Shown here: in pieces, positions 1 through 64,000 of the stretch
Layout of the letters: each line of letters starts with the position of its first letter
How positions within the stretch are numbered: position 1 is the first letter of the stretch
Origin: an uncultured Anaerolineaceae bacterium
GTDB taxonomy: Bacteria > Chloroflexota > Anaerolineae > Anaerolineales > Villigracilaceae
Reading direction: 5' to 3'
Assembly (NCBI GenBank): GCA_964549865.1
Contig: CAZJYB010000002.1
Coordinates: 512-64,511, forward strand
Length of the DNA stretch: 64,000 bases
Made by a program: the position numbers and the translations under genes
Notes under the pieces: generated by a model
Seen by the model: only the letters and a program-made list of their open reading frames with translations
Database searches by the model: none
Told to the model about the DNA's origin: nothing

Positions 1-379
1 CGTTGCCGCGGCGTATAACCTTGTATTGGCCGCGGGTTTTGTGCTCTTTGGAAAATGGCTGCTCTCCATTTATGGCGATCAATATATGGCCGCATATCCC
101 GCGCTGATCGCATTGCTGATCGGCTTCACTTTCAATTACATCCTGTTTTGGAATCGTCCGCTGCTTTTGTCGCTGGGCCTGCCGGGATTTCCACTGAAAG
201 CCACGGTCATTTCCGGGCTGGTAAAACTTGCACTGGCCTTTCCGCTTGTACCACGCTTCGGTTATGTGGCCGAGGCCGCTTTACTTTCGCTTTATTACAT
301 TTCGTCTGTGGGCGCGATCGTCTGGCGCGGCGTTAAGGAAATTCGTTATCAGGAAAATTTGAACCGCCAAGACCGCTAA
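1..379 (+). CDS. Wzx/MOP-type polysaccharide flippase, C-terminal fragment (5' end lies upstream of the window)
   Basis: The frame is open from the window edge to TAA at 377-379. The tail is a run of hydrophobic helices (LIALLIGFTFNYILFWNRPLLLSLGLPGFP...) like the last TMs of Wzx/RfbX-family transporters. Confidence 0.5.
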   Translation, partial: VAAAYNLVLAAGFVLFGKWLLSIYGDQYMAAYPALIALLIGFTFNYILFWNRPLLLSLGLPGFPLKATVISGLVKLALAFPLVPRFGYVAEAALLSLYYISSVGAIVWRGVKEIRYQENLNRQDR

Positions 380-433
380 GCTCGCGAAGAAAAACAAAAG
401 GATTCTTTGCGCTCTTCGCATGCTTCGCGGTGG
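361..433 (-). repeat. REP/MITE-like element, copy 1 (reverse orientation relative to 59972-60035)
   Basis: The reverse complement reads CCACCGCGAAG..GCGAAGAGCGCAAAGAATCC..TTTTCTTCGCGAGC..CTTGGCGGTTC. It aligns end to end with 59972-60035, and its termini are mutually complementary. Confidence 0.6.
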
Positions 434-442
434 AAAAGAATT

Positions 443-1594
443 ATGAAAATCGCAGTTATCACGAATTCCCGCATTCCATCTCTTACCGCCAATTCGATCC
501 AGGCCATGAAAGTGACCCAGGCCTTAATGCAATTGGATCACGATGTGCGGATGTTCGCCCCCGCAGAAGCGGACCGCGTCTCAAAAGAGACTCTGCTAAA
601 TCACTACGGTCTGCGCCTCGCACCGCCCCTCGAACTGCTCCCGTCCAACAGGCATCTCAAACGCCTCGACTTTACCCTGCATGCGCAGCGCGCTGCGAAA
701 AGATTCCATGCCGATCTGATCTATACATGGCTTCCGCAATCTGCTGTATTGGGGTTGTGGGCCGGCTATCCCGTTGTGCTTGAAATGCACGCGGATGTGG
801 CAGGGACAATGGGCGCGTGGTGGCTCCGTCAATTTTGGAAGGCGCGCGGAAAAAAACGGATGACCGTCACCACGCTAGCCCTGAGAAATGCCCTCGAACG
901 TTCGAGCAGACTGTCGTTCCCAAATGATGCGGTGATCGTCGCACCGAACGGCGTGGAACTGGAAAAATATGAAGGGTTGCCGAGTCCGAGTGAGGCGCGT
1001 CGTCAATTAAATCTGCCTGAGGGAATGACGGTTGGATTCACAGGTCACATTTACGCGGGCCGCGGCGCGGGTCTGTTATTTGAACTTGCAGAACAAATGA
1101 AGGAGGTGAACTTTTTGTGGGTGGGCGGCACGCCGGAGTTGGTTGACATGTGGCGCGGAAAATTGAACGAAGCAAAAATAATGAACGTGACGATGACGGG
1201 TTTTGTTCCCCATGAACGTATCCCCCTTTATCAGGCCGCGGCGGACGTTTTGCTTATGCCATACAGTCGTTCCATTGAAGCGAGCAGCGGGCAGGACATT
1301 GCCGAGGTGATCAACCCGATGAAGATGTTCGAGTACATGGCGGCCGCGCGCGCGATTGTATGTGCAGATTTGAGTGTAATTCGTGAAATACTAAATGAAA
1401 AGAATGCGGTGTTTTGTGATGCAGGTGGAGCAGAGAGCGGAGAGCAGAGAGCAGATGAGTGGAAGGCGGCGATCGAGGCTTTGCTTGGGGATGAGCCGCG
1501 CAGGCGTCAGTTGGGAAATCAGGCACAGCGCGATGTGGAGAGGTTTACGTGGGCCAAGAGGGAGGAGAAGGTTATTAAAGGAATAGCTGTATAA
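443..1594 (+). CDS. Glycosyltransferase family 4 (GT-B)
   Basis: It has a KIAVITNS N-terminus and a C-terminal GT1/GT4 nucleotide-sugar-binding region (GHIYAGRGAGLL, NPMKMFEYMAAARAIV). I chose ATG 443 because 407-442 lies inside the repeat element. Confidence 0.8.
   Translation: MKIAVITNSRIPSLTANSIQAMKVTQALMQLDHDVRMFAPAEADRVSKETLLNHYGLRLAPPLELLPSNRHLKRLDFTLHAQRAAKRFHADLIYTWLPQSAVLGLWAGYPVVLEMHADVAGTMGAWWLRQFWKARGKKRMTVTTLALRNALERSSRLSFPNDAVIVAPNGVELEKYEGLPSPSEARRQLNLPEGMTVGFTGHIYAGRGAGLLFELAEQMKEVNFLWVGGTPELVDMWRGKLNEAKIMNVTMTGFVPHERIPLYQAAADVLLMPYSRSIEASSGQDIAEVINPMKMFEYMAAARAIVCADLSVIREILNEKNAVFCDAGGAESGEQRADEWKAAIEALLGDEPRRRQLGNQAQRDVERFTWAKREEKVIKGIAV
1479..1573 (+). repeat. Direct repeat copy 1 (current 3' end of the GT4 gene), matching the relic at 2229-2324
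   Basis: CTTTGCTTGG..CGCGCAGGCGT.AGTTGGG..GATGTGGAGA.GTTTACGTGGG..AAGAGGGAGGAGAAGGTT aligns with 2229-2324, with scattered substitutions and one 1-nt indel. Confidence 0.7.
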
Positions 1595-1601
1595 TTGAAT
1601 T

Positions 1602-2075
1602 ATGAAGACGCAGCGGATTTACATTGATACATCTGTTATTGGCGGTTGTTTTGACCCTGAGTTTTCCGAATGGTCAAATGGTTTGTTGAAGGATTTTAGA
1701 AATGGAACTTTTCAGCCTTTGCTTTCAGAAGTTATTTCCGCTGAAATTGAAGAAGCGCCTGTGAATGTTCAAATAATTTATGCCGAGTTGATTTCGCTGA
1801 AAGCAGAGCTTTTAACTGTTGATGAAAGTGCTTTGGAATTGGCAGACGAATATCAAAGACGGAATATCCTAACATCCAATTTCTATGATGATGGATTGCA
1901 TATTGCCCTTGCGACAGTCTCAGAAGCTGACTTGTTAGTGAGTTGGAATTTCAAGCACATTGTCCGTTTTGATAAAATTCGTTTGTTCAATGCTGTCAAC
2001 ATTGAGTTTGGATATAAATCTTTACAAATATTTAGTCCCCGCGAGGTAACCACCCATGGACGTGAAGAAGATTGA
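1602..2075 (+). CDS. PIN-domain protein (VapC-like toxin candidate)
   Basis: It has conserved acidic positions in PIN-like spacing (IYIDTSV near the N-terminus, DDGLHIA, SWNFKHI). It is a small 157-aa protein unrelated to the surrounding glycan genes. Confidence 0.7.
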   Translation: MKTQRIYIDTSVIGGCFDPEFSEWSNGLLKDFRNGTFQPLLSEVISAEIEEAPVNVQIIYAELISLKAELLTVDESALELADEYQRRNILTSNFYDDGLHIALATVSEADLLVSWNFKHIVRFDKIRLFNAVNIEFGYKSLQIFSPREVTTHGREED

Positions 2076-2226
2076 CACAATTGAAATGACCCGCCAGATC
2101 CGCGAGAAGAATGCCAGGCAGCTGGTAAATAAATCTCACGCGGAGCGGATTGCGTTCTATCGTGAGCGCGCAAAGAAAATGGAAAAGAAAATTCCTGCCC
2201 TGCTTAAGGAAATTGAAAGAGCTTAA
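2056..2226 (+). CDS. Small 56-aa charged helical protein, possible cognate partner/antitoxin of the PIN protein
   Basis: This is my own translation (MDVKKIDTIEMTRQIREKNARQLVNKSHAERIAFYRERAKKMEKKIPALLKEIERA). Its ATG overlaps the PIN gene's 3' end by 20 nt. It is too short for the ORF track, and no homology was recognised. Confidence 0.3.
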   Translation: MDVKKIDTIEMTRQIREKNARQLVNKSHAERIAFYRERAKKMEKKIPALLKEIERA

Positions 2227-2228
2227 CT

Positions 2229-2348
2229 CTTTGCTTGGAGACGAATCGCGCAGGCGTGAGTTGGGGGACTCAGGCGCGGAAAGATGTGGAGATGTTTACG
2301 TGGGTGAAGAGGGAGGAGAAGGTTGTCATGAGTTTTGAAACTGTCTAA
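2229..2348 (+). pseudogene. Relic duplicate of the GT4 gene's 3' end, frameshifted
   Basis: It translates as LLGDESRRRELG.. and then, after a 1-nt indel, DVEMFTWVKREEKVV...*, which parallels LLGDEPRRRQLGNQAQRDVERFTWAKREEKVI of the intact gene. Confidence 0.6.
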
Positions 2349-2369
2349 CTTCGTGGTAAAAGTGGGGAT

Positions 2370-5014
<2,645 letters not shown>

Positions 5015-5038
5015 GATTGCATCCTCCATCGGAAATCT

Positions 5039-6880
5039 ATGATTAGAAGTGCAATTTTGCAAAAACGAGAGTGGCCTGCCTGGACAGCGGACGCGGTGGC
5101 TTTATTCGGCCTCGTGGTCTTTTTTGTCCAGGCCATTACCTTCGCCCATACGACGATCTCAAATCTTGATGAGGGGGCGTATTTACTAAAGGGGATCCTG
5201 TTTGCCTCTGGAGAGTATCGTCCTTTTGACCCCGGTATCTCCACAAACAAGGGCCCTCTGGCTTTTTTGATTCCCGGATATGTTCAGCTTCTATTCGGGG
5301 CGGGACTGCGAACGGGTCGCTTTTTAGCGGTCTTTTTTGGTGTTATGGCTGTGCTTGGAACGTGGGCAGCCTCGCGGCGCCTGGGTGGAAAATGGCTTGC
5401 GGCTGGGGCGGTATGGATCCTTGCTGCCAGCCCCATGGTCATCAAGATGTATAGTGGAGGTGCCACACAGAGTACAGTCGCCTGCATGTTGGCGTGGTCC
5501 TTGGCTCTTTCTCTGGGTGAGAAGCGTGCGCCCTGGCAATTGGCATTGAGTGGTATTCTCGCAGGGCTTATGATGCTGGTGCGCCAGAATATGATGCCGG
5601 TTCTTCCGCTCCTGGCAATTTATGCTTTTTGGCAACATGGGTGGAAGGCGACCTGGTTATTATTATCCGGCATGTTAACGGTTGCGATCCCTTTTTTTAT
5701 TTATTGGCCGGATATCCTTCAGTTGTGGACGTGGCTGCCCTGGATAAGGTTTCCATCAGAGGTGCATTATAGTGGGGGTGGCACACCCATTTGGACACCC
5801 GACATTGACCTGGGTTCTCGTTTGCTTTCGATTTTCCAGGCCTTTCGGATTCATTTTGCTGCCCTGGCCGGGAGCATTGTTTGTCTATTTTTATGGCCGC
5901 GCACGAGTGGTTGGAAATCGCGTGCTGATTATCGTAGCGGGCTATTCCTGCTTGTTTTGTTTGCAGGTTTGGTTTATATGCATTCGATGGCCTCGATTGC
6001 CAGAGATTTTTGCGTTTATTGTTTCGCACCGTACATTGCATTTTTCAACATTGCCGGTATTTTGTTGCTGATTCTGATCGCCGGGTCATGGAACTGGCGA
6101 CCCTCGATCCTGACAAATATCGTAATTGTTGCTTTTTTTCTTCTCCTTTTTATAGGCATGGGTTACTCAGCTTTTGAAGATATCGGTTCCCGGGTTTTGA
6201 ACCTGCCTGCCCCGCGCATGCGCGATCTGACCGTCCTGCCAGGCTTTGTCACCTGGCGGGAAATCCTGTCAAACCGCTTTCAGCTTGATTACAATGCAGC
6301 GAAAAAATATGCATCGGCGATGTTTGGATTGATCATCGGCGGAGTTGTATCTTTGCTGGTTTATGGTTTATGGCGTCGCGTATGGCGAAGTTCAGGCACG
6401 TTGGGTTTTGGTGCGATTTATGCATCGACAATCCTTGTTTTAGGCGTTATCCTGTCTCCAATTCTCAGTGGAAGCCTTGGATATCGTGATTGCAGGATGG
6501 ATGTTATTTCAGCCAATGAACAAATTGGCGTACATTTAAGAGGCATCATTCCCGAGGGCAGCGTGGTCTACTGGAATGGCGGCCTGTCTACCGCACCCCT
6601 TCTGTACCTGCCGGGCGTTGAAATATTTCCCGCGCAGATCAATAATGGATACTCTTTTCTCAGTCATGGTGATCGCGCTGAATTATTCAAATTTGGTTTC
6701 TGGAATGAGGAAATGGATGCTGAATGGAAAGCAACCGCTGATTTTTTCATCCTCGAAGAAAAGCGATATCCCGAGTGGAAAGAGTTCCTGAACCCCGAAC
6801 AATTTGATGAATATGAGCGTACGCCTGTGGGTACATCCTGCCAGGAAGAAACTCATCTGCGTATTTTCCGAAGGAAATAA
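5039..6880 (+). CDS. GT-C fold membrane glycosyltransferase (GT39/GT83, ArnT/PMT-like)
   Basis: It is a 613-aa protein with more than 10 TM helices. An acidic first-loop motif (SNLDEGAYLLKG) follows TM1, and there is a C-terminal soluble domain. Confidence 0.55.
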   Translation: MIRSAILQKREWPAWTADAVALFGLVVFFVQAITFAHTTISNLDEGAYLLKGILFASGEYRPFDPGISTNKGPLAFLIPGYVQLLFGAGLRTGRFLAVFFGVMAVLGTWAASRRLGGKWLAAGAVWILAASPMVIKMYSGGATQSTVACMLAWSLALSLGEKRAPWQLALSGILAGLMMLVRQNMMPVLPLLAIYAFWQHGWKATWLLLSGMLTVAIPFFIYWPDILQLWTWLPWIRFPSEVHYSGGGTPIWTPDIDLGSRLLSIFQAFRIHFAALAGSIVCLFLWPRTSGWKSRADYRSGLFLLVLFAGLVYMHSMASIARDFCVYCFAPYIAFFNIAGILLLILIAGSWNWRPSILTNIVIVAFFLLLFIGMGYSAFEDIGSRVLNLPAPRMRDLTVLPGFVTWREILSNRFQLDYNAAKKYASAMFGLIIGGVVSLLVYGLWRRVWRSSGTLGFGAIYASTILVLGVILSPILSGSLGYRDCRMDVISANEQIGVHLRGIIPEGSVVYWNGGLSTAPLLYLPGVEIFPAQINNGYSFLSHGDRAELFKFGFWNEEMDAEWKATADFFILEEKRYPEWKEFLNPEQFDEYERTPVGTSCQEETHLRIFRRK

Positions 6881-7842
6881 TGAACCTGTCTTTAGTGATC
6901 CCTGTATTCAACGAGCAAGAGAACCTGCCTCTGTTGTTCCAAGCCATCTACAAAACCATGAATGAACTCAATCGTTCATGGGAGGTGCTGCTGGTGGACG
7001 ATGGCAGCCGTGACGGCAGTTTGTCTGTGCTCAGCGAATACGCCGAAAAAGATCCCCAGCATGTACGCGTCATATCCTTTCGGCGCAATTTTGGCCAAAC
7101 CGCTGCGCTTGCAGCCGGGATCGATCATGCGCTCGGCGATATCATCGTGTTGCTCGATTCTGACATGCAAAACGACCCTGCCGATATTCCGATCATGCTT
7201 GCGAAACTTGACGAGGGCTATGACCTGGTCAGCGGCTGGCGCAAGGTTCGCCAGGATAATGCCATCACCCGCAACCTGCCTTCCGGTATTGCAAACCGGC
7301 TGATCTCTCTCGTTACAGGTGTTCATTTGCATGATTATGGTTGTACGCTGAAGGCCTATCGCCGCGGCGCGCTCGAGGGATTCCGTCTTTATGGTGAAAT
7401 GCATCGCTTCATCCCCGTTTTCGCAAACTCGGTCGGCGCGCGTATCACAGAGATCCCCGTCCGCCACTACCCGCGCAAGTTTGGAAAGACCAAGTACGGG
7501 CTGGAGCGAACCGCGAAGGTCGTCCTGGATCTGTTTACCGTAAAATTCCTGGTCAGTTATTCTTCAAAACCGATCTATCTCTTTGGCGGCACTGGTGGGT
7601 TGTTGATGATCGTCAGCGCCATTTTTATGACCTATCTGTTCATCCGCCGTCTTTTCTTCGATGTAAGTATTGCGGGTTCGCCGCTCTTTCAAATGAGCGC
7701 CATGTTTTTCATCCTTGGTTTTCAATCCATTCTGATGGGCTTGATCGCTGAATTGCTCGTGCGAACTTATCATGAATCCCAGCGCAAGCGCACCTATATC
7801 ATCGGCACCATGATCAATTTGGAAAAAGATCCTCGCGACTAA
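6880..7842 (+). CDS. GT2 polyprenyl-phosphate sugar synthase (DPM1/ArnC/GtrB-like)
   Basis: Motifs seen are VIPVFNE, LVDDGSRDGS, DSDMQND, GWRKVRQD and YGCTLKAYRR, plus two C-terminal TM helices. Its start overlaps the upstream stop (TAATG). Confidence 0.85.
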   Translation: MNLSLVIPVFNEQENLPLLFQAIYKTMNELNRSWEVLLVDDGSRDGSLSVLSEYAEKDPQHVRVISFRRNFGQTAALAAGIDHALGDIIVLLDSDMQNDPADIPIMLAKLDEGYDLVSGWRKVRQDNAITRNLPSGIANRLISLVTGVHLHDYGCTLKAYRRGALEGFRLYGEMHRFIPVFANSVGARITEIPVRHYPRKFGKTKYGLERTAKVVLDLFTVKFLVSYSSKPIYLFGGTGGLLMIVSAIFMTYLFIRRLFFDVSIAGSPLFQMSAMFFILGFQSILMGLIAELLVRTYHESQRKRTYIIGTMINLEKDPRD

Positions 7843-7850
7843 GTGTCGGT

Positions 7851-8984
7851 ATGCGAATCCTTGTCATCAGCTACGAATTCCCGCCCGTCGGCGGTGGCGG
7901 AGGCCGGGCTGCCCGCGATATTTGCAGGAAGCTTGCATCGAACGGACACGAAGTCACCGTGCTTAGCGCGCATATGCACGGCCTTCCTTTCGATGAAACG
8001 CGCGATGGGATCCGCCTGGTGCGGATTCGGTCTCTCCGAAGAGAATCGTTTCGAGCCAGCTTCGTTGCCATGCTTGCCTACGTTCTCGCGGGACTTTGGG
8101 CCGGTCTGCGATTAATTCATCTATCGCGACCCGAAATCATTCATACTCATTTTGCCGTGCCGTCCGGCGCGCTTGCCTGGATGCTTTCCGTCATAACCGG
8201 CATACCCTATGTATTAACGGCTCATCTTGGCGATGTGCCCGGCGGTGTTCCTGAAAAGACAGGCACGTGGTTCCGTTGGATCAAACCATTCACAGTTCCC
8301 ATTTGGAAACGTGCAAAACACGTTGTTGCTGTAAGCGAGCATACGCGTCAGCTGGCTTTGCGACATTATCCCGTTGAAATATCCGTCATCCCAAACGGTG
8401 CGGATATAAAACTTCTTGCTCCTGCTGAAATAAAACTTAATCACCCGCCGCGCCTTGTTTTTGCCGGGCGTTTCGTGCCGCAGAAAAACCCGCTTGCCAT
8501 TGTGCAAGTCCTCGCACAGTTAACAGACCTGAACTGGAATTGTGCGATGCTGGGCGATGGGCCTCTGCTGAATGATGTAAAGCGCGAAATAGAAAAGAAG
8601 GGGATGAACGATCGTTTCGATCTGCCTGGTTGGGTCACCCCCGAAGAAGTACTGGACTGGTTCTCAAAAAGCGATATTCTCTTCATGCCTTCGCTGTCAG
8701 AGGGATTGCCGGTTGTGGGGGTTCAGGCTTTAGCCACGGGCCTCGCGATCGTGGCCAGCAGGATCGGCGGTTTCACGGATCTGGTGGATGAAGGAAAGAA
8801 TGGCTTCCTGATAGAAACCAGTGACCTATACAGGTTCGTGGATACTTTGCGAAACTTGTTATCTAACCCGCCATCCCTTTTTGAATGTCGTAAAGAAAGT
8901 CTACATAGATCGGCGAAATTTGATATCGTGCGAATTGCAGGGGAATATGAAGTGATTTTTCGGGAGGTGATCGAACGATCGTAG
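7851..8984 (+). CDS. Glycosyltransferase family 4
   Basis: Motifs seen are MRILVISYEFPPVGGGGG and PSLSEGLPVVGVQALATGLAIV. Confidence 0.85.
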   Translation: MRILVISYEFPPVGGGGGRAARDICRKLASNGHEVTVLSAHMHGLPFDETRDGIRLVRIRSLRRESFRASFVAMLAYVLAGLWAGLRLIHLSRPEIIHTHFAVPSGALAWMLSVITGIPYVLTAHLGDVPGGVPEKTGTWFRWIKPFTVPIWKRAKHVVAVSEHTRQLALRHYPVEISVIPNGADIKLLAPAEIKLNHPPRLVFAGRFVPQKNPLAIVQVLAQLTDLNWNCAMLGDGPLLNDVKREIEKKGMNDRFDLPGWVTPEEVLDWFSKSDILFMPSLSEGLPVVGVQALATGLAIVASRIGGFTDLVDEGKNGFLIETSDLYRFVDTLRNLLSNPPSLFECRKESLHRSAKFDIVRIAGEYEVIFREVIERS

Positions 8985-9250
8985 CCGGGGGAGATCCTTT
9001 ATATGAGCAGGCTGTTTTTTACACCGATCGGCCCGGGCTCCGCGAGAAAAACGTCCGCAGGCGTTGTCCTGAGCCTGTCGAAGGGTTTATTCTGCAAACC
9101 GGCTTGTTTCCAGGCAGCCTGCCTTCTTCGCCTCTACACCCTTCGGGTGCGCACGCGGCGAGATGCTCACCTGCACTGCAAAGTACGCAGTGCGGCGCAA
9201 GTGTCGCGAGAGACCTTTGGCGGTACAGTGTCTAACATCACTTATTTCAC

Positions 9251-9296
9251 TTGACAGTAAGCTTTTTATGTGCGAGAATTCAGAAAATGAATTCTC
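9251..9296 (+). promoter_or_regulatory. Type-A promoter/operator module: TTGACAG-N13-TGCGAGAATTCAGAAAATGAATTCTC
   Basis: It has a -35 TTGACA, a 17-nt spacer and a -10 GAGAAT. A perfect 8-bp inverted repeat GAGAATTC-N7-GAATTCTC overlaps the -10, the predicted TSS and ATG 9287. The same arrangement recurs at 12394-12439. Confidence 0.6.
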
Positions 9297-9769
9297 AACC
9301 GAAAACTGACGTGAAACAGCACGAATATGAACTTTTGAATGAAATTGCCCAGGATTCCCTGGTTACGCAGGCGAGCCTGTCTGATCGCTTGGGCATTGCT
9401 GTGGGCAGTGTTAATTGGTATATCAAACGCCTGATCACTCGCGGTTGGTTGAAGGTCTCACATCTGGATCGTACCCGCTTGAAATATGACCTTACCCCGG
9501 AAGGCATGACTGTTTTTACGCAGCGTGCCCTGCTTTATGCGCGCGATTCTTTGAAAGTGTACGGCGATTACCGTGAAAAAGCCAAAACATTAGTGGCGGA
9601 ATTAAAACAAAACGGGATCAAAGAAGTGTATCTTAAGGGTGATGATGAAACCATCGATATTTTGCGCCTTACTTGTATTGAGGCCGAAATTCATATAAAC
9701 AATAAACCAAATGGCTGCGTGATTGAAGCAGATGGAAAGGGATATCGAAAGGTATCCCAAAGGAATTAA
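9287..9769 (+). CDS. Winged-helix (MarR-like) transcriptional regulator, paralog 1
   Basis: It has an HTH segment (TQASLSDRLGIAVGSVNWYIKRLITRGWL) and is paralogous to 54383-54853. ATG 9287 lies about 7 nt after the -10, so the mRNA is probably leaderless. Confidence 0.7.
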   Translation: MNSQPKTDVKQHEYELLNEIAQDSLVTQASLSDRLGIAVGSVNWYIKRLITRGWLKVSHLDRTRLKYDLTPEGMTVFTQRALLYARDSLKVYGDYREKAKTLVAELKQNGIKEVYLKGDDETIDILRLTCIEAEIHINNKPNGCVIEADGKGYRKVSQRN

Positions 9770-10711
9770 ATGACGAAAAATTTTGCTGTGATTGGCGTTG
9801 GAGGTTATATTGCTCCTCGCCATTTACGGGCCATTCGTGATACAGGCAATCAACTGCTCGCCGCAGTAGACCCCAGAGATTCTGTGGGTGTGCTTGACCA
9901 ATATTCTTTCGACGTCAAATTTTTTACCGAGATTGAACGTTTTGACCGCCATCTTGAAAAATTAAGGCGCGGTCCTGAAGAAGGCCGTGTCGATTATGTG
10001 TCGATTTGCTCTCCCAATTATCTGCATGATTCACATTGCCGCCTTGCATTGCGTGTTGGCGCGGATGTGATCTGCGAAAAGCCACTTGTGATCAACCCAT
10101 GGAATTTTGACGCGCTGGAAGAATTGGAGGCAGAGACCAAACATCGCATCCATACGATCTTACAGCTGCGTGTTCACCCGGAGTTGATCAAGCTGAAAGA
10201 GTCTTTGCAAAAAGGGGGCAGTCAGCATGATGTGGAACTTGCCTATGTCACCAGCCGTGGCCCGTGGTATCAAGTCTCATGGAAGGGACAAGACGATAAG
10301 TCCGGCGGTGTGGCTACAAATATTGGCGTGCATTTCTTCGATCTTTTGTTATGGCTTTTTGGTTCTGTAAATGGGATCAAGGTGTATCACTCTGACGAAT
10401 GTCGCATGTCTGGGTTCATTGAGCTGGAACATGCGCGCGTGCGCTGGTTCCTTTCAGTGGATTCAAATGACCTGCCTTTTCCTGCAAAGGTTGGCGGCAA
10501 GACAACGTACCGATCGATCACGGTGGATGGGAAGGAAATTGAATTTTCTGAAGGATTTACAGATTTACATACACGTGTATATGAAGAAACACTCGCAGGT
10601 CGAGGTTTTGGCATAGCAGATGCGCGTCCATCGATTGACCTGACTTATGCGATTCGCACGGCTGAAATCATGCCAAAAGATGAATTGGCTCACCCATTTT
10701 TGAAAAAATAA
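9770..10711 (+). CDS. Gfo/Idh/MocA oxidoreductase, WbpB/WlbA-like (UDP-2-acetamido-sugar 3-dehydrogenase)
   Basis: Motifs seen are [18 protein letters not shown] and [14 protein letters not shown]. It lies next to the matching acetyltransferase and aminotransferase. Confidence 0.75.
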
Positions 10712-10715
10712 GATC

Positions 10716-11300
10716 ATGACGTCTGATCATTTTGTTCACGAATCCAGTTATGTGGATGAGGGTGCCGAGATCGGCAAAGGTACAAGGATATGGCATTTTT
10801 GCCACATCATGCCACGCGCACTCATTGGCGAAGGATGCAATATCGGTCAGAATGTCCTTGTCTCTTCTGGTGTGACGATCGGGAATAATGTGAAGATCCA
10901 GAACAACGTTTCACTTTACACGGGCGTGACCGTTGAAGACGATGTCTTTCTCGGCCCTTCAATGGTATTTACCAATGTGATCAATCCGCGTAGCCATGTG
11001 AGTCGCAAGGAAGAGTATAAGACTACTCTGGTCCGCAGGGGTTCTTCTATTGGGGCGAATGCCACGATTGTTTGCGGCATCACTCTTGGAAAATACTCCT
11101 TTGTAGGCGCAGGCTCTGTTGTTACCCGGGATGTCCCAGATTATGCGCTTGTGTATGGCTCGCCTGCACGGCTGTACGGCTGGGTGTGTCAGTGCGGCGA
11201 ACAATTGACGTTCACTGAACAAGATCGAGCCGTCTGTAAGAGTTGTGGCGATGCCTATCGAAAACAGGATCAGGTTGTCAGTCCTGAAGGAGCCGTTTGA
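10716..11300 (+). CDS. Left-handed beta-helix N-acetyltransferase, WbpD/WlbB-like
   Basis: It has hexapeptide repeats ([24 protein letters not shown]) and a C-terminal Cys-rich tail (CQCG..CKSCG). Confidence 0.75.
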
Positions 11301-12397
11301 TGATCCCTCTTGTAGATCTTACTGCACAGTATCATTCCATCAAGAAGGAAATTGACGAGGCTGTGCTGTCCACATTGGAGTCGGGTCATTTTATTTTAGG
11401 ACCTGCGGTCAGTAAATTCGAGGAGAGCATCGCCTCGTATCTTGGTGTGGACTTGGCGATTGGCTTGGCATCCGGAACAGATGCCCTGGTCCTGGCATTG
11501 CGTGCACTGGATATCGGGCCGGGCGACGAGGTGATCATTCCTGCTTATACATTTTTTGCGACGGTAGGCACCGTGATGTCTGTTGGCGCAAAACCAGTGT
11601 TTGTGGATATTGACCCGCAAAGTTATCAGATCGATGTAGGGCAGATAAGGGCCGGTATCACTGTCAATACGAAGGCGATCATCCCAGTGCATCTATATGG
11701 TCATCCTTCTGAAATGAATCCCATCATGGCGATTGCGCGTGAGCACGGTTTGAAAGTGATCGAGGATAATGCACAGGGGTTTGGTGCCGAATATGATGGA
11801 AGGAAGACCGGTTCTTTTGGTGATATCGGGTGTCTTAGCTTCTTCCCCACGAAAAATCTTGGAGCTTATGGGGACGCCGGCATGGTGGTGACGAACGACC
11901 CCGCGCTTGCAGAACGGATGCGTATGTTACGCACGCATGGCTGGAAGAAAAAATATTATTCAGAGGAAGTTGGCTATAACAGCCGGCTGGATGCCCTGCA
12001 GGCCGCGATCTTGCAGGTGAAACTGCCTTACCTGGATTCGTGGAATGAAAAGCGCCGCGAGCTTGCGGATCTTTACACCGACTGTTTTTCATCTTTGGGC
12101 GTCGGTGTGCCTGTTGAGCGTACATGGGCGAAGCATGTTTATCATTTATATATCATTCGGTCTTCACGGCGCGACGAGTTACAGGCATTTTTGAAGCAGA
12201 AGAATATTGCTTCTGAAGTCTACTATCCTTTACCACCGCATCTATCTGTGCCTTGCAGGAAACTTGGTTACAAAGAGGGCGATTTTCCGCATGCTGAACG
12301 GGCTGCACGAGAGACCCTAGCTCTTCCGCTCTACCCTGAGTTGATAGAGCAGCAGCAGGAAGAGGTGATTGCCTCATTAACCAAGTTTGTGGGTTGA
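11297..12397 (+). CDS. DegT/DnrJ/EryC1 PLP-dependent sugar aminotransferase, WbpE/WlbC-like
   Basis: Motifs seen are [19 protein letters not shown] and [15 protein letters not shown] (the PLP lysine region). Its start overlaps the upstream stop. Confidence 0.85.
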
Positions 12398-12439
12398 CAG
12401 GAAATTGCTTCCATGCGAGAATTCAGAAAATGAATTCTC
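12394..12439 (+). promoter_or_regulatory. Type-A promoter/operator module, copy 2, upstream of wzm/wzt set 1
   Basis: It has the same TTGACAG, the same 13-nt spacing and the same 26-nt TGCGAGAATTCAGAAAATGAATTCTC as 9251-9296. Confidence 0.6.
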
Positions 12440-12451
12440 GATCTTGTTGTT

Positions 12452-13324
12452 GTGAAGGATGTTATGGAAATACAATCGTCTGATCAAGAAAATTGGTCTC
12501 TCGTAATTCGCCCGCAACGCGCCTGGTGGGATTTACGTGTGGGTGAATTGTGGCGGTATCGGGACCTGATCTGGTTATTTGTATGGCGTGATTTTGTTGC
12601 TTATTACAAACAGACCATTCTCGGCCCGCTGTGGTACATCATCCAACCAGTGCTGACGACTGTTGTATTTACGATTATCTTCGGAAATATTGCCAAACTT
12701 TCCACCGATGGGTTGCCTCCCTTTTTGTTTTATATGGCCGGAAATATCGTTTGGAGTTATTTTAGCACCTGCCTAGTTACCACGTCTAATACATTCACAG
12801 CTAATGCTGGGATATTTGGAAAGGTATATTTTCCGCGCTTGAGTATGCCTGTTTCTGTGGTGATCTCCAATTTGATCTCGTTTTTCATCCGTCTTGCTAT
12901 ATTTTTGCTCTTCATAGGTTACTTTATATTGACAGGTGCAGACTTTCATCTCACTTGGTGGATTTTAAGCCTGCCACTTCTGGTGGTTATCATGGCCATG
13001 ATGGGGCTCGGGTTCGGTATGATCATTTCCTCGCTTACAACCAAATATCGTGATCTCCAGCAATTGGTGAGCTTCGGTGTTCAACTCCTGATGTATGCCA
13101 CGCCGGTGATTTATCCGCTTTCAAGTATCGAAGGTAGCTGGCGCTGGCTGATTCTGGCAAACCCGATGACTCCCATTGTGGAGGTCTTTCGCTTGGCCTT
13201 TTTTGGGGTAAGCGCGATCGACCCTGTTTCTTTGCTTTATAGCGCCATTTTTACAGTGGTTGTTTTTTTGGCAGGTGCATTGATCTTCAATCACGTTGAA
13301 ACCACCTTTATGGATACGGTTTAA
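12452..13324 (+). CDS. wzm: ABC-2 type polysaccharide exporter permease
   Basis: It has YKQTILGPLWYIIQP and six TM helices, and sits adjacent to the ATPase. The start (GTG 12452 or ATG 12464) is uncertain. Confidence 0.88.
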   Translation: MKDVMEIQSSDQENWSLVIRPQRAWWDLRVGELWRYRDLIWLFVWRDFVAYYKQTILGPLWYIIQPVLTTVVFTIIFGNIAKLSTDGLPPFLFYMAGNIVWSYFSTCLVTTSNTFTANAGIFGKVYFPRLSMPVSVVISNLISFFIRLAIFLLFIGYFILTGADFHLTWWILSLPLLVVIMAMMGLGFGMIISSLTTKYRDLQQLVSFGVQLLMYATPVIYPLSSIEGSWRWLILANPMTPIVEVFRLAFFGVSAIDPVSLLYSAIFTVVVFLAGALIFNHVETTFMDTV

Positions 13325-13328
13325 TAAG

Positions 13329-14636
13329 ATGTCGAACACGGTTATTTCAATTGAAAATGTTTCCAAAAGTTACCAACTGGGTGTGATCGGTACCGGCACT
13401 TTTTACGGTGATTTAAAACGATGGTGGGCAAAACAGCGCGGTCGGCCCGATCCTTATCAGAAAATTGGAGGAGCAGATCACGGCAGTCGTGATGGCGAAA
13501 CGATCTGGGCGCTTAAGGATGTTAATTTTCAGATTCAAGAGGGACAGGCCGTTGGCATCATAGGACGCAATGGAGCAGGTAAAAGTACCTTGCTCAAGAT
13601 CCTTTCAAGAGTAACTGCTCCTACTACAGGTGAAATAAAGGTGAATGGCAGGATCGCCAGCTTATTGGAAGTAGGTACAGGTTTTCACTCAGAACTGACA
13701 GGGCGTGAAAATATTTTTTTGAATGGTGCCATCATGGGGATGGATCGTAATGAGATTCAACGCAAACTGGATGAAATTGTGGATTTTTCAGGGGTGGAAC
13801 AGTTTATTGATACTCCAGTAAAACGCTACTCAAGTGGTATGTATGTACGCCTGGCCTTTGCTGTTGCAGCACATCTCGAGCCAGAGATCCTGATCGTGGA
13901 TGAGGTGTTGGCAGTGGGGGATTCTAACTTTCAGAGGAAGTGTTTAGGAAAAATGAGTGATGTGGCCGAAGGAGGGCGTACAGTTCTCTTTGTTAGTCAT
14001 AATATGTCGGCAATTAATCGTCTCTGTTCACGTGCGGTTTTGTTAAATGCGGGAACAGTAATGGAGGACGGTTCGGCTCTTGAAGTTACTGCCAAATATC
14101 TATCAGGCGCAGGTGAAGAGAGTGGTATACGAATTTGGAATATGGAAGATGCCCCAGGCACTGATGACCTAAGACTTATTTCTGCCAAACTTTTGGGAAC
14201 GGATGGCAAACCTGTCTCAGTTGTCGATGTCCGTGATCAGCTTACTTTACGAATTGAATACTATGTGAACAAACCAGGTTTACGATTCCGCTGTACTTTT
14301 AATATTCATACACAGGGAATTTTGGCGTTTGCTGTCATGGAATCCACCGAGGAGGCGCGTTCTAAGGCGGGCACTTACTATTCTAGTGTGGTTATCCCCC
14401 CACACTTGTTGGCAGAGAGCGAGTATATTGTCGGGGTCTCCATCTTCTCATCTTCAGGCGGCAAGACACGTTTTGTAGCATTGAGGGACGTGATTGGGTT
14501 CCAAGTTTATGACTCAATGATAGGACCATCAGCGCGTGGTGATTATGCCCAAAACTTTGCTGGTATTGTTCGCCCTCTTCTTAACTGGGAAAGTGGCATG
14601 TTGAATGCAGGCTCTCCATCTATTATTGATAATTAA
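13329..14636 (+). CDS. wzt: ABC polysaccharide exporter ATPase with a C-terminal glycan-terminus-binding-type domain
   Basis: It has Walker A (GRNGAGKST), the signature YSSGM and Walker B (ILIVDE). An extra C-terminal domain of about 170 aa is arranged as in Wzt of O8/O9a-type systems. Confidence 0.88.
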   Translation: MSNTVISIENVSKSYQLGVIGTGTFYGDLKRWWAKQRGRPDPYQKIGGADHGSRDGETIWALKDVNFQIQEGQAVGIIGRNGAGKSTLLKILSRVTAPTTGEIKVNGRIASLLEVGTGFHSELTGRENIFLNGAIMGMDRNEIQRKLDEIVDFSGVEQFIDTPVKRYSSGMYVRLAFAVAAHLEPEILIVDEVLAVGDSNFQRKCLGKMSDVAEGGRTVLFVSHNMSAINRLCSRAVLLNAGTVMEDGSALEVTAKYLSGAGEESGIRIWNMEDAPGTDDLRLISAKLLGTDGKPVSVVDVRDQLTLRIEYYVNKPGLRFRCTFNIHTQGILAFAVMESTEEARSKAGTYYSSVVIPPHLLAESEYIVGVSIFSSSGGKTRFVALRDVIGFQVYDSMIGPSARGDYAQNFAGIVRPLLNWESGMLNAGSPSIIDN

Positions 14637-14806
14637 TATAAGAATGGCGATTTTGTGAAAATTTATCCTTTACCAGACCAGAAAATGTATCTTTACTTTG
14701 TTAGGCAAGCCAGCGAGAGCTGGCAAGTAAGGCGATGCTGTAAAAAAATTACAAGCATTGTGTAATCTAAACAAGTTCAAACAGAGAAAATGAGCGAAAT
14801 AATTTG

Positions 14807-15613
14807 ATGAAAGCTTCTTTTAAAAACGAAATATGGCGCTTTCTTTTAGCCGCCAGAACTGCGATTTTCAAACTTTTTCAGATTACTCTTAGAGCAATCA
14901 GAATTGATGCTTTTATTCGCAAGCAAAACTATCATTATGTACCGGACTATTTTGGCAGGGCGGCTCATAAACAAAGGAATATAAGGCTATTACCACAATT
15001 TGGAGAACTGGCGGCTGAAGTTGTCAATACCGGAAGATCATCTCTTTACTATGACCGCTTACACACGATCTATCAGTTAATTCTTCAATTAAATGTTGCT
15101 GTTAAATCCGGGCAAAAGATCAATCTGGCTGAAGTTGGCGTATATAAGGGAGGTACCAGCTATTTTATTGCGGCCCTGGCTCACCGCTTGAAATTGAATA
15201 TAACTCATTGTTGCTTCGACACCTTTGAAGGTCATGCGGCGCAGGATATTGATCTATCTGTAGAAACCTCGCATAAGGCCCGCTATTTTAATGATACAAG
15301 CTACGAATCCGTAAGGGATTATTTAAGTCGCTTTAAAAATGTCGATGTCTATAAGGGTCGCTTTCAAGACACATGCCATTATATACAGGACACGCCAATA
15401 CATTTTGTTCATTTGGATATGGATATCTACGAGCCCACGATATTTGCCTTGAAGTTCTTTGACAAAAGGGTGGTTAACGGTGGGATGATCCTGGTGGACG
15501 ATTATGGATTTGAATCCTGTCCCGGAATCGAGAAAGCAGTTGCAGAGTTTACTTCGGTTAACTCGCAATATTTTGGAATGGCCCTTCTTACCGGTCAATA
15601 TATATTAATATAA
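14807..15613 (+). CDS. Class I SAM-dependent O-methyltransferase, TylF/MycF-like
   Basis: Motifs seen are EVGVYKGGTSYFIA, VHLDMDIYEPT and GGMILVDDY. Confidence 0.7.
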   Translation: MKASFKNEIWRFLLAARTAIFKLFQITLRAIRIDAFIRKQNYHYVPDYFGRAAHKQRNIRLLPQFGELAAEVVNTGRSSLYYDRLHTIYQLILQLNVAVKSGQKINLAEVGVYKGGTSYFIAALAHRLKLNITHCCFDTFEGHAAQDIDLSVETSHKARYFNDTSYESVRDYLSRFKNVDVYKGRFQDTCHYIQDTPIHFVHLDMDIYEPTIFALKFFDKRVVNGGMILVDDYGFESCPGIEKAVAEFTSVNSQYFGMALLTGQYILI

Positions 15614-15641
15614 TTTTAAATAAAAGACTAGGAAACAAATC

Positions 15642-16691
15642 GTGACCAGAGAACTGAAAATCAACAATTTCAACATTTCCGACACGAGTGCCTGTTTTGT
15701 GATCGCTGAGATCGGGCATAATCATCAGGGCAATGTACAAAAGGCTAGGGAATTATTCAAGGCTGCAGCCGAATGTGGCGTCAACGCGGTCAAATTGCAA
15801 AAACGCGACAATAAGGCTTTGTTCACGAAAGCTGCTTACGACAAGCCGTATGAGAATGAGAACAGTTTCGGCCCCACCTACGGTGCACATCGCGAGGCGC
15901 TCGAGTTTGGGCGTACAGAATTCATGGAATTACAAAAGTATGCCAAAGAACTTGGCCTGATCATGTTTTCCACCGCATTCGATATTTCCAGCGCCGATTT
16001 CCTTGCTGAGTTGGATATGCCTGCTTACAAGATCGCATCAGGCGATATCAAAAACACGCCGTTGCTTAAACACGTGGCCAAATTCAGCAAACCCATGATC
16101 ATCAGTACGGGCGGCGCAGATATGGTGGATGTTCAACGCGCGTACGACGTGATTATGCCCCTCAATCAACAGTTGGCGATCTTGCAGTGCACTTCCTCAT
16201 ACCCTGCAGAGCACAAAGATCTAAACCTGCGGGTCATTGAGACCTTTCGCAGGCAATTCAAGGATACGGTTATCGGTCTTTCCGATCACGAGAATGGTAT
16301 TGCTATGGCGGTGGCAGCATATGTCTTGGGTGCGCGTATCATTGAACAACACTTTACGATCAATCATACATGGAAGGGTACGGACCAGGTTTTTTCGCTT
16401 GAACCGATTGGCATGAAAAAACTTGTGCGTGATCTTCGCCACCTTCATGATGCGCTGGGCGATGGCGTCAAGAAGGTATATCCCAATGAAGTAGCGCCGA
16501 TCACAAAAATGAGCAAAAAACTGGTTGCAGCTGGCAGCTTACCGGCAGGCCATAAATTGACCGCCGGCGACCTGGCCGTTAAATCTCCCGGCGATGGTCT
16601 GCATCCTTATGAAATTGATAATGTCATCGGCAAGAGTCTTAAACGAGCACTGATTGAAGACGACGACATCAAGTTCGAGGATCTTGCATGA
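15642..16691 (+). CDS. Ulosonic acid synthase of the NANS type (Neu5Ac-9-P / KDN-9-P synthase-like) with a C-terminal SAF domain
   Basis: It has IAEIGHNHQG. KALFTKAAYDKPYENENSFGPTYGAHREALEF aligns with the NANS-specific segment (..ERPYTSKHSWGKTYGEHKRHLEF). LQCTSSYPAEHKDLNLRVI and HTWKGTDQVFSLEP are also present. Confidence 0.8.
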   Translation: MTRELKINNFNISDTSACFVIAEIGHNHQGNVQKARELFKAAAECGVNAVKLQKRDNKALFTKAAYDKPYENENSFGPTYGAHREALEFGRTEFMELQKYAKELGLIMFSTAFDISSADFLAELDMPAYKIASGDIKNTPLLKHVAKFSKPMIISTGGADMVDVQRAYDVIMPLNQQLAILQCTSSYPAEHKDLNLRVIETFRRQFKDTVIGLSDHENGIAMAVAAYVLGARIIEQHFTINHTWKGTDQVFSLEPIGMKKLVRDLRHLHDALGDGVKKVYPNEVAPITKMSKKLVAAGSLPAGHKLTAGDLAVKSPGDGLHPYEIDNVIGKSLKRALIEDDDIKFEDLA

Positions 16692-18148
16692 TCCCGCAAC
16701 AGATACCAAATTGGATTGCCGGCGAAGAACGTCTCGCGTTATCCAATGAATGGTTTGACAAGCTTAACCCGGCAGATGGAAAACTTCTGACGAAAGCGGC
16801 CCGTTCGCGCGTAGCGGATATCAATGCTTCCGTTGAAACAGCCAAACGTGCATTTCCAGCATGGTCTGAGACGCCTGGGGTGCAGCGAGGACTTATATTG
16901 CACAAGCTTGTTGTAGGGATGCAAAACCATCAGGATGAGATCGCGCATATTGTGGCCGCGGAAACTGGAAAATCCCATAAAGACGCGTTGGGTGAAACTG
17001 GGGCGGCCATTCAGTGTGGTTTATTCTATGCCAGCGAAGGGCAGCGTTTATACGGTCATACCATGACATCCGGTACCGCAAATAAATATGCCATGACGAT
17101 CCGCCAGCCAATCGGGATTGCCGGTCTGATCATTGCCGCGAACACCCCCATCGCGAATGTGGCCTGGAAGGTCTTTCCTGCGCTTGTGTGTGGCAATACT
17201 GCGATATTGAAAGCTTCTGAAGATACGCCTGCCACTGCGTGGATTGTGGGAAAGATTGCCAGGGAAGTCGGTTTGCCCGATGGCGTTTTGAACATTGTGC
17301 ATGGCTTCGGCGAAGAGGCTGGGGCGCCTTTGGTTGGGCATCCGGCGGTAGGGGTTCTTTCATTCACGGGTTCTACAGGGGTGGGACGCATCATCCAGCG
17401 CACTGCGGGCGAAAGGTTTGCACGCGTTTCACTGGAACTTGGTGGTAAGAACGCCTTTGTGGTCTGTGATGATGCCGATCTTGAGAATGCGGCAAAGTGG
17501 GTTTTACTTTCTGCGTTCAGCAATGCCGGCCAGCGTTGTGCCTCTGCCAGCCGTATCATTGTCTTTGATACGGTATATGATAAATTTCGCGATATGCTTG
17601 TGGAAAAGACAGGAAAACTTCGCCTGGGTACTGCAGATGAAGATGACTTCGGACCTGTGATCAACGAAGATCAACTTAACGGCATGGTTTCCGTTTTGGA
17701 GCGCACCCGTAAAAGCGGGGCAAATATTCTTGCTGGTGGAGAGCGTTTGATGGATGCCCTGCATCGCAACGGCTATTACATGGCTCCGACCCTGATGGAT
17801 GGTGTTCAGCCGCATGATGAGATTTCGGAATGTGAACTGTTTGGTCCGGTTGCGATCTTATATCGTGTGAAGGACTTTGAAGAAGCGCTTGCTCTTGCAA
17901 ATGATTCGCCGTATGGGTTGACTGCCAGCATACATACACGCAGTTTACACCGCGCCATGCGGTTTGTGGATAAGGTCCAAACTGGAGTCGCTGTTGTAAA
18001 CGCCGGCACACACGGTTCCGAACCGCATATGCCATTTGGCGGGCGTAAACAATCGGGCAATGGCTCTCGCGAGCCCGGTACAGAGGCGTTAAACATTTAT
18101 TCCGAGTTGAAGGATGTTTACGTCAACATTGACCCCTCCCAGCTATGA
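16688..18148 (+). CDS. NAD(P)-dependent aldehyde dehydrogenase
   Basis: It has the ELGGKNAFVV and NAGQRCASASR catalytic motifs. An ATGA overlap joins it to the upstream gene. Confidence 0.85.
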   Translation: MIPQQIPNWIAGEERLALSNEWFDKLNPADGKLLTKAARSRVADINASVETAKRAFPAWSETPGVQRGLILHKLVVGMQNHQDEIAHIVAAETGKSHKDALGETGAAIQCGLFYASEGQRLYGHTMTSGTANKYAMTIRQPIGIAGLIIAANTPIANVAWKVFPALVCGNTAILKASEDTPATAWIVGKIAREVGLPDGVLNIVHGFGEEAGAPLVGHPAVGVLSFTGSTGVGRIIQRTAGERFARVSLELGGKNAFVVCDDADLENAAKWVLLSAFSNAGQRCASASRIIVFDTVYDKFRDMLVEKTGKLRLGTADEDDFGPVINEDQLNGMVSVLERTRKSGANILAGGERLMDALHRNGYYMAPTLMDGVQPHDEISECELFGPVAILYRVKDFEEALALANDSPYGLTASIHTRSLHRAMRFVDKVQTGVAVVNAGTHGSEPHMPFGGRKQSGNGSREPGTEALNIYSELKDVYVNIDPSQL

Positions 18149-18894
18149 ACAGTAAATCGCCTTCCATAGTTGCTTTAATACCGGCTCGTTCAGGCTCCAA
18201 ACGCGTGGTGGACAAGAATATTCGTCCGCTGGCTGGGCATCCTGCAATCGCTTACACCATCTCGGCAGCCGTGCAGAGCAATATATTTTCTGCAGTGATC
18301 GTCTCCACAGACTCTGAAGAATATGCAAAAGTATCGCGCGAATATGGAGCAGAAGTGCCCTTCCTGCGGCCCGATGGAATGGCGGGTGATATTTCGCCTG
18401 ATATTGAATGGCTCGATTTCACGCTGACCAAACTCAGGGAAATGGGACGCGAATATGAGTGCTTTGCCCTGCTACGCCCCACCAGCCCATTTCGTTTGCC
18501 TGAGACCATTCAACGGGCGTGGAAGGCATTTCTTGCAGAAGACGGTGTCGACTCGCTGAGGGCTGTGGAAAAATGTCATGAGCATCCCGGCAAAATGTGG
18601 GTCTTGCGCGGCAATCGCATGACACCGTTGCTGCCCTTTTCCGGAGATCACGCCTGGCACAGTACGCCCTATCAGGCATTGCCCGAGATCTATATACAAA
18701 ATGCAAGCCTTGAAATCGCATGGTCGCGCGTTGTGCTGGATGATCACACAATTGCCGGAAATGTCATCATGCCATTCCTTACCAGGGATTATGAGGGTTT
18801 TGACCTGAATCATCCGTATGATTGGAATTTGGCTGAAGAGTTTGTAAAGGCCGGCCAGGCCAGGTTGCCAGAGATCGGCATGAAAGATAAATAG
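18145..18894 (+). CDS. Acylneuraminate/ulosonate cytidylyltransferase (CMP-sugar synthetase family)
   Basis: It has the N-terminal motif ALIPARSGSKRVVDKNIRPLAG, plus LRPTSPFR. An ATGA overlap joins it to the ALDH gene. Confidence 0.82.
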   Translation: MNSKSPSIVALIPARSGSKRVVDKNIRPLAGHPAIAYTISAAVQSNIFSAVIVSTDSEEYAKVSREYGAEVPFLRPDGMAGDISPDIEWLDFTLTKLREMGREYECFALLRPTSPFRLPETIQRAWKAFLAEDGVDSLRAVEKCHEHPGKMWVLRGNRMTPLLPFSGDHAWHSTPYQALPEIYIQNASLEIAWSRVVLDDHTIAGNVIMPFLTRDYEGFDLNHPYDWNLAEEFVKAGQARLPEIGMKDK

Positions 18895-18920
18895 CTTTTG
18901 TTGTTAATAAAAAGGAAACC

Positions 18921-20903
18921 ATGGTAGATATAAAGCTCATTCCATTTGAAGAATTTAAGCGAATACGTGAATCTCAAATTGACAGGTATCAGAAGCTTGC
19001 CATCATTGCAGATATGAATCGCGCCAATACCCTGGCTGAGGTCAAACGCGCGGGCTCCGGCCATCTTGGCTCATCGTTCAGCGCGATGGATCTTGTCACC
19101 TGGCTGTATCATGAGGAAATGAACGTCCTCAAAGTCGGCTTTAGCAGCCCGGACCGCGATATTTATTTCTCGTCCAAGGGTCATGATGTCCCGGGCCTGT
19201 ATGCCACCATGTATTCTCTGGGTGTATTATCGGAGGAGAAACTTCTCAAATTACGCCGGCTGGGCGGCCTCGACGGTCATCCCGATCTTAACATTCCCGG
19301 TATAGAGGCAAATTCCGGTTCGTTGGGAATGGGCATCTCAAAAGGGCGCGGCATGGCCTGGGCCAAGAAACACTTTGGGCATGATGGGCAGGTATATGTC
19401 CTGACCGGAGACGGGGAGTGGCAGGAGGGCCAGAACTACGAAGCGCTTCACTCCACAGTTCAGCAAAAGATCGATAATCTGACTGTCATTGTGGATGACA
19501 ACAAGGTGCAATCCGACAAGCTGGTGAATGAGATAACGAGTCTTGGCGACATCGAAACCAAATATCGTGCCTTTGGCTGGCATGTTATTCGTGTCGACGG
19601 GCATGACTATCGACAAATTGAAAAGGCGTTTGCCGAAGCGCGCCACATTAGAGGGAAGCCGAAGATCATACTTGCAGATACGATCAAGGGGCGCGGGATA
19701 TCTTTCATGGAACACCCTGTTGCACTTGAAACAGGCCACGGGCTTTATCCATGGCATTCCGGCGCACCGGACGACGCGTCGTTTGACGCAGGCTATAACG
19801 AGCTGATCGAACGGGTTGATCGCCTCCTGTTAAGCTTTGGCCTGACGCGCTTGCAATTTAAAGACGTTGCGCCCGAGGAACATCGTCCAAGCGCGGCTGT
19901 GTTGGCCGGTGAACCGCTTAGTCAGGCCGCACAGGAAAAGATCTCTGCAAAGGTAACAGATGAATATGTTGCGCGCGCATATGGGCAGGCCCTTGTAGAG
20001 ATTGCCGCCCGGCGAAAGGATATTGTGGTGTTGGATGCCGATCTTTCTTCGGATTGTAAAGTGCGCGATTTTGAAAATGCCTACCCTGAGCGATTTATCG
20101 AAAATGGTATTGCCGAGCAGGATATGGTTTCAATGGCTGGAGGGCTGGCGAGCCAGGGTTTATTGCCTGTGGTGAATTCCTTTGCCAGTTTCCTAGCCTC
20201 ACGTGCCAATGAGCAGATCTATAACAACGCCAGTGAGAAGACAAAGATCATCTACGCTTTGCATTATGCCGGGTTGATCCCGGCCGGGCCGGGCAAATCC
20301 CACCAATCCCTGCGCGATATTTCACTCTTTGCGGCCCTGCCGAATTGCACGATCCTGCAGCCTTGCAATGCCGATGAAACCAAAATGGTCGTGGAATATG
20401 GTGTGGAAGAAGCGAAAGAAAATGTGGCGATGCGATTTATCATTGGTCCTTCCCCGCGCAAGATCCAATTGCCAAAAGGCTATAAGCTCACATTTGGCAA
20501 AGGTGTGGCTCTTGCCGAGGGCCGCGATGCGATCATGTTTGCGTACGGGCCGGTGATGCTGCACGAGGCTTTGCTTGCAAACGAACTATTGGCCGAACGA
20601 GGCCTTGGCCTGAAAGTTATCAATCTCCCCTGGCTCAATCGTGTGGATGCCACATGGCTCGAAGAGATGATTGATCCGTATGAACTGGTCTTTGTCTTGG
20701 AGGATCATCATCCTGCCGGCGCGTTAACAGACCACATACTTGAATTACTGGCTTCTGGCAATAATCAACTGCTGGCCAAACGGCGCCTGGTCCGTTTCGC
20801 GGTGGAAGGCTGGCCGGCTTGTGGCACGCCTGCGCAAGCCCTGGCCCATCACCAACTGGATGCAGTATCCCTGGCAAAAAGGGTCATGAAATATTGTGAT
20901 TAG
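18921..20903 (+). CDS. Transketolase, single-chain (N- and C-terminal halves fused)
   Basis: Motifs seen are GHLGSSFSAMDL, the ThDP motif GDGEWQEGQNYEAL, the pyrimidine-binding half (IAEQDMVSMAGGLA) and a C-terminal domain. Confidence 0.85.
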   Translation: MVDIKLIPFEEFKRIRESQIDRYQKLAIIADMNRANTLAEVKRAGSGHLGSSFSAMDLVTWLYHEEMNVLKVGFSSPDRDIYFSSKGHDVPGLYATMYSLGVLSEEKLLKLRRLGGLDGHPDLNIPGIEANSGSLGMGISKGRGMAWAKKHFGHDGQVYVLTGDGEWQEGQNYEALHSTVQQKIDNLTVIVDDNKVQSDKLVNEITSLGDIETKYRAFGWHVIRVDGHDYRQIEKAFAEARHIRGKPKIILADTIKGRGISFMEHPVALETGHGLYPWHSGAPDDASFDAGYNELIERVDRLLLSFGLTRLQFKDVAPEEHRPSAAVLAGEPLSQAAQEKISAKVTDEYVARAYGQALVEIAARRKDIVVLDADLSSDCKVRDFENAYPERFIENGIAEQDMVSMAGGLASQGLLPVVNSFASFLASRANEQIYNNASEKTKIIYALHYAGLIPAGPGKSHQSLRDISLFAALPNCTILQPCNADETKMVVEYGVEEAKENVAMRFIIGPSPRKIQLPKGYKLTFGKGVALAEGRDAIMFAYGPVMLHEALLANELLAERGLGLKVINLPWLNRVDATWLEEMIDPYELVFVLEDHHPAGALTDHILELLASGNNQLLAKRRLVRFAVEGWPACGTPAQALAHHQLDAVSLAKRVMKYCD

Positions 20904-20905
20904 AT

Positions 20906-22315
20906 ATGAGTGATGAAAAGGTAGGCATCCCTTTGCACGGAAAGATGGCCGCCCGCGCGTTGCATTCGGCCTCTTTTCGCGAGTGTTTGGGTGCGAATGG
21001 TTTGAAACCGGTCTATTTTCTTAGCCCCCATTATTTCCGTTCCTTCGATTTCGACCCCAACCAGTATTTTGAGCTTCGAATAGAAGATTATGATCAGTAT
21101 TTCCGGAAGCATGCCTTATTGCAGAATTTAAAAATGCTCAGGCGCTTTGTCGTTCGGACGGAAACAACGGATCTTCGTTTTCGTGAAATGATAGCAAGCA
21201 AACTCTTCAATGCCTCCATCTGGGGTATTGGCGCATCCCTTTTCTACATCGATATCGTACGCCGTATCCCTAATATTGGGAATCTACTCTTGTGGCTCGA
21301 GACCACTTTTTATGCGACCCATGCTCATGATCGATCCTTCGAGGAACAGGGAATCGACTGTGTTTTGACCCCAGGCATGGGGAATTTCAACTTTTGGAAC
21401 GAAGGCAATTTTGCCCTTGAGGCGCAAAGATCGAACATCCCGGCTTTTGCAGCGATAACGAATTATGACAATATTGTGAACATGGGATTTCGCGGTTTTA
21501 CCCCGACCTGTCTTGCTGTCTGGAGTCGGCAAATGGCGGATGAGGCCATCAAATTGCACGGTTTGCCAGCCCGTAAAATTGAAATTACTGGCCCGGTGCA
21601 ATATGACAGGTTCATGCAGCCTTTACCTCTGGATCGTGATGCCTTTCTAAGATCGATTGGTCTTGACCCCAACCGCAAGACGATCTTTTATGCGGGTGGA
21701 GTCAATATCACCCGTTATTTTGAGATATACCGTTTATTTGTTGAACAGAAAGAAAGTATTTCGTCCGAACCCTTTAATCTAATTGTACGACCAATGCCGC
21801 ATATTAAATTATTAGGCTCCCCAGGCTGGCAGGTCCTGGAGAAGCTGTTTCCTGGAGCCGGAGTGTATATCTCGAATCCCGGTTCCATCGATGCAAGTGG
21901 TGATCGTACCGATGAATTTCGCCTTGATCTTTCCTTTGAAGAAGGCACTGATGAATTAAGTTATTTGTTGCGTTACAGTGACGTGTTGATCAATAGTTTT
22001 TCAACGATGAGTCTCGAAGCTGCCATTTGTGATTTGCCGGCCATCCATTTTGGATATGATTCTTACACATTTGGACACAACTTTAATACAACATCGGCTT
22101 TTCAACAGCGCATGACCCATAACCGCAGAAAGCTGCGCCTGCAGGCATCAAAAGTGGCCAAAAACGAATCGGAACTGGTGATGTTTGTCGATCAATACTT
22201 GAACGATCGCACCCTGGACCAGGGAGCTCGACACGAGTATGCAGTTTCGGAATGCGGTGAACTCGACGGGCAGGCAGGCATTCGCCTGATGGAAATGATC
22301 AAAAGCAGGCTGTAA
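20906..22315 (+). CDS. Unassigned GT-B-like protein, candidate transferase for the CMP-activated sugar
   Basis: It starts 2 nt after the transketolase gene. It shows a generic GT-B pattern (KIEITGPVQYDRF ... KTIFYAGG ... SDVLINSFSTMSLEAAICDLPAI). I did not recognise a family. Confidence 0.3.
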   Translation: MSDEKVGIPLHGKMAARALHSASFRECLGANGLKPVYFLSPHYFRSFDFDPNQYFELRIEDYDQYFRKHALLQNLKMLRRFVVRTETTDLRFREMIASKLFNASIWGIGASLFYIDIVRRIPNIGNLLLWLETTFYATHAHDRSFEEQGIDCVLTPGMGNFNFWNEGNFALEAQRSNIPAFAAITNYDNIVNMGFRGFTPTCLAVWSRQMADEAIKLHGLPARKIEITGPVQYDRFMQPLPLDRDAFLRSIGLDPNRKTIFYAGGVNITRYFEIYRLFVEQKESISSEPFNLIVRPMPHIKLLGSPGWQVLEKLFPGAGVYISNPGSIDASGDRTDEFRLDLSFEEGTDELSYLLRYSDVLINSFSTMSLEAAICDLPAIHFGYDSYTFGHNFNTTSAFQQRMTHNRRKLRLQASKVAKNESELVMFVDQYLNDRTLDQGARHEYAVSECGELDGQAGIRLMEMIKSRL

Positions 22316-22355
22316 CGAAATCAAACGATCTGTATAAATAATATAAGGTCTTAAA

Positions 22356-23111
22356 ATGAAAACACTTTACCCCTGGCTTAACCCTATTTTGATGCGAATA
22401 TTGCGCTGGCTCTATGCTATCTGGCGGAAGATCAACATTCGCCAGACTAATCCACGATTATGGTCGAACGATGAACTGGCAAAATTTGCGCCGCTTTTTT
22501 CTGGAAAGGTCATCAATGTTTCCGGAGGAAGGGATAACGATAAGGAGGGCAGGTCATATAAGGATTATTTTGTTAATGCGGAGTCGTATACTTTGTCGAA
22601 CTATATTCTTGAATTCAAGGATTCAAATGCCTATAACGAGATGCAATTGGATCTCTCCGGACCATTATTAATTGATTCCAACCTAGCCGGGAAGTTTGAA
22701 ACGGTCCTGACGCACACTGTCCTGGAGCATATTTATGATGTGCACCAGGCCGTCGAAAACCTGTGTAAATTGTCGAACGATATTGTGATCACCATCATAC
22801 CTTTTCTGCAGGAATTTCATCATGTGCCTGAGCAATATCATGACTATTGGCGTATTTCACCATATTCACTGGCTTTGTTATTCAAGCAACATGGCTTTCA
22901 GACCCTTTACGTGAACTGGAATGATGACCCCATGGGTAACGTATATATTTTTCATATTGCTTCGCGCCAACCTGAAAGATGGGATGATCAAATACGACCT
23001 GCTGTTATTACCCATGGACCTGGATCTTCACGGGTCTTGATACACCCGGAGCAGGATGGTTCGATGGGTAGTACTGCTGTTGCCTTTCGCGATCTTTATA
23101 TACTGGAGTGA
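22356..23111 (+). CDS. Class I SAM-dependent methyltransferase-like
   Basis: It has VINVSGG and VLTHTVLEHIYDVHQAVENL (the Methyltransf_11-like post-motif region). Confidence 0.55.
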   Translation: MKTLYPWLNPILMRILRWLYAIWRKINIRQTNPRLWSNDELAKFAPLFSGKVINVSGGRDNDKEGRSYKDYFVNAESYTLSNYILEFKDSNAYNEMQLDLSGPLLIDSNLAGKFETVLTHTVLEHIYDVHQAVENLCKLSNDIVITIIPFLQEFHHVPEQYHDYWRISPYSLALLFKQHGFQTLYVNWNDDPMGNVYIFHIASRQPERWDDQIRPAVITHGPGSSRVLIHPEQDGSMGSTAVAFRDLYILE

Positions 23112-23118
23112 TTTTAGG

Positions 23119-23406
23119 ATGCAGAGTATTCGTCGCGTAATTGAGGCTGTTGGTCAACAGGTATGTTTGCGGATGAAATGGTTCCGTGCAATCAGGTATT
23201 CGCCGTCATCATCCAAGATTGGCTGGAATGCCATTGTTCTTGGCAACGTGCAGATTGGCGAGCAATCTACAATACAGGATCACGTTGTTTTGGATGGCAC
23301 ACGTATGGGAAATGATGCTGAATCTATTAAAATTGGTGCACGCACCAGGATCGAGTGCGGAGCGCAAATCCACAGTTGGGGTGGAGAAATTACAATTGCT
23401 CCCTGA
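23119..23406 (+). CDS. Hexapeptide-repeat acyltransferase, N-terminal fragment (the gene appears split)
   Basis: The LbH repeats (VLGNVQIGEQSTIQDHVVLDG..IKIGARTRIECGAQIHSWGGEITIAP) end at a TGA. The beta-helix resumes in another frame at 23439. Confidence 0.5.
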   Translation: MQSIRRVIEAVGQQVCLRMKWFRAIRYSPSSSKIGWNAIVLGNVQIGEQSTIQDHVVLDGTRMGNDAESIKIGARTRIECGAQIHSWGGEITIAP

Positions 23407-23438
23407 ACCCTTATTGCCTGATCTAGGGTACGGGAGGG

Positions 23439-24413
23439 GTGAAAATTGGAAATAATGTGCGCATTGCGGCGAATACGATCATTGCGGCCTCCATGCATAA
23501 GTTTGAACGGATTGATGTCACTATTATTAGCCAGGGGTTCGAAGCCAGGGGCATTACGATTGGGAATGATACCTGGATCGGCGCGAGTTGTCGTATTTTG
23601 GATGGTGTAAGAATCGGCAAGGGTGCTATTTTAGCTGCGGGTGCTGTAGTTACAAAAGATGTGCCTGCTTATACAATTGTGGGAGGAGTGCCTGCGAAGG
23701 TGATCCGCCAGCGGAAAAAACACATGAAAAATCACATCCCCGAAAAGTCAGCTGTCTGGAAAAAAAGCTATATTAGCTATCGTCGTCTATGGCTTGATCA
23801 ATGCCTTAAGGCGTTTTCGACTGAAATGCGCGGTCTTGTAGTTGACCTCGGGGGTAAGCGTGAAAAGAAGCGCGGCACCTTTCTTCCTCCACATGAGCAG
23901 GCAGATGCGTGGTGGTATGTCAACCTCGATCTTAATACTCATCCTGATATTTTTGCGGATGTTGGAGATGTTCCGCTGGATGCACAGAGCATAGATTGCA
24001 TAATATGTACAGAAGTATTAGAACATTTACCTGAACCAAAAGCCTGTGTCAATGAAATGTACCGGCTTTTGCGTAAAGGCGGGATTGCTTTTGCGTCTGC
24101 TCCATTTATGTACCCCGTCCATGCAGACCCTTTTGATTTTCAGCGCTTTACTGAAGATGGGTTGCGGAAACTTTTTAGCGATTTTGCCTCAGTTGAAGTA
24201 TTTCAAATGGGGAGTTACCCAGGTACCATGGGAATGCTGATTGAACTTGGAATAGATGGAATTCAAGGCAGGTCTTTTCTGCCCAAAATTTTGAGGCGTT
24301 CTTTGCGTTTGATTTCTCGTTGGCTATGTTCTTACGATCTTTCTCGTGCAAGCCAGAACAATACTACGTGGCAAAAATTTACCACTGGGTATTTTATGAA
24401 AGTTATTAGGTAG
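23439..24413 (+). CDS. C-terminal half of the hexapeptide acyltransferase fused to a class I SAM methyltransferase domain
   Basis: The acyltransferase part has [65 protein letters not shown]. The methyltransferase part has VVDLGG and [27 protein letters not shown]. Confidence 0.6.
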
Positions 24414-24441
24414 ATATTATGATGCGACTCAATAAATTTGG

Positions 24442-25263
24442 ATGTGGAAGATGAATGATCAAAGGTTAAATCACGACGGCAATCGCCGCATTGAAAATGG
24501 ACGATTGGTTTACTTTCATAAAACGGCCGATCAGGGATATTGGGAGAATCTTTGGGAGCAAGAATTTGACCCGGCTTCTTACGAGCCTTTTCGGGCCGGT
24601 AAATTATATAATTTTGACAGGCCATTCAAACGCCATTTGCCAAAGGATGGGCTGATTCTCGAAGCCGGATGCGGGCCCGCCCAGTTGGTTGTTGCACTGG
24701 ATGCCAACGGGTATAACTGTATTGGTTTGGACTATGCAATTCACGCCATGCGTAAGGCCCGGCAAATAGTTGGATCGTTGCGGCTTGTCTCCGGGGATTT
24801 GACAGCGCTTGGCATTTCAAACGATGCTTTCGATGCGATCATCTCGATTGGCGTTGTGGAACACCGTCGCTCTGGCCCAGAAGTTTTTCTATATGAAATG
24901 CGTCGTATTTTGAAACCTGACGGCTTATTAATGATATCCGTGCCTTATTTCAACCCTTTGCGCCAATGGCGCGCGAGCCGTGGAGCATACCAGGATGATG
25001 TCAGCGGGTTGGATTTTTATCAGTACGCCTTCACGCGCAGGGAATTCTGTAAGATTTTGGAGGATGTGGGTTATGAGATCGAAACCACCTATTCCTATTC
25101 GTATCAACATAGTCTATCTCAAGAGCTCCGCTGGTTGAAGACAGTTCATCCTGTTTTGCGGGGGTTCGTTTTGAGATTTAGTAAATACATTCCCTACGTG
25201 AATTCGGAACTCGGACATATGTTGATGGTTGTAGTGCGGAAGAAAATTTCAACATCACTATAA
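24442..25263 (+). CDS. Class I SAM-dependent methyltransferase
   Basis: Motifs seen are ILEAGCGPAQ, FDAIISIGVVEH and ILKPDGLLMISVP. An alternative start is ATG 24451. Confidence 0.75.
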   Translation: MWKMNDQRLNHDGNRRIENGRLVYFHKTADQGYWENLWEQEFDPASYEPFRAGKLYNFDRPFKRHLPKDGLILEAGCGPAQLVVALDANGYNCIGLDYAIHAMRKARQIVGSLRLVSGDLTALGISNDAFDAIISIGVVEHRRSGPEVFLYEMRRILKPDGLLMISVPYFNPLRQWRASRGAYQDDVSGLDFYQYAFTRREFCKILEDVGYEIETTYSYSYQHSLSQELRWLKTVHPVLRGFVLRFSKYIPYVNSELGHMLMVVVRKKISTSL

Positions 25264-25347
25264 ATAATGGATTATTAATATCGGTCAGGTTCGTTTTGCG
25301 CAAATTGTCTTTCCATCAGTGTCAGAATATTTTGAGATTATTCTAAA

Positions 25348-26316
25348 ATGAAAATTGGTTTTCACAAGGCAGTAGCTGACCTGTACGCTGCCATCGCAGG
25401 AACATTCACATCTGCTGACCTGTCCATTTTCCATGAATTCGATCCGCCTCCAACCGGGGGAGGGCATCAGTTTTTACGCGCTTTTTGGAAGGAGGCCGAG
25501 TCGCGGGGCTTGCAGATCGAGAACAATACAATATCACCCACTACACGCGCTTGCTTGATGAATTCCTTTAATTTTAATTACAAACGGCTTCTAAGGATAA
25601 AACGCGAGTCAGTGTTATACATCCACCGCGTGGATGGCCCAGTAGATTATTATCGCGGGCGGAATGATGGCGTGGACCGGCAGATTTGGGAAATGAATCA
25701 AAAGGTTGCAGATCGAACTATTTTTCAATCCCGCTACAGTCTCGAAAAGCATCTGGAGTTTGGAATGCAATTTCGTGAGCCGGTCATTATTTTGAACGCA
25801 GCGGATCCACAAATTTTCCATGCACGTGGAAAGGCTCCCTTTTCTCGCGAAAGAAAAATCCGTTTGATTGCTTCGAGCTGGTCCGACAATGCGAACAAAG
25901 GCGCGTCCGTGTATCAATGGCTGGATGAGCACCTGGATTGGGATCGTTTTGATTTCACCTTTGTTGGCCGCAGTCCAGTTGAATTTAATAATATTCAAAT
26001 GATTCCAGCGGTTGATTCATTGCACATGGCTGACCTGTTTCGAAACCATGATATTTATATAACTGCCAGTCGAAATGATCCGTGTTCGAATTCGTTGATC
26101 GAAGCGCTTACCTGCGGTTTGCCGGCGTTGCATCTCCAAAGTGGTGGTCATGCCGAAATCGTGAAACAGGCCGGGGCCGGGTTTGAAACGGCGGAGCAAA
26201 TCCCTGTTATGTTGGATCGTCTTATAGACGAGTATGAGCTTAAGCAGAAAAAAATTTCCATTCCTTCGCTTCATGAAGTTAGCGAGCTTTATCTAAAAAC
26301 TTTAGGATTGGTGTAA
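25348..26316 (+). CDS. Glycosyltransferase (GT4-like C-terminal domain)
   Basis: Motifs seen are IYITASRNDPCSNSLIEALTCGLPAL and GGHAEIV. Confidence 0.6.
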   Translation: MKIGFHKAVADLYAAIAGTFTSADLSIFHEFDPPPTGGGHQFLRAFWKEAESRGLQIENNTISPTTRACLMNSFNFNYKRLLRIKRESVLYIHRVDGPVDYYRGRNDGVDRQIWEMNQKVADRTIFQSRYSLEKHLEFGMQFREPVIILNAADPQIFHARGKAPFSRERKIRLIASSWSDNANKGASVYQWLDEHLDWDRFDFTFVGRSPVEFNNIQMIPAVDSLHMADLFRNHDIYITASRNDPCSNSLIEALTCGLPALHLQSGGHAEIVKQAGAGFETAEQIPVMLDRLIDEYELKQKKISIPSLHEVSELYLKTLGLV

Positions 26317-26323
26317 TTCTCGT

Positions 26324-27412
26324 ATGAAATCGGTTTTACAAGATACAGCCAAAAAAGTATTGAGATTGTCTTCATCTTTTTGGAGGCCTTATTCTCGTTT
26401 GATCTTGAATGGAGACAATGCGGGCTGGGTCCTGGATTGGGAAACACGGGAGATCGGGAAGATCGCGCGCCAGCTTGGCATTCGCCTGGCGCGGCCGCTT
26501 TGGAGACACTCAGCTTCTCCTCAATCCATTTTCTTCTCGAATCAGTTCTTTCTACTAAACGATGACTGGCTTCGCCTGTTGCCTCATCGCATTGGTTTTG
26601 CCTATTTCCATGGGATGCCGGATACAGGAGATGCTTATTTTGATTCGGTTTATCGTAGTTTATGCAGGCATCATGAATATATAACGCGTATTCAAGTTTC
26701 GCATTCGCAAATGTGGGACGTGATCCTGCAAACAGGGATCGACCCGTCGAAAATCTTTCTTATTCCCATCGGAATTAACCTGGATTATTTTCCTTTCAGA
26801 AAAGCCGGGGGCAAAAAAAATGCATGCGCTGATTTGGGCATTCCACAATCTGCATTTATAATTGGCTCATTTCAGAAAGATGGCGTCGGCTGGGATGAAG
26901 GCCTTGAGCCGAAGTTGATCAAGGGTCCTGATTTATTCCTGTCGACGATCAAGTTATTAAAAAAAGATATTCCAGAGCTGTATGTTTTGCTTTCCGGTCC
27001 CGCGCGCGGTTATATAAAGCGGGGCCTGGATGAGCTGCGAATCCCTTACAAACATGTTTATCTGAAATCCTATCCTGATATTGCAAAAATGTTCCAGGCA
27101 CTTGATTTGTATCTTGTAACTTCACGGCAGGAAGGCGGGCCGAAAGCGATTTTGGAGAGCATGGCAAGTGGTGTGCCACTTGTGAGTACAAAGGTGGGCC
27201 AGGCGATGGATCTGATCCGTCACGGCGGAAATGGCTGGCTGTCTGAGGTCGAAGATGTGCAGGGCCTGGCAGCTTGTGCCTTGCAGGTTTATCGTTTGAC
27301 CGATGATGCTTTACTTCCGATCCTGGATCATGGCCGGGAGACTGCCGAAGCGAACAGTTATAATATGCAGCTTCCATTATGGGCTGCATTTATGAAAGGG
27401 TTTGTTGAATGA
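26324..27412 (+). CDS. Glycosyltransferase family 4
   Basis: It has LYLVTSRQEGGPKAILESMASGVPLVSTKVGQAMDLI. Confidence 0.8.
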   Translation: MKSVLQDTAKKVLRLSSSFWRPYSRLILNGDNAGWVLDWETREIGKIARQLGIRLARPLWRHSASPQSIFFSNQFFLLNDDWLRLLPHRIGFAYFHGMPDTGDAYFDSVYRSLCRHHEYITRIQVSHSQMWDVILQTGIDPSKIFLIPIGINLDYFPFRKAGGKKNACADLGIPQSAFIIGSFQKDGVGWDEGLEPKLIKGPDLFLSTIKLLKKDIPELYVLLSGPARGYIKRGLDELRIPYKHVYLKSYPDIAKMFQALDLYLVTSRQEGGPKAILESMASGVPLVSTKVGQAMDLIRHGGNGWLSEVEDVQGLAACALQVYRLTDDALLPILDHGRETAEANSYNMQLPLWAAFMKGFVE

Positions 27413-28173
27413 TGACTAGCGTGAAAACGATCATAAATTCCATTGCTTTCAAGCTCGCTTATTTTTTATTGCCGCGTGGCTTGCGAAAATATATTATCAA
27501 GGTGATGATCCATTCTGAGGAATCTGCCGCGCCGCGCGATGCGATCCGCTGGTTGTTGGGCGTTTTTGATCAGGTCGGCTATGCAATCGATGTTCAGAGC
27601 AGACGTTGGGGAAACGGTGTGCATATCAAACACGAGATCATGGATGGAATCCACTCCTTTTTCTATGACCGCATTTCGCCAAACTCGCGCGTGCTTGACC
27701 TGGGATGCGGGTACGGTGCAGTTGCCTTTTCGATTGCCACCCATGCAGATTCTCAGGTGTTGGGGATCGACTTTGACCAGATTCAAATTGCATTTGCCAG
27801 GGAACGCTTTCCCCATCCGAAGATCAGGTACGTGGTGGGCAATGTTTTCACTGATATCCCCGAGGCTGAATCATTCGATGTGGTCGTTCTTTCCAGCGTG
27901 CTTGAACACCTGGAGGATCGCGAAAAATTTCTCATGCACTTATCTGAACGGTTTCACCCTGAAAAGTTTTTGATCCGTGTTCCCACCTTTGAACGTCACT
28001 TTTTTGCAGCTTTAAAACGTGAACTGGGCCTGTATCCTTATACGGATGCGACACACGTTCTTGAATATTCACCTCAGGTCTTTATGGATGAAATGAAAAA
28101 GGCCGGGCTGGACATCCGTCATTTCGAAATTCGCTGGGGAGATATTTGGGCCGAATGTGTTCCAGCCAGGTAA
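27409..28173 (+). CDS. Class I SAM-dependent methyltransferase
   Basis: Motifs seen are VLDLGCGYGAVAF and FDVVVLSSVLEHLEDREKF. Confidence 0.75.
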   Translation: MMTSVKTIINSIAFKLAYFLLPRGLRKYIIKVMIHSEESAAPRDAIRWLLGVFDQVGYAIDVQSRRWGNGVHIKHEIMDGIHSFFYDRISPNSRVLDLGCGYGAVAFSIATHADSQVLGIDFDQIQIAFARERFPHPKIRYVVGNVFTDIPEAESFDVVVLSSVLEHLEDREKFLMHLSERFHPEKFLIRVPTFERHFFAALKRELGLYPYTDATHVLEYSPQVFMDEMKKAGLDIRHFEIRWGDIWAECVPAR

Positions 28174-28186
28174 CGTCGGTTCCATT

Positions 28187-29326
28187 ATGAAGGATTTTAT
28201 CAAATCAAAATTTCCCTCTTTTTTTCGGCTGGTCATCGGCCTGCGGGATTTTTTACTTAACACAATTGCCTTTTTGAATATAATGCGAATTAAGAAGGCG
28301 TCTTCGAGTATTTCAGTTCTATATCTGACCCTGCATTTTCCGAAACGACCACCCACTCGTTCTGAATTTTCACACGGCGGGACAGTTAAGATGACCTACC
28401 TTGCAGAGACTTTTCCTCATTCCTTTCCTTCCGCCAACCTTTTATATGCAGTAAGTAGTGTTGACAATTCCATGAACTCCGTTGTTCTTGCAGAATCAAG
28501 GAAGAAGGGTTTGAAGATTGTCGTAAACCAGAACGGGGTGGCGTTCCCAGCGTGGGATGGTGCTAATTATCAAAAGACCAATCAAATTTTAAAGCAGACT
28601 TTGGGGTACGCTGATCATATCATTTATCAAAGCCGGTTTTGTGCACTGGGTGCTGAACGGTATCTTTCGCCGCCAGATGTGCCCAATGAAATTATTTACA
28701 ACCCGGTGGATATCCGCCTCTTCACTCCCCAAGCCTGCTCTAAAAAACCCGAAAATTTAACCCTGCTATTGGGTGGCAATCAGTATGAAAAGTATCGGTT
28801 GGAGCTGGCGCTCAAGATATTAAAGGCGGTTCATCTTCAAATACCGAAGGCAAAATTGATTGTCACAGGAAATTTATGGATGCCATACAATGAATCCAGG
28901 GAATGGACAGCAAAAGCATTGAAAGAAATGGGATTGTTCGATTCCGTGGTCTTTACAGGGCCTTATATTCAGGAACATGCACCCATGATTTACTGCGGAG
29001 CGCATCTTCTACTTCATACAAAGTATGCAGATCCATCCCCTGGGCTTGTTCTCGAAGCACTTGCCTGTGGATTGCCCGTGGTGTATATCGATAATGGCGG
29101 TGTTCCTGAATTGGTACAGGATGCCGGGATCGGTGTTCCTGTGGAACATGATTGGGATGCCATCAACCTGCCGGCTCCGGAAAAAATGGCAGATGCTGTG
29201 ATAGAGATTTACTCTCGCTGTAATGAATTCTCAGAAATTGCGCGCAAGAGAGCGATACAGGAATTCTCGCTGGAGAAATTTATGGCGAAGCACAGGGAAA
29301 TTTTCACCAAAATGTTGGGTGCATAA
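28187..29326 (+). CDS. Glycosyltransferase family 4
   Basis: Motifs seen are LLLHTKYADPSPGLVLEALACGLPVVYIDNGGVPELV. ATG 28187 is the first start after the upstream stop. Confidence 0.78.
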   Translation: MKDFIKSKFPSFFRLVIGLRDFLLNTIAFLNIMRIKKASSSISVLYLTLHFPKRPPTRSEFSHGGTVKMTYLAETFPHSFPSANLLYAVSSVDNSMNSVVLAESRKKGLKIVVNQNGVAFPAWDGANYQKTNQILKQTLGYADHIIYQSRFCALGAERYLSPPDVPNEIIYNPVDIRLFTPQACSKKPENLTLLLGGNQYEKYRLELALKILKAVHLQIPKAKLIVTGNLWMPYNESREWTAKALKEMGLFDSVVFTGPYIQEHAPMIYCGAHLLLHTKYADPSPGLVLEALACGLPVVYIDNGGVPELVQDAGIGVPVEHDWDAINLPAPEKMADAVIEIYSRCNEFSEIARKRAIQEFSLEKFMAKHREIFTKMLGA

Positions 29327-29335
29327 GAAATCATC

Positions 29336-30241
29336 ATGGAATTGACAATCAGCGTTATTATTTGCACCCGTAATCGGTTTGATGATTTTCAAAAGACCAT
29401 CCCGTCTGTATTTCGGCAAAGCCGCCTGCCGGATGAGTTGGTTGTCGTGGATTCTTCGGAGTCGCCACAAATCGAAGGTTATTTAAATTCGATTAACCGG
29501 CCCATGGTATTTCGCTATTTTCACACAACACCCGGGCTGACTTTACAGCGTAATCATGGAATTCGTAAAAGCAAGGGAGACCTGCTGTTTTTTTTTGACG
29601 ACGATGTGGATTTGGATATCGATTACATTTACCAGGTTGAAAAGGTTTTCAAAGAAGACCGAGAGGGTGAAATCGGTGCTGTAGGCGGGCGGATCACAAG
29701 TTTGCATGAAATAAAAGCAGGCACATTTTTGTCCCGGGTGAAAGATAAAATATTCGACCTGATCAGAAATCTTTTTGGGCTGGGTAATTTGGGCAACGGT
29801 CGATTTCGTTATTCGGGCATGCCAACTCATTTGAATCCTGATGGAAGGAGTCAGTATATTGAATGTTTATCCGGTTGTTGCATGGCTTTTCGACGTGAAG
29901 TCTTTAAGAAGATCGAATTCGACGAAAATTTACCCAGTTATGGCCTTATGGAAGATGTCGATATTTCAAAGAGGACTTTGGATTTGGGATACAGGATTTA
30001 TTATGAAGCTTCTGCCATGCTGGTCCATAACACCAGTCCACAAAATCGATTGGACATTTATCGTTGGGCTGAGATGACAGTAATAAATTATGCTTATTTG
30101 TTCCGTAAAAACTGGAGTAAAAATTGGTTGCGCAAGGTTTATTTCTACTGGGCATTGATCGGCTTGCTTGTATTAAACTTGCACAATTTGGAAGGTTTAA
30201 GAGGCACATTGAACGGTATGAGGAAAATGCAGTGGAAGTAA
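29336..30241 (+). CDS. Glycosyltransferase family 2
   Basis: Motifs seen are ISVIICTRNR, LVVVDSS and FFFDDDVD. Confidence 0.8.
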   Translation: MELTISVIICTRNRFDDFQKTIPSVFRQSRLPDELVVVDSSESPQIEGYLNSINRPMVFRYFHTTPGLTLQRNHGIRKSKGDLLFFFDDDVDLDIDYIYQVEKVFKEDREGEIGAVGGRITSLHEIKAGTFLSRVKDKIFDLIRNLFGLGNLGNGRFRYSGMPTHLNPDGRSQYIECLSGCCMAFRREVFKKIEFDENLPSYGLMEDVDISKRTLDLGYRIYYEASAMLVHNTSPQNRLDIYRWAEMTVINYAYLFRKNWSKNWLRKVYFYWALIGLLVLNLHNLEGLRGTLNGMRKMQWK

Positions 30242-30245
30242 CCCA

Positions 30246-31172
30246 ATGTTGAACGCTTTGATCACCGGTGTTGGCGGTTTTGTTGGGGTTGGCCTCGAAC
30301 AGCATCTCACCTTGAATGGCTGGCAGGCTTACGGTTTGGATTTGCGTTCGGTGGGTGAATCTACGAAATATTTTCTTGGAGATATTTCTGACCGCGGTAT
30401 GCTCAAGCGCTCTTTAACCGAATCCAACCCACAAGTCATCTTTCATCTGGCGGGCATTATAAAATCTGATCAACCAGAAAAGCTGTATTTAGCAAATCTG
30501 GTTGGTACTGTGGCGTTGTTCGAGGCCGTGATGGAGTTTGGGATTCGCCCTGTTATCGTGGTTGCAAGTTCAAGTGCAGTATATGGTCACACCTCTGGGG
30601 CCAGGCCAGTCAGTGAGAAAATGCAATTGCATCCCGTGACCCATTATGCGGTCAGTAAAATGGCGCAGGAAGCGGTGGCTTTGCGTTATTATGAATCCTT
30701 TAAACTGCCTGTCAAGATCGTGCGTATGTTCAATTTACTAGGCCCGGGCCAACCGGCAGATCTGGCTTGTTCGGCTTTCGCGCGCCAGATCGCACTCGCT
30801 GAACTGCGCGGCGAAAATGAAATTGTGACGGGTAATTTGGAAGCGCAGCGCGATTTTGTGGATGTGCGCGATGCAGTACGAGCTTTTACCTTGATCGCCG
30901 AAAAAGGAAAGGCGGGCCAGGTTTATAATGTATGTTCGGGACGGGCAGTGACACTCCGCCAGTGTTTGGATGAGATGCTTTCCATGTCACCAAGGAAGTT
31001 TACGGTCCGGATGGATGAGGATCGGATCCAGAAGAACGATATTCCTATTCAAGTGGGAAGTGCGCAAAAGCTAAATCAGATTACTGGCTGGCATCCTCAA
31101 ATTTCTTTGCGAGAATCCTTGCAAGATCTATTAAACGATTGGCGTGAAAGAGTAAAATCAGGAGTGGAGTAA
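30246..31172 (+). CDS. rmd: GDP-4-dehydro-6-deoxy-D-mannose reductase-like SDR (GDP-D-rhamnose forming)
   Basis: Motifs seen are [53 protein letters not shown] and GWHPQISLRESL. From memory, these parallel Pseudomonas Rmd blockwise. Confidence 0.65.
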   Translation: MLNALITGVGGFVGVGLEQHLTLNGWQAYGLDLRSVGESTKYFLGDISDRGMLKRSLTESNPQVIFHLAGIIKSDQPEKLYLANLVGTVALFEAVMEFGIRPVIVVASSSAVYGHTSGARPVSEKMQLHPVTHYAVSKMAQEAVALRYYESFKLPVKIVRMFNLLGPGQPADLACSAFARQIALAELRGENEIVTGNLEAQRDFVDVRDAVRAFTLIAEKGKAGQVYNVCSGRAVTLRQCLDEMLSMSPRKFTVRMDEDRIQKNDIPIQVGSAQKLNQITGWHPQISLRESLQDLLNDWRERVKSGVE

Positions 31173-31174
31173 AA

Positions 31175-32164
31175 ATGGATTGGAAAGGTAAAAAAGTGCT
31201 GGTTACTGGCGCCGGTGGATTCATTGCCAGCCATCTGGTCGAACAATTGGTGATGGAAGGTGCACAAGTACGGGCATTCATTCGGTATAACTCACGCAAT
31301 GATATGGGTATGTTGCGTCTCATTCCGGCAGAGGTGTTTTCGCGGCTTGAGATCATCCATGGTGACTTGCGTGATGTGGAGGCTGTCCGTGGTGCAGTGC
31401 GGGATGTGGATACAGTTTTTCACCTCGGTGCACTGATCGCCATTCCTTATTCATATGTTCATCCTCGCGAAGTTGTTGAAGTGAACGTTATGGGGACCAT
31501 GAATGTATTGATGGCAGCTCGTGATTTGCGTGTGCGGCGCGTGGTGCATACTTCCACAAGTGAAGTATATGGCACAGCGCAATATGTGCCGATTGATGAG
31601 GCGCATCCACTCCAGGGTCAGTCACCGTATTCTGCCAGCAAGATCGGTGCAGATAAGATCGCAGAAAGTTTTTACCGTTCATTTGAAGTGCCGGTGGTTA
31701 CCCTGCGCCCCTTCAATACCTACGGGCCGCGCCAGTCTACGCGTGCAGTCATCCCCACGATCATTACTCAGGCGCTTACTCGGGATGAAGTGAAACTCGG
31801 GAGCCTGGATCCCATGCGCGATTTCACCTATGTTGCTGATACTGTCAATGGTTTTATGCGTGTGGCAGAAGCCGATCATGTGCTGGGGCAGGAGATCAAC
31901 CTCGGCAACGACAATACCATTCGCATCGGTGATCTGGCCGATAAGATTTTTGGGATCATCGGCAGGACCCCCAAATTGATCTCTGACTCACAGCGCATTC
32001 GCCCCGGAAAAAGTGAAGTGATGAAACTTTGGGCTTCAAATCATAAGGCAAAAGAAATGATCGGATGGGAACCCCGCATCTCTCTGGATGAGGGCCTGCG
32101 CCTCACCATTGAGTGGATTGCCGCTCATATCGATTTGTATCGCCCGGACCAATATACGGTATAG
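31175..32164 (+). CDS. NDP-sugar dehydratase/epimerase (extended SDR)
   Basis: Motifs seen are VLVTGAGGFIASHL, TSTSEVYG and SPYSASKIGADK. The substrate cannot be assigned by eye. Confidence 0.7.
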   Translation: MDWKGKKVLVTGAGGFIASHLVEQLVMEGAQVRAFIRYNSRNDMGMLRLIPAEVFSRLEIIHGDLRDVEAVRGAVRDVDTVFHLGALIAIPYSYVHPREVVEVNVMGTMNVLMAARDLRVRRVVHTSTSEVYGTAQYVPIDEAHPLQGQSPYSASKIGADKIAESFYRSFEVPVVTLRPFNTYGPRQSTRAVIPTIITQALTRDEVKLGSLDPMRDFTYVADTVNGFMRVAEADHVLGQEINLGNDNTIRIGDLADKIFGIIGRTPKLISDSQRIRPGKSEVMKLWASNHKAKEMIGWEPRISLDEGLRLTIEWIAAHIDLYRPDQYTV

Positions 32165-32171
32165 AGAAAAG

Positions 32172-32882
32172 ATGCGCGCTATTATTCTTGCCGGCGGCAA
32201 AGGTACACGCCTTGCCCCGTACACAACTGTTTTTCCCAAACCGCTTATGCCGATCGGTGAAATGCCGATCCTTGAAATTGTTATTCGTCAATTGCAGCAG
32301 CATGGTTTTAATGATCTAACCCTTGCAGTTGGCTACCTAGCTGAATTGCTCATGGCCTATTGTGGAGACGGCAGCAAGTTCAATGTTAAGTTGGGATATT
32401 CACGCGAAGAACAGCCGCTTGGTACCGCTGGCCCCATTGCACTTGTGCCTGATTTGAATGAAACCTTCCTGGTGATGAATGGAGATTTACTCACCACCAT
32501 TGATTACAGCGAAATGCTTAAGCGTCATCGTGAACGAGGCGCGCTGGCCACTGTTGCCTGTTACCAACGCGATGTGAAGATCGATCTCGGTGTCATCGAC
32601 GTGGATTCCGATAACTGGGTCGCCAATTATATTGAAAAGCCCACCTATCATTATGCCGTCAGCATGGGCATCTATATCTTCGAGCCGGCCATCCTTGATT
32701 ATATTCTCCCAAACCAGCGCCTGGACCTGCCCGAACTTGTATTGAAGTTGATCAGTCAAAAGCAGAAAGTTAATGTGTTCAATTTCGATGGTTACTGGCT
32801 GGATATTGGGCGGCATGAGGATTACGAGACCGCCATCCATGAATTCGTCAAGAATCGGGAAAAGTTCCTGAGGGAAGAGTGA
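32172..32882 (+). CDS. Sugar-1-phosphate nucleotidylyltransferase
   Basis: It has the motif MRAIILAGGKGTRLAPYTTVFPKPL and LGTAGP. NTP specificity is unknown. Confidence 0.8.
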   Translation: MRAIILAGGKGTRLAPYTTVFPKPLMPIGEMPILEIVIRQLQQHGFNDLTLAVGYLAELLMAYCGDGSKFNVKLGYSREEQPLGTAGPIALVPDLNETFLVMNGDLLTTIDYSEMLKRHRERGALATVACYQRDVKIDLGVIDVDSDNWVANYIEKPTYHYAVSMGIYIFEPAILDYILPNQRLDLPELVLKLISQKQKVNVFNFDGYWLDIGRHEDYETAIHEFVKNREKFLREE

Positions 32883-34138
32883 GTTCTGCAATCCTGGTGC
32901 TTTTTACCGCCTCCTATCCTTATATAGTTGGAGGCGAGCAAAATTTCCTCGAAATGGAATTACAACATTTATTGCCGTCTTTTAAGCGGGTTGTGCTTGT
33001 ACCGGAGCAGTCTAATGGGTCGCGCCTGAACGAGCTCCCTCTCACGGAGGTTGACGGTAGTTATTCCAGTCATCTGGGTTCATATGGCATACTGCACACG
33101 TTTTTACGCGGACTCCTTTCGCCTCTTTTCTATCGCGGCCTTATGGAGAAACCCGTCCTGTTTTTTTCCTTTTCCGCGCTAAGGCGCTTGTTTTCGTTTG
33201 CAGGGAAGGCGGAAATAACAAGGCAATGGGTGACGAAATGGTTAAGAGCCCAGGACCTGGATGGAAAGGATTGCCTTTTCTACACGTACTGGTTCGATCA
33301 GGCAGCCGCAGGCATTTCCCTTGCCCGGCAAAGTTTTCCGGGATTGCGGTTGATTTCGCGCGCGCATGGCTACGACGTATACGAGGAACAATACTATAAT
33401 CCTCCCTTCTGGCCGTGTCGTAAATGGGTCCTGTCGGTCATCGATCGCGTTTATCCGGACTCAAAAGCCGCGGTCGCATATCTTCGCAGGAAATATCCTG
33501 ATTTTTCATCGAAATATGAAGCTTCGTTGTTGGGCGTCAGGGATCCCGGCTTTATTACAATGCCATCACAGGACGGTGTTTTTCGGATTATTTCATGTTC
33601 AATGATACGACCCGTAAAACGGGTGGATCGGTTGCTCAAAGCCATTCGGCATGCCGCGGTGCTGCGCCCGGACCAAAAAATTGACTGGCATCATTTTGGG
33701 ACTGGGGATATGCTGAATGCATTACAGAAGACCGCGGACGAGACCTTTTCTTCAAATGCCCGGGCTTATTTTCATGGATATTCAGACAATCCGGCATTGA
33801 TGCGCTTTTACAGGGAAAATCCACTCGATGTGTTCGTCAATCTTAGTGAATCCGAAGGTACCCCGGTCTCCGTCATGGAGGCCATTAGCTGCGGCATTTC
33901 TGTGATTGCAACCGCGGTCGGAGGAAATACGGAGATCGTATCGGAACAGAATGGCCTGCTGCTGAGCCCGGACCCTCTTGTGGACGAGGTGGCTTCCGCC
34001 TTCTTTTACTTTATGGACAATCCGACAGAGGCGGAAAAGAAACGAAACGCCAGTCGTGAGGTGTGGCAATCACAATATAACGCTGACCGTAATTTTTCGA
34101 TCTTCGCTCAAAAATTGATATCCGTGCGATCTGAATAA
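32879..34138 (+). CDS. Glycosyltransferase family 4
   Basis: It has VFVNLSESEGTPVSVMEAISCGISVIATAVGGNTEIV. Confidence 0.75.
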   Translation: MSSAILVLFTASYPYIVGGEQNFLEMELQHLLPSFKRVVLVPEQSNGSRLNELPLTEVDGSYSSHLGSYGILHTFLRGLLSPLFYRGLMEKPVLFFSFSALRRLFSFAGKAEITRQWVTKWLRAQDLDGKDCLFYTYWFDQAAAGISLARQSFPGLRLISRAHGYDVYEEQYYNPPFWPCRKWVLSVIDRVYPDSKAAVAYLRRKYPDFSSKYEASLLGVRDPGFITMPSQDGVFRIISCSMIRPVKRVDRLLKAIRHAAVLRPDQKIDWHHFGTGDMLNALQKTADETFSSNARAYFHGYSDNPALMRFYRENPLDVFVNLSESEGTPVSVMEAISCGISVIATAVGGNTEIVSEQNGLLLSPDPLVDEVASAFFYFMDNPTEAEKKRNASREVWQSQYNADRNFSIFAQKLISVRSE

Positions 34139-34313
34139 TATACAAATGAAAATAAATGCAACCTGTTTTGTCATGACAGTTCGAATTGGGCCATCCCGTG
34201 AGACCAAAACACCTGCCGGGTCGTTGGCGACGGATATTGGTTTTTGGCGGCATCACACGATCTTTTGCCGTGCTCAAACCGCGCATACGGTCATTGATCG
34301 AAGGCCATTGTAG

Positions 34314-35420
34314 ATGCGGATCGCATACGTCACCATCCATGTGGCTCCGCAGATCATGCAGGGAGGCGTGGGCGGTAAGATAAAAAGTCAGATATCCATC
34401 TGGCGCGAACACGGCCATGAAGTCACCCTGTTCGCGCTGACACCCGCGCCGATCCCCTTTTCGGACGCCCGTTCGTTTATTTTTGAAAGCCATTTCAGGT
34501 TCAGGTTGTTTGAGCTGATCGAACGCGAGATCAATCGTTCGATCATGCTAAAGCGCATGCTTGCTTCCGTGCGGGAATACCGGCCCGACCTGGTCTACCT
34601 TCGATTTGGTCTGTATTCATTTCCATTACACCGCATTTTCAAGATTGTCCCTGTCATACTGGAGGTCAACTCAAACGACCTGGACGAATACCGTTCGCGT
34701 GGAATGTTCTTTTACTGGTTAAATCGTGCGACCCGGGGTTTTATGTTCTCACATTGCGCAGGCTGGGTGGCTTCCAGTCATGAATTGGCCGACCGCAGGG
34801 AAAATCGCCGGCACGACAAGCCGGTGTCTGTGGTCTCGAATGGAATTGAACTGGATAAATATGAACCCTTTACGCCACCAGATAACCAGACGCCCTGCCT
34901 GTCTCTGGTGGGATCTCCCGGTATGAACTGGCACGGGGTGGATAAACTATTTGCACTTGCGACGCAGTATCCAGACCTGCTGATCAACATTATCGGGTAT
35001 CGGCCGGAGGATATAAGCCTGTCCATACCTGCCAATCTTCGTTTACACGGTTACCTGACCCATGAAGATATCAAGAGGGTGCTTGCCGCCACGGATGTGG
35101 TGTTCGGGACCCTGGCTTTACATCGCAAAAAAATGGAGGAAGCCTCACCGCTTAAAGTGCGCGAAGCGCTCGCCTATGGGATTCCCATCGTGATAGCCTA
35201 TCGCGATACGGATTTGAATGAACTTCACATGGACACCATTTTACGACTTCCCAATACTGAAGAAAATGTCATTCAAAATGCAGGGCATATTCGCAAATTT
35301 GCCTACGAGATGATGGGAAAACGTGTGGATGTTGACTTCCTTGCACCGTATATTGACCAGTGTCGCAAGGAGGAAACCCGCTTAAGCTTTTTCCGCGCGA
35401 TCCTGGATGGCAAGGTCTAA
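34314..35420 (+). CDS. Glycosyltransferase (GT4-like)
   Basis: Motifs seen are MRIAYVTIH..GGVGGK and EEASPLKVREALAYGIPIV. Confidence 0.65.
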   Translation: MRIAYVTIHVAPQIMQGGVGGKIKSQISIWREHGHEVTLFALTPAPIPFSDARSFIFESHFRFRLFELIEREINRSIMLKRMLASVREYRPDLVYLRFGLYSFPLHRIFKIVPVILEVNSNDLDEYRSRGMFFYWLNRATRGFMFSHCAGWVASSHELADRRENRRHDKPVSVVSNGIELDKYEPFTPPDNQTPCLSLVGSPGMNWHGVDKLFALATQYPDLLINIIGYRPEDISLSIPANLRLHGYLTHEDIKRVLAATDVVFGTLALHRKKMEEASPLKVREALAYGIPIVIAYRDTDLNELHMDTILRLPNTEENVIQNAGHIRKFAYEMMGKRVDVDFLAPYIDQCRKEETRLSFFRAILDGKV

Positions 35421-36560
35421 ATGAAGCCCTTGTCCATTTTGCTCCTTGGATCCCAAATGGCCACCGGCGGTGCCCAGAAGATCCTTCTTGATCAGGCGCG
35501 CTGGTTCCATGAGCACGGACATAAAGTAACTGTTGCGTTCTTTTATGACCGGGATGGTCTATTCAATGCCTGGAGGGAATCCCTGGGTCTGCCTCTGCAT
35601 GATCTGCAGGCATTCGACCGCAAGTCAGGTTTTTTTAAACGGGGCCTCTTATTCTTTAATGGCATGAGGAGACTATGGTCCATTCTTCGACGTGAAAAAT
35701 TCGATGTCGTGGTGACCTATACTCACGATAGTAACATGGTGGGCCTGCCCCTGGCGTGGCTGGCTGGCGTACCCGTCCGTATCGGGACACATCTGGGAGC
35801 GATACGCGGAATTCCAAAATGGCGGGAAAAGATCCATGCCCTGATGGTTAATATTGGATGTATTCAGACCCTGATCGTGGCATCCAAAGGAACGCAACAA
35901 AACGCAGTAAGAGAGGGTGTTTCGCCTGCTCGAATCCAGGTGATTCCAAACGGCGCCCAGCTATTTCACCTGGATCTCACAGATAGAAATAAAGTTCGCC
36001 ACAAGTTGGGGGTGGGCGAAGACCAGGTTCTACTGCTTTCAGTTGGACGCCTGGTCTATGAGAAGGGTCATGAGTTTCTTATACGTGCCATGCCGCAGGT
36101 GATTAAAGAATTTCCCGATGCGAAGGCCGCAATTTGCGGAAGTGGTCCTTTACAGGAATATTTGGCTTCCCTTATTTCACTCAACGTCCTCGATGATCAT
36201 GTGAAATTGCTTGGCCAGTGGGATGATATACCCAGCCTTCTGGGCGCGGCCGATGTTTTCGTATTACCATCCCGTTGGGAAGGATTATCGATCGCTTTGT
36301 TGGAAGGCATGATTGCAAAACTCCCGGTGGTAATCACGCGGGTGGAGGGAGTGGATGAGGTTATTGAAGACAATCTGAACGGTTTACTGGTGCCCCAGGA
36401 GGATTCGATGGCTCTCGCAAAAGCTATATTACAATTATTGAGGAATCCTGAAAAACGAGTCGGCATGGGTCTTGCAGGCCATGCGCGCGTCCTGCAAGGA
36501 TACACGACCGACCGCATGTGTGAACAATACTTGAAAGTGATAGAGAAACTTCTTGAATAG
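35421..36560 (+). CDS. Glycosyltransferase family 4
   Basis: Motifs seen are LLLGSQMATGGAQK and VFVLPSRWEGLSIALLEGMIAKLPVVITRVEGVDEVI. Confidence 0.85.
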   Translation: MKPLSILLLGSQMATGGAQKILLDQARWFHEHGHKVTVAFFYDRDGLFNAWRESLGLPLHDLQAFDRKSGFFKRGLLFFNGMRRLWSILRREKFDVVVTYTHDSNMVGLPLAWLAGVPVRIGTHLGAIRGIPKWREKIHALMVNIGCIQTLIVASKGTQQNAVREGVSPARIQVIPNGAQLFHLDLTDRNKVRHKLGVGEDQVLLLSVGRLVYEKGHEFLIRAMPQVIKEFPDAKAAICGSGPLQEYLASLISLNVLDDHVKLLGQWDDIPSLLGAADVFVLPSRWEGLSIALLEGMIAKLPVVITRVEGVDEVIEDNLNGLLVPQEDSMALAKAILQLLRNPEKRVGMGLAGHARVLQGYTTDRMCEQYLKVIEKLLE

Positions 36561-36599
36561 CATCCTGTTTGAATATTTTCCCCGGATCAAGGTCCTTTT

Positions 36600-38795
36600 A
36601 TGAATAGGGCTTTTTCACAAGCTGTCGTTGGAAAAGCGCTGGGATCCCTGCTGCTTGCGTGGGTACTACTGGGCCTATGTTCCGAGTTTTACCAAATCGC
36701 CTGGGGCACCGGGAACTGGCGCGGTGAATTTTCGCGTACCTGGGCTTTACTTTATTACGGTTTAATTTTTACTTGTGTTGTACTCTTTGTATTTGCCGGT
36801 TCTTTTATCTGGCAGCGCGAGCGATTCGTGCGTTTCATTGATCGCATCATTATGGTCCGCCGGCGTTTTGGAAATCTGCGCTGGTTATTGGGCCTGTTTG
36901 TACTGCTTGCTCCGATCTGGTTTTTCCAGCATAGCCCATGGGGATTGGTCTTTCAAAAATTTTATTTTCGTATGGCGATCTGGGCGGTCATGGTTTATTT
37001 ACTCGCCATTATTTTTTCGAACGGCGCTTATCTCGCGGGTTGGAGGGAATTCCTGGCATCACTTGTGCTGACCTCCAGCATCTTTTCCATTGCAGCTTCG
37101 CTGAATTTTGTGAACGGATATCCGTTCTCGCTGGCTTGGTCGGAGGGCAATCGTCTGTGGGACTATTCCATTCTCTTTGGGAGGGAGTTGTATGATTATC
37201 CGGCCGACCAGGGTATTTTTGTATTCCTTGATTCTGGCCGTAAACTCGTGGGTGGCCTGCCTTTCATCTTCCCCGGCGTAACGATCAGTATTCAGAGGCT
37301 GTGGGTGGGGCTCACCTTGATCATTCCTTATCTTTTGCTTGGGCTTGCCGCCTTTCGGATGATGGCAAAAGATAAAAAAATCTGGCTGATCGCAACTCTT
37401 TGGACCTATCTCTTCCTCAACCAGGGTCCCATTCATGCCCCCCTTGTTTTAAGTGCCGCACTGGTTGCGCTGGCCTGGCGCTCGCCATTGTGGTTTGCAA
37501 TTCCATTGGTGGTCGGCGCGGGATATTTTGTGCAGGCGAGCCGCTTCACATGGGTTTTCGCCCCCGGTATTTGGATCGTTATGTTGGAATTTACATCCGC
37601 TTCCTTATCGGACCCCAAAACTGCCCGGGCTACATGGGCACGTTCCATCGCTTTGGGTTTTTTTGGCATCTTCGGCGGTTTTTTTCTGCCGACAGTACTC
37701 GCGCTATCAACCGCTGCTTCAAATGCCGTAGCTGCGATTGACCCTGTCACAGTGACTCCAATTGCAACAGTAGCTTCTCAATCTGCGATGCCGCTCGCAG
37801 CCACCCCTGTTCCCACTGCCGTAATAGTGGAGAATATTTCTCGTCCCGCATATATTGATCATGTAATCCAATTGGTCATGGATCAACCACTATTGTGGTA
37901 TCGTCTGCTGCCCAATTCCACTTACGGCAATGGAATCCTGTACGCGCTTTTGCTTGCAGTTGGCCCGTTGCTGGTGATTTTGTTTTACCTTGCGATCAAA
38001 AAATTGTGGCGCTTGAACGCCCTGCAAAAACTTTGTCTTGTTTTGCCATTACTTGCATTCCTCGCTGTTGGGCTTGTTGCAAGTACGAAGATCGGCGGCG
38101 GCGGTGACTTGCACAACATGGATATGTTTCTGATCGGCCTGTTTTTCAGCGGGGTGGTTGCCTGGCAAAATGGCGGCAAAGATTGGTTACAGGATGCGCA
38201 AGCTGTGCCTCAAATTATGAAGATCGTGGTGGTTGTTCTTCTGGTGACATTATCTTCTGTAGGTCCTCTTATGGAGATGCGTTCCTATAGCTTTGCAGGA
38301 GATACCCGTTGGCTGAAAACGCTGACCGATTTGCCTGAAATGGCCACGCTCGATATGTTGCCCGTACCAAAAGTTGTGGATTCCGCCATTCAAACCATTC
38401 AAGCAGAAGTGGATCAGGCTGAACCGCGAGGGGAGATCCTGTTCATTGACCAGCGTCAGTTATTAACTTTTGGATATATTAAGAACGTTCCTCTTGTTCC
38501 AGAGTATGAGAAGAAAGTATTGATGAATCAAGCCTTAAGCTCCGATGCCGAATATTTCAAGGAATTTTATGCCGATCTTGCTGCCCAGCGTTTTTCATTG
38601 ATTGTTAGTGAACCACTGCGTACCCCGATAAAAGATAGTTCGTATCAGTTTGGCGAAGAAAATAACGCCTGGGTAAAATGGGTGGCAGCACCGATTTTGT
38701 GCTATTATGAGCCGCTTGATACACTAAAAGAAGTTAATGTTCAGTTGCTAATTCCCAAAACCGAGGCTGTTGATTGCCAGGCCATACTTCCCTGA
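36600..38795 (+). CDS. Polytopic membrane protein with a soluble C-terminal domain; unassigned family (paralog A)
   Basis: It is a long 731-aa ORF with many TM helices. The conserved blocks YPFSLAWSEGNRLWDYSILFGR, STKIGGGGDLHNMDM and FGEENNAWVKWVA are shared with 38823-40916. Confidence 0.5.
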   Translation: MNRAFSQAVVGKALGSLLLAWVLLGLCSEFYQIAWGTGNWRGEFSRTWALLYYGLIFTCVVLFVFAGSFIWQRERFVRFIDRIIMVRRRFGNLRWLLGLFVLLAPIWFFQHSPWGLVFQKFYFRMAIWAVMVYLLAIIFSNGAYLAGWREFLASLVLTSSIFSIAASLNFVNGYPFSLAWSEGNRLWDYSILFGRELYDYPADQGIFVFLDSGRKLVGGLPFIFPGVTISIQRLWVGLTLIIPYLLLGLAAFRMMAKDKKIWLIATLWTYLFLNQGPIHAPLVLSAALVALAWRSPLWFAIPLVVGAGYFVQASRFTWVFAPGIWIVMLEFTSASLSDPKTARATWARSIALGFFGIFGGFFLPTVLALSTAASNAVAAIDPVTVTPIATVASQSAMPLAATPVPTAVIVENISRPAYIDHVIQLVMDQPLLWYRLLPNSTYGNGILYALLLAVGPLLVILFYLAIKKLWRLNALQKLCLVLPLLAFLAVGLVASTKIGGGGDLHNMDMFLIGLFFSGVVAWQNGGKDWLQDAQAVPQIMKIVVVVLLVTLSSVGPLMEMRSYSFAGDTRWLKTLTDLPEMATLDMLPVPKVVDSAIQTIQAEVDQAEPRGEILFIDQRQLLTFGYIKNVPLVPEYEKKVLMNQALSSDAEYFKEFYADLAAQRFSLIVSEPLRTPIKDSSYQFGEENNAWVKWVAAPILCYYEPLDTLKEVNVQLLIPKTEAVDCQAILP

Positions 38796-38822
38796 ATATT
38801 TGTTATTTAATCAAACAAACTT

Positions 38823-40916
38823 ATGAAACGATCAGAAAAAATCCTATTTACCTTATATGCATTTGTATTACTTGCAGGTTCTTGCATCGATTTTTTTGAC
38901 ATTGCCTGGGGTACGGGCATATGGCTTGGCGAATTTGCGCTGACCTGGGCGATGCTGTTCGCCTTCTTTTGCTTCTGCTGTCTGTTGGCCTTCATTCCAA
39001 TAGTTCAGATTATTTGGAATGACAAAAGCTTTAATACCCTCGTTGGCAGATTAATTGTTTTTCGCAGCGATCTAAAGCGTGGACGCTGGCTATTCGCTGC
39101 AATTGTCTTTATTTTTCCTCTATGGTTGCTTCAATTTACGGTATTGGGAATTGTCTTCCAAGGCTTGTTTTTAAGATTAAGTTTATGGACTCTTGAACTG
39201 TTTTTTCTTTCGTTTTTATTTACAACAAAAAAAGATGCCCTGATCGATTGGAAGGTTTTCCTGTTTTGTCTTGTGTTGACGGCAGGTTCTTTTTCAGTGT
39301 TGGCCTCCTTGAAACTTGTTACCGATTATCCGTTTTCTCTGGGATGGTCCGAGGGAAATCGTCTTTGGGATTATTCGATCTTATTTGGTCGTGCGAGATA
39401 TGATTATCCTGATGGGCAAAAAATAGATGTCCTCCTTGAAACGGGCAGGCAAATGGTCGGTGGCCTGCCGTTTTTAATACCCGGTCTTACCATTAAAATG
39501 GAAAGAATGTGGGTTGGGCTTGTCTCCATTTTGCCCTATATTTTATTAGGCCTGGTTGTTTTTCGCCCGTTTGCTCGTGAAAAATATATCTGGCTGAGTG
39601 CAGTGTTATGGGCATACCTTTTCCTGAAGCAAGGGCCCATAAATCCCTCGCTTGTTCTATGCGCAGTTTTGGTTGCTTTTGCATGGAGGCACAAGCTTTG
39701 GCTTTCAGGTTTACTGGTTGTACTTGCAAGTTATGCAGCATATATAAGCAGGTATACATGGACCTTTGCGCCCGCCATGTGGTTTGTTCTGCTTGAATTC
39801 CTGGATGCCCCGCCTGCCGATGGGAATAAATTTCATTTGACGCCAAGAATTCGTTCATTCCTGCAGCTGTTTGCCTTCGGCCTGATTGGCGCTTTTTTTG
39901 TTTTGGGCGCGCTGTTTTATTTTCAACCAGGTGGCCCAGTGGATGTTTTGGGATTTTTTCGTACTTTGGAAATATCCCCTGAAAACGTGCGGGAGAAAAT
40001 ATCCCAACAGGCTCTTCTATGGTATCGCCTGCTGCCCAATGAAACCTATGGGAATGGCATCCTGATAGGCCTGGTTCTTGCCGTTCTACCTCTTATTCTT
40101 ATATTGCTTTATCTTTTGATGTTCAGAAAATGGAGCATCAATATTTGGCAGAAGTGGACGATGGTTCTCTGCCTGCTTGCTTTTTTGCTGGTTGGTCTGG
40201 TTGTTAGCACTAAAATTGGAGGCGGCGGTGATCTGCACAATATGGATATGCTTCTGATCGGATTGTTTTTTGTGGCGCTTGTTGTCTTTTACAATGGGGG
40301 CAAGGATTGGTTGCAAAACAGCCAGCTTGAACCTTTGTGGATTAAAGCTGCGCTTGTATTTTTGATCGCCATTCCTGCGATTGGACCTTTACAGGAACTG
40401 CGATCGTATAATTCTGGCAGTGCTGCACCCTGGCTTGTTGCGCTTACCGACGCGTCCAATGAAAGGGCCCTGGATATATATCCATCGGAGCAGGTAATTC
40501 AGGAATCGTTAAATGCGATTCAACATGAAGTCGATCTGGCAAAAGTGCAGGGCGAGGTCCTTTTTATGGATCAGAGACAGTTATTAACCTTTGGGTTTAT
40601 AGATAACGTGCCACTTGTCCCTGATTATGACAAAAAGGTCTTGATGGAACGGGCGCTTACAAAAAACCGCGGCTACTTTCAGGAATTTTACAGGGATTTG
40701 GAGGAAGGCAGGTTTTCTCTCATTGTTGTCCAGCCGTTGAATACGCCAAGAAAAGGAAGCGATTTTGAGTTTGGTGAAGAGAACAATGCGTGGGTAAAAT
40801 GGGTCGCCAACCCATTGTTGTGCTTTTACGAAATCAGGCAGACATTGATCGATGTAAATGTACAGCTGCTGGTCCCAGGATCGCTTCCGATGGATTGTGC
40901 TGAAACCCTGCCCTGA
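38823..40916 (+). CDS. Polytopic membrane protein with a soluble C-terminal domain; unassigned family (paralog B)
   Basis: This 697-aa protein is colinear with 36600-38795 over its full length. Confidence 0.5.
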   Translation: MKRSEKILFTLYAFVLLAGSCIDFFDIAWGTGIWLGEFALTWAMLFAFFCFCCLLAFIPIVQIIWNDKSFNTLVGRLIVFRSDLKRGRWLFAAIVFIFPLWLLQFTVLGIVFQGLFLRLSLWTLELFFLSFLFTTKKDALIDWKVFLFCLVLTAGSFSVLASLKLVTDYPFSLGWSEGNRLWDYSILFGRARYDYPDGQKIDVLLETGRQMVGGLPFLIPGLTIKMERMWVGLVSILPYILLGLVVFRPFAREKYIWLSAVLWAYLFLKQGPINPSLVLCAVLVAFAWRHKLWLSGLLVVLASYAAYISRYTWTFAPAMWFVLLEFLDAPPADGNKFHLTPRIRSFLQLFAFGLIGAFFVLGALFYFQPGGPVDVLGFFRTLEISPENVREKISQQALLWYRLLPNETYGNGILIGLVLAVLPLILILLYLLMFRKWSINIWQKWTMVLCLLAFLLVGLVVSTKIGGGGDLHNMDMLLIGLFFVALVVFYNGGKDWLQNSQLEPLWIKAALVFLIAIPAIGPLQELRSYNSGSAAPWLVALTDASNERALDIYPSEQVIQESLNAIQHEVDLAKVQGEVLFMDQRQLLTFGFIDNVPLVPDYDKKVLMERALTKNRGYFQEFYRDLEEGRFSLIVVQPLNTPRKGSDFEFGEENNAWVKWVANPLLCFYEIRQTLIDVNVQLLVPGSLPMDCAETLP

Positions 40917-40929
40917 GAAGGACGTGCCA

Positions 40930-41757
40930 GTGAATTTTCAATATTTCTTGTTGCGATTGTTTCGCCATTTTATGCCGGAAGGCGTTGCGCGTTTTCTATT
41001 GAAGCGCAGGTGGATCATTCGTCCCGGCCTTGAATCAAGGGACCCGCTGGCGGCGGTCGAAAAATATGTTCAAGCACTGGGAGTCTATGGCAAATCGATC
41101 CAGGGTAAACGCATCCTTGTTTTTGGTTACGGCGGACGTTTTGCTGTCGGTGTGGAACTGCTGCGGCGGGGGGCAGCACATGTCGTGCTCTGTGATCACT
41201 ATGTGCTGCTGGATACGGAGCGTAATTTGGAGTTGCTCCCCGCATATTCAGATTATCTGATTGTTGAGACGGGGTATGTAAAACCACATGCGGATTTTAT
41301 CACCCTGCTTCATGGTGATATTCGGGATCCGCTGATCCAGACGCAGATTTTGGCCGTTGACATTGTGCTAAGTACATCTGTCTATGAACACCTGGAGGAT
41401 GTGGATGGAATTACACGTGCCCTGGCCAGGTTGACCACGCTGCAGGGCGCCCAATTGCACTTTGTGGATTTACGGGATCATTATTTTACATACCCCTTTG
41501 AAATGCTCACGTTCTCCGAGAATATGTGGAGGAATTTTCTCAACCCCACGAGCAATCTCAATCGCTTTCGGTTCCATGATTACCGTAAAGTGTTTGATGC
41601 GTACTTTCAAAAAACCGATATTATTATTTTAGATCGCCAGCAGGCCGAATTTAACGCCAGGCGTTCGCGCATTCGCCCCGAATTTCTTACAGGCGATGCC
41701 TCCATGGATTCTGTGACATTGATTCAAATCCTTGCCGAGTCCCCGGCCTCCACATGA
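40930..41757 (+). CDS. Class I SAM-dependent methyltransferase
   Basis: Motifs seen are ILVFGYGGRFAVG and IVLSTSVYEHLEDVDG. I chose GTG 40930 because GAAGGA lies 7 nt upstream, but the start is uncertain. Confidence 0.6.
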   Translation: MNFQYFLLRLFRHFMPEGVARFLLKRRWIIRPGLESRDPLAAVEKYVQALGVYGKSIQGKRILVFGYGGRFAVGVELLRRGAAHVVLCDHYVLLDTERNLELLPAYSDYLIVETGYVKPHADFITLLHGDIRDPLIQTQILAVDIVLSTSVYEHLEDVDGITRALARLTTLQGAQLHFVDLRDHYFTYPFEMLTFSENMWRNFLNPTSNLNRFRFHDYRKVFDAYFQKTDIIILDRQQAEFNARRSRIRPEFLTGDASMDSVTLIQILAESPAST

Positions 41758-44303
41758 GTATGCTCAAGAACAGGCTTTTTCTTCTTAAGATATTTTTATT
41801 ATTCGCGACCATCGAAAGTATGGTCGCATTATTTGTTCTCGCCTCGATCCCTTCGGATTCAAAAAATGCAATATTTTTTGGTTTCTCCACTTCGCGCCTC
41901 TTATTAATTGGCGTCGTCTTCATAATTTTCTTGACGGCAACTGGCCTGCTGGGGTGGTTGCATATTTCCCGGTCGAAAACAGACCGCTTAATGGATTTTA
42001 TGAGTGTTTTTTTATCCGATCACAAAAAACACCAGGCCCTTGTATTTGTTTTTGGTTCGATCATAATATTCGGCGGGGTATTCCTGCTTATCCCGGCCGA
42101 AAGACTTGGCGAAGCCATGGTTCAGCGCGTCATCCCTGTGGTGGTGTTGGGAATGCTGCTTGCAATTCAGGTGCTTGTTTTTCAGTTTTTATGGTTGGAG
42201 AGAAAAATATATTGGGAACAGCTCCTGCGATGGAAACACGAGTTTTCGATTGCGGGAATTGTGCTTGTTTTTTTCATTTTGTTATGGATCTTGATGGCAT
42301 GGAGCGGTATTGGGGTTCGGCCCGAGCCAAGCGGGTGGTTCCCACCTGGCACCCCGCTGCTTGCTCAACAAGTTTTGTGTGCATGGATTATTGGCTTTGG
42401 GGTCGCTTTCTTCGGTATGCGGCTAAATCGATCCAGTGAATTGAATAAATTTGATTACATCATCGTGTCTGTCCTGTGGCTGGTGGCGGGTTTGATCTGG
42501 TGGGCCGAACCTCTGCAGCGCTCGAGTTATTTCGCGCCGGACCCGACACCGCCGAATTTTGAATACTATCCCTATTCAGACGCGGCACTTTATGACGAAT
42601 TCTCCCAAAATATTTTGATCGGTACAAGCCGGCGGGTGGGCCTGACGCACCGTCCGCTATATTCGTTCTTTCTTGCATTGTTGCATGGACTTGCAGGACA
42701 AAAATTTGAAACAGTCATATTCTTTCAGGTCTTCAGCGTGGCACTTATGGTGGTCTTTATATATTTGCTCGCATCCAATCTCGGAGGGCGGCCCGCCGGT
42801 ATAGTTGCGGGGTTGCTGCTGATATTTCGTGAGAGAAATTCCATAGCCTTGACCAATATTATTGAGGTCTCGCACGTTAAATTGATCATGTCTGATGTGC
42901 CGACGATGATGCTGCTGCTCATGTTCATATACTTTTTTGTCAGGTGGCTTCAAGACGAGCGCGGCCGATATTATCTTGGCGCACTGGCAGGCGTGCTCTT
43001 TGGTTTTACCATTCTTATTCGCAGCCAGGCGCAGTTATTGATCCCGATTGCCTTGTTGGGAATTGCGATCTCGAAATGGGATGGTTGGAAGTCGGTCCTT
43101 AAAAAGTCGCTGATCTTTTTGTTCGGGCTGTTGGTTGTTGTTGCACCGTGGGTGTGGAGAAACTATCAAGTATCTGGAAATGTGGTTGTTGAATATCAGG
43201 AGTTTTATACGCGCATCATTGCGAGCGGATATTCGTCATCTCCCCATGATATCGATATGTTGCCCGGCGAATCCGTTGAGCAGTATAAGGCCAGGATGAA
43301 GTCGCTGATTATCGGCTTTATCATCGATCGTCCATGGGAAGTGGCGCGCTTCTATTCCTCATATTTTCTTCATAACGAAATTTCGTCGGTTGTTTACCTG
43401 CCCATGTCGCCTCAATTCCAGGACATACATGCTTATGTCAAACAAATGGATTTTTGGGGCAGTACCCCTCTGGGAATGCCTCCGCCGGGAACCCTGCCCA
43501 TGTTCCTTTTATCTCTTGGGTTGATTGCAGTGGGGATTGGAACCGCCTTTTCGCGTGCACGCTGGGCAGGCCTGATGCCACTCTTTTTTCATCTTGGTTA
43601 TAGCTTTAGTGTAGTGCCCGTGCGCATGTCTGGGTGGCGGTTCATTCTGCCTGTGGACTGGGTTTCAGCCTTGTACTTCAGTATTGGCTTGATGCAAATC
43701 ACGATCATCTTGCTGGCGTTATTCTCCGGCAAGCCCGGGTTGAATTTTTTCATTAATGGAGAGTATCAAACTGAATCACAAACTATTGTTTGGAAACGAA
43801 CAGGGCTGGTGCTGGCTGTGTGCGCATTGATCGGCCTGTCTTTTCCGTTACTGGAATGGGGCATACCTGAACGTTATCCTCGTTTGAGCTCCACCGAGCT
43901 GGTCCAGACGTACGCACCGCATGGATTTGTGATGGATGGTGGAGAAACGGTCACTCTCGCAGCGTTGAAAACTTTCCTCGAAACAGAAGCAGGTTCAACG
44001 GTCCTGTACGGACGCGCTCTTTACCCTGCTTATTATGAGCAGGGGGAGTTTTGGGGCGAGGCCAGCCCCAACTTGATCGATGCCAGCCAATACGATCGTT
44101 TACAATTAAATTTGATCGGCCCTGATAATGCATTTGTTTACATCCCCATGCAGGACGTGCCACTATATTTTCCGCATGCTTCCGATGTTTTTATTGTGGG
44201 TTGTATGCAGGGGAACAGCGTACGGGCTTTGCTGGTCAAAGTGAACGATCGTTGGTTAATATCCTCCGCTTTCCATGGGTTGACATGTTCTATGTTGGAG
44301 TGA
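41754..44303 (+). CDS. GT-C fold membrane glycosyltransferase (GT39/PMT_2-like), paralog of 48230-50797
   Basis: It is an 849-aa protein with many TM helices. It has the loop motif PNFEYYPYSDAALYDEFSQNILIG, and its C-terminal domain is shared with the paralog. Confidence 0.6.
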   Translation: MSMLKNRLFLLKIFLLFATIESMVALFVLASIPSDSKNAIFFGFSTSRLLLIGVVFIIFLTATGLLGWLHISRSKTDRLMDFMSVFLSDHKKHQALVFVFGSIIIFGGVFLLIPAERLGEAMVQRVIPVVVLGMLLAIQVLVFQFLWLERKIYWEQLLRWKHEFSIAGIVLVFFILLWILMAWSGIGVRPEPSGWFPPGTPLLAQQVLCAWIIGFGVAFFGMRLNRSSELNKFDYIIVSVLWLVAGLIWWAEPLQRSSYFAPDPTPPNFEYYPYSDAALYDEFSQNILIGTSRRVGLTHRPLYSFFLALLHGLAGQKFETVIFFQVFSVALMVVFIYLLASNLGGRPAGIVAGLLLIFRERNSIALTNIIEVSHVKLIMSDVPTMMLLLMFIYFFVRWLQDERGRYYLGALAGVLFGFTILIRSQAQLLIPIALLGIAISKWDGWKSVLKKSLIFLFGLLVVVAPWVWRNYQVSGNVVVEYQEFYTRIIASGYSSSPHDIDMLPGESVEQYKARMKSLIIGFIIDRPWEVARFYSSYFLHNEISSVVYLPMSPQFQDIHAYVKQMDFWGSTPLGMPPPGTLPMFLLSLGLIAVGIGTAFSRARWAGLMPLFFHLGYSFSVVPVRMSGWRFILPVDWVSALYFSIGLMQITIILLALFSGKPGLNFFINGEYQTESQTIVWKRTGLVLAVCALIGLSFPLLEWGIPERYPRLSSTELVQTYAPHGFVMDGGETVTLAALKTFLETEAGSTVLYGRALYPAYYEQGEFWGEASPNLIDASQYDRLQLNLIGPDNAFVYIPMQDVPLYFPHASDVFIVGCMQGNSVRALLVKVNDRWLISSAFHGLTCSMLE

Positions 44304-44316
44304 GGTTGGAGCAGGA

Positions 44317-45960
44317 ATGTTGATGAAGTTTTCAGTTTTTCTCGAACGATACGAAAAAACCATCCCGATATTTTTATTCCTTTTGTTCCTGGCGGTTTCC
44401 ATTCCAGGGGCAAATTGGGGCGTTCCCGCGCTTTGGAACCCGGATGAAATGGTCTGGCGCGTGGATAGCGCCTTGCGCGGCGAGATTGTGTTTGACGAGA
44501 CGGAACCTGATTATAACTATCCATCCCTGCCAAAATACATTATGTTTGGAATTGGGAAGATCGTATATGGGCTTGGATATTCCCGCTCTATATTTTTTAT
44601 CTCGGCCCGTGTATTTTCCGCGATACTAGGCGCCGTGGGTGCGGTTCTTATTTATTATTTGACACGAACCATCGGCGCAAAAGTCTCAACTTCTGCATTG
44701 GCCGGGTTGCTTTATATTGCAAGTGGTCTGGCGCCTGCGAATGGGCGATTTGCACATAACGATCTGTATCTGCAATTATTTTCCATTCTTTGTGTTACCT
44801 TTGCGATAAAGTATCAATATACCAAATCCAGGTTGTGGATTTACGCCTCATTTCTTGCTGTTGGTTTGGCCGCTTCCAGCAAGTTTACGGGTGGAACTCT
44901 TCTACTTGTACCTTTGTTTGTTCTGGTCGTAATGAATTGGCACGCAGTCCGACGGGACGGGTTGCGTTCGTTGGAAACATTGTTGATCAGCGCGGGGTTA
45001 TGTTTTGGTGGTTATGTGATCGGCACCCCCAAGGCCCTGTTATGGATGGCGTATTATTTTAAACGGGTCATCCCTGCTCTTCAACGTTATCCCTTGTATG
45101 GTCAAAATTCTGGAAGTCCGATTGGGTTACTTGGGCAGTGGGCAGTGTTTGAGCAAGCTGTAGGTACATTCGCTTATTATTTATTCATTGGATGTTTTCT
45201 CTGGTTTGGGGTCAAGTTGGTCTTGTGGAGCTTGGGAAAAACAAAAATGGAGCAAGGGCAGGTGCAGGCGATTATTATCCTGATCGTTGCCCTGATTATT
45301 TTTGACATCCCTTTCCTGGTGTCCATTAATTATATTCCGCGTTATTTCATTCCATTTGTTCCATTTCTGGCCATTCTTGCGTCATTGTTCGTGGCGGATC
45401 TTTTAGAATTGGCTGAAAATAGAAGCTGGAAGTTTGTATCTGCCGCGATCGCCATCCTGCTCGTTGTTGGGATTTCGTATTCCTTTTTACGTTTGGTCAG
45501 CACTGCTTTATTGTTTATGAATGATGCACGCATGCCGGCCGGTGAATATATCGCAACAATACCCGGCGAAAATAAAACAATAGAATACACCCTCTATCCG
45601 CCAATCGTTAATAAAGCGCAATTCTTGAAAGCGCGTAACTACCCCATTTTTTTTGTGAAGTACCCCGGGGATATTGTGCCTACTGGAGGCAGGTTTGAAT
45701 ATAATCAGGGTGAGTTCGGTTTGATCGACCGCGAAGTGGATTACCTGGTAATCGATACATTTACATATTCAAGGTTTTATACCGATTCCATCTGTGATAC
45801 CAACCCCATGGAGTGCGATTTTTTCAAGCGTTTGCTTGCGGGTCAGGTGACGACATTCCGTTTGCTAGGGGAATTTACCTATACGCTGCCGCCCTATCTG
45901 CCAAAGGTTTCCATCTCGGCTGTTAATCCTGAGATACGTGTTTACGAACGGGTCCCTTGA
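44317..45960 (+). CDS. GT-C fold membrane glycosyltransferase (GT39/GT83-like)
   Basis: It has the first-loop motif WNPDEMVWRVDS, YPSLPKYIMFGIG, and multiple TM helices. Confidence 0.6.
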   Translation: MLMKFSVFLERYEKTIPIFLFLLFLAVSIPGANWGVPALWNPDEMVWRVDSALRGEIVFDETEPDYNYPSLPKYIMFGIGKIVYGLGYSRSIFFISARVFSAILGAVGAVLIYYLTRTIGAKVSTSALAGLLYIASGLAPANGRFAHNDLYLQLFSILCVTFAIKYQYTKSRLWIYASFLAVGLAASSKFTGGTLLLVPLFVLVVMNWHAVRRDGLRSLETLLISAGLCFGGYVIGTPKALLWMAYYFKRVIPALQRYPLYGQNSGSPIGLLGQWAVFEQAVGTFAYYLFIGCFLWFGVKLVLWSLGKTKMEQGQVQAIIILIVALIIFDIPFLVSINYIPRYFIPFVPFLAILASLFVADLLELAENRSWKFVSAAIAILLVVGISYSFLRLVSTALLFMNDARMPAGEYIATIPGENKTIEYTLYPPIVNKAQFLKARNYPIFFVKYPGDIVPTGGRFEYNQGEFGLIDREVDYLVIDTFTYSRFYTDSICDTNPMECDFFKRLLAGQVTTFRLLGEFTYTLPPYLPKVSISAVNPEIRVYERVP

Positions 45961-45972
45961 ATCATGCAATCG

Positions 45973-45996
45973 CAGTGACGGCAATGCAAGTCACTG
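45973..45996. terminator. Hairpin between convergent genes (CAGTGAC-N10-GTCACTG followed by TTT)
   Basis: It has a 7-bp stem in the 30-nt gap between the convergent stops. It overlaps the stop codon of the minus-strand gene, and the U-tract is short. Confidence 0.35.
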
Positions 45997-46635
45997 TTTG
46001 ATGAAATTCCCAACCTCGTAGACCACCCCGCCGATGGGTGGTGTGCTTTTCATTTGAACCACATGACCTTTTGAAAATGCCTTGTGGGCAGCCTGCGCGA
46101 TTTCTCTTTCAGTGGAGAAATGCTCCTCGCGGATATCATGCCCGAGCATGCGGAACATGAACACCATGAACGGCTTTTCCACGGGCGTTCCATAGACCAT
46201 CTGCCCACCCGGCTTGAGTACGCGTCGCACCTCGACGAAGGCCTGCTCCAGCTCGACCGGCTTCAGATGCTCCAATATACTTACCATTAGAACCGTGTCG
46301 AAAAAATTATCCGAATATGGCATTTTCAATACATCACCCTTCTCCAGAAATAAGGGAATATCGAGGGGTTCGAAAACGGACCTGACCGCTTGAATATCCG
46401 CGGTCAGGTCAATGCCGTGGATTTCCCTGTACATGTCATGCAGATTGGGGAAAGCCAGGCCTGTTCCAAAACCCACCTCGAGCACGCGTTCCCCCCCGTT
46501 ACATTCGTTCAGGGCCAATTCCACGCGCTGCCGATACATTCGGCCCAATACCGGCCAGTAATAATATTTAATAGGGTCATATTGATTGACGCCTTTATAT
46601 TGTTCGGCAGGTAACAGTTTTAATTTTGGCGGCAT
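45991..46635 (-). CDS. Class I SAM-dependent methyltransferase
   Basis: Motifs seen are VLEVGFGTGLAF, FDTVLMVSILEHL and LKPGGQMV. Confidence 0.8.
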   Translation of the reverse strand: MPPKLKLLPAEQYKGVNQYDPIKYYYWPVLGRMYRQRVELALNECNGGERVLEVGFGTGLAFPNLHDMYREIHGIDLTADIQAVRSVFEPLDIPLFLEKGDVLKMPYSDNFFDTVLMVSILEHLKPVELEQAFVEVRRVLKPGGQMVYGTPVEKPFMVFMFRMLGHDIREEHFSTEREIAQAAHKAFSKGHVVQMKSTPPIGGVVYEVGNFIKQ

Positions 46636-46697
46636 AAATATTCCTTGATTAATATGAACTTGCTTCCAGACGCATCGAACGTTGATATCGACGGCGG

Positions 46698-46731
46698 CAT
46701 GATTTTACCTGAATATTAAATATATGGCCAA
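46698..46731 (-). promoter_or_regulatory. Type-C motif TCAGGTAAAATCATG (minus strand) with an upstream TTGGCC
   Basis: The identical 15-mer recurs at 54270-54284 upstream of the other minus-strand gene. It contains the -10-like TAAAAT, and TTGGCC lies 18 nt upstream. Confidence 0.4.
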
Positions 46732-46931
46732 GCGACTTGTTTTAAATGTACACGCCAGGGCTGCCGGATCGTGAAGCGCACTGGAAAGCACGGGTTTTGG
46801 CATTAAAATAACCTTTAAGGTTTGGGCTTCCATATCTTGTTGATGGCATATCCTCATCATTTGCTTTAGTATAATGAAAATAACAAGGATGAAAGAGTTT
46901 ATAATTCAAAAACTGCGCAGACAGGGTGCCC

Positions 46932-47954
46932 ATGCAAACAAATAATGCAATCGACCAACCTCATTTTCGCTGGATAGACTTAATTCGTGCGCTCGCCGCG
47001 TTTTTGGTCATCCTTGCGCATGTTGAATATTCCGGGCCCGGTTCAAGCCTGGTCGGAATTTTTTATTACGCCCTTACGCGTGTGGCCGTTCCACTGTTTT
47101 TCATGGTTAGCGGATTTTTGTTGTTATCCAGAAACGAGTCTTATCTGGAGTTTTTTCGCAAACGCCTACTTAAGGTTTTTGTTCCATTCATCATATGGTC
47201 TGTGATCTACCTTGTATGGAAAGGGGAAAATCTCGATCAGCCGCTTTTCAGCATGTTAAAGAGCTATCTTGTGCGGATTGTTCGAGGCCCACGCGAAAAT
47301 CATTTATGGTTCTTTTACGAATTATTTGGTTTGTATTTATTTACTCCCATCCTGCGTGTCTATGTGCAGAAGGCCTCAATTAAAGATCTGCTTTATTTTT
47401 GTGGATTGTGGTTCTTGCTAACTCCATTGGCTAATTTAATGCAGGAATTCACGCCCATACAGATCGGTTTCGAATATTATTTCCTTAATGGTTATATTGG
47501 ATACTTTATATTTGGCTATTTGACGGCCAAATTACAATTCGATCGCTCCCATAAGTTGATTGCTCTGGCAGTTTTTTTTGTGCAACTTGTTGTGACCGTG
47601 ACCGCGATTTATCTGTCGCGCAATGATGGGATAAAAACCCAGTATTTCGAGGATTACCTCAGTGTCAATGTTGTTTTGATGTCCTGCTCGCTCTTTATTG
47701 CGCTGATCCAATTGCGTGTATCTGATTTTATTTATCGCATTGTCCTGCCATTAAGTCGCGCCAGTTTTGGAATCTATCTCGCGCATGTAATTGTGATGTT
47801 TCAATTCTTTTCGATCTATCCTTTTTCGATTTTACCCATGATCGGTTCGGCGATTTTCATGATTCCTCTTTTGGGATTGTTGGGATTTGGATTATCCTTT
47901 CTTCTGGTCTTTGTCCTGCAAAAGATACCCATTCTGAGGATTGCCGTACCTTAG
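46932..47954 (+). CDS. Acyltransferase family 3 membrane O-acyltransferase
   Basis: Motifs seen are RWIDLIRALAAFLVILAHV and VPLFFMVSGFLL, with about 10 TM helices. Confidence 0.8.
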   Translation: MQTNNAIDQPHFRWIDLIRALAAFLVILAHVEYSGPGSSLVGIFYYALTRVAVPLFFMVSGFLLLSRNESYLEFFRKRLLKVFVPFIIWSVIYLVWKGENLDQPLFSMLKSYLVRIVRGPRENHLWFFYELFGLYLFTPILRVYVQKASIKDLLYFCGLWFLLTPLANLMQEFTPIQIGFEYYFLNGYIGYFIFGYLTAKLQFDRSHKLIALAVFFVQLVVTVTAIYLSRNDGIKTQYFEDYLSVNVVLMSCSLFIALIQLRVSDFIYRIVLPLSRASFGIYLAHVIVMFQFFSIYPFSILPMIGSAIFMIPLLGLLGFGLSFLLVFVLQKIPILRIAVP

Positions 47955-48229
47955 GACGAAAATAATGGTTTCGTTCGTGTGAACGAAGTCATCGAACGGG
48001 GACTGGGTGCTGGATTGGATTTAACCGGCAATTCCATCTCGCGGTTCATATTTCATACTCTTTACAACAAATTGTTGTTCCTCCTTATTGGAAAAATGAA
48101 TTTTGCAATACTTTCGAATACCCTTCGGGTGTGATGGAATTCATAATATTAAACAAGGATATAATCAAATTTTTGAAATAACCCCGGCTATTTTGGCATG
48201 AATAACCGGATGTTAACCCTGGAGCGTTT

Positions 48230-50797
48230 ATGTCTGTTTCATCAGGCTTTTCTGTTCAAAACAAGTGGATTGCTCTTTTTGTTTTATGGGCCCTGCATGG
48301 GTGTGTTGCTCTTTGGCAGTTTACAGCTTTATCTTCTGATAGCCATAAATTGTTGCCTGGCCCGTCCTTTTACAGGTTGGTGTTGGGTGGATTGTTATTG
48401 TCCTGGATTGTCATTAATTTTGTCTTGATCATCTCCATTTCCCGAAGATCGATGTGGCTGCATAAATTAATTGACAGATTTAAGGATCCTCTTGTGAAGG
48501 ATGTTTTTCTTGTAGTCGGAGTACTGGCGGTGATCTTACGGATATGGCTGGCCACCCAGGAAGGATTATTTGAAGCATCCGCGAATTTTCCATATGCTGC
48601 ATATTCGGATGTTCTTTCACCTCTGCTTGACCTGATGGTTTTTGTTTTCGTTGAGATCATCGCGTTGAATCTGTTTTTTGTTGTTCGCAGCAGGCCGGAA
48701 CATAAAAACCTATTTAAAGTCTTTCCCACCAGGCTGCTGATCGTTCTGGCGGTTTTGGGGATTGTGACTCTCTATATTTCCATAACGGGCCTGGGTATAG
48801 CCCCAAGCTATAAAGGCGACTGGGCGCGTGGGCTGCCTGCAGTTCCCTTGCTGGAATGGCAGATTATTCTGGCCTGTCTGTTTTGTGGTGGCATGGTTAT
48901 TGTTGAATCCAATGAGAAAATGTTAAAAATTTCCCGATTGGATTTATGGATTGCACTGGGGATATGGGTGGCAACAGTTGCTTTATGGCTTGGGCAGCCC
49001 ATCGTGCCGAACGCTGCGGCGCTCAAACCACACGAACCAAATTTCGAAATCTATCCTTTTAGTGACGCGCAAACCTATGACGAGTTCTCCCAATCCATTT
49101 TGATCGGCAATGGGTTTGACGTGGACAAAATTCCGCCACGCCCCTTGTACATCGTCATCCTTGCCATTATGCACATTTTGGTTGGACAGGATTACAGCAA
49201 TATGATCGCACTCCAGTCCATATTATTTGCCTTGTTTCCGGTTCTCCTGTATTTTTTTGGCACCGAATTCTTTGGGCGTCCAATTGGAATTTCCATTGCC
49301 CTTTTGGCGATTTTACGCGACTACACTTCAAATCTTGTTTCTCCGTTTACTGGCAATCTTGCTTATTCCAAACTTTACCTTTCCGAGATCCCCACTGCAA
49401 TGTTGTTAATTCTGTTTTTGCTGGTCGGCCTGCGCTGGATCAAGTCCGGGTTTCCGGTTTTTTCGGGACTGCTATTGGGAGGAATTTTGGGAGTGGCCAT
49501 GTTAATTCGCCCTCAGGTGGTGGTGGCATTCCCCATGCTTGTTTTGTTCGCCTTTGTTGTTCAGCCAAAAAGAATGGCGCCGATAATAAAAGGCTCGTTG
49601 TTGGCATTAATTACCGTGATCATGGTGATCAGCCCATGGCTCTGGAGAAACTCAAAAATTACAGGCGAATTCGTCTTTGATAGCCCAATATCTCAAATGG
49701 CCAACCTGGCTTTGCGATATAACAGATTGAATGGGGTTGATGTTAACATTATGCCTTTGCCTGGAGAAGCAGACTCCAACTACCATGCAAGATTGACCGA
49801 GCTTACAGCCAATGCAATTGATCTAAATCCATTGGGGATCGTCAGCGGGATCGCCAGTTCTTTTTTGAATCATGGAGTTAATAATATTCTTGTGTTCCCA
49901 TTAAGGAATACTCTCGGAAATTTTGGCGAACTCTGGACGCCCACAGATGCTTTCTGGGAAGGGTGGGAAGGCAGACCGACCCTATCTCAGGGATTATTGC
50001 TTGCTTTTTATGTTTTCCTGTTTGGGCTTGGATTAAGCACTGCATGGCAAAGAAATGGCTGGCTGGGCTTTCTGCCTTTGGGAGTTAATCTTCTCTATAA
50101 TTTATCGACCTCAGTGGCATTGATCTCCGGACAACGATTTATGTTGACATTGGATTGGTCCATATACTTATATTATATGATCGGTCTTTTTGCGTTGCTG
50201 AGCGCTTTTCTTTTTACGCTGGAAAGCGGACGGTCAGTGATACTCAAGTGGTATGAAGCCAATGCGTTGTCGTTTGTTGAGCAGGTTGACCTGAAAAAAT
50301 GGAGACAGTATATCTTTGCCGGCTTGTTATTCTTCGGGATCGGCGCTTCCCTGCCACTCAGCGAGATGGTGTTTCCGAAAAAATATCAGCCAGTTACTAA
50401 AGATGAGATGCTGGATGAGCTGGCGTCTTCCCCTGCCGTGAAACAATCAAAGCTGGACGCTTTTTGCCTTCAAAAGATTGTTGATGAGAACCATTTAAGT
50501 TTTGCTCAAGGGCTGGCAGTTTATCCCCGCTATTATCAAGCAGGTGACGGTGAAACATTTACCGATTCTGCCGGGTATAAACCTGTTGACGAAGGCAGGT
50601 TGGTATTTCAAATGATTGGCACGATCGATCAACGGATTATTTTCCCCATGTCGCTGCAGCCTGAATTCTTTCCCAATGCATCGGATGCAACTTTGTGGTT
50701 TGATGCCAGAGGAAATACGTGGGTTATTCTTGTCGAACAGGGCGACGTGCAAAGGATCTATTTTTCAGAGGCGTTGTTTCCCTCCATTTGTGACTGA
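48230..50797 (+). CDS. GT-C fold membrane glycosyltransferase (GT39/PMT_2-like), paralog of 41754-44303
   Basis: It is an 855-aa protein with the motif PNFEIYPFSDAQTYDEFSQSILIG and a colinear C-terminal domain. Confidence 0.6.
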   Translation: MSVSSGFSVQNKWIALFVLWALHGCVALWQFTALSSDSHKLLPGPSFYRLVLGGLLLSWIVINFVLIISISRRSMWLHKLIDRFKDPLVKDVFLVVGVLAVILRIWLATQEGLFEASANFPYAAYSDVLSPLLDLMVFVFVEIIALNLFFVVRSRPEHKNLFKVFPTRLLIVLAVLGIVTLYISITGLGIAPSYKGDWARGLPAVPLLEWQIILACLFCGGMVIVESNEKMLKISRLDLWIALGIWVATVALWLGQPIVPNAAALKPHEPNFEIYPFSDAQTYDEFSQSILIGNGFDVDKIPPRPLYIVILAIMHILVGQDYSNMIALQSILFALFPVLLYFFGTEFFGRPIGISIALLAILRDYTSNLVSPFTGNLAYSKLYLSEIPTAMLLILFLLVGLRWIKSGFPVFSGLLLGGILGVAMLIRPQVVVAFPMLVLFAFVVQPKRMAPIIKGSLLALITVIMVISPWLWRNSKITGEFVFDSPISQMANLALRYNRLNGVDVNIMPLPGEADSNYHARLTELTANAIDLNPLGIVSGIASSFLNHGVNNILVFPLRNTLGNFGELWTPTDAFWEGWEGRPTLSQGLLLAFYVFLFGLGLSTAWQRNGWLGFLPLGVNLLYNLSTSVALISGQRFMLTLDWSIYLYYMIGLFALLSAFLFTLESGRSVILKWYEANALSFVEQVDLKKWRQYIFAGLLFFGIGASLPLSEMVFPKKYQPVTKDEMLDELASSPAVKQSKLDAFCLQKIVDENHLSFAQGLAVYPRYYQAGDGETFTDSAGYKPVDEGRLVFQMIGTIDQRIIFPMSLQPEFFPNASDATLWFDARGNTWVILVEQGDVQRIYFSEALFPSICD

Positions 50798-50955
50798 CTT
50801 AAAATGAATAATGGAGCGGCAAAAAAGCGGTTTGTTTCGACGGATTTCGAGTGGTAGGGAACCCTTTTGGGCTGTCTGCATTCAAAATGTATTTTTTGGG
50901 CATGGAATCCTCATCCACTATTGACCTCCATAAATGCTTGAATAAATGAAATTTT

Positions 50956-50989
50956 AGTCTCCGCAGAAAAATTGATGCGGACTGAAAGT
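50956..50989. repeat. Degenerate core copy of the 57320-57373 palindromic element
   Basis: AGTC(T)CCGC-N12-GCGGACTGAA reproduces the central AGTCCGC-N12-GCGGACTGAA of the full element. The outer arms are missing. Confidence 0.3.
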
Positions 50990-50999
50990 TTGGTAGAAT
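50972..50999 (+). promoter_or_regulatory. Candidate sigma70-type promoter TTGATG-N16-(TG)G-TAGAAT
   Basis: It has an extended -10, TGGTAGAAT, at 50991-50999. It lies in the 370-nt gap upstream of the rmlD-like gene. Confidence 0.35.
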
Positions 51000-51174
51000 A
51001 ATACGTTGCTCACCATTGGCAGAGCAGAGATCATTCCGCTATTTTGGATAAAGATATGGCTCTTTGGATCACCTCATTGATTTGAATGGCATCAAGGTCT
51101 TGATTGCTGGATGTGGTCGCGAGTTATTGGATGAAGTTGGCGTGAATGTACTGGTAGAGATTGGAGATTATGAC

Positions 51175-52023
51175 TTGATACTTTTGATCGTTGGCGCCTC
51201 AGGTATGTTGGGACAAATGCTGTTCAAAGTGGCCGGGCAGCAGCCTGATTTGGATGTTTATGGTACGGTTCGTCGACGGGATGCACGCGTGCTGAAGTTT
51301 TTGCAAACGAGCGAGGCACGTTTATTTGAGTGTGATTTGGAAGCGGCAATTGATCCGCTGCTCTATTGCTCGCCGGATGTCGTTATCAATTGTGCCGGTA
51401 TCATCAAACAGCAGGGTGCGGCTCACACAGCTCTTGGTTATATTCGGGTGAATGCGCTGGCGCCATATGTTCTTGCCGATTTGTGTGAGCGCCGAGGGGC
51501 ACGGCTTATTCAGCTCAGTACAGATTGCGTCTTCTCGGGGCATATCGGTGACTATACTGAAGCAGATATTCCTGATCCCGTCGATATCTATGACCGATCC
51601 AAGTTATTGGGTGAAGTAACCCACGCGCCCCATCTAACAGTTCGTACTTCCTTCATAGGCTTTGAGCGTTTTCACAATCAGGGGCTTTCGTTATTGGACT
51701 GGTTTGAAGGTCAATCCGGAGAAATAAAGGGTTACAGACGGGCGATTTGGTCCGGGCTGACATCCCTGGAATTGTCGCGCAATTTGGTGTTTCTTGCCCG
51801 TCGCCCGGAAGTGACGGGGCTGTTGCATTTGTGCGGCGAAAAAATAAGCAAGTATGAGTTATTGGTTTTGGCTCGGGAGATACTCGGCAAAACGGATGTT
51901 ACGGTCCTACCCGACGAGAATTATGTTTGCGATAGGTCGTTGATCAGTTCTCGGTTGTCTGAGTTGGGAATCACAGTCCCCAGCCTTCGCCAGATGCTGA
52001 TGGAGCTGCGCGATCTGAAATGA
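51175..52023 (+). CDS. RmlD-family NDP-4-dehydro-6-deoxyhexose reductase-like SDR
   Basis: Motifs seen are IVGASGMLG, STDCVFSG and YDRSKLLGE. I chose TTG 51175 because GGAG lies 8 nt upstream; GTG 51142 is an alternative. Confidence 0.6.
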   Translation: MILLIVGASGMLGQMLFKVAGQQPDLDVYGTVRRRDARVLKFLQTSEARLFECDLEAAIDPLLYCSPDVVINCAGIIKQQGAAHTALGYIRVNALAPYVLADLCERRGARLIQLSTDCVFSGHIGDYTEADIPDPVDIYDRSKLLGEVTHAPHLTVRTSFIGFERFHNQGLSLLDWFEGQSGEIKGYRRAIWSGLTSLELSRNLVFLARRPEVTGLLHLCGEKISKYELLVLAREILGKTDVTVLPDENYVCDRSLISSRLSELGITVPSLRQMLMELRDLK

Positions 52024-52033
52024 GGATTGATCG

Positions 52034-52801
52034 ATGAAAACCTGTGTGATCATGCCGGCCTATAATGCGGGGAAAGTGGTAACCAGTGTTATTGAACGCA
52101 TCCCGGCCGGGGTCATTGATGAGATCATTGTTGTAGATGATGCCAGTCGCGATAATACGTTTGAAGTACTCTCGGCGATACCGGGTCTGACGGTGTTGCG
52201 CCATGCCGAAAATCGCGGCTATGGTGGCGCGCAGATTACACTCCATGATGCAGCCATTCAAGGCAGGGCTGATGTGGTTGTGCTGATGCATTCCGATGGC
52301 GGACATTTTCCGGAAGAACTACCGCTGTTATTGGAGCCGATACTCGCTGGTCAGGCTCAGGTGGTCCTGGGAGCGCGGATTCATGGGACGATTGATAAAG
52401 CCCGTCCATTGATGGGTTCACCCTTATTAGGAGCATTGATGAACGGGCCCATGCCGCCCACCCGGCTAATGGGACATTTGTTTCTGACTGGAATTCAGAA
52501 TTTTGTTTTTGGAACGCATTACGATGCCTGGCATAGCGGTTTCCGGGCGATGTCCAAAGAGGCCATCCTACGGGTGCCTTACTGTGACTTTGGTGCGGGC
52601 TATTTATTCGATACCGAATTCTTACTGATGGCTCATTTGGCGGGATTAAAAATCAAGGAAGTGCCGGTAAGCAGTTTCTATGATCCCAGGTCTGGTTCAA
52701 CTGTCGAGCCGTTTTCTTATGGATTAAAGGTCTTGCGATATGTGTTGATGCGGCGCTGGAAAATGTTCTTTCAACCCAAGTCAATGAAAAGCAATGGCTA
52801 A
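52034..52801 (+). CDS. Glycosyltransferase family 2
   Basis: Motifs seen are CVIMPAYNAG, IVVDDASRDNT and ENRGYGGAQ. Confidence 0.78.
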   Translation: MKTCVIMPAYNAGKVVTSVIERIPAGVIDEIIVVDDASRDNTFEVLSAIPGLTVLRHAENRGYGGAQITLHDAAIQGRADVVVLMHSDGGHFPEELPLLLEPILAGQAQVVLGARIHGTIDKARPLMGSPLLGALMNGPMPPTRLMGHLFLTGIQNFVFGTHYDAWHSGFRAMSKEAILRVPYCDFGAGYLFDTEFLLMAHLAGLKIKEVPVSSFYDPRSGSTVEPFSYGLKVLRYVLMRRWKMFFQPKSMKSNG

Positions 52802-52831
52802 AGCGTGAAACTGCCGATTATGGTGAAAGAC

Positions 52832-54265
52832 TCAAACGAACTTGATCCTGCGCGCGGCAAAAGCGACCATTCTCAACAATAAAATGCCGTGTTTCCAGCG
52901 CGAGATGTTGGTTGTGCCATAGGTGCGTTCGCGATAGCGGATGGGCAGGTCGACGATTTTTCGGTTCAGTTTGGCTGCCCCAAAGATCAGGTCGAAATCA
53001 CCAAAGGGATCGAAGTCCCCGAAGTAGGATCGGTTCGCGGCGATCTTTTCATAATCGTCACGCCACAATACTTTTGTCCCACACAATGTATCCTTGATGG
53101 GCTGACCCAGCATCCACGAGAAGGCCATGCTGAAGAGTTTGTTACCTATGAAGTTCAAGGTACGCATGGCTTCCTTTTCCATTGGGTAGACAAGACGCAC
53201 CCCGTTGATAAATTCGCCCTTGCCGGATGCGATGGCATCGTAGAAACGCGGCAGGTCTTCGGGGGGAACGGTCAGATCCGCATCGAGGATCATCAGGATG
53301 TCGCCGCTGGCTTTTTCGAAGCCGAGGCGGATGGCGTCAGCCTTGCCAATGCCGGTTTGTCGAAAGAGCAGGCTTGGGGTTTGGGAATGAAGCGGAATTT
53401 CCTGCTCGATGGTTTCGTAGGTGTTGTCGCCTGAATGTCCCTCGACAAAGATCAACTCTGTTCTTGTCCCCATCTTTGGAAGGCGCTCAAAAATGGATTT
53501 AATATTGCCGGCCTCGTTACGCGCCGCCACAACGACGGAGACGCTGGGTTCCTGGGTGCGTTGCGGCGCGGGACGGGCGACCACAAAGTTTGAGAGAGCG
53601 AACTCGCGGAAGGGCCAGAGTTTGACGAGATAGCGATTGGCGACCCCCCCGAGGGGCAGGGGCCATAAAACCTCCTCGGCGGAACGGATGCTTTCAAAGC
53701 CTGCAAGACGCAGCATATTATTAATATCTTCGGGGGTAAGCCAGTTTTGATAAAGCAGGGGCGCGGCAAGATCTAAACTTTGCGCGATGGTAAGCGGCAA
53801 CTGCCAGAGATGGCTGTAAAAATTAAGAATTAATCGCGTGTGTGAATTACAGAATTTTTTGACCTGCTCGAGCGCACGTTGCACATCCCACAGTTCGTTG
53901 ATCGTGTCTGAAAAAATGATGACATCGAACGTGCCTTCCAGGCTGGAAAGATCGTGAACATCTGCCTGGTGATATTCGATATCGGGATGGCGCTTTTTGG
54001 CCCGTTCTATCATCATCGTGGAGAAGTCGACTCCAACGCCATGAGAAGGTCGCAGTTGCGAAATCAGATCACCCATGCCGCAACCGATCTCCAGGATACG
54101 CTGATTGGGATTGACAAGGAAACGATAGACCTCGATCAACCTGCGGTGATACCACCTTCCCATGCCGCGCCAGTTGTCACGTTTTTGAGCGACAAGATCC
54201 CAATGTGCCATGCGGGTTTCCTGATATGCCCTGCCTGCTTCGTCAAAAGATGGATTTACATTCAT
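52832..54265 (-). CDS. Bifunctional class I SAM methyltransferase / GT2 glycosyltransferase fusion
   Basis: The N-terminal methyltransferase has ILEIGCGMGDL and FDVIIFSDTINEL. The C-terminal GT2 has VSVVVAARNE, VEGHSGDNT, ILDADL and CGTKVLWR. Confidence 0.82.
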   Translation of the reverse strand: MNVNPSFDEAGRAYQETRMAHWDLVAQKRDNWRGMGRWYHRRLIEVYRFLVNPNQRILEIGCGMGDLISQLRPSHGVGVDFSTMMIERAKKRHPDIEYHQADVHDLSSLEGTFDVIIFSDTINELWDVQRALEQVKKFCNSHTRLILNFYSHLWQLPLTIAQSLDLAAPLLYQNWLTPEDINNMLRLAGFESIRSAEEVLWPLPLGGVANRYLVKLWPFREFALSNFVVARPAPQRTQEPSVSVVVAARNEAGNIKSIFERLPKMGTRTELIFVEGHSGDNTYETIEQEIPLHSQTPSLLFRQTGIGKADAIRLGFEKASGDILMILDADLTVPPEDLPRFYDAIASGKGEFINGVRLVYPMEKEAMRTLNFIGNKLFSMAFSWMLGQPIKDTLCGTKVLWRDDYEKIAANRSYFGDFDPFGDFDLIFGAAKLNRKIVDLPIRYRERTYGTTNISRWKHGILLLRMVAFAARRIKFV

Positions 54266-54269
54266 AGCG

Positions 54270-54284
54270 CCATGATTTTACCTG
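54270..54284 (-). promoter_or_regulatory. Type-C motif TCAGGTAAAATCATG, copy 2
   Basis: The 15-mer is identical to 46698-46712. The -10-like TAAAAT ends 8 nt upstream of ATG 54265, which would give a near-leaderless transcript. Confidence 0.4.
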
Positions 54285-54324
54285 ATAAATTTGCGTAGCC
54301 CGTCCCATCCGCAGAATAGTGGAC

Positions 54325-54373
54325 TTGACCTTGCCTCGAATGGGGTTATAATTCAGTGACTGAATTTTGGATT
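54325..54373 (+). promoter_or_regulatory. Type-B promoter/operator: TTGACC-N16-TATAATTCAGTGACTGAATTTTGGATT
   Basis: It has near-consensus -35 and -10 hexamers. The palindrome AATTCAG-N3-CTGAATT starts inside the -10. The module is duplicated at 4015-4041. Confidence 0.6.
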
Positions 54374-54382
54374 GTAAAGTAT

Positions 54383-54853
54383 ATGGAATCAACCAACGAC
54401 GAGATCCGCGAACTCTCCCTGCTTGAACAGATCGAGAACGACCCGAATGTCAACCAGTCCACGCTTGCCACCCAACTGGGTGTTGCGGTTGGAACGGTCA
54501 ATTGGCATTTAAAACGTCTCATTGCCAAAGGCGCTGTAAAGGTTTCGCGCGCTGAGCGCAAGAAATTGCGTTACATCATCACGCCCGAGGGACTTGCCCT
54601 GCGTGCCCGTCTGGCAATCGATTACGTGGAACGTTCATTCTCTGTATATCGACGAACACGCCAGCGCGTGAAGGATCATGTTTCTTCGATTCGCCGCGCA
54701 GGATACGATCGTGTGCGCATCGTTGGCTCCGGCGATGTGGCTGATATTTGCAAACTGACATGTCTTGAACAGGGTATTTCCGTGGTGAACGATAAATCTG
54801 CGCCCGCATTAATTTTGGATGGCTACAAAGTACGGCTGGAGGGTTTGGAATGA
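54383..54853 (+). CDS. Winged-helix (MarR-like) transcriptional regulator, paralog 2
   Basis: NQSTLATQLGVAVGTVNWHLKRLIAKGAVKVSRAERKKLRYIITPEG is colinear with the regulator at 9287. I preferred ATG 54383 to GTG 54356, which lies inside the operator. Confidence 0.7.
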   Translation: MESTNDEIRELSLLEQIENDPNVNQSTLATQLGVAVGTVNWHLKRLIAKGAVKVSRAERKKLRYIITPEGLALRARLAIDYVERSFSVYRRTRQRVKDHVSSIRRAGYDRVRIVGSGDVADICKLTCLEQGISVVNDKSAPALILDGYKVRLEGLE

Positions 54854-55860
54854 CCGATCGCCATGTGCTCATTACGGGAGGCGCAGGATATATCGGTTCC
54901 ATCCTGACCTCGGAACTGCTGCGCGCCAATTACAGGGTTACCGTCCTGGACTCTTTACTGTTCGGCGGCGAAGCGATCGTTCCGTTTTTGCATCACCCCA
55001 ACTTTCACTTTGTGAAAGCGGATGTGACTGAAAATCGCGCAGTGCGTGACTCGATCAAGCGCGATTGGCAGAAACCTGACTCAGTTGTTCATCTTGCCGC
55101 GATTGTGGGTTTTCCTGCATGTCAGGCGGTGGGCAGGCAGGTGTCGTGGAAATACAATGTCGACGCCACGAAAATGGTTTTCGAACAAGCATTGGATCTG
55201 GGCATCGCGCGATTCGTTTTTGCATCCACTTATAGCAACTATGGGCTGTCGCCGGATGGCAAACCTGTGACGGAAGAATCTGCATTAAATCCGCAATCCC
55301 TGTATGCCGAGACCAAGATCGCGGCGGAGGAGTTCTTGAGCTCACAAAAGGACTCGGTCTGCGCGCCGTTGCTGTTCCGTTTTGCGACCCTGTATGGAAT
55401 TTCCCCGCGTACCCGTTTTGACCTGATCGTCAATCAATTTGTGTTGGAGGCATTCACCAAACGCGAATTGATCATTTACCAGCGCGGCTATTCACGTTCA
55501 TTCGTACATATTCGTGACGTGGTACGCGGCGTGATGATGGGTCTCGAAGCCGAACGCGAAAAGGTGTGCGGGCAGATTTTCAATCTGGGAACTGAGAACG
55601 GAAATTATTCGAAGGACGATATCGTGCAATTGGTGCTTAAACGCATGCCGGAGACAGTCGTTGAATACAAGGATCTGACTTTCGGGGGCGATATGCGCGA
55701 TATTACGGTTTCGTTCGAGAAAATCAAGCGTGTACTTGGTTTTGATGCGACCCTGACCGTGGATGACGGCGTGCGCGAGGTTTTACACGCCTTAAAGACG
55801 GGTTTGATAAGAAACCCAACGGATGACAGATACAGGAATGCACAATTCATCGTGCAATAG
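54850..55860 (+). CDS. NAD-dependent NDP-sugar epimerase/dehydratase (SDR)
   Basis: Motifs seen are VLITGGAGYIGS and YAETKIAAEE. Confidence 0.7.
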   Translation: MTDRHVLITGGAGYIGSILTSELLRANYRVTVLDSLLFGGEAIVPFLHHPNFHFVKADVTENRAVRDSIKRDWQKPDSVVHLAAIVGFPACQAVGRQVSWKYNVDATKMVFEQALDLGIARFVFASTYSNYGLSPDGKPVTEESALNPQSLYAETKIAAEEFLSSQKDSVCAPLLFRFATLYGISPRTRFDLIVNQFVLEAFTKRELIIYQRGYSRSFVHIRDVVRGVMMGLEAEREKVCGQIFNLGTENGNYSKDDIVQLVLKRMPETVVEYKDLTFGGDMRDITVSFEKIKRVLGFDATLTVDDGVREVLHALKTGLIRNPTDDRYRNAQFIVQ

Positions 55861-55875
55861 GTTGCAAGTTACCGA

Positions 55876-55890
55876 GTTGAAGGTTGAAGG
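55876..55890 (+). repeat. Left arm of the inverted repeat bracketing four-helix-bundle gene 1
   Basis: GTTGAAGGTTGAA is the exact complement of 56343-56355. Confidence 0.6.
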
Positions 55891-55899
55891 AGTATATGA

Positions 55900-56313
55900 A
55901 TGACGACTGCAAAGCGGTTTGAGGAATTGGAAGTTTGGCAAAGAGCCAAAGATCTGACAAACCTGGTTTATAAATTTTCCACAGATGGGTCGTTTGCGCG
56001 TGATTTCGGTTTGCGCGACCAAATCAGACGCGCGTCTGTTTCGATTATGTCCAATATAGCCGAAGGATTTGAGAGTCAAACTCAGGCTGTGTTTATTAAG
56101 TACCTCGCGTATGCCAAAGGTTCTGCGGGTGAGTTGCGGGCTCAACTTTATATTGTCAGGGATCAAGGCTACATAACTGATGAAGAATTTGATCAAGCAT
56201 TTTCCGCAGCGGAAATTTGCAGCAAGCAATTATCACGTTTTATTCATTATTTGGAATCCCAACCCAACGCGCGGCGGGTCCGCGAAGAAGAAGTAGCGTA
56301 CAATGTCGAATAG
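55900..56313 (+). CDS. Four-helix-bundle protein (23S rRNA intervening-sequence protein / Avd-like family)
   Basis: Motifs seen are [48 protein letters not shown]. Confidence 0.8.
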
Positions 56314-57316
56314 CCAACCTTCCAACTTTCAACCTTCTGACTTTCAACCTTCAACCTTTTGGCAGAACAAACGTGTGATCGTTACGGGGGGAGGAGGTTT
56401 CCTCGGCTCCTTTGTTGTTGAAGAACTTAAGCAGCGCGGCGCGACCGATATTTTCATCCCGCGCAAAAAGGATTATGACCTGACCGATCACAACGCAATT
56501 GATCGTTTCTATAATGATGCGTTGAAAGGTGTCGAGCCCGGGCATACGATCGTGATTCATCTGGCCGCCAATGTGGGCGGCATCGGCGCCAACCGTGAAC
56601 ACCCCGCTGAATTTTTCTACGATAACCTGGTGATGGGCGTGGAATTGATGCACCAGGCCTGGAAGCGCGGTGTCGGCAAATTCGTTGCCACCGGAACGGT
56701 GTGTGCGTATCCCAAATTCACCCCGGTTCCGTTCAAGGAAGATGACCTGTGGATCGGCTATCCTGAAGAGACCAATGCTCCCTATGGCCTCGCCAAAAAA
56801 ATGATGCTGGTGCAGGCGCAGTCTTATCGCCAGCAATATGGATTCAATTCCATTTTCCTTTTGCCTGTAAATCTATATGGCCCTGGCGATAATTTCAATC
56901 TGCAAACCTCGCATGTGATCCCGGCCTTGATCCGCAAGGCGGTCGAAGCGGGTGAGCGCGGTGATCAGGAACTGCAAGTGTGGGGGGATGGCTCTCCAAC
57001 CCGCGAATTCCTGTATGTGGAAGATGCTGCAGATGGCATTGTCACTGCTGCTGAAAAATATGACGGCGATCAGCCTGTCAATCTTGGTTCCGGTTATGAG
57101 ATCTCGATCAAGGATTTGAGCGAAATCATTGTGAAAATGACCGGTTTTCAGGGAAAGCTTGCATGGCAGACCGATAAACCGAACGGCCAGCCACGCCGAG
57201 GGCTGGACGTCACCCGTGCAAAGGAATTATTCAATTGGCGTGCGCGAGTTACCTTTGAAGAAGGCATGCGTCGCACGATCGAATGGTTTAAAGCCAATCG
57301 TGAAAAAATTAAATAG
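56303..57316 (+). CDS. fcl: GDP-L-fucose synthase (GDP-4-keto-6-deoxymannose 3,5-epimerase/4-reductase)
   Basis: Motifs seen are [45 protein letters not shown] and [12 protein letters not shown]. The true start may lie downstream of the repeat-encoded first ~20 codons. Confidence 0.88.
56314..56356 (+). repeat. Right arm: reiterated CAACCTT/CAACTTT heptamers, also read as the fcl N-terminal codons
   Basis: The sequence is CCAACCTTCCAACTTTCAACCTTCTGACTTTCAACCTTCAACC, and 13 nt are complementary to the left arm. Confidence 0.6.
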
Positions 57317-57319
57317 CCT

Positions 57320-57373
57320 GGATCGCGGACTTCAGTCCGCAATTCATATATAGCGGACTGAAGTCCGCGATCC
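57320..57373. repeat. Perfect 21-bp inverted repeat with a 12-nt loop (GGATCGCGGACTTCAGTCCGC-N12-GCGGACTGAAGTCCGCGATCC)
   Basis: I read it directly from the sequence. Each arm holds a nested mini-palindrome (GCGGACT-TC-AGTCCGC). It ends 7 nt before the wzm2 ATG, and a second copy lies at 61681-61731. Confidence 0.85.
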
Positions 57374-57380
57374 GAGAAAA

Positions 57381-58226
57381 ATGACTGAAATTGTAAAACA
57401 CGAACCCACCACGGTTTACATCAAGCCATCCAAAGGTCTTGCAGCATTAAACCTGCATGACCTGTGGGTTTACCGTGAATTGATCTTCTTCATGGTCTGG
57501 CGTGATATAAAAGTCAAATATAAACAAACTCTTTTGGGCATGGCCTGGGCGGTTATTCAACCGTTGATGACCATGTTGGTGTTCACCTTCCTGTTTGATC
57601 GGGTTGCAAAACTACCGACGGAAGGGATCCCTTATCCTGTTTTTTCTTTTACTGCATTGTTGCCGTGGGGCCTGTTTGTCGTGGCGCTTAATCAGGGGAG
57701 TCGCTCGCTTGTGGCGCATAACAATATGGTGACCAAGATCTACTTCCCGCGCTTGATCCTGCCCATGTCATCGGTCTTTGCCGGGCTGGTTGATTTTGCG
57801 ATCGCCTTCGTCATTCTGGTTATTCTGATGTTTTACTATCAAGTCACCCCTGCATGGAATTTACTGTGGACTCTTCCGCTGTTTCTATTATTGGCAATTA
57901 TCACCGCGCTTGGCGTGGCGCTCTGGCTTTCAGCGATCAATGTACAATATCGCGACGTAAACCAGGCCCTCCCGTTTCTGACCCAGTTCTGGCTGTTTGC
58001 CACACCTGTTGCATATTCCGCCACTGTCATCTCTGAAAAATGGCAGGTTTTATATTTTCTGAATCCGATGGCCGGAGTGGTCAATGGATTTCGCTGGTCT
58101 TTGCTCGGCATTGGCAATGGACCGGATATTACACTCTGGGTTTCAACCGGTATTTCGATATTGATTTTCATCTCTGGCCTTTTCTACTTTCGCAGCATGG
58201 AAAAGACCTTTGCGGATACTATATAA
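57381..58226 (+). CDS. wzm: ABC-2 type polysaccharide exporter permease, set 2
   Basis: It has YKQTLLGMAWAVIQP and six TM helices, and is paralogous to 12452-13324. Confidence 0.88.
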   Translation: MTEIVKHEPTTVYIKPSKGLAALNLHDLWVYRELIFFMVWRDIKVKYKQTLLGMAWAVIQPLMTMLVFTFLFDRVAKLPTEGIPYPVFSFTALLPWGLFVVALNQGSRSLVAHNNMVTKIYFPRLILPMSSVFAGLVDFAIAFVILVILMFYYQVTPAWNLLWTLPLFLLLAIITALGVALWLSAINVQYRDVNQALPFLTQFWLFATPVAYSATVISEKWQVLYFLNPMAGVVNGFRWSLLGIGNGPDITLWVSTGISILIFISGLFYFRSMEKTFADTI

Positions 58227-58227
58227 A

Positions 58228-58263
58228 GTGTCAGGTTTCAGGTGCCATGTATCAGGTCATCTG
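58228..58263 (+). repeat. Left arm of the inverted repeat bracketing four-helix-bundle gene 2 (reiterated CAGGT units)
   Basis: GTGTCAGG and TTTCAGGTG pair with CCTGACAC (58662-58669) and CACCTGAAA (58646-58654). Confidence 0.6.
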
Positions 58264-58277
58264 AAAAGTAGATTATC

Positions 58278-58640
58278 ATGGCGATGATTCAACGATTTGA
58301 AGATATTCAAGCCTGGCAGGAAGCAAGGATATTAGTGAAAATGATTTATCAATTAACAAATAAAGATAAATTTTCGAAGGACTTTGGAATGAGAGATCAG
58401 ATTAGGCGTGCCTCCGTTTCTGTGATGAACAATGTTGCAGAAGGTTTTGATTGTGAATCTAAGGCTGAGTTTGCTCGTTTTCTTGGAATTGCAAGGCGTT
58501 CGGCTGTAGAAGTCCAATCCCTTCTATATGCGGCAATGGATGTAGGTTATGTTGATCAAACTGAATTTGACTTGCATTATGAACAAGCACGTAAGGCAAA
58601 AGCCCTTATCGGCGGCTTCAAACGTTCCCTCACCAAGTAA
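58278..58640 (+). CDS. Four-helix-bundle protein (23S rRNA intervening-sequence protein / Avd-like family), second copy
   Basis: Motifs seen are [30 protein letters not shown] and FLGIARRSAVEVQSLLY. Confidence 0.8.
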   Translation: MAMIQRFEDIQAWQEARILVKMIYQLTNKDKFSKDFGMRDQIRRASVSVMNNVAEGFDCESKAEFARFLGIARRSAVEVQSLLYAAMDVGYVDQTEFDLHYEQARKAKALIGGFKRSLTK

Positions 58641-58669
58641 CCTGACACCTGAAACGTGATACCTGACAC
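58641..58669 (+). repeat. Right arm of the inverted repeat bracketing four-helix-bundle gene 2
   Basis: CCTGACACCTGAAACGTGATACCTGACAC ends 6 nt before the wzt2 ATG. Confidence 0.6.
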
Positions 58670-58675
58670 ATACTT

Positions 58676-59965
58676 ATGACAACAGCGATTTCAGTAAAAA
58701 ACATTGGCAAACAATACAAGATTGGCGCGGCTGAGTCGAAATTCCGCTACAACATGCTCCGCGATGTGATCGTGGATACCGTTTCTGCACCAATTCGTCT
58801 GGCGAAAGCGATGGTGGGAAGGTCTGACCGCAGACAGAACCAGAACTACGTCTGGGCATTGAAGGATGTTTCCTTTGATCTGGAAGAAGGGAAGGTCCTT
58901 GGCATTGTTGGGCGTAATGGCGCGGGGAAAAGTACCCTGCTCAAGATCCTTTCTCGTGTTACCGAGCCAACGGTCGGCATGGTTTCTGTACGTGGGCGTG
59001 TCGGCTCGCTCCTCGAAGTAGGTACCGGCTTTCACCCCGAACTCACTGGCCGTGAAAATATTTATATGAACGGCGCGATCCTGGGCATGAAGCGTGCTGA
59101 GATCGATTCCAAATTTGATGAGATCGTTGACTTTTCTGAGGTTACTCAATTCATTGATACACCGGTCAAGCGCTATTCATCAGGCATGTATCTGCGCCTG
59201 GCTTTCGCGGTTGCCGCGCATCTCGAACCTGAGATCCTTGTAGTTGACGAAGTGCTTGCGGTGGGCGACGCGGAATTCCAGCGCAAGTGTCTTGGCAAAA
59301 TGGGGGACGTGGCGCAGCAGGGCCGCACGGTCTTGTTCGTCAGCCATAACATGTCCGCGATCCTGAGATTAACGCAAGAAGCCATCGTCTTGAACAAGGG
59401 TCAATTGCTGATGCGCGGCCCCACCCAGGAGGCTGTCGATTTTTATCTCTCATCGGGGCAGGCACAAGCCGGGGAGCGCGCCTGGGATGTTGATGAAATC
59501 CCGGCATCCAGTGCTCCATTCAGGCCGATCAGTTTGAGGGTCAAGGACAGAAGCGGAAAGGTCGTGGATACTGTCCGCTCCACGGAGCCACTCAACGTCG
59601 AATTTGAATATCAACTGGATGCACCCATTACCGGGCTGCGCATCGGTTTTTATCTCAGCACCATGCGCGGCGAATATGTGCTGACCTCATTTGATACCGA
59701 TGAGCCGCAGATGTTCGATCAATTTGATTCACGCAAATCCGGTCGTTATGTCAGTCGTTGCGTGATCCCGGCGGATATCTTCAACGAGGGACGGTATGGC
59801 CTGGGTGTGAACGCCAGTTCGTTTGGCGTGCGTCGTTATTTCATGGATGAGAATGCTTTGGCATTCAATGTGGATATTTCGGGCGCGCCAGGTACGCAAT
59901 GGCCCGAGCCGCGTGTGGGCCCGGTACGCCCGCGCCTTGAATGGAAGATCGAGAAACTGGATTAA
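58676..59965 (+). CDS. wzt: ABC polysaccharide exporter ATPase with a divergent C-terminal binding-type domain, set 2
   Basis: It has GRNGAGKST, YSSGM and ILVVDE. The N-terminal ~250 aa are close to 13329-14636, while the C-terminal domain is much more divergent. Confidence 0.88.
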   Translation: MTTAISVKNIGKQYKIGAAESKFRYNMLRDVIVDTVSAPIRLAKAMVGRSDRRQNQNYVWALKDVSFDLEEGKVLGIVGRNGAGKSTLLKILSRVTEPTVGMVSVRGRVGSLLEVGTGFHPELTGRENIYMNGAILGMKRAEIDSKFDEIVDFSEVTQFIDTPVKRYSSGMYLRLAFAVAAHLEPEILVVDEVLAVGDAEFQRKCLGKMGDVAQQGRTVLFVSHNMSAILRLTQEAIVLNKGQLLMRGPTQEAVDFYLSSGQAQAGERAWDVDEIPASSAPFRPISLRVKDRSGKVVDTVRSTEPLNVEFEYQLDAPITGLRIGFYLSTMRGEYVLTSFDTDEPQMFDQFDSRKSGRYVSRCVIPADIFNEGRYGLGVNASSFGVRRYFMDENALAFNVDISGAPGTQWPEPRVGPVRPRLEWKIEKLD

Positions 59966-59971
59966 AAAATT

Positions 59972-60035
59972 AACCGCGAAGAGCGCAAAGAATTCTAAAA
60001 GCTTTTCTTGGCGACCTTGGCGTGCTTTGCGGTTC
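59972..60035 (+). repeat. REP/MITE-like element, copy 2
   Basis: AACCGCGAAGAGCGCAAAGAATTC..CTTTTCTTGGCGACCTTGGCGTGCTTTGCGGTTC has complementary termini (AACCGCGAAG / CTTTGCGGTT) and matches 361-433 on the opposite strand. Confidence 0.6.
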
Positions 60036-60043
60036 AAAAAAAC

Positions 60044-61678
60044 ATGGCTACAAAATCAACTCTCAAAAATTTCCTGGGCGATCTGCCCTTTACTGCTGAA
60101 ATCGATTGGATGCTTCGGCAGAAGAACCACGCCCGCAAGGATCATTTCAATCTCGATCGTTTGGGTGGATCCCTGCCCGAGGCGCGCGCAGCGGTTGAAC
60201 CTTTTGCGCGCAATGCAAAACCAGGAAAAAATGTTTTGTTCTTTGCCACGCTGCATTACTGGATCGAGCAATCTGCTTATTTGGGTCTGGCCCTCGCCGG
60301 CCTTGGGCATAAAGTCACTTTGCTGACCTTGCCCTATGCCGAATGGCACAAGCAGAAGGATAATTTCACACAACGGCAACGCGTGCTTCACACACGGGAT
60401 GTACTTTCATCTTTATCGCCCTTGATCGAACACGCTTCCATGCTGGACCCTTCGACACGGCTTCGCCAGTCAGGACGGCGCCTCAAGCCTGCTTCCGTTC
60501 TCCCGGAGAAGATCCTGGCTGACATACAGGAGATCTCACTGTGGGACGCGCAATATACCCTGATGCGCGAAGAAGTGGATATGAACGATCCCGAAGAGCG
60601 CGCCTTATATGACCTGCGCGTTCAGCGAAACACATTTGCCGCTGGTGCCGCGCTTGAATGGATGCGATCGAAGAAGCCCGATGTCCTGCTGGTTCCCAAC
60701 GGGTTGATCCTCGAAATGGGCATTGTTTTTCGCGTGGCCCGTTATTTGGACATCCCCGCGGTGACGTATGAATTCAACGACCAGCGCGAGCAGATCTGGC
60801 TGGCGCAGAATTCGTCGATCATGCAGCAGGATACGGATTATATTGTTGAGGCGCGCTGTCATTTGCCGATGACCGATGAAATGTTCGAACGCGTGGCCGA
60901 TCTTGAAAATGCGCGTCGCGGTGCGCGTGTCTGGGGAAAGTCCAAGCGCTTATGGCAATATGTCTCTGCGCAGGGAGCCGATGAAACCCATAAGATGCTT
61001 GGTCTGGATGATCGCCCTGTTGTGATGCTTGCCGCGAACGTGCTGGGCGATAGTCTCACGCTGGGACGGGATATCTTCGCGGGGTCGATGACTGAATGGA
61101 TCACAAAAACTGTTCAGTTTTTTGCGAACAGGCCGGATGTCCAGATGGTGATCCGTGTACATCCCGGCGAGACGCTTGTACCGCAGGCGAAATCCATGGG
61201 GCAGGTGGTGCGTGAGGCGCTGCCGGTCCTGCCCGATCATATACACGTCATTGGCGCGGCGGACAAGGTCAATACATATGACCTGATCGAGATCGCCGAC
61301 CTGGGGCTGGCCTACACAACAACGGTCGGGCTTGAGACTGCAATGAACAGCCGTCCCGTGATCTCGTGTGGTGAGACACATTATCGCGGCCGCGGCTTCA
61401 CACTTGACCCGAATTCGTGGGACGAGTATTACGCCATACTCGAAAAGGTATTGAGCGATCTGCCCGCGCATCGTTTGAATGAAAAGCAGACCGAATTTGC
61501 ATGGAACTACGCCTATCGTTTCTTCTTTGAATATCCGTGTCCTTTCCCATGGAGGTTAATGAATTTCTGGGACGATCTGGAAACATGGCCATTGGAAAAG
61601 GTATTGAGCGAAGAAGGGCAGGCGCAATTTAAAGATACGTTTGATTTTCTGGTTGGAAAACCTTTTACGTGGAAATGA
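60044..61678 (+). CDS. Capsule_synth (KpsC/KpsS)-like GT-B protein with an HP motif; candidate ulosonic-acid transferase
   Basis: It has VVMLAANVLGDSLTL followed by MVIRVHPGE (HP motif) and AYTTTVGLETAMNSRPVI. This assignment is from motif memory only. Confidence 0.4.
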   Translation: MATKSTLKNFLGDLPFTAEIDWMLRQKNHARKDHFNLDRLGGSLPEARAAVEPFARNAKPGKNVLFFATLHYWIEQSAYLGLALAGLGHKVTLLTLPYAEWHKQKDNFTQRQRVLHTRDVLSSLSPLIEHASMLDPSTRLRQSGRRLKPASVLPEKILADIQEISLWDAQYTLMREEVDMNDPEERALYDLRVQRNTFAAGAALEWMRSKKPDVLLVPNGLILEMGIVFRVARYLDIPAVTYEFNDQREQIWLAQNSSIMQQDTDYIVEARCHLPMTDEMFERVADLENARRGARVWGKSKRLWQYVSAQGADETHKMLGLDDRPVVMLAANVLGDSLTLGRDIFAGSMTEWITKTVQFFANRPDVQMVIRVHPGETLVPQAKSMGQVVREALPVLPDHIHVIGAADKVNTYDLIEIADLGLAYTTTVGLETAMNSRPVISCGETHYRGRGFTLDPNSWDEYYAILEKVLSDLPAHRLNEKQTEFAWNYAYRFFFEYPCPFPWRLMNFWDDLETWPLEKVLSEEGQAQFKDTFDFLVGKPFTWK

Positions 61679-61680
61679 TC

Positions 61681-61731
61681 GGATCGCGGACTTCAGTCCG
61701 CTATAAAATTGCAGGCTGAAGTCCGCGATCC
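61681..61731. repeat. Second copy of the 21-bp-arm palindromic element (right arm carries a 3-nt deletion)
   Basis: GGATCGCGGACTTCAGTCCGC-N12-GGCTGAAGTCCGCGATCC has a left arm identical to 57320-57340. Confidence 0.8.
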
Positions 61732-61761
61732 GTCAGAAAATATGCATTCCGTTAGGAACAA

Positions 61762-62580
61762 ATGACAGATACAAAACAAAAAGTACGTGAGTTTTACGAT
61801 GAGATCGGCTGGCAGCAGGAAGATGATGGTCATTATCAGAATGCCCGTTATGAAGACCTGCGGCCCGTTTCGCGCGAATACATCCACAAAACGCGTTTGC
61901 GTGTGATGCATGGATTGATCCCGACCGGCAGATTTATATTGGATGCCGGTTCCGGGCCTGTGCAATACGAAGAATACAAAACCTATTCGCTGGGGTATCA
62001 GAAGCGCGTATGCCTTGATATTTCGATCCAGGCGCTACGAGAGGCACGCGAACGTATTGGCGATCATGGGTTGTTCGTAGTAGGTGACCTTGCCAACCTG
62101 CCATTCAAGGCAGAAGCTTTTGATGGCGCGGTTTCAATGCATGCAATCCATCACCTTGCGTTAGCCGAACATCCGCGAGCATATGGAGAGATCCATCGTG
62201 TGCTTGCAAACGGACGAACCGCGGCCATTGTCAATGGCTGGCATGAACCTCTTTTGAGCCGCATGGCAGAACCGTTGATCGGCCTGATGCGCAGGTTATC
62301 CGGCCGCTCCGAGAAAAAGAAAAAAGAATGGCTCAACGTCGAAGATCCGGCCGGGACATTTGTGCAAAAAATGACCCCCGAGTGGCTTAAGCGTGAGGTC
62401 GGTTCGAAGATGAGCATCGAGATCAAGCCGTGGCGCAGCATGAGCACGCGCATTTTGCGCTGGTTCGTGCGTCCGTTTGGTGGCAGGCTATTCTTGAAAT
62501 TTGTTTTCTGGCTTGAGGGGTTATTTCCAAAGTTCTTTGCAGAGAACGGCCAGTATCCGCTGATTGTGGTGAAGAAATAA
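61762..62580 (+). CDS. Class I SAM-dependent methyltransferase
   Basis: Motifs seen are ILDAGSGPVQ and FDGAVSMHAIHHL. Confidence 0.75.
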   Translation: MTDTKQKVREFYDEIGWQQEDDGHYQNARYEDLRPVSREYIHKTRLRVMHGLIPTGRFILDAGSGPVQYEEYKTYSLGYQKRVCLDISIQALREARERIGDHGLFVVGDLANLPFKAEAFDGAVSMHAIHHLALAEHPRAYGEIHRVLANGRTAAIVNGWHEPLLSRMAEPLIGLMRRLSGRSEKKKKEWLNVEDPAGTFVQKMTPEWLKREVGSKMSIEIKPWRSMSTRILRWFVRPFGGRLFLKFVFWLEGLFPKFFAENGQYPLIVVKK

Positions 62581-62582
62581 AA

Positions 62583-64000
62583 ATGCTTCTGAAGAAAAGA
62601 CCTTTTCCCGAAGTTATCTTTTTGCTGCTCATCTCTGCCATTGTTTATCTCCCGAACATTGGCGACCTGACCTATTTTAAAGACGATTGGTATTACATCT
62701 ATGATGGATTGATCGCGGGTGCGAAAGTCTTTCACCCCATGTTCGCGATTGACCGCCCGGCGCGCGGCTTTTTCTTCGAAATTTATTATTCACTTTTTGG
62801 CCCTCAGCCCCTCGCGTATCATATTGGCGCCTACGTCTGGCGTGCGCTTGCCGCACTTGGCGCTCTTTGGTTGTTCAATATTCTCTGGCCCAAAGAGAGA
62901 AAGTTTGCATTTTTCGCCGCCTTGCTTTTTGCACTTTACCCGGGATATTACTGGTGGATCAGCGCGATTGAATACCAACCAATGATCGCAAGCCTTGCCC
63001 TTCAGGTGATTTCAATTATCCTGACCTTGAAGGCATTTCAAGCATCAGGATATGCGTCCCGCATCGCTTATGCTGCAGGCGCGATTCTTAGCGGTTGGGC
63101 CTGCATTGCGCTGGTAGATTACGCCATCGGCATGGAGGCGTTCCGTTTTATCTGTGTCTATGTGCTTGTCAATCGCCATACACAAGCCGTTTTCTGGCAG
63201 AGAGTTGTTGAGACCTTTAAAGTATGGGCGTGGAATGTATTGATCCCATTGGGATTTGTTGTTTGGCGCATCTTCTTTTTCGAAAACGAACGAAAGGCAA
63301 CCGATATTGGACTGCAGCTTGGTGGATTGTTCAATTCCCCGATCTCCACTTTGACGAACTGGTTTTTGCAGTTTTTCAATAGCATGTTGAATTTGGCCAT
63401 CCTGGCCTGGGTGAATCAATTTCCGCGTTACTTTTTTGGGATGAGATTGCGTGATATCGCATACGGGTTAATGATTGCCTGTTTTGCCCTGCTTCTGGTG
63501 TGGTTGGCCGAAAAATTGTTGGAATACAGGAATGGCAGATCTACAAATTCAACAGACACAATTTACAAGGAAGCATTATTGATCGGTGTGCCGGGTATGA
63601 TGCTGGGTATTTTGCCGATCATCCTGGCGAATCGTTATATCAACCTTGAAGGTTTTTCACATTACGCCTTGCCGGCATCGCTGGCGGCAGCGCTCTCCTT
63701 GACGGGTTTTATTTTTACGATATCCTCCCGTCGCCTGCAGACTATATTTCTGTATGGGATGATTCTATCTGCGTCCCTGGCTCATAGCTCCATCTCTGTC
63801 AATGCGATCAGCGAGGAAAATGCGATCGAAAAATTCTGGTGGCAGGTGAGCTGGCGTGTGCCTGCGCTTCGCCCCGGAACCACTCTGGTCATCAATTATC
63901 CTTCCGCGAACATTGGCGATGATGGGAACGGTGTACTGGAAGCGGCCAATATGATCTACTTCCCTCAGCCATCTGATCAGGTGCCTGTTCGTTACAATAT
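62583..64000 (+). CDS. GT-C-like polytopic membrane glycosyltransferase, 3' end beyond the window
   Basis: This is my own translation from ATG 62583 (MLLKKRPFPEVIFLLLISAIVYLPNIGDLTYFKDDWYYIYDG...), which has no stop codon to the window end. It has the acidic first-loop motif KDDWYY and many hydrophobic helices. It is absent from the ORF track, presumably because it is open-ended. Confidence 0.55.
   Translation, partial: MLLKKRPFPEVIFLLLISAIVYLPNIGDLTYFKDDWYYIYDGLIAGAKVFHPMFAIDRPARGFFFEIYYSLFGPQPLAYHIGAYVWRALAALGALWLFNILWPKERKFAFFAALLFALYPGYYWWISAIEYQPMIASLALQVISIILTLKAFQASGYASRIAYAAGAILSGWACIALVDYAIGMEAFRFICVYVLVNRHTQAVFWQRVVETFKVWAWNVLIPLGFVVWRIFFFENERKATDIGLQLGGLFNSPISTLTNWFLQFFNSMLNLAILAWVNQFPRYFFGMRLRDIAYGLMIACFALLLVWLAEKLLEYRNGRSTNSTDTIYKEALLIGVPGMMLGILPIILANRYINLEGFSHYALPASLAAALSLTGFIFTISSRRLQTIFLYGMILSASLAHSSISVNAISEENAIEKFWWQVSWRVPALRPGTTLVINYPSANIGDDGNGVLEAANMIYFPQPSDQVPVRYN

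Follow-up and report, generated by a model that had tools for sequence, protein, structure and literature searches.

The window, by which we mean the whole stretch of 64,000 nucleotides from an uncultured Anaerolineaceae bacterium that was analysed, is a long, almost one-directional cell-surface glycan locus of the Anaerolineales (Chloroflexota). A 46-bp module at positions 9251-9296 leads directly into the gene of a winged-helix regulator, which we call RegA, and a second copy of the module stands ahead of wzm. The genes and features of this part of the window are listed below, with the source of each assignment in brackets where one applies.

9251-9256, + strand: -35 hexamer TTGACA of the regA promoter (sequence reading and promoter scan)
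9271-9279, + strand: extended -10, GAGAAT (9274-9279) with TG (9271-9272) one base ahead of it (sequence reading and promoter scan)
9274-9296, no strand: predicted operator A1, the palindrome GAGAATTCA-N5-TGAATTCTC (sequence reading, shuffles and alignment of relatives)
9286-9287, + strand: predicted transcription start, seventh to eighth base past the -10 (promoter geometry)
9287-9769, + strand: regA, 160-aa winged-helix regulator, predicted start ATG in the palindrome centre (HTH_24, E 9.5e-11)
9770-10711, + strand: GFO/IDH/MocA oxidoreductase (domain profile searches)
10716-11300, + strand: hexapeptide acetyltransferase (domain profile searches)
11297-12397, + strand: DegT aminotransferase (domain profile searches)
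12394-12422, + strand: second promoter copy, TTGACA (12394-12399) and, after a 17-nt spacer, GAGAAT (12417-12422), with TG at 12414-12415
12417-12439, no strand: predicted operator A2, same sequence as A1 (sequence reading and shuffles)
12430-12483, + strand: upstream open reading frame (uORF) MNSRSCCCEGCYGNTIV, 17 codons, opened by the central ATG of A2 (sequence reading)
12464-13324, + strand: wzm, whose Shine-Dalgarno (SD) motif is GAAGGA (domain profile searches)
about 13296-14636, + strand: wzt (domain profile searches)

The oxidoreductase, acetyltransferase and aminotransferase genes (9770-12397) are likely to be co-transcribed with regA. In most related loci that carry the set these three genes are syntenic and their proteins 73-91% identical, and across 80 loci the order GT2 ... 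GT4 - RegA - (oxidoreductase) - acetyltransferase - aminotransferase - wzm - wzt is broadly preserved. In the window wzm and wzt are followed by a NeuB-like synthase. The use of SD sequences in the window is weak and patchy. Comparison with E. coli genomes gave no similarity to the window, and an Rfam search of the whole window returned nothing at the gathering score; with relaxed thresholds the only match at the two A sites was a chance hit to a viral pseudoknot (E 0.17).

The spacer ahead of the module (8985-9250) has a length of 266 nt and a GC content of 57% and is unique to this contig. It showed no structure beyond that of shuffled sequences (z -0.24), no intrinsic terminator on the + strand and no repeat within the window or the related loci. 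The sequence GGCGGTACAGTG at 9220-9231 in this spacer resembles the ops element and differs by one mismatch from GGCGGTAGnnTG, which we take to be the ops consensus. We rejected it as an ops/JUMPstart element: it is conserved in no related locus, gives no Rfam match and lies upstream of the -35, and because of its position and lack of conservation the resemblance is probably due to chance.

Anatomy of the module and its second copy

An earlier note on this DNA had described a promoter, TTGACA-N17-GAGAAT, followed by the ATG of the regulator at 9287, 7 nt past the -10 hexamer and with no room for an SD sequence before it. Reading the sequence bore out all of these points. The spacer between TTGACA and GAGAAT is 17 nt (9251-9279) and seven bases (9280-9286) separate the -10 hexamer from the A of ATG 9287-9289. 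The same note had reported a perfect inverted repeat. The repeat is real and contains the 8+N7+8 version that had been described, but its arms are longer, with 9 bp on either side of an N5 spacer and a total of 23 bp. As had also been proposed, it lies across the -10 and the predicted +1: positions 9274-9296 span about -12 to +11 around the predicted start, and the -10 hexamer GAGAAT doubles as the outer portion of the left arm of the palindrome.

The sigma-70 -35/-10 match is 10/12 at both copies of the module, and both carry the TG of an extended -10. A promoter scan of the region gave 5 matches compared to 4.7 expected and hence no enrichment as such; however, the only 10/12 matches and the only matches with a TG in that scan were the two module copies. 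We infer the transcription start from the geometry of this promoter. The standard +1, the seventh base past the -10, is 9286, one base ahead of ATG 9287, and an RNA that starts there has a 5' end without structure when folded. The predicted +1 could fall 1-3 nt ahead of the ATG, and a start at 9284-9286 would leave a leader of that length on the regA mRNA.

The 23-mer is rare. It has exactly two occurrences in the 64-kb window at up to three mismatches, compared to 0 expected from 100 shuffles, and with a position matrix built from relatives both A sites scored 37.8 bits where the best shuffle scored 3.4. At the second site (12394-12439) the similarity extends to the 26-mer TGCGAGAATTCAGAAAATGAATTCTC, which is identical at 9271-9296 and 12414-12439 and follows TTGACAG after a gap of 13 nt at both copies. 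The recurrence that the earlier note had pointed out is thus confirmed down to the spacing, though the second copy does not serve another regulator: it is placed between the DegT aminotransferase gene and wzm, where, as a predicted promoter, it would drive the wzm-wzt ABC exporter. The stop codon TGA of the aminotransferase gene (12395-12397) lies inside the TTGACA of this copy, and the combination of ..KFVG* and TTGACAG is found in the same position and context in four related loci (L004, L012, L046 and L059). The uORF at 12430-12483 is out of frame with wzm, overlaps the wzm start and ends 17 nt beyond the wzm ATG.

Conservation of the module in related loci

We compared two sets of loci. 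The first set (L001-L080) consists of 80 loci from species-representative genomes that were fetched by protein similarity alone and is thus unbiased. The second set (L081-L200) holds 120 further loci from metagenome contigs. These were found by a scan for the DNA pattern, so that conservation at fixed positions in this set is given by construction.

For the protein-fetched loci the module adjoins the regulator gene in 78 of 80 cases. In one of the remaining two it is cut off and in the other (L060) it is displaced to ∼280 nt upstream of the regulator gene. The palindrome was found within four mismatches in 76 of the 80 loci; three more have a diverged copy and one is cut off before the site. 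All of the 78 regulator-adjoining modules have TTGAC followed by A, T or G, the exact 17-nt spacer and TG at -15/-14, with a -10 hexamer of GAGAAT in 64 cases and CAGAAT in 14. The consensus of the family palindrome is GAGAATTCAG-AAA-CTGAATkCTC, with 10-bp arms, a 3-nt spacer and half-site centres 11 bp apart, and the palindrome in the window departs from it in the right arm, whose innermost base is A instead of C. When the flanks were compared among related loci we observed no conservation upstream of the -35 or downstream of the palindrome. Across the Anaerolineales the module is near-invariant, almost letter for letter, and regulator gene and box are strictly linked in the related loci. The geometry conserved across 78 loci is the decisive evidence that the module is more than a chance arrangement.

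The genome and metagenome sets together gave 203 distinct modules, 157 of them before a regulator gene and 46 before other genes. The commonest target among the latter is wzm (∼28 copies), and the remaining copies precede oxidoreductase, gmd-like, GT2 and sugar dehydrogenase genes as well as two kinds of cytidylyltransferase-like genes. Internal copies, too, keep the -35/-10 geometry exactly. A separate observation concerns locus L007, in which four tandem RegA paralogues (2466-8462; one of them partial), each with its own upstream module, alternate with fragments from the 5' end of wzm. The array looks like a tandem duplication of module-regulator units.

The position of the start codon varies among the 157 regulator-linked modules. 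In 122 of them there is no central ATG, and in 121 of these an ATG in frame follows the palindrome at 2-7 nt (once 12 nt). A central ATG in frame with the regulator occurs in 23 modules: 14 of the genes lack any other start codon, four have only a GTG or TTG as alternative and five keep both ATGs. The window belongs to the four (GTG 9311), and it is also one of the 18 genes out of 23 in which the downstream ATG has been lost. In the last 12 modules the central ATG is out of frame; 11 of these retain the downstream ATG; in the twelfth (L157) the sole alternative is a TTG behind AGGAAGG. With the exception of L117 and L157 all genes that lost the downstream ATG have a central ATG in frame. The census thus demonstrates that the loss of the usual downstream ATG accompanies the gain of an in-frame central ATG. 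On a rough neighbour-joining (NJ) tree of 210 coding bases the start-codon state changed ∼8 times, a figure good to an order of magnitude only, given so short and weakly resolved a tree.

That the central ATG can work as a start is independently supported by wzm. In at least six loci (L086, L120, L138, L183, L190 and L191) the reading frame of Wzm itself opens at the central ATG (MNAQ...W..VIRPQR), and in these cases a second gene, unrelated to the regulator, takes its start codon from the cassette along with promoter and operator. Together the comparisons support ATG 9287 as the true start of regA. For the 137 genes with a downstream ATG we searched for an SD-like tetramer at -16 to -4 and found it in none of them; their leaders would measure only ∼13-18 nt from the predicted +1. 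As SD use is weak in this genome, a missing SD proves little and is supporting evidence at most. These observations fit a clade in which translation of this regulator proceeds without an SD and, in the lineage of the window, would begin at a 5'-terminal AUG. Predictions for Chloroflexi include leaderless genes whose -10 signals are of the TAtaaT type (PMC3160421), and our literature search found no transcription-start study of the Anaerolineae.

RegA, RegB and their boxes

In Pfam RegA passes the threshold for HTH_24 (41.5 bits, E 9.5e-11). Its MarR_2 score lies below the gathering threshold (22.1 vs 27 bits), which leaves it outside PF01047 and PF12802. The best NCBIfam match is TIGR04176 (MarR_EPS) with 48.7 bits and an E-value of 6.2e-13 over residues 10-107; we rejected RegA as a member of this family since the curated cutoff is 88 bits. 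In the AF2 model (pLDDT 81) residues 11-69 form a winged helix, followed by a helix of 38 residues and a small C-terminal alpha/beta domain. The model has one long C-terminal helix, and the N-terminal dimerisation helix of MarR is not evident. The top Foldseek matches to this model are all of the MarR family (probability 1.0, TM 0.45-0.52 over ∼105 residues), and several of them are structures solved on operator DNA. A PDB search with the RegA sequence gave only marginal matches to MarR and eS25 winged helices, and an exact-protein look-up of RegA returned no record.

More than 2000 homologues of RegA were found, mostly 70-80% identical, and those with a name are from the Anaerolineales, phylum Chloroflexota. 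The recognition helix GSVNWYIKRL is invariant among the homologues, as is the operator core. The C-terminal alpha/beta domain is conserved as well (RegA 110-160, RegB 105-156, with the motif G-x-D-E..DILRLTCIEAG). When this domain was searched alone it gave nothing credible in Pfam. It also has no match in the PDB and is a candidate module for ligand sensing or dimerisation. We also noticed that some homologues (P0009, P0012, P0015, P0017, P0066 and P0111 in alignment A1) have N-terminal extensions that translate the operator (RIQKLNA, CENSETEFS). Such extensions in many of the homologue entries are likely to be start codons mis-called by gene finders.

The window holds a paralogue of RegA with a related box:

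4015-4037, no strand: B-type palindrome TATAATTCAG-CGA-CTGAATTTTG before gmd (matrix scan)
4052-5014: gmd, with the SD AGGAG, downstream of the B-type palindrome
54325-54369, + strand: paralogous module, with TTGACC, a 16-nt spacer and TATAAT at 54347-54352 (matrix scan and sequence reading)
54347-54369: B-type palindrome TATAATTCAG-TGA-CTGAATTTTG before regB (matrix scan)
54383-54853, + strand: regB, 156-aa RegA paralogue with 37% identity and the same domain layout (profile searches and alignment)

The two B-type palindromes (4015-4037 and 54347-54369) appeared as weaker sites in the scan with the A matrix and give the consensus TATAATTCAG-YGA-CTGAATTTTG. The core AATTCAG-N3-CTGAATT has four matches in the window compared to 0.07 expected. 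RegB passes PF01047 in Pfam (29.6 vs a cutoff of 24.6), and homologues with 87-95% identity occur in many Anaerolineales assemblies. A B-type box lies upstream of the RegB orthologue in all five other distinct loci that were examined (L201-L209), and in 21 related loci one stands before gmd and is followed by a clear AGGAG SD. A promoter which carries its own version of the box for each paralogue is what autoregulation predicts, and this supports the view that each regulator is paired with its own operator. RegB also heads a second glycan operon of the ABC-transporter type (54850-59965) with two epimerase/dehydratase genes, an ABC-2 permease and Wzt-like ORFs, where permease and Wzt-like ORFs were assigned by length and by synteny with L201. 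On this assignment there are two export systems in the window and a separate regulator for each.

Proposed regulation, alternatives and related systems

We propose that the 46-bp module is a sigma-70-type promoter with an extended -10, merged with a 23-bp palindromic predicted operator. Members of the MarR family are dimers which bind (pseudo)palindromes of 16-24 bp over the -10/-35 of their own or neighbouring promoters and are released by ligands, and steric repression classically acts from a site of this kind, which covers about -12 to +11 of a promoter close to consensus. From this arrangement we infer both the binding and its sign: RegA, as a dimeric MarR-like winged-helix protein, would most likely bind the palindrome and block RNA polymerase. 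It would in this way repress its own operon, that is regA and the three amino-sugar modification genes, and through the identical second copy also the wzm-wzt glycan exporter operon. The inducing signal may be a ligand of the C-terminal domain. In the lineage of the window a derived change from C to A in the right arm, at its innermost base, produced an ATG at the predicted +1/+2, and the customary start codon 15 nt further downstream was lost. With the one gained and the other gone, the regA mRNA is probably leaderless or has a leader of up to 3 nt, and it would be translated without an SD sequence. The self-regulated promoter with an operator on the -10 and +1, which the earlier note had suggested, gains support from the geometry that is invariant in 78 of 78 modules, from the recurrence before wzm and from the separate box of RegB. 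We consider it probable, judging from the sequence comparisons, that RegA represses itself as well as the wzm promoter and that the regA mRNA has a leader of 0-3 nt.

There are several other ways to read these data. A start at GTG 9311, or a slightly early transcript start, would give the regA mRNA a short leader (25 nt for the GTG) and turn the central ATG into an incidental variant of the operator, with promoter and operator as described. The GTG is in frame in the window, five relatives have both ATGs, and most of the family starts from an ATG 13-18 nt past the predicted +1 without an SD, from which it follows that SD-less initiation behind a short leader works in this clade. However, the 14 relatives with a central ATG and no alternative start of any kind speak against it, as does the in-frame central ATG in every gene that lost the downstream one apart from L117 and L157. 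GTG 9311 has no SD before it either, and its product would be three residues short of the conserved N-terminus MTEIKQHEY, so that we consider this start unlikely and keep ATG 9287. The identity and role of the protein on the palindrome also have to be weighed, as it might be bound by RegB or by an unlinked global regulator, or RegA might act as an activator or anti-repressor. Cross-binding by RegB is plausible as the two boxes have the core half-site AATTCAG in common and the recognition helices are similar. Activation of transcription by some MarR-family proteins is described in the abstract of bioRxiv 10.1101/2024.02.28.577416. In every case examined, though, the A-type box lies beside RegA and the B-type box beside RegB, and the site occupies the position of a steric repressor on a near-consensus promoter. 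We know of no activator that works from a site at -12 to +11, and find each of these variants decidedly improbable compared with repression by RegA itself. A covariation test of operator variants against protein residues returned only signals that follow the clades, the best of which pairs a change from K66 to Q in the wing with T to C at operator position 19.

Two further alternatives were weighed. The repeat could act as an RNA hairpin in read-through transcripts and terminate, attenuate or stabilise them, especially at the internal copy (12416-12440), which a terminator scan flagged with 10 pairs followed by ATCTTGTTGT and for which folding of the read-through RNA at A2 gave a hairpin of 10 bp with -13.5 kcal/mol and z = -3.2. 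As an intrinsic terminator we rejected this copy: it has only four GC pairs and a partial T run, and the T tract is unconserved in relatives. A transcript from the predicted +1 would contain the right arm only, the sequence past the palindrome is unconserved and in the family A-rich rather than T-rich, Rfam gave no match, and the internal copies keep a -35/-10 geometry that an RNA hairpin would not need, all of which makes a role at the RNA level very unlikely. Alternatively, the two copies may lack a regulatory function and be junctions left by recombination, or a mobile cassette that was duplicated. The second copy does lie where the conserved amino-sugar genes give way to the variable downstream genes, three non-consensus bases are common to both copies in the window, and the tandem module-regulator duplications with wzm fragments in L007 point in the same direction. 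Against this stands an order-wide conservation at the level of single bases which is limited to promoter and palindrome, as expected of purifying selection on a functional site. Moreover, the window contains no terminal repeats, target duplications or nearby transposase, and we give this explanation next to no weight beside a promoter that RegA would repress.

The Anaerolineales are filamentous bacteria, for the most part uncultured, that abound in sludge, sediments and soils, and to our knowledge almost nothing is known about their gene regulation. The module offers a near-invariant and easily spotted promoter-operator signature for this order and, with it, a predicted regulon for the surface-glycan loci. 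For the Chloroflexota it also argues, by comparison, that translation can be leaderless or follow a short leader without an SD, and it would correct many N-termini in the databases that wrongly translate the operator. The mechanism itself looks conventional, a self-repressing winged-helix protein with a leaderless message, and as the design is a textbook one the module extends known biology rather than changing it. We find it moderately interesting for its order-wide invariance, for the start codon inside the operator with its repeated switching and for the paired paralogous boxes. A wider interpretation, which we offer tentatively and regard as possible though doubtful, takes the module as a portable cassette of promoter, operator and start codon, and RegA and RegB with the A and B boxes as a small cross-talking circuit for two glycans across the Anaerolineales. 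If this were true, the operator centre would be the AUG of leaderless regulator and exporter mRNAs, with a start codon that has hopped several times; precursor synthesis and export of two ABC-transporter-dependent glycans would be coordinated; and the C-terminal domain, undescribed so far, would respond to an intermediate of the pathway.

The operator sequence was not found in the searchable literature, and a search on the EPS-associated MarR family gave nothing useful. A case from the same phylum is Rdh2R of Dehalococcoides, reportedly a MarR-type repressor that acts on reductive dehalogenase promoters, with a palindrome at the promoter/transcription-start region. It shares the repressor type and the phylum with RegA but belongs to the class Dehalococcoidia and has other targets, and we treat it as a lead only. 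The best structural matches to RegA (MarR, MepR, FabT, ZitR, BpsR and ST1710) have the same winged helix followed by a long helix. RegA differs from them by its MarR_2 score below the cutoff, a TM of ∼0.5 and a 50-residue alpha/beta C-terminal domain without a Pfam or PDB match. TIGR04176 likewise describes a small winged-helix regulator within an exopolysaccharide locus, although the model lacks the C-terminal domain of RegA.

Systems with comparable messages are known from other bacteria and from phage. The predicted wzm mRNA, led by an SD and with a 5'-terminal AUG that opens a short uORF, resembles the 5'-uAUG mRNAs of E. coli (PMC4965119), which were established experimentally whereas the wzm case comes from prediction. 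The mRNAs of lambda cI from PRM and of tetR of Tn1721 are classic leaderless repressor mRNAs, cited in PMC3017554. Both encode self-regulated repressors, their transcripts begin at the AUG and their operators overlap the promoter, as we propose for RegA; they differ in the fold (lambda-repressor HTH and TetR, respectively) and in the phage or transposon context. In addition cI at PRM is also positively autoregulated, unlike the repression proposed for RegA. The acuR-acuI-dddL operon of Rhodobacter sphaeroides is a further case. Its mRNA was mapped to the AUG of the regulator and has no SD, and AcuR is translated less than the downstream genes of the operon (PMC3017554). Here, too, the repressor is encoded first in the operon that it controls and an inverted-repeat operator overlaps the promoter (PMC3017554). 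AcuR is, however, a proteobacterial protein of the TetR family with an operator upstream of the ATG, whereas RegA is MarR-like, its -10 lies inside an operator arm, and its start codon, with a transcription start placed from the sequence, falls in the centre of the palindrome.

Follow-up and report, generated by a model that had tools for sequence, protein, structure and literature searches.

Five genes lie together on the + strand of the window (the whole 64-kb stretch of DNA analyzed here): (i) a synthase gene with NeuB and SAF domains and a GTG start (15642-16691; PF03102, E = 4.6e-79, and PF08666); (ii) an aldehyde dehydrogenase (ALDH) gene (16688-18148; PF00171, E = 3e-149); (iii) a predicted CMP-ulosonic acid synthetase gene (18145-18894; CTP_transf_3, PF02348); (iv) a transketolase (TK)-like gene (18921-20903; Transketolase_N, Transket_pyr, and Transketolase_C); and (v) a gene for a GT-B-fold protein (20906-22315), which has no Pfam match. 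The coordinates in the earlier note match the open reading frame list exactly, the ATGA overlaps that it described at 16688-16691 and 18145-18148 are seen by direct reading of the letters, its gaps of 26 nt and 2 nt agree with the ORF ends, and the peptide motifs that it quoted were all located in the ALDH and synthase translations. The unit is embedded in a co-directional glycan cluster of roughly 44 kb. A gene for a TylF-type SAM O-methyltransferase (14804-15613, + strand; PF05711, E = 3.3e-18) ends 28 nt upstream of the synthase gene, and is itself preceded by Wzm/Wzt ABC exporter genes (12452-14636, + strand; PF01061, and PF00005 together with PF14524, the Wzt C-terminal carbohydrate-binding domain). 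A promoter/terminator scan returned 22 promoter-like sites (20.1 expected) and 9 terminator-like sites (13.5 expected).

The synthase is predicted to be of the NANS type (animal type, acting on sugar phosphates) rather than of the classic NeuB type, as had been proposed from its motifs (KALFTK...ALEF at residue 58, LQCTSSYP at 181, LNLRVI at 194, and HTWKGTDQVFSLEP at 242). It matches a reconstructed human NANS sequence with 41% identity and 283 bits, as against ~144 bits for Neisseria meningitidis NeuB, and in a profile search it falls under the NCBIfam cut-offs for both NeuB (309 vs. 400) and PseI (241 vs. 340). Its catalytic position reads SGD, not SGE; eukaryal and archaeal synthases carry an E134D change at this position (PMC8208679). 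A KdsC-type phosphatase gene adjoining the synthase gene in relatives likewise speaks for this assignment. The acceptor would most simply be mannose-6-P. The product of 18145-18894 is a putative CMP-ulosonic acid synthetase of the acylneuraminate cytidylyltransferase family; its closest NCBIfam model is PseF (127 bits, under the cut-off), and the KdsB models give just 30-40 bits. The likely product is a CMP-activated ulosonic acid, as the earlier note proposed. The ALDH has its ELGGK and GQRC motifs at residues 250 and 281, and its top NCBIfam models are 2,5-dioxovalerate/alpha-ketoglutarate semialdehyde dehydrogenases (417 bits, under the cut-off of 750). It is proposed to be an NAD(P)-dependent enzyme that converts a terminal aldehyde on the sugar into a carboxylate.

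The TK-like protein is predicted to be a divergent ThDP-dependent enzyme with the architecture of human transketolase (hTK) and an altered pocket for the substrate tail. Its score is under every NCBIfam TK cut-off (404 vs. 488), and its top PDB match is hTK (223 bits). All ThDP and catalytic residues are retained, the equivalents of hTK His37, Lys75, His77, His110, Asp155, Asn185, Lys244, His258, and Glu366 being invariant among 79 family members. Canonical substrate-binding positions, on the other hand, are changed (hTK numbering): Arg318 is lost, Ser345 is replaced by Asp and Asp424 by Pro in all 79 members, and His416 is replaced by Tyr in 77 of them. We know of no characterized transketolase with this Asp/Tyr/Pro signature. 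Three arginines (R382, R505, and R513) are newly invariant in the same 79 members. Since four canonical substrate-binding residues are replaced family-wide, the enzyme is not a housekeeping transketolase. The hydroxyl read by hTK Asp424 would be the ring oxygen in a pyranose ulosonate.

Relatives of the TK-like protein are found in 397 GTDB species representatives. Among the 50 well-flanked loci (23 close and 27 distant, with 5 kb or more available on either side), the TK gene is colinear with a synthase gene in 46 and with a CMP-synthetase gene in 48. Nearly all of these relatives, which belong to Chloroflexota, Acidobacteriota, Desulfobacterota, Planctomycetota, and other groups, keep the genes for synthase, ALDH, CMP-synthetase, and TK as one colinear set. 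The neighborhood is thus conserved, its order being the same in six or more phyla at 57-83% identity, and this adjacency bears out the view of the TK and ALDH as dedicated pathway enzymes.

The full cassette encodes a NANS-type synthase, a KdsC-type phosphatase, an SDR, the ALDH, the CMP-synthetase, the TK-like enzyme, and a GT-B transferase. Except in one clade of Anaerolineales, phosphatase and SDR genes are found between those for synthase and ALDH. This arrangement is best read as ancestral and that of the window as a reduced derivative. The absence of a phosphatase, emphasized in the earlier note, is therefore true of the window but not of the ancestral cassette. A Pfam scan of the main non-overlapping ORFs of at least 150 aa in the window gave no NeuC/Epimerase_2, sugar kinase, HAD phosphatase, or classical SDR, and the HAD and SDR of relatives, used as tblastn queries, had no match in the 64 kb; both genes are likewise absent from 22 of the 23 closely related Anaerolineales loci. 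The HAD protein of relatives scores 112.5 against a KdsC-subfamily cut-off of 107 and matches, in addition, the model of the Bacteroides thetaiotaomicron KDN-9-P phosphatase. The named models closest to the SDR (gluconate 5-dehydrogenase, KduD, mannonate oxidoreductase, and sorbitol dehydrogenase, all under their family cut-offs) describe enzymes whose site of oxidation in sugar acids or polyols is the penultimate carbon. Residue switches specific to cassettes with or without SDR/HAD number none in the TK, none in the CMP-synthetase, one in the synthase, and two, both conservative, in the ALDH, which was counted in favor of the same chemistry in both forms.

ALDH genes are present in all 23 close loci and in 15 of the 27 distant ones. 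In the Bacteroidota loci L053, L063, and L065, a class-III aminotransferase of the glutamate-semialdehyde-aminomutase type takes the place of the ALDH, and its PDB relatives include sugar C-6' aminotransferases. Because of this exchange, the aldehyde would seem to be located on the sugar itself. Loci of Caldilineales have SDR and TK, with neither ALDH nor aminotransferase, and one locus (L081) has synthase, CMP-synthetase, and TK only.

The product of 20906-22315 is probably the transferase for the CMP-sugar, in line with the role first suggested for it. It has a partial NCBIfam match to the BFO_1060 glycosyltransferase family of Tannerella NulO transferases (51.6 bits vs. a cut-off of 200), and its AF2 model (pLDDT 84) finds GT-B proteins as top Foldseek matches (UDP-GlcNAc 2-epimerases, BshA, and MshA; E ~1e-9, TM 0.5-0.6). 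The gene is present in 18 of the 23 close loci, and in distant loci the gene following TK likewise matches BFO_1060/TIGR04396. The TylF-type methyltransferase probably decorates the sugar as an optional member of the module, a homolog being encoded directly 5' of the synthase gene in L001, L002, and 7 of the 23 close loci. The sugar is probably incorporated into, or caps, the polymer exported by Wzm/Wzt; L002 has the same Wzm/Wzt arrangement, and L001 has a Wzx-type flippase instead.

In the best model, a tentative one, the cassette would make a CMP-activated 3-deoxy-2-ulosonic acid with a remodeled far end: a nonulosonate-9-P would lose C8-C9 to the TK-like enzyme, be oxidized by the ALDH to a Dha-like heptulosaric acid, and then be activated with CMP and transferred by the GT-B protein. 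Gene content and conservation are observed here, whereas we infer the substrates and the sequence in which the enzymes act. From PEP and a hexose-6-phosphate of central metabolism, in the simplest case mannose-6-P, the synthase would form a nonulosonate-9-phosphate of the KDN-9-P type. A phosphatase, for which the cassettes of most phyla have a gene and the window has none, would free the C9 hydroxyl. The SDR could then oxidize the C8 hydroxyl, converting the glycerol-like tail into a terminal ketol (HOCH2-CO-CHOH-) in a reaction of the type carried out by KduD and gluconate 5-dehydrogenase. With this ketol as donor, the TK-like enzyme would cleave C7-C8 and remove the two-carbon unit (C8-C9), leaving a C7 aldehyde on the pyranose; by our own reasoning, C7 and C6 of KDN and Neu5Ac, read from C9, are D-threo, as TK donors require. 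The ALDH would turn the aldehyde into a carboxylate, giving a Dha-like 3-deoxy-hept-2-ulosaric acid, and in Bacteroidota the aminotransferase would give a 7-amino sugar instead. Finally, the cytidylyltransferase would form the CMP-sugar, and the GT-B protein would transfer the sugar to a glycan exported by Wzm/Wzt, possibly with O-methylation of the sugar by the TylF-type enzyme.

The main weakness of this model is that the window has no SDR. In the Anaerolineales lineage of the window, phosphatase and SDR steps would have to come from outside the cassette. In a metagenome scan seeded with the SDR, its 80 closest relatives included 27 loci of at least 9 kb that could be judged; all 27 have the SDR inside a synthase-(HAD)-SDR-(ALDH)-CMP-synthetase-(TK) cassette, and a supply in trans is unsupported because none of them holds a stand-alone copy. 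For Caldilineales and L081, the model works only with unlinked enzymes or an SDR-mediated reduction.

The B. thetaiotaomicron KDN pathway, which we take to consist of BT1714 (KDN-9-P synthase), BT1713 (a KdsC-family KDN-9-P phosphatase), and a CMP-KDN synthetase, and the animal NANS/NANP/CMAS pathway resemble the cassette in joining a NANS-type synthase to a CMP-synthetase with no need for nucleotide-sugar precursor genes, and the former also in the phosphatase that adjoins the synthase in most relatives. These KDN and Neu5Ac pathways have no counterpart of its TK-like ThDP enzyme, of its SDR, or of its ALDH (elsewhere an aminotransferase), and in the window the cassette has no phosphatase. 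In the Kdo8N pathway of Shewanella, the alcohol dehydrogenase KdnB and the aminotransferase KdnA modify the terminal carbon of Kdo. There, too, the distal carbon of an ulosonic acid is remodeled via an aldehyde, and the Bacteroidota variant similarly pairs a dehydrogenase with an aminotransferase; however, the cassette has an SDR in place of an Fe-ADH, a class-III GSA-aminomutase-like transaminase, and a NeuB/NANS-type rather than a KdsA synthase. To our knowledge, Kdo8N synthesis involves neither a TK nor a carboxylate branch. ThDP machinery kept within a remodeled substrate pocket is also seen in the sulfo-TK SqwGH and in apulose-4-phosphate transketolase, both of which act on nonstandard ketols, but these are catabolic and split into two subunits, whereas the cassette enzyme is a single chain of 660 aa in a biosynthetic CMP-sugar cassette. 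For the SDR, KduD and gluconate 5-dehydrogenase, which are likewise catabolic and make such ketols on sugar acids, are the nearest penultimate-carbon oxidizers. A further precedent comes from EpaB and AciE, adh_short_C2 SDRs of NulO clusters implicated in a change at C8, although these give 8-epimers with no subsequent C-C cleavage (PMC12053666).

The predicted product, a 3-deoxy-2-ulosaric acid of seven carbons to be activated with CMP, would belong to the class of Dha. Dha (3-deoxy-D-lyxo-hept-2-ulosaric acid) occurs in plant RG-II, prasinophyte scales, and the LPS of Rhizobiaceae. The isomer predicted here, again by our own reasoning, would be L-arabino rather than D-lyxo, from mannose-6-P via a NeuB-type condensation. 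A further difference is that Dha has one carbon less than Kdo, while the TK takes off two. The literature found on Dha does not address its biosynthesis in bacteria.

Somewhat unlikely, in our view, is that the TK acts before the synthase, cleaving or building an unusual sugar (phosphate) to serve as aldose acceptor, and that the SDR, once condensation and dephosphorylation have taken place, oxidizes the terminal CH2OH to an aldehyde, as KdnB does, for the ALDH or aminotransferase to convert to a carboxylate or amine on an unshortened chain. TK, synthase, and CMP-synthetase do form a near-invariant core, to which L081 is confined, and the pairing of the SDR with an aminotransferase or an ALDH follows Kdo8N logic. 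Of all components, the TK varies least from one cassette type to another; its conservation across the Bacteroidota variant (about 60% vs. about 36% for the synthase) would also fit an enzyme acting on a common central metabolite, and the invariant R382, R505, and R513 may still bind phosphate and could be compatible with a phosphorylated substrate. Yet this scheme leaves the ALDH with no aldehyde in the class of the window (ALDH + TK, no SDR; 22 of 23 loci), the cassette has no conserved gene for an isomerase, a kinase, or any other enzyme of precursor supply, and the aldose phosphates of a normal TK are already central metabolites, while the canonical substrate-binding residues are replaced. 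The corresponding hypothesis of the earlier note accordingly divides: the Bacteroidota aminotransferase indirectly supports the proposal that the ALDH forms an ulosaric acid from a sugar aldehyde, but a TK building the aldose-phosphate acceptor makes a less coherent scheme than one placed after the synthase.

It is improbable that the TK-like enzyme serves to cleave a ketose, yielding free glycolaldehyde and the aldose for the synthase, with the ALDH (elsewhere aminotransferase or SDR) only clearing the toxic by-product and pulling the equilibrium. Though this is the sole scheme that closes the pathway with the four enzymes of the window and no extra redox enzyme, SDR and ALDH together, as in most cassettes, would be redundant, and an aminotransferase dedicated to glycolaldehyde is hard to rationalize in a sugar cassette. 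It also conflicts with known TK-like enzymes, which hand the C2 unit to an acceptor aldose instead of releasing it. Very improbable is the second hypothesis of the earlier note, in which the sugar is acylated with a C2 glycolyl unit provided by TK and ALDH, on the pattern of quinocarcin-type pathways. The residues holding the dihydroxyethyl-ThDP intermediate are conserved, and Tannerella has nonulosonic acids with N-glycolyl and N-glyceroyl groups (PMC5420450), but no version of the cassette conserves a carrier protein, E2-like/lipoyl partner, ligase, N-acyltransferase, or Pse/Leg-type (amino-sugar) precursor genes. A housekeeping TK and ALDH merely located in a glycan locus, for which nothing speaks beyond generic family names, is effectively refuted, because the colinear set recurs in dozens of independent genomes, at the identities given above, with translationally coupled genes and a TK stripped of its canonical substrate-binding residues.

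No paper describing the cassette was found in the literature searched, and its product is probably an undescribed sugar.

The unit at 15642-22315 is very likely a conserved cassette devoted to a CMP-ulosonic acid that has yet to be described, with a transketolase-like (TK-like) enzyme and an aldehyde dehydrogenase (ALDH) as pathway enzymes. It encodes, all on the forward strand, a synthase with NeuB (PF03102, E = 4.6e-79) and SAF domains (15642-16691), the ALDH (16688-18148), a CTP_transf_3 cytidylyltransferase (PF02348; CMP-synthetase, 18145-18894), and a three-domain transketolase (18921-20903), as assigned by Pfam, followed by a 469-aa GT-B ORF that has no Pfam match (20906-22315). Both ATGA start/stop overlaps claimed in an earlier note can be read directly in the sequence, the claimed gaps of 26 and 2 nt agree with the ORF coordinates, and all of the peptide motifs it quoted were found in the proteins. 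The five-gene unit is real, yet it belongs to a longer, operon-like run of genes: the gene 28 nt upstream of the synthase ORF encodes a TylF-type methyltransferase, and Pfam analysis of the main non-overlapping ORFs of at least 150 aa throughout the window reveals a single long surface-glycan cluster, nearly all of whose genes are co-directional. This cluster holds two Wzm/Wzt exporters, a WbpB/D/E-like trio, 6-deoxyhexose genes, and many GT2, GT4, and GT-C transferases and methyltransferases. A promoter/terminator scan of the window gave no signal above background and was uninformative.

By domain content, an ABC-2 permease (Wzm; PF01061, 12452-13324, +) and a Wzt ATPase with a C-terminal carbohydrate-binding domain (PF00005 and PF14524, 13296-14636, +) are predicted to provide ABC-transporter-dependent (Wzm/Wzt) glycan assembly in the cassette's cluster. 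Behind a second pair (ABC2_membrane, 57381-58226; ABC_tran and Wzt_C, 58676-59965) comes a 556-aa protein whose Capsule_synth domain is of the KpsC/KpsS type (60008-61678). Since this family comprises beta-Kdo transferases, an ulosonic acid may also be used in a second glycan encoded in the window. Three PMT_2/PMT-type GT-C transferases held by one cluster, which depend on polyprenyl-phosphate sugars (5039-6880, 41754-44303, and 44317-45960), suggest extracytoplasmic glycosylation steps. Four large ORFs inside the glycan cluster (731, 697, 855, and 549 aa; 36600-40916, 48230-50797, and 2370-4019) have no Pfam match. Paralogous HTH_24/MarR-type regulators (9251-9769 and 54356-54853) each head a sub-cluster, and the same HTH gene also precedes the WbpB/D/E-like trio in two relatives' loci, L001 and L002. 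Two fusion proteins are encoded, a hexapeptide acyltransferase-SAM methyltransferase (23439-24413) and a methyltransferase-GT2 (52832-54265, -), the latter being one of just two long minus-strand ORFs in the window. In the transferase and methyltransferase genes on its flanks (12000-16000 and 22000-30000) the GC content is 42-47%, and over the ALDH-to-TK core itself (16000-20000) it is 50-52%, near the values at the window's ends; the variable glycan genes may have arrived independently of the conserved cassette.

A NeuB-family PEP-condensing synthase encoded together with a CTP_transf_3 enzyme places the unit among NeuB-type ulosonic acid clusters. However, canonical bacterial Neu5Ac, Pse, and Leg pathways combine precursor enzymes with a synthase that exceeds its equivalog cut-off, and the window has neither. 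The synthase scores under the NCBI equivalog cut-offs for NeuB (309 vs. 400) and PseI (241 vs. 340), and no canonical precursor set (NeuC; PseBCHG or LegBCHG) was found in the 64 kb. Among the main ORFs of at least 150 aa, Pfam likewise detected no NeuC, sugar kinase, or HAD phosphatase, in agreement with the earlier note, and no classical SDR. The proposal that the synthase is NANS-like rather than NeuB-like was borne out, as it shares 41% identity (283 bits) with human NANS, vs. 144 bits with N. meningitidis NeuB and 136-154 bits for the best scores to solved bacterial NeuB/PseI structures. Its SGx motif also has the Asp that is typical of eukaryotes (SGD at residue 133, where bacterial NeuB has SGE); the E134D change has been highlighted for eukaryal and archaeal synthases (PMC8208679). 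By sequence, therefore, the enzyme is assigned to the NANS/KDN-9-P synthase type, and a phosphorylated substrate is predicted. Hundreds of its homologues, at 73-83% identity, are annotated merely as "sialic acid synthase."

The TK-like protein is closest to the short human-type transketolases (223 bits), and scores under every NCBIfam transketolase cut-off. In an alignment of 79 family members with human transketolase (hTK), the ThDP, Mg, and catalytic residues are all invariant (equivalents of hTK H37, H77, H110, D155, N185, H258, and E366). In canonical enzymes, R318, S345, H416, and R474 bind the sugar phosphate, and D424 reads the C2 hydroxyl of the acceptor. Four substrate-tail residues of canonical transketolases are replaced in the family: S345 is Asp (79/79), H416 is Tyr (77/79), D424 is Pro (79/79), and the R318 equivalent is lost, being absent or variable. 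The R474 equivalent is at best moved by one position, possibly corresponding to R513, and two arginines, R382 and R505, are newly invariant. The protein represents a distinct TK-like family rather than the pentose-phosphate enzyme EC 2.2.1.1.

When the TK-like protein was used as query against one genome per GTDB species, relatives were present in 397 species. The best 80 loci come from Anaerolineales, Caldilineales, Acidobacteriota, Desulfobacterota (including the cultured strain NaphS2), Gemmatimonadota, Planctomycetota, Bacteroidota, and Gaiellales; the Anaerolineales relatives reach 81-83% identity. L001 and L002, on independent contigs, share the order methyltransferase, synthase, ALDH, CMP-synthetase, TK, and an unassigned 434-469-aa ORF, one within a Wzx-type cluster and the other within a Wzm/Wzt cluster. 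By tblastn with the window proteins, a colinear set is found in nearly all sufficiently long loci, and the counts that follow cover the 50 loci flanked by 5 kb or more on both sides. The 23 close Anaerolineales loci (TK identity of at least 68%) contain the synthase in 22, the CMP-synthetase and ALDH in all 23, the GT-B ORF in 18, the SDR in one, and the HAD in none. The 27 more distant loci contain the synthase in 24, the CMP-synthetase in 25, ALDH in 15, a GT-B ORF in five (23-29% identity), the HAD in 19, and the SDR in 24. The CMP-synthetase gene is thus adjacent in 48 of 50 loci. The synthase-ALDH-CMP-synthetase-TK adjacency, whose conservation in relatives the earlier note had set as a test, is kept in nearly all adequately long loci, and TK, with its replaced substrate-binding residues, is no housekeeping enzyme; the idea of a dedicated cassette therefore stands on these points. 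Chance adjacency of TK and ALDH is ruled out by the same conservation data.

The catalytic motifs of the ALDH are intact, and it has no close characterized relative. Its nearest models are alpha-ketoglutarate semialdehyde/2,5-dioxovalerate dehydrogenase (417 bits vs. a cut-off of 750-770), so that it is best described, from model scores, as a general member of the ALDH superfamily rather than an equivalog of that enzyme. The cytidylyltransferase belongs to the acylneuraminate/PseF type and not to KdsB, with PseF as its nearest model. The GT-B fold of the 469-aa ORF is confirmed by Foldseek and by a confident AF2 model (pLDDT 84). The ORF matches the BFO_1060/Tanf_01245 family only in part (residues 199-273 alone, 51.6 bits vs. 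a cut-off of 200), and in distant loci the gene following TK likewise matches BFO_1060/TIGR04396 transferase families. Tannerella members of the BFO_1060 family have been implicated genetically, through knock-outs, as nonulosonic acid transferases (PMC5420450). A NeuC-like hydrolyzing epimerase, which would make the HAD needless, was set aside as the leading reading of this ORF, short of exclusion. UDP-GlcNAc 2-epimerases rank first in Foldseek, but at approximately 12% identity and a TM of approximately 0.5-0.6; GT4 transferases score as well, the Epimerase_2 Pfam model does not match, and the sequence match is to a nonulosonic acid transferase family.

In the distant loci, HAD and SDR genes are inserted between the synthase and ALDH. 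The HAD is small, passes the cut-off of the KdsC subfamily (TIGR01670), and also matches the Bacteroides KDN-9-P phosphatase model. The SDR is classical (approximately 270 aa), and among named proteins it comes closest to gluconate 5-dehydrogenase, KduD, mannonate oxidoreductase, and sorbitol dehydrogenase. When metagenomes were scanned with this SDR as seed, 27 loci of at least 9 kb were obtained, all 27 with the SDR inside the cassette in the order synthase-(HAD)-SDR-(ALDH)-CMP-synthetase-(TK), which implies that the canonical cassette has six or seven genes. One Anaerolineales lineage, to which the window belongs, lost the adjacent HAD-SDR pair: a KdsC/NANP-type phosphatase is absent from the window and from 23/23 close loci and is present in 19/27 distant loci. 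Neither SDR nor HAD was found elsewhere in the window (tblastn; Pfam of main ORFs of at least 150 aa), and the copies returned by the metagenome scan, whose seed was the closest SDR, were all cassette-embedded. Supply of both activities in trans in the reduced lineage is no more than an assumption. Group-specific residue switches between the two cassette forms number zero in TK and CMP-synthetase, one in the synthase, and two, both conservative, in ALDH. Because conserved positions show almost no lineage-specific change, the four retained enzymes very probably perform the same chemistry with or without the HAD-SDR pair.

The gene beside TK also varies. In the Bacteroidota loci L053, L063, and L065, an orthologous TK (approximately 60% identity) occurs with SDR, HAD, a shorter NeuB, and CMP-synthetase, and a class-III aminotransferase of the glutamate-semialdehyde-aminomutase type adjoins TK in the place of ALDH. 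Such a swap is expected if both enzymes act on one sugar-borne aldehyde, yielding a carboxylate or an amine, and for the Bacteroidota form the predicted sugar bears an amino group instead of a carboxy group. The Kdo8N pathway is a known analog of aldehyde-to-amine sugar remodeling. The likeness is in logic only, as Kdo8N formation uses a KdnB-type Fe-alcohol dehydrogenase and the KdnA aminotransferase on Kdo, and neither family occurs in the window or its relatives. The gene order in the Bacteroidota loci (L053, 5153-13924) is a weak Epimerase_2-like ORF, CMP-synthetase, TK, aminotransferase, SDR, HAD, short NeuB without a SAF domain, and metallophosphoesterase. Caldilineales loci keep SDR and TK and have neither ALDH nor aminotransferase; the loci that lack both of the latter are L034, L040, L045-L047, L060, and L067 (Caldilineales and other Chloroflexota MAGs) and L081, which retains synthase, CMP-synthetase, and TK alone. 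One or two GDSL esterase genes lie between CMP-synthetase and TK in L034 and L040. Decoration enzymes flank the cassettes (FkbM-/TylF-type methyltransferases, sulfotransferase, acetyl- and carbamoyl-transferases, GDSL esterases, B12-radical SAM), and no precursor-supply genes were seen among the flanking genes inspected in relatives' loci. Tailoring inserts in other lineages, namely a B12-binding radical SAM protein, a carbamoyltransferase, and a sulfotransferase (L033, 5586-7004; L044, 3795-5699; L034, 691-1530), suggest a family of decorated products. Two close relatives, L026 and L016 (Ca. Villigracilis), have no orthologous NANS-type synthase beside ALDH; L016 has a NeuB-family match at 34% identity only, and in L026 the synthase position is taken by a genuine UDP-GlcNAc 2-epimerase gene (PF02350, 343 bits; 3597-4676).

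The most coherent reading, which uses each enzyme once and which we hold tentatively, is truncation of a nonulosonate after the synthase step, and we infer its substrates and order of steps as follows. PEP and a hexose-6-phosphate would be condensed to a nonulosonate-9-phosphate, from which the phosphatase would strip the phosphate. The SDR would then oxidize the C8 hydroxyl to a terminal ketol, the reaction type of KduD and gluconate 5-dehydrogenase; the SDRs EpaB and AciE have been implicated in a C8 change of nonulosonic acids (PMC12053666). With this ketol as donor, the TK-like enzyme would cleave C7-C8, and the resulting C7 aldehyde would be converted by ALDH or the aminotransferase prior to CMP activation and transfer. 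By our own reasoning, KDN viewed from its C9 end has at C7 and C6 the D-threo configuration that transketolase donors need. The pyranose ring oxygen would here stand in for the hydroxyl read by hTK D424, and the change from Asp to Pro would then make sense. A mannose-6-phosphate start would, again by our reasoning, give 3-deoxy-L-arabino-hept-2-ulosaric acid, which is Dha-like, yet not Dha. The main argument against truncation is that the window's class has TK and ALDH without the SDR, an unlinked copy of which was not found.

Each alternative to truncation has its own gap. TK could instead act upstream of the synthase in precursor supply, with SDR and ALDH oxidizing C9 without truncation; this agrees with how well TK is conserved and with a core of TK, synthase, and CMP-synthetase, but it leaves the ALDH of the window's class without an aldehyde and offers no rationale for the remodeled TK pocket, and we consider it unlikely. 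If ALDH merely removed glycolaldehyde, a four-gene pathway would close; such scavenging is very improbable, as it hardly accounts for the common SDR and ALDH pairing or the aminotransferase variant. The earlier proposal that TK and ALDH supply a glycolyl unit found no supporting genes in the cassettes and is scarcely credible. Two further roles for TK were rejected: decarboxylation of the ulosonic acid as a 2-keto acid would destroy the anomeric center that CMP activation needs, and extension of a C9 aldehyde to a C11 sugar would put TK in competition with ALDH or the aminotransferase for that aldehyde.

Ulosonic acids, such as sialic, pseudaminic, and legionaminic acids and Kdo, are central to recognition at cell surfaces, and the range of biosynthetic logic known for them is narrow. 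The conserved cassette, present in several phyla, extends this range by a ThDP carboligase/lyase and an enzyme that processes aldehydes, which implies an undescribed family of CMP-sugars. No paper turned up by full-text literature searches describes a transketolase linked to a NeuB/NANS-type synthase, and none treats the biosynthesis of Dha in bacteria. In SugarBase (bioRxiv 2026), longer-chain CMP-ulosonic acids are reported from Magnetospirillum, and nothing matches the cassette; with this preprint, non-C9 CMP-ulosonic acids are only now coming to detection. It is a real possibility, though the less likely one, that the cassette holds categorically new transketolase chemistry. It is similarly possible, though not probable, that a TK-family enzyme trims the C2 tail of a sialic-acid-type sugar, giving CMP-activated C7 ulosaric acids (with ALDH) or 7-amino-heptulosonic acids (with the aminotransferase) that decorate surface glycans of many uncultured environmental phyla. 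If truncation is correct, a biosynthetic pathway would for the first time be seen to cleave a C-C bond of a nonulosonic acid, and bacteria would have their first route to Dha-like sugars; the transketolase family would gain a new function, and there would be a template for heptulosaric acids such as Dha, whose biosynthesis is still unknown. The small size of the cassette makes heterologous expression feasible and the question directly testable. Among the carriers are those Anaerolineales (Ca. Villigracilis and relatives) that dominate activated sludge and sediments, so that the product could shape the chemistry of the floc and biofilm matrix.

Follow-up and report, generated by a model that had tools for sequence, protein, structure and literature searches.

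The window analysed here, a 64,000-nucleotide stretch of DNA from an uncultured Anaerolineaceae bacterium, contains two adjacent genes, A and B, that encode large membrane proteins (Table 1). Both open reading frames lie exactly where the initial annotation had placed a pair of tandem colinear paralogs, and the two proteins align end to end by BLASTP over 718 positions with 49% identity (E = 0). All six conserved blocks quoted for the pair are present, with one copy each in A and in B at colinear positions. Since these motifs are common to approximately 1,100 protein clusters at 50% identity, the two genes are real and under selection. The placement described earlier, with GT4 genes upstream and PMT_2/PMT-type GT-C genes downstream, is also correct.

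Table 1. Positions of genes, domains and conserved motifs in the window (residue numbers refer to proteins A and B).
Feature	Position	Strand	Description
Second Wzm/Wzt pair	12452..14636	+	Wzt with Wzt_C
GT4 genes upstream of A	32879-36560		
Upstream GT4 glycosyltransferase	35421..36560	+	Pfam Glycos_transf_1, E = 3e-42; directly upstream in 28/36 loci
Paralog A	36600-38795	+	ORF, 731 aa; 15-TM GT-C_A-like membrane domain and C-terminal globular domain
A extracytoplasmic loop, residues 168-228	37101..37283	+	DSSP of model; after TM5, two short helices
A residues 497-508, KIGGGGDLHNMD	38088..38123	+	Invariant Lys/His/Asn/Asp cluster, outer end of TM13/TM14
A tail, residues 560-731	38277..38792	+	Extracytoplasmic alpha/beta globular; DQRQ and FGEEN motifs, Cys701/Cys726
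Paralog B	38823-40916	+	ORF, 697 aa; architecture as in A
B loop equivalent, residues 163-223	39309..39491	+	Glu177, Arg180
B residues 464-475, KIGGGGDLHNMD	40212..40247	+	Corresponding site: K464, H472, N473, D475
B tail, residues 526-697	40398..40913	+	Corresponding domain; R585, E652/E653, C667/C692
Methyltransferase-like partner gene	40858..41757	+	Soluble, 299 aa, class-I SAM type; sub-threshold Methyltransf_11/12, E = 0.014, 0.026
Two PMT_2/PMT-type GT-C genes	41754..45960	+	849 aa, 547 aa; downstream of A/B
Wzm, Wzt, KpsC/S-like Capsule_synth gene	57381..61678	+	Export module; Wzt with Wzt_C carbohydrate-binding domain
Motif YPFSL[AG]WSEGNRLWDYSILFGR	A 174 / B 169		
Motif QGPI	A 275 / B 270		
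Motif LLWYRLLPN.TYGNGIL	A 431 / B 398		
Motif STKIGGGGDLHNMDM	A 495 / B 462		
Motif DQRQLLTFG	A 617 / B 583		
Motif FGEENNAWVKWVA	A 684 / B 650		

A and B are members of a large, previously unannotated family, so far seen only in Anaerolineae (Chloroflexota). The family has at least 589 matches in GTDB species genomes, and its named members, all from Anaerolineae/Chloroflexota, are all labelled "hypothetical". A and B belong to different paralog clades, and further loci likewise bring together members of different clades. Searches of Pfam and NCBIfam gave no match for A and B, even at E <= 10, or for 43 diverse relatives, and the family profiles did not match any PDB sequence, which leaves the novelty proposed in the initial annotation standing. 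Likewise, the window proteins, the 43 members and the family profiles showed no detectable resemblance to any GT-C family at the sequence or profile level. A comparison of the family with PMT-type profiles by hhalign was negative, in a test of low power in which the control pair, PMT_547 and PMT2_849, reached only 32% probability.

The gene order around the family is conserved as GT4, family member, methyltransferase-like gene and PMT-type GT-C, with Wzm/Wzt nearby. Of the 46 loci with a methyltransferase-like gene, 44 have it directly downstream of the family on the same strand; in the window its product has no TM helix, and its true start may be a downstream Met at ~40972. The 547-aa PMT type recurs at 51% of related loci, in each case on the same strand and downstream. 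The PMT-type neighbours as a group range from 20% to 51%, and no other membrane component of the cassette is as constant as the family itself. Co-occurrence with wzm/wzt, a check proposed in the initial annotation, extends to other genomes, where Wzm/Wzt(+CBM) lies within 10 kb of the family in 31-37% of loci and the module with Capsule_synth recurs 3-9 kb downstream. The window itself contains a GtrB-like GT2 (6880-7842) whose TM helices are C-terminal, two Wzm/Wzt pairs and no fewer than five further GT-C-like genes, bringing the A/B locus to seven or more. Neither a Wzy_C/WaaL nor an LCP domain was found in any of 46 scanned neighbouring ORFs of at least 200 aa (47 real ORFs without A and B).

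We analysed the predicted structures of both proteins. The AF2 models (pLDDT 91.0 and pTM 0.90 for A; pLDDT 82.1 and pTM 0.83 for B) have a 172-aa alpha/beta tail after ~15 membrane helices, close to the dozen or so helices and ~170-aa tail expected from the sequence. In a Foldseek search against the PDB, the best nine matches of A were all GT-C_A glycosyltransferases with probabilities of 0.94-1.00, namely STT3A (8b6l_I, E = 2.4e-3), AftA in second place, ArnT twice, PglB three times, DPY19, and PimE in ninth place (TMt 0.41). Nearly all remaining matches had probabilities below 0.1; the exceptions were two AglB-S2 chains, with 0.96 and 0.66, and, at rank 16, a GPI transamidase subunit with 0.30. 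For B, the only match with E <= 1e-3 was AglB (5gmy_A, E = 9.5e-5), and PimE ranked fourth. Both predicted structures are thus nearest to GT-C_A enzymes and to nothing else, at global TM-scores against solved GT-C structures that are low (0.25-0.44), with modest E-values and an rmsd between 12 and 15 A.

These results separate the two roles suggested in the initial annotation. An extracytoplasmic glycosyltransferase of a new GT-C-like family is supported, whereas a polymerase in the Wzy sense is not, as neither model had a GT-C_B match among its best 50. A Wzy-type polymerase or a WaaL-/SEDS-type (GT-C_B) enzyme would agree with a polytopic protein that has conserved outer-face Arg residues and is encoded in a glycan locus. 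However, solved GT-C_B structures exist (WaaL 7TPG, PMC10920833) and, if they were in the searched library, none came among the top 50 for either model; Wzy_C was not matched, the Wzy_C_2 match of one of 43 members (E = 0.45) is noise, and a Wzy polymerase is not needed in an ABC-transporter-dependent pathway (PMC11127046). We therefore regard this assignment as most improbable.

The 15-TM topology model has the N-terminus inside and obeys the positive-inside rule across the 43 members, and it places all invariant residues of the membrane domain in outside loops or interfaces, in answer to the proposed mapping of loop topology. Such outer-face conservation is the pattern described for GT-C families with lipid-linked donors (PMC10920833). 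The ~60-residue loop after TM5 has an invariant GWSExxR motif. In A it carries YPFSLxWSEGNRLWDYS with the candidate catalytic residues Glu182 and Arg185, which are invariant in A2/A3 and a sister subfamily; Asp183 of the B loop is not kept in the latter. A long catalytic loop immediately following TM1, the hallmark of canonical GT-C_A enzymes, is absent from the A/B family, in which the TM1-TM2 loop is ~11 residues long and has no conserved acid; the post-TM5 loop may be the counterpart of EL1. Other invariant basic or polar residues lie at outer helix ends (in B numbering, R228, R310/W313, W400-Y401-R402, K464, H472, N473 and D475), and the Lys/His/Asn/Asp cluster is a candidate phosphate- or metal-binding site. 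E177, R180, R228, R310, R402, K464, H472, N473 and D475 are all retained in the sister subfamily, which is ~30% identical. Among 80 members, no conserved DxD was found, and neither the OST motif WWDYG nor the loop motif [YF][ST]DA..YD of the neighbouring PMT_2 genes occurred in any (0/80 each).

A transporter, flippase or non-catalytic scaffold of the glycan pathway, such as a polyprenyl-P-sugar flippase or a protein anchoring the methyltransferase and GT4 enzymes encoded next to it, would also be a large polytopic protein; the tight coupling to a soluble methyltransferase-like gene and the flippase required by three-component systems (PMC11127046) speak in its favour. It is distinctly improbable, given that all Foldseek matches to transporters had probabilities below 0.1 and TM-scores of ~0.1, that the invariant residues are confined to the outer face rather than following a transmembrane path, and that flippases do not typically have a conserved external domain of this kind, which is probably disulfide-bonded. 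The Cys pair in this domain is present in full in 62 of the 80 members, absent from 13 and reduced to one Cys in 5, and this co-occurrence supports an extracytoplasmic tail. The A tail resembles the C-terminal globular domain of AglB-S2 (3vu0_C, probability 0.96, TMt 0.47), which is OST-specific among GT-C enzymes.

The tail also has invariant polar residues of its own (R585, E652/E653, N654, Y602, Y669), as might be expected if it were the catalytic part of an enzyme other than a glycosyltransferase, built on a GT-C-like scaffold and acting outside the membrane on lipid-linked or polymeric substrates, e.g., a transferase of acyl groups or phospho-substituents, or an enzyme that hydrolyses or recycles the polyprenyl carrier. 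The weak Foldseek likeness to GT-C enzymes (TM < 0.45) and the lack of a sequence motif of a known GT-C family would fit such an activity. We consider it improbable, as most invariant residues sit on the outer side of the membrane domain and not in the tail, the sole structural neighbours are bona fide glycosyltransferases, and no sulfatase/LtaS, acyltransferase or hydrolase fold was among the Foldseek matches of A and B.

The A/B family is thus probably a GT-C_A-fold extracytoplasmic glycosyltransferase that uses a lipid-linked donor, and the models support its assignment as a new GT-C_A-type family with a role outside the membrane, within a glycan pathway that depends on an ABC transporter. 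The nature of the donor divides this assignment. An OST-like ligase would move a complete polyprenyl-diphosphate-linked glycan from Wzm/Wzt en bloc to the final acceptor, which might be peptidoglycan, a lipid anchor or a protein of the envelope or S-layer, as a functional analogue of WaaL, WsaB or PglB with an OST-like GT-C_A scaffold that lacks the sequon-reading WWDYG. The best matches of both models, and the tail, point to OST catalytic subunits (STT3/AglB/PglB, CAZy GT66), which have the same plan of an N-in polytopic membrane domain followed by an extracytoplasmic alpha/beta globular domain, with conserved residues on the outer face. A transferase of this kind is required in an ABC-transporter-dependent pathway, yet the scanned neighbouring ORFs gave no Wzy_C/WaaL or LCP domain. 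The constancy of the family in the cassette also speaks for a ligase, two Wzm/Wzt systems accompany two family copies in the window, and 4 or 5 invariant outer-face Arg/Lys are consistent with the binding of a diphosphate, as in WaaL (PMC10920833). The analogy with WaaL/WsaB/PglL, which belong to a different structural subclass (GT-C_B, Wzy_C) with no Foldseek or Pfam similarity to the family, would be functional only, in the last extracytoplasmic step of such pathways. On the other hand, the family shows no STT3 Pfam match, has ~15 TM helices compared to 13 in OSTs, carries its long conserved loop after TM5 rather than TM1, and reaches TM-scores of 0.27-0.37 to OSTs. The lipid-P-monosaccharide enzymes ArnT, AftA, PimE and DPY19 score almost equally, lipid-PP-oligosaccharide donors are used by only one of many known GT-C_A families, repeated duplication into several clades would rather be expected of transferases that diversify in specificity, and a ligase gene could sit elsewhere in the genome. 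We consider en bloc transfer somewhat unlikely.

Our tentative preference, at just short of an even chance, is for transfer of single sugars from polyprenyl-phosphate-sugar donors to an acceptor in the envelope or to the glycan after its export, as by ArnT, AftA, PimE and GT136. Most GT-C_A families use lipid-P-monosaccharides, and it is mainly because of such priors and the duplication pattern that this donor is preferred over a lipid-PP-glycan. ArnT gave the highest target-normalised TM-score for full-length A (0.43-0.44), and genes of the ArnT/PMT type (GT83/GT39; Pfam PMT_2, PMT) lie directly downstream in the same operon. These are extracytoplasmic transferases with a polyprenyl-phosphate-sugar donor, a property predicted for the A/B family, although the family lacks their Pfam match and loop motif. 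In mycobacteria, an ABC-exported glycan is elaborated on the outside of the membrane by several GT-C enzymes, some of which are paralogs that act as pairs, e.g., EmbA-EmbB. The A/B locus resembles these systems (AftA, EmbA/B/C and PimE; GT85/GT53/GT87) in its many GT-C-like genes and tandem paralogs, but it has no sequence relationship to them, its host is a member of the Chloroflexota, and a decaprenyl-P-arabinose pathway is not evident within the window. A precedent, with no homology implied, comes from Citrobacter youngae O1, in which ORF12 (GT136) serves as the GT-C in a three-component system for an ABC-transporter-dependent O-antigen. GT136 is a sequence orphan recognised from predicted structure only, modifies a Wzm/Wzt-exported glycan and has a C-terminal extracytoplasmic substrate-binding domain (PMC11127046); the window, too, encodes a GtrB-like GT2. 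GT136 differs from the A/B family in TM number (11 helices), in loop position, its periplasmic catalytic loop following TM1, and in its beta-rich CBM, where the family has an alpha/beta OST-like tail.

In the pathway proposed for the family, the adjacent GT4/GT2 enzymes would build the glycan in the cytoplasm, methylation or capping and export by Wzm/Wzt would follow, and the family would then act on it outside the membrane. The conserved outer residues may make up a single active site at the interface with the outer leaflet, with Arg/Lys/His binding the phosphate(s) of a polyprenyl-phosphate-linked donor, possibly together with a metal held by H472/N473/D475, and with Glu177 (B numbering) as the putative catalytic acid/base. 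The C-terminal domain would position the acceptor, and under single-sugar transfer the recurrent duplication into several paralog clades would reflect differing linkage or acceptor specificities. The A/B family probably helps to assemble the poorly understood envelope polysaccharides of Anaerolineae.

A and B, the adjacent genes for membrane proteins of 731 and 697 aa, are real, conserved and paralogous. BLASTP aligned the two products colinearly from end to end (49% identity across 718 positions, E = 0), which bears out the colinear paralogy claimed in the initial annotation. The ORF positions assigned there are exact, the six motifs quoted there each occur once per protein at positions matching between A and B, and the surroundings had been described correctly, with a GT4/GT2 block upstream and Pfam PMT_2/PMT (GT-C) genes downstream. 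A word-indexed search returned 1,890 relatives; the best 120 each span the full length, at about 690-730 aa. HMMER, run exhaustively against 1.84 billion cluster representatives, recovered 1,116 family clusters with E ≤ 1e-3, of which 669 reached E ≤ 1e-30; the resulting figure of about 1,100 refers to clustering at 50% identity. Scanning GTDB species genomes located at least 589 family loci. The named members among the matches listed are all 'hypothetical protein' entries from Anaerolineales, Anaerolineae or Chloroflexota; restriction of the family to Anaerolineae means that none was seen beyond this class among the best-scoring matches listed.

Two family copies occur at 15 of 84 related loci. 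In a neighbour-joining tree, built without bootstrap support and indicative only, A and B belong to separate clades; other tandem loci pair copies of different clades (L051, L012) or consist of recent duplicates (L039, L071). B is clearly lower in GC content than A and the neighbouring genes (0.442 vs. 0.485 for A; GC3 of 0.453 vs. 0.501), and the window, with a mean of 0.48, has GC minima of 0.44 at 38001-40000 and 0.42 at 14001-16000. The different clades and the lower GC of B argue for an older paralogy rather than a fresh local duplication, and a recent duplication in situ was therefore rejected. Taken together, the GC contrast and the tree suggest separate histories for the two genes.

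Features of the window and copies of the sister subfamily at related loci elsewhere
Feature	Coordinates	Strand	Description
A	36600-38795	+	731-aa ORF
B	38823-40916	+	697-aa ORF
Partner ORF	40858-41757	+	299 aa, soluble; divergent class-I SAM-methyltransferase-like
PMT_2/PMT-type GT-C genes	41754-44303 (PMT2_849), 44317-45960 (PMT_547)	+	Pfam PMT_2/PMT
Polytopic protein	48230-50797	+	855 aa; PMT_2 sub-threshold only, E = 0.0034
Methyltransferase-GT2 fusion	52832-54265	-	477 aa; opposite strand
Wzm/Wzt pairs, two	12452-14636, 57381-59965	+	both with Wzt_C carbohydrate-binding domain
KpsC/S-like Capsule_synth gene	60008-61678		
GtrB-like GT2	6880-7842	+	320 aa, two C-terminal TM helices
Unassigned membrane protein	2370-4019	+	549 aa, ~12 TM helices
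Two soluble ORFs	20906-23111	+	469 aa and 251 aa; between sugar-precursor and GT4 blocks
Sister-subfamily copies	L037:12118-14166, L030:12933-, L056:6661-, L022:7116-
Sister-subfamily copies, further	L063:3214-, L040:4944-, L020:981-, L078:836-

The checks proposed in the initial annotation included Pfam scans, structure prediction with a Foldseek search, topology mapping and co-occurrence with Wzm/Wzt. Pfam-A and NCBIfam gave no match to A or B even at E ≤ 10, and a Pfam scan of 43 diverse family members, taken one by one, yielded noise only. Searching PDB chains with three family profiles (A1, A2 and A3, of 36, 43 and 80 sequences) likewise produced only low-complexity TM noise, and literature searches found no prior description of the family or of GT-C/OST enzymes from Anaerolineae. 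At the sequence level, A and B thus match no known family and have no assignable one. The family profile was also compared by hhalign with PMT2_849, PMT_547 and the 855-aa ORF, in single-sequence form as well as through profiles derived from the locus. Probability peaked at 19-21%, in an alignment setting 'STKIGGGG' against 'SSKFTGG'; because the positive control, PMT_547 against PMT2_849, itself reached only 32%, this weak result was not counted against GT-C membership.

Structure prediction placed GT-C_A enzymes at the top of the ranking for both proteins. The AF2 model of A was built from an 80-sequence alignment (pLDDT 91.0, pTM 0.90) and that of B from a 36-sequence alignment (pLDDT 82.1, pTM 0.83). 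In a Foldseek search of the PDB, ranks 1-9 for model A were all GT-C_A glycosyltransferases (probability 0.94-1.00), with matches that comprised human STT3A (E = 2.4e-3), AftA (E = 6.4e-3), two ArnT entries (TMt 0.43-0.44), three PglB entries, DPY19 and PimE (TMt 0.41). For model B the sole match with E ≤ 1e-3 was rank 1, Archaeoglobus AglB (5gmy_A; E = 9.5e-5, probability 1.00, TM 0.30-0.34), and PimE was rank 4. Whole-protein TM-scores to solved GT-C_A structures were 0.25-0.44, with rmsd of 12-15 Å, which is below the same-fold level of TM-score ≥ 0.5. Other folds, such as transporters, reached probabilities below 0.1 for model A, save for a GPI transamidase subunit at rank 16 (0.30). The predicted tail of model A is suggestive of the alpha/beta C-terminal extracytoplasmic domain of OSTs (STT3/AglB/PglB): the isolated C-terminal globular domain of AglB-S2 was matched at probability 0.96 (3vu0_C; TMt 0.47, rmsd 6.3 Å, 160 columns) and 0.66 (3vu0_B; TMt 0.45), scores that stay below TM 0.5. 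The independently made models of the 49%-identical A and B therefore converge on one fold class and nothing else; with global TM-scores below 0.5, the predicted fold of both is nearest to GT-C_A, and the predicted tail is OST-like.

Helix boundaries were taken from the AF2 model and the positive-inside rule was applied over 43 family members. Both models contain ~15 TM helices, and an N-in orientation is supported by mean K+R counts of 4.2, 1.1, 2.3, 1.3, 1.6 and 2.2 in the cytoplasmic loops against 0.6, 0.5, 0, 1.0 and 1.0 in the short outer loops. In this predicted topology every invariant membrane-domain residue sits in an outer loop or at an outer helix end. The loop after TM5 that carries the acidic motif is predicted to be extracytoplasmic; it is 61 residues long, forms two short helices and contains YPFSLxWSEGNRxWDYS. 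The invariant outer-face residues (B numbering) are R228, R310/W313 (SRxTW), W400-Y401-R402-P405 (LLWYRLLPN) and the cluster S462-K464-G466-468-L471-H472-N473-D475. The only conserved acids are Glu177, near-invariant in at least 90% of members, and Asp475. In the tail of 80 members, both C-terminal cysteines are present in 62, neither in 13 and one in 5, a co-occurrence consistent with a disulfide and therefore with an extracytoplasmic tail.

A divergent sister subfamily (~30% identity, 655-690 aa, full length) was observed a few kb from the main copy at ~10 loci. Its 874 homologs include source-named entries that are all 'hypothetical' and from Anaerolineales/Chloroflexi, and none carries a precomputed Pfam domain. 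The sister subfamily has the motifs GWSExxR, KIGGGxxLHNxD and LLWYRLLPN and keeps E177, R180, R228, R310, W313, W400, Y401, R402, K464, GGG, H472, N473, D475, R585, E652/E653/N654 and the Cys pair. D183 and D583 are lost from it, and E177, being retained, is therefore the best candidate for a catalytic acid. The basic-rich site with its His, Asn and Asp would suit the binding of phosphate, and possibly of a metal, and E177, R180, R228, R310, R402, K464, H472, N473 and D475 can be named as catalytic candidates.

The hallmark of GT-C_A enzymes is a long first extracytoplasmic loop after TM1, with juxtamembrane helices and a catalytic Asp/Glu. In A and B the TM1-TM2 loop is short (about 11 residues), unconserved and free of any conserved acid. 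From the models, the post-TM5 loop would be the equivalent of EL1, and A and B would have four extra N-terminal helices relative to the usual GT-C layout. GT-C enzymes in general have a domain of 7-13 helices and, most often following TM1, a small domain outside the membrane (PMC11127046). Location of all conserved residues on the outer face, with Arg residues binding (di)phosphate, has been reported for GT-C families that use lipid-linked donors (PMC10920833). Two GT-C_A features are present in A and B: they are polytopic, their ~15 TM helices comparing with about 7-14 or more in the class, with conserved residues on the predicted extracytoplasmic face, and solved GT-C_A enzymes were retrieved before all other folds (ranks 1-9 for model A, rank 1 for model B). 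A and B probably work like GT-C_A enzymes.

Known families were compared in turn. OSTs read their sequon through WWDYG, at the start of the C-terminal domain. The pattern WWD[YWFN]G was found in 0 of 80 family members, there is no invariant DxD/DxE (D.D occurs anywhere in only 37/80), and Pfam STT3 (PF02516) matched neither A, B nor the 43 members, which rules out canonical N-OST (GT66) membership. Pfam PMT and PMT_2 were equally without a match in A, B and the 43 members, and [YF][ST]DA..YD was found in 0/80; by these sequence measures A and B are not members of GT39/GT83. A Wzy/WaaL/SEDS (GT-C_B) reading was rejected: there was no Wzy_C/O-antigen-ligase or FtsW/RodA Pfam match (Wzy_C_2 appeared at E = 0.45 in 1/43 members), and the top 50 Foldseek matches of either model included no GT-C_B structure (WaaL, RodA or FtsW). 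The nearest precedent is GT136, a GT-C orphan by sequence that was recognised through its predicted structure and acts on ABC-exported O-antigen (PMC11127046). Judged on the models, we place A and B in a putative new family of GT-C_A fold, atypical in where its catalytic-type loop lies and in a tail that is OST-like but has no OST motif.

The genomic context was surveyed by tblastn of the window proteins against 84 related loci, 49 of them at least 15 kb long. A GT4 akin to that at window 35421-36560 lies directly upstream of the family gene at 28 of 36 loci. The 299-aa partner ORF, the family's most faithful neighbour, is present at 67% of related loci, directly downstream of the family gene on the same strand in 44/46. 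As annotated, its first 59 nt overlap the end of B, and the true start may be a downstream Met at about 40972. Its Pfam matches are sub-threshold (Methyltransf_11, E = 0.014), and the ORF would seem to represent an unannotated family of methyltransferases whose function is coupled to that of the GT-C-like protein. The 547-aa PMT-type GT-C is found downstream at 51% of related loci and the methyltransferase-GT2 fusion at 57%; by analogy with WbdD/WsaE-type proteins, the fusion is possibly a chain terminator or capper matching the Wzt carbohydrate-binding modules. Wzm/Wzt lie within 10 kb of the family at 31-37% of related loci, always 3-9 kb downstream, a lower bound because the corresponding pair in the window sits 16 kb away. 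The same gene order appears in the called-gene tables of two long contigs. The conserved cassette consists of cytoplasmic GTs, the methyltransferase-like partner, PMT-type GT-Cs and an ABC exporter with a carbohydrate-binding module, and the family is its most constant membrane component.

The entire 64-kb window is one glycan-biosynthesis region, in which a run of GT4/GT2, nucleotide-sugar and methyltransferase genes precedes A. The two Wzm/Wzt exporters imply two terminally capped glycans or two export routes. Their number equals that of the family copies in the window; the tandem paralogs might serve the two export systems or form a heterodimer. At least five further GT-C-like membrane proteins are present. 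The 855-aa protein is, from its sequence, a clear paralog of PMT2_849 (hhalign probability 100%, 26% identity). The 549-aa protein had no Pfam match even at E ≤ 10, and one of its loops, of ten residues, resembles the [YF][ST]DA motif of PMT_2-type genes; it is therefore probably another unassigned GT-C-like enzyme. At 5039-7842 (+) a 613-aa PMT_2-type GT-C is followed directly by the GtrB-like GT2. By analogy this pairing has the GtrB/DPM1-like arrangement of a polyprenyl-phosphate-sugar synthase and would supply two components of a three-component system for extracytoplasmic glycosylation; no flippase for the pair was found. The window also holds a NeuB/cytidylyltransferase module, in which a NeuB-type synthase, an aldehyde dehydrogenase, a CMP-sugar cytidylyltransferase and a 660-aa transketolase/DXP-synthase-like protein stand in a row (15642-20903, +), an unusual set for a pathway to a nonulosonic acid or another keto-sugar. 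Of the two soluble ORFs that follow, the 469-aa one had no Pfam match at all and the 251-aa one only sub-threshold methyltransferase matches, and neither was found near the family in other genomes (0/49 loci).

At the level of enzyme class, we consider it likely that A and B work as glycosyltransferases on the extracytoplasmic side, drawing on a polyprenyl-phosph(oryl)-linked donor once Wzm/Wzt export has taken place. The invariant outer-face Arg/Lys/His bear on such a donor indirectly, as does the presence in the locus of Wzm/Wzt and a GtrB-like GT2. The initial annotation had proposed an extracytoplasmic polymerase or glycosyltransferase, possibly of a new GT-C-like family; the glycosyltransferase gains from the GT-C_A-nearest predicted fold and the outer-face residues, and the polymerase (GT-C_B) is left without structural or Pfam support. 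Plausible, if somewhat short of probable, is a polyprenyl-P-monosaccharide donor with which the enzymes, in the manner of ArnT, AftA, PimE and GT136, would extend or decorate an exported glycan or envelope acceptor. Priors and the near-equal structural scores of ArnT-, AftA- and PimE-type enzymes favour this, as do the GtrB-like synthase in the locus and the recurrent diversifying duplication. Rather unlikely, in our estimate, is OST/ligase-like transfer, in which the exported polyprenyl-PP-glycan would be moved en bloc to its final acceptor. It would account for OSTs being the top matches of both models and for the OST-type tail, and the many invariant basic residues and the constancy of the family within the cassette fit it as well; no WaaL/Wzy_C or LCP gene was found among the scanned neighbouring ORFs of the window (the 47 real ORFs of at least 200 aa minus A and B, given as 46). 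A non-GT enzyme, a transporter or scaffold, or a GT-C_B polymerase are jointly improbable. The transporter reading was rejected, all Foldseek transporter matches having probability below 0.1 and TM-scores of ~0.1.

Sediments, soils and wastewater are rich in Chloroflexota, Anaerolineae above all. Although Gram-negative by stain, these bacteria have neither LPS nor BAM pathways, and their multilayered envelopes, of unknown composition, are thought to be polysaccharide or protein (PMC13319060). With the GT-C_A assignment, a set of "hypothetical proteins" becomes an enzyme that can be tested. It would probably form the basis of a new CAZy GT family, as happened with GT136, and would widen the architectural range of GT-C through a catalytic-type loop after TM5 and an OST-like tail without WWDYG. 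A more specific proposal, which we regard as doubtful, is that the family supplies the terminal transferase missing from Anaerolineae envelope-glycan pathways, being OST-derived, having lost the sequon-reading WWDYG motif, and transferring Wzm/Wzt-exported polyprenyl-PP-linked glycans en bloc to an envelope protein or wall acceptor. If true, it would count as one more class of bacterial glycan ligase, next to WaaL/PglL-type (GT-C_B), LCP and PglB, and would give molecular access to the outer layers of Chloroflexota envelopes; as an en-bloc ligase the family would also be of glycoengineering interest. Under the broader glycosyltransferase assignment, the machinery that probably assembles the envelope layers of Chloroflexota has in this family a component that is conserved, lineage-specific and testable.

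Follow-up and report, generated by a model that had tools for sequence, protein, structure and literature searches.

Among the described systems that most closely resemble the one considered here are the autorepressors of the MarR type (MarR acting at marO, MexR, HcaR, PcaV, SlyA and FabT), in which a winged helix with a beta-hairpin wing is encoded by the first gene of an operon and acts at a palindrome overlapping the -10 to +1 region of its own promoter, which are freed from their DNA by a small ligand or by oxidation, and whose targets are genes of efflux or aromatic catabolism. A precedent of a different kind is offered by Fur, PerR and Zur of Bacillus subtilis, paralogues whose 7-1-7 boxes differ from one another at one or two positions. 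Two further families are relevant by virtue of sequence: the proteins described by the model TIGR04176 (MarR_EPS, 105 positions), which are associated with exopolysaccharide loci, and the Lrp/AsnC regulators. Full-text searches for TIGR04176, EPS-associated MarR proteins, Villigracilis, and regulons or palindromes of Chloroflexi returned no description of the regulators or of the motif that are reported below.

These regulators, here termed Reg1 and Reg2, are encoded within a stretch of 64,000 nucleotides from an uncultured Anaerolineaceae bacterium (contig CAZJYB010000002.1), which is referred to throughout as the window. They are comparable to the MarR autorepressors in their winged helix and beta-hairpin wing, in the position of the regulator gene at the head of its apparent operon, and in the overlap (seen in silico, before 77 of 77 Reg1 genes and in approximately 55 cases for Reg2) of a palindrome with the -10/+1 region of their own promoter. 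They differ in that they lack an N-terminal dimerisation helix, that their C-terminal half consists of a helix of approximately 38 residues followed by an alpha/beta module, and that their putative targets are genes of glycan synthesis and export rather than of efflux or aromatic catabolism. With Fur, PerR and Zur they would have in common a shared inverted-repeat core, a small number of specificity positions, and separate regulons that include the regulator's own gene; however, their putative sites differ in the outer flanks and a central A-tract and not inside the arms, and their putative regulons are tiny, comprising approximately two operons each within a single locus. The association with exopolysaccharide genes that characterises TIGR04176 is also found here, where gmd, fcl-like, NeuB, DegT and glycosyltransferase genes and two Wzm/Wzt exporters surround Reg1 and Reg2, but the 105-residue model does not include their C-terminal module. 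Finally, the length of the two proteins (approximately 155 to 160 residues) and their N-terminal HTH_24 domain recall Lrp/AsnC, whereas the predicted fold of Reg2 includes a beta-wing together with a long helix, its top structural matches are to MarR and not to Lrp, and its C-terminal module runs beta-alpha and then strands, rather than beta-alpha-beta-beta-alpha-beta.

Judged by its predicted gene content, the window is one large surface-glycan locus, with gmd and Reg2 at its opposite ends (Table 1). The operon that begins with Reg2 continues with an SDR epimerase (54850, its reading frame overlapping that of Reg2 by 4 nt), a four-helix-bundle gene (55900), an fcl-like GDP-sugar synthase (56303), Wzm2 (57381), a second four-helix-bundle gene (58278), Wzt2 (58676) and a capsule-synthesis-like protein (60008), and this gene order is kept in relatives in which the regulator is 54-89% identical. 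Synteny of the gmd operon was likewise observed in three other loci (L006, L008 and L009). The Reg1 operon encodes a GFO/IDH/MocA oxidoreductase, a hexapeptide acetyltransferase and a DegT aminotransferase (assigned with Pfam and NCBIfam), a gene content that is consistent with a diacetamido-sugar pathway, and is followed by the exporter genes wzm1 and wzt1; the start codon of wzm1 was set from its translation and from an AAGGA Shine-Dalgarno sequence. Between the Reg1 and Reg2 operons lie genes for NeuB, a cytidylyltransferase, methyltransferases and glycosyltransferases.

Table 1. Coordinates, within the window, of the regulator genes, their candidate target operons and the putative promoter-operator sites.
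Feature	Position	Strand	Basis
Type B block upstream of gmd	4015..4041	+	Conserved upstream of gmd in other genomes
gmd (GDP-mannose 4,6-dehydratase, 4052-5014), then PMT_2 membrane glycosyltransferase, GT2, GT4	4052..8984	+	Pfam
Type A promoter-operator of Reg1	9251..9296	+	Same architecture before Reg1 orthologues
Reg1 (9287-9769, 160 aa) and operon	9287..12397	+	Pfam, NCBIfam, synteny
Second type A promoter-operator, before wzm1	12394..12439	+	Equivalents before wzm in other loci
Wzm1 and Wzt1, ABC-2 polysaccharide exporter	12464..14636	+	Pfam ABC2_membrane, ABC_tran, Wzt_C
-35 hexamer of Reg2, TTGACC	54325..54330	+	Consensus scan
Type B promoter-operator block of Reg2, TATAATTCAGTGACTGAATTTTGGATT	54347..54373	+	Conserved upstream of Reg2 orthologues
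Reg2, 156-aa winged-helix regulator	54383..54853	+	Pfam HTH_24 and MarR, orthologues, AF2, Foldseek
Operon downstream of Reg2	54850..61678	+	Pfam, NCBIfam

An initial annotation of this DNA had described the two regulators as paralogues in their helix-turn-helix region; the paralogy is borne out, and it extends well beyond that region, with 37% identity over 139 residues (E = 5e-34) that span the whole length of the proteins. Both score above the cut-off of Pfam HTH_24 (41 bits against 21.9), and only Reg2 exceeds that of Pfam MarR (PF01047; 29.6 bits for Reg2 and 17.2 for Reg1, against a cut-off of 24.6). The best NCBIfam match of both is TIGR04176, which covers residues 9 to 105 approximately, with scores (48.7 bits for Reg1 and 63.8 for Reg2) that lie below its cut-off of 88 bits. 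No RAM domain (AsnC_trans_reg) was matched in either protein by Pfam at E <= 0.01, and sequence searches of solved structures gave only marginal matches (E >= 0.015) to MarR (4gxo, 3hrm) and Lrp (2qz8, 2ia0) proteins. An AF2 model of Reg2 (pLDDT 92.5) contains a three-helix winged helix-turn-helix (helices 2-19, 25-32 and 36-48) with a beta wing (strands 52-56 and 62-66), then the long helix, and then the small alpha/beta module; in a single-sequence AF2 model, residues 103-156 reached a pLDDT of only 63.5. When the Reg2 model was submitted to Foldseek, the top 50 matches were mainly MarR proteins (including 3k0l, 4rgu, 4fht, 6jbx, 1lnw and 1lj9), onto which approximately 80 of the 156 residues superpose with a TM score of 0.43. 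In the sequence alignments residues 14-104 of Reg2 correspond to MarR residues 42-133, and Reg2 itself begins with the first helix of the winged domain. Because the sequence alignments begin near residue 42 of the MarR chains, the N-terminal dimerisation helix is taken to be missing, and in the predicted monomer of Reg2 the dimerisation architecture of MarR (alpha1 together with the C-terminal alpha5 and alpha6) appears to be missing. The working mode of these proteins would be that of a MarR-type autorepressor, but with a dimerisation architecture other than that of MarR, with scores short of curated cut-offs (those of Reg1 for Pfam MarR and of both proteins for TIGR04176), and with a C-terminal module that appears to be undescribed.

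The family to which the two proteins belong comprises 759 representative clusters at E <= 1e-10 in an exhaustive search. Orthologues of Reg2 with 87-95% identity form more than 120 clusters, which belong to Anaerolineales or Chloroflexi wherever they are named, and orthologues of Reg1 are 70-80% identical; P0121, which is encoded on an NCBI contig of 66 kb, matches Reg1 with 100% identity. The recognition helix, AVG(T/S)VNW(H/Y)(L/I)KRL, hardly varies among three orthologue groups, and a C-terminal motif, D-x3-LTC-x-E, which includes an invariant cysteine (C127 in Reg2), is fully invariant. The consistent differences between Reg1 and Reg2 comprise T38S, H42Y and L43I in the recognition helix, as well as residues 74-77, and cluster in the wing, most of which differs (SRAERKKLRYII as opposed to SHLDRTRLKYDL). 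Pfam scans of longer relatives (190-285 aa) identified no shared C-terminal domain.

Two types of palindromic site, here termed A and B, are found in the window, each before a regulator gene and before one further operon. Type B, TATAATTCAG-N3-CTGAATTTTG, lies upstream of Reg2 (54383) and of gmd (4052). Before Reg2, a promoter that agrees with the sigma-70 consensus at 11 of 12 positions in a consensus scan (TTGACC-N16-TATAAT, with its -10 hexamer at 54347-54352) is overlapped by the palindrome AATTCAG-TGA-CTGAATT (54350-54366), the centre of which coincides with the predicted transcription start, at approximately 54359. This fusion, and the ATG at 54383 that follows it, are as the initial annotation had described them, and that ATG is further backed as the start codon of Reg2 by alignment with orthologues of 156 aa. 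The reported recurrence of a 27-mer, TATAATTCAG(Y)GACTGAATTTTGGATT, was also reproduced: it has just two copies in the window, 54347-54373 and 4015-4041, which differ at one base, and none was found in shuffled sequence (two copies against zero expected). At gmd the -10 hexamer TATAAT (4015-4020), which contains the stop codon of the upstream reading frame (2370-4019), is overlapped by the palindrome (4018-4034), with a predicted start at approximately 4027; no recognisable -35 element was seen at this site.

Type A, TTGACA-N14-TGn-GAGAATTCAGAAAATGAATTCTC, lies upstream of Reg1 (9287) and of wzm1. The Reg1 promoter consists of a -35 hexamer TTGACA (9251-9256), an extended -10 element TGc (9271-9273) and a -10 hexamer GAGAAT (9274-9279), and its palindrome, GAGAATTCAGAAAATGAATTCTC (9274-9296), surrounds a predicted start at approximately 9286, immediately adjoining the ATG at 9287. 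At the second site the same elements recur, with TTGACA at 12394-12399 (inside which lies the DegT stop codon), GAGAAT at 12417-12422, the palindrome at 12417-12439 and a predicted start at approximately 12429, such that both type A sites of the window combine a consensus -35 element, a spacing of 14 nt and an extended -10, TGc, with GAGAAT. The version of type A in the window, AAAATGAATT, belongs to a minority of sites and puts an ATG where transcription is predicted to begin, approximately 7 nt after the -10 hexamer, and a leaderless Reg1 mRNA is therefore predicted. Upstream of wzm1, the corresponding ATG (12430) is in a different frame from that gene and opens an ORF of 17 codons.

Both types reduce to one core, AATTCA-N5-TGAATT, as had been proposed: the window contains exactly four copies (4018, 9277, 12420 and 54350) against 0.03 expected, not one of 100 shuffled sequences contained four, and all four are fused to a -10 hexamer. 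A search of the window for further sites with up to two mismatches gave 11 matches against 7.5 expected, among which there were no credible additions.

The distribution of type B was examined in a scan of one genome per species with the pattern KAKAATTCAGNNNMTGAATTYT, which returned at least 120 loci (L011-L130); the scan demanded perfect arms, so that weaker members of a regulon would be missed and the positions of the palindrome are fixed by the pattern itself. Among the matches listed, 81 sites are in Chloroflexota, and all of them are directly upstream of one of two genes, 50 of a Reg2 orthologue and 31 of gmd; with a single exception, their loci are named Chloroflexota, Anaerolineae or Anaerolineales. 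The distance to the start codon, for these same matches, is 14-36 nt before Reg2 (n = 50) and 30-122 nt, with a median of 32, before gmd (n = 31). The other 40 of the listed matches are spread over unrelated phyla, in keeping with the approximately 70 chance matches calculated for the pattern. Of the 16 combinations that its four degenerate positions permit, one (T, T, C, T) accounts for 80 of the 81 assigned sites, and 13 occur among the unassigned matches. The central triplet, which is unforced by the pattern, varies (TCA, TGA, CGA, CCA, CGG and others) but is never AAA; among the 81 listed sites it opens with a pyrimidine in 80 and closes with a purine in 74, and this closing base, the seventh counted from the hexamer, is where a purine would be expected if transcription started there. 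The DNA flanking the block is unconserved, the sequence further upstream of the Reg2 orthologues is unrelated, and only 38 of 106 type B contexts have a -35 element that departs from TTGACA by no more than one mismatch.

The same association was seen in loci that were picked regardless of their sites, where type B was present at 8 of 8 Reg2 or gmd loci: five chosen for Reg2 (L002 and L005, at 89% identity, and the Reg2-like L211-L213 at 54-58%) and three gmd loci from the set selected with Reg1 (L008, L009 and L192). The neighbourhood upstream of Reg2 changes among these loci, with a transposase in L005 and co-directional genes in L211-L213. On single contigs of three other genomes, gmd and Reg2 sites are paired at a distance of 48-72 kb, in the same layout as in the window. 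As a candidate third target of type B, two of the loci in the scan (L042 and L069) carry cTATAATTCAGACGCTGAATTTT, which in L069 is followed by a membrane protein of 559 aa that has no homologue in the window. No Reg1 gene was present in the motif-selected loci, and since no Chloroflexota match listed from the genome scan (L011-L130) was of type A, it is suggested that species representatives carry Reg1 less often than Reg2.

Type A was examined through the protein, by means of a metagenome scan with a Reg1 alignment that yielded 80 loci. The site precedes every one of the 77 distinct Reg1 genes that were thus chosen by protein alone, and 86 distinct contexts conform to TTGACA-N14-TG(T/C)-GAGAATTCA(G/A)AAA(C>A)TGAAT(G/T)CTC, with the left flank GAG in 80 and the right flank CTC in 83. 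The centre is an A-tract, which appears in the opposite orientation, as TTT, in L177 and L210. On the transcribed side, the right arm shows the same degree of conservation as the left, although promoter elements would not be expected beyond the predicted start, and this argues for the site of a dimeric protein. Approximately 8 of the 26 wzm genes in Reg1 loci, or about a third, have a type A site of their own (equivalents are found in L131, L144, L148, L156, L159, L164 and L207), and in L131 the ATG inside the palindrome is the start codon of wzm. A further type A promoter precedes the GFO gene in L191, and in three metagenome contigs (L176, L178 and L209) it is gmd, 81-85% identical to that of the window, that stands behind a type A site. 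The wiring of targets is thus flexible and not fixed, so that the suggestion of a separate operon set for each regulator is supported by comparison of genomes as a conserved association of sites with genes, yet not as a rigid assignment.

The initial annotation had attributed the discrimination between the two halves of this system to spacer and flank sequence, of which the flank withstands comparison and the spacer does not. Most type A sites read AATTCA(G/A)AAACTGAAT, the same 7-N3-7 frame as type B, and in most of them a C precedes TGAAT, giving the frame AATTCAG-N3-CTGAAT that is common to both types; the N5 spacers (gaaaa and gcgac) are consequently no general discriminator. Since the Reg1 site of L008, together with most Reg1 sites, has the type B frame, the spacer alone was ruled out. 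The stable differences are in the outer flanks (G-A-G and C-T-C in type A, T-A-T and T-T-T-G in type B) and in the centre (AAA as opposed to Y-N-purine). No GAG-type site was found at any Reg2 gene among the matches listed, even though GAG was permitted by the pattern. It is hypothesised that the two types may be discriminated by contacts of the wing with the outer flanks and by the shape of the minor groove at the A-tract, a proposal prompted by the location of the differences between Reg1 and Reg2.

These observations suggest a mechanism, to which we assign a good measure of confidence, in which Reg1 and Reg2 are paralogous winged-helix repressors of a surface-glycan locus of approximately 60 kb, each with its own type of palindrome and its own operons. 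The most likely mode of binding for each is as a dimer, on an inverted repeat with arms that have the core AATTCAG / CTGAATT in common and whose centres are 11 bp, or one helical turn, apart. This repeat begins within the -10 hexamer, reaches to approximately +10 and has the predicted start in its middle. A dimer bound at such a position would block RNA polymerase by occlusion, from which it follows, on the strength of site position, that both proteins would be autorepressors, and each would repress its own operon and one partner operon. Reg2 would act on type B (TATAATTCAG-YNR-CTGAATTTTG) at its own operon and at gmd, approximately 50 kb away, and would thereby tie the opening step of GDP-6-deoxyhexose synthesis to the steps that follow and to export. 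Gmd makes GDP-4-keto-6-deoxymannose, a product that the SDR and fcl-like enzymes would consume, and as these enzymes and an exporter sit in the Reg2 operon, gmd makes biochemical sense as the partner of Reg2. Reg1 would act on type A (TTGACA-N14-TGn-GAGAATTCA-RAAAC-TGAAT(G/T)CTC) at the diacetamido-sugar operon and at the adjacent exporter, wzm1/wzt1. Which protein binds which site is deduced from autoregulatory linkage, which persists across 54-95% protein identity, and a response to a ligand through the C-terminal module is speculative. An extended version of the proposal, in which a specificity-diverged pair from an uncharacterised family would sense nucleotide-sugar intermediates with its cysteine-containing C-terminal module, would form two insulated feedback channels (a GDP-6-deoxyhexose and a UDP-diacetamido-sugar branch) that together set the composition of one surface heteropolysaccharide, and would owe that insulation solely to wing-flank contacts and to shape readout of the A-tract around an identical core half-site, is in our estimation doubtful.

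The most serious alternative to such cognate pairing is cross-binding, in which both regulators, or heterodimers of them, would bind both types of site with different affinities and would form a hierarchical or mutually dependent circuit. The near identity of the recognition helices makes it plausible, the AATTCAG/CTGAATT arms are common to both types in the 7-N3-7 frame, and either type can precede gmd; against it stand flanks and centres that are held stable (GAG in 80 of 86 and CTC in 83 of 86 type A contexts, TAT/TTT in 80 of 81 listed type B sites), and the lack of a GAG-type site at Reg2 among the matches listed. Such stability would be hard to explain if the distinction between A and B were irrelevant, and cross-regulation is accordingly judged to be a serious but rather unlikely account. 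That the palindromes are instead bound by some other, unlinked transcription factor, of which Reg1 and Reg2 would be mere targets, is conceivable in that proteins were assigned to sites by autoregulatory logic, but is considered very improbable: the type of site follows its own regulator gene in 77 of 77 cases for Reg1 and approximately 55 for Reg2, across 54-95% protein identity, this linkage survives the upstream changes in L005 (the transposase) and L211-L213 (the co-directional genes), and two diverged types of site alongside two diverged paralogues are the expected signature of cognate pairs. A similarly slim likelihood is given to the reading in which Reg1 and Reg2 bind these sites yet activate, or act in both directions, instead of repressing. 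Some proteins of the MarR/SlyA type are activators or counter-silencers, and the gmd promoter, having no -35 element, might need help; a site that extends from the -10 hexamer to approximately +10 is nonetheless incompatible with known activation geometries, and the type A promoters, with a consensus -35, an extended -10 TGn and a -10 hexamer, would be strong without any factor.

The block might also be explained without a bound regulator, as an element of the promoter, of the initially transcribed sequence or of the RNA (for instance a 5' hairpin or an attenuator) or, in the case of type A, as a conserved leaderless start, although of all these accounts it is the one to which we would give the least credence. 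If fully transcribed, the two type A palindromes of the window would fold at -11.3 and -13.5 kcal/mol (z = -5.6 and -4.5), the gmd site is at the end of an upstream reading frame, such that read-through RNA would hold both arms, and the window and a few relatives have an ATG inside the palindrome approximately 7 nt after the -10 hexamer, at which the wzm of L131 starts. From the promoters described here, however, the left arm would be untranscribed, the predicted start being in the centre of the palindrome; the arms are invariant and show no compensatory changes, and the variable part is the centre; the type B hairpin (-4.4 and -6.9 kcal/mol, z = -0.8 and -1.5) is no stabler than those of shuffled sequences; and in most type A sites the ATG is replaced by CTG and the start codon is further downstream. 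No Rfam family was matched at the gathering threshold in the whole window, and with the type B hairpin being insignificant, an RNA element was rejected as the main explanation. A secondary role in RNA is possible at the type A palindrome, which would fold stably if transcribed from upstream. Repression by two cognate regulators continues to be the preferred reading.

To our knowledge, almost nothing is known of transcriptional control in Anaerolineales. For this lineage, a conserved circuit of two regulators is well supported by comparison of genomes, with a putative two-operon regulon that is conserved in more than 100 related genomes. No new principle of regulation is implied, the style of control being a familiar one in bacteria, and the system would rather be of use for studying the evolution of operator specificity, as a compact natural case in which paralogues with the same core half-site are apparently kept apart by flank and centre. 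With two short operators, two small proteins and promoters of the sigma-70 kind, the hypothesis is testable in a heterologous host. The Anaerolineales are abundant and mostly uncultured filaments of activated sludge, anaerobic digesters and sediments, whose surface polymers are thought to contribute to the structure of flocs and granules (PMC6753630, PMC9942424).

The promoter-operator palindrome of one class of target gene can be found in front of a gene that usually carries the other. In three metagenome contigs, L176 (site at 3781), L178 (2993) and L209 (1125), gmd (encoding a GDP-mannose 4,6-dehydratase, with 81-85% identity to that of the window) is predicted to be driven by a type A element, which is the form associated with the regulator Reg1 and the exporter gene wzm1, rather than by a type B element, and that type A site lies directly 3' of the Reg1 operon or Reg1 gene. 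These arrangements are the reason that promoter-operator cassettes seem, as judged from sequence, to be exchangeable among target genes.

Type-B-like sites also occur apart from their customary partners, Reg2 (the paralogous regulator) and gmd. The form cTATAATTCAGACGCTGAATTTT is present in two Anaerolinea/Anaerolineales genomes, at L042 (7570) and L069 (reverse strand, 3322), with neither Reg2 nor gmd downstream; the gene that follows in L069 encodes a membrane protein of 559 aa that contains the motif DDAMISMRYA and has no homologue in the window, and this gene may be a further member of the regulon in that lineage. At L102 (3853), a Reg2 orthologue (72% identity) is accompanied by a type B site of the typical form, on a contig binned as Bacteroidota that is probably a mis-binned Anaerolineales contig.

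The type A palindrome itself exists in two forms. In most relatives it reads AAACTGAA, with the start codon located 6-9 nt past the palindrome, and these relatives display a very short leader that is devoid of a Shine-Dalgarno sequence. In the minority form, AAAATGAA, which is found in the window (9286-9289) and in L131, L132, L152, L156, L167, L168, L191 and L207, the ATG lies approximately 7 nt past the -10 hexamer, a spacing that predicts a leaderless Reg1 mRNA. An ATG is also found within the second type A palindrome of the window, where it opens a 17-codon ORF (12430-12483; MNSRSCCCEGCYGNTIV) in a frame that differs from that of wzm1. Since the equivalent palindrome ATG serves as the wzm start codon in the related contig L131, the window seems to have gained a leader of approximately 30 nt and a new, Shine-Dalgarno-led wzm1 start at 12464.

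The operon junctions of the glycan locus are packed very tightly; the TAA of the 549-aa ORF is embedded in the gmd -10 hexamer TATAAT (4015-4020), and the TGA of the DegT aminotransferase gene, which ends the Reg1 operon, is embedded in the -35 hexamer TTGACA (12394-12399) of the second type A promoter.

Additional genes of the locus are listed in the accompanying table. The synteny of the 549-aa protein 5' of gmd is maintained in L008 and L009. Both four-helix-bundle genes are absent from the orthologous Reg2 operons that were compared (L002 and L211-L213), and for that reason look like recent insertions.

Additional protein-coding features of the glycan locus
Feature	Position	Location	Family match
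549-aa ORF	2370-4019	upstream of gmd	no Pfam or NCBIfam match
469-aa ORF	20906-22315	glycan locus	no Pfam or NCBIfam match
251-aa ORF	22356-23111	glycan locus	no Pfam or NCBIfam match
Four-helix-bundle protein gene	55900-56313	inside Reg2 operon, before fcl-like gene	Pfam 23S_rRNA_IVP, TIGR02436
Four-helix-bundle protein gene	58278-58640	inside Reg2 operon, before wzt2	Pfam 23S_rRNA_IVP, TIGR02436

The region spanning 15642-20903 encodes a NeuB-like synthase, an aldehyde dehydrogenase, a CMP-sugar-type cytidylyltransferase and a transketolase-like protein, a combination that suggests that a nonulosonic-acid or related keto-sugar branch exists in the locus beside the GDP-6-deoxyhexose and diacetamido-sugar branches.
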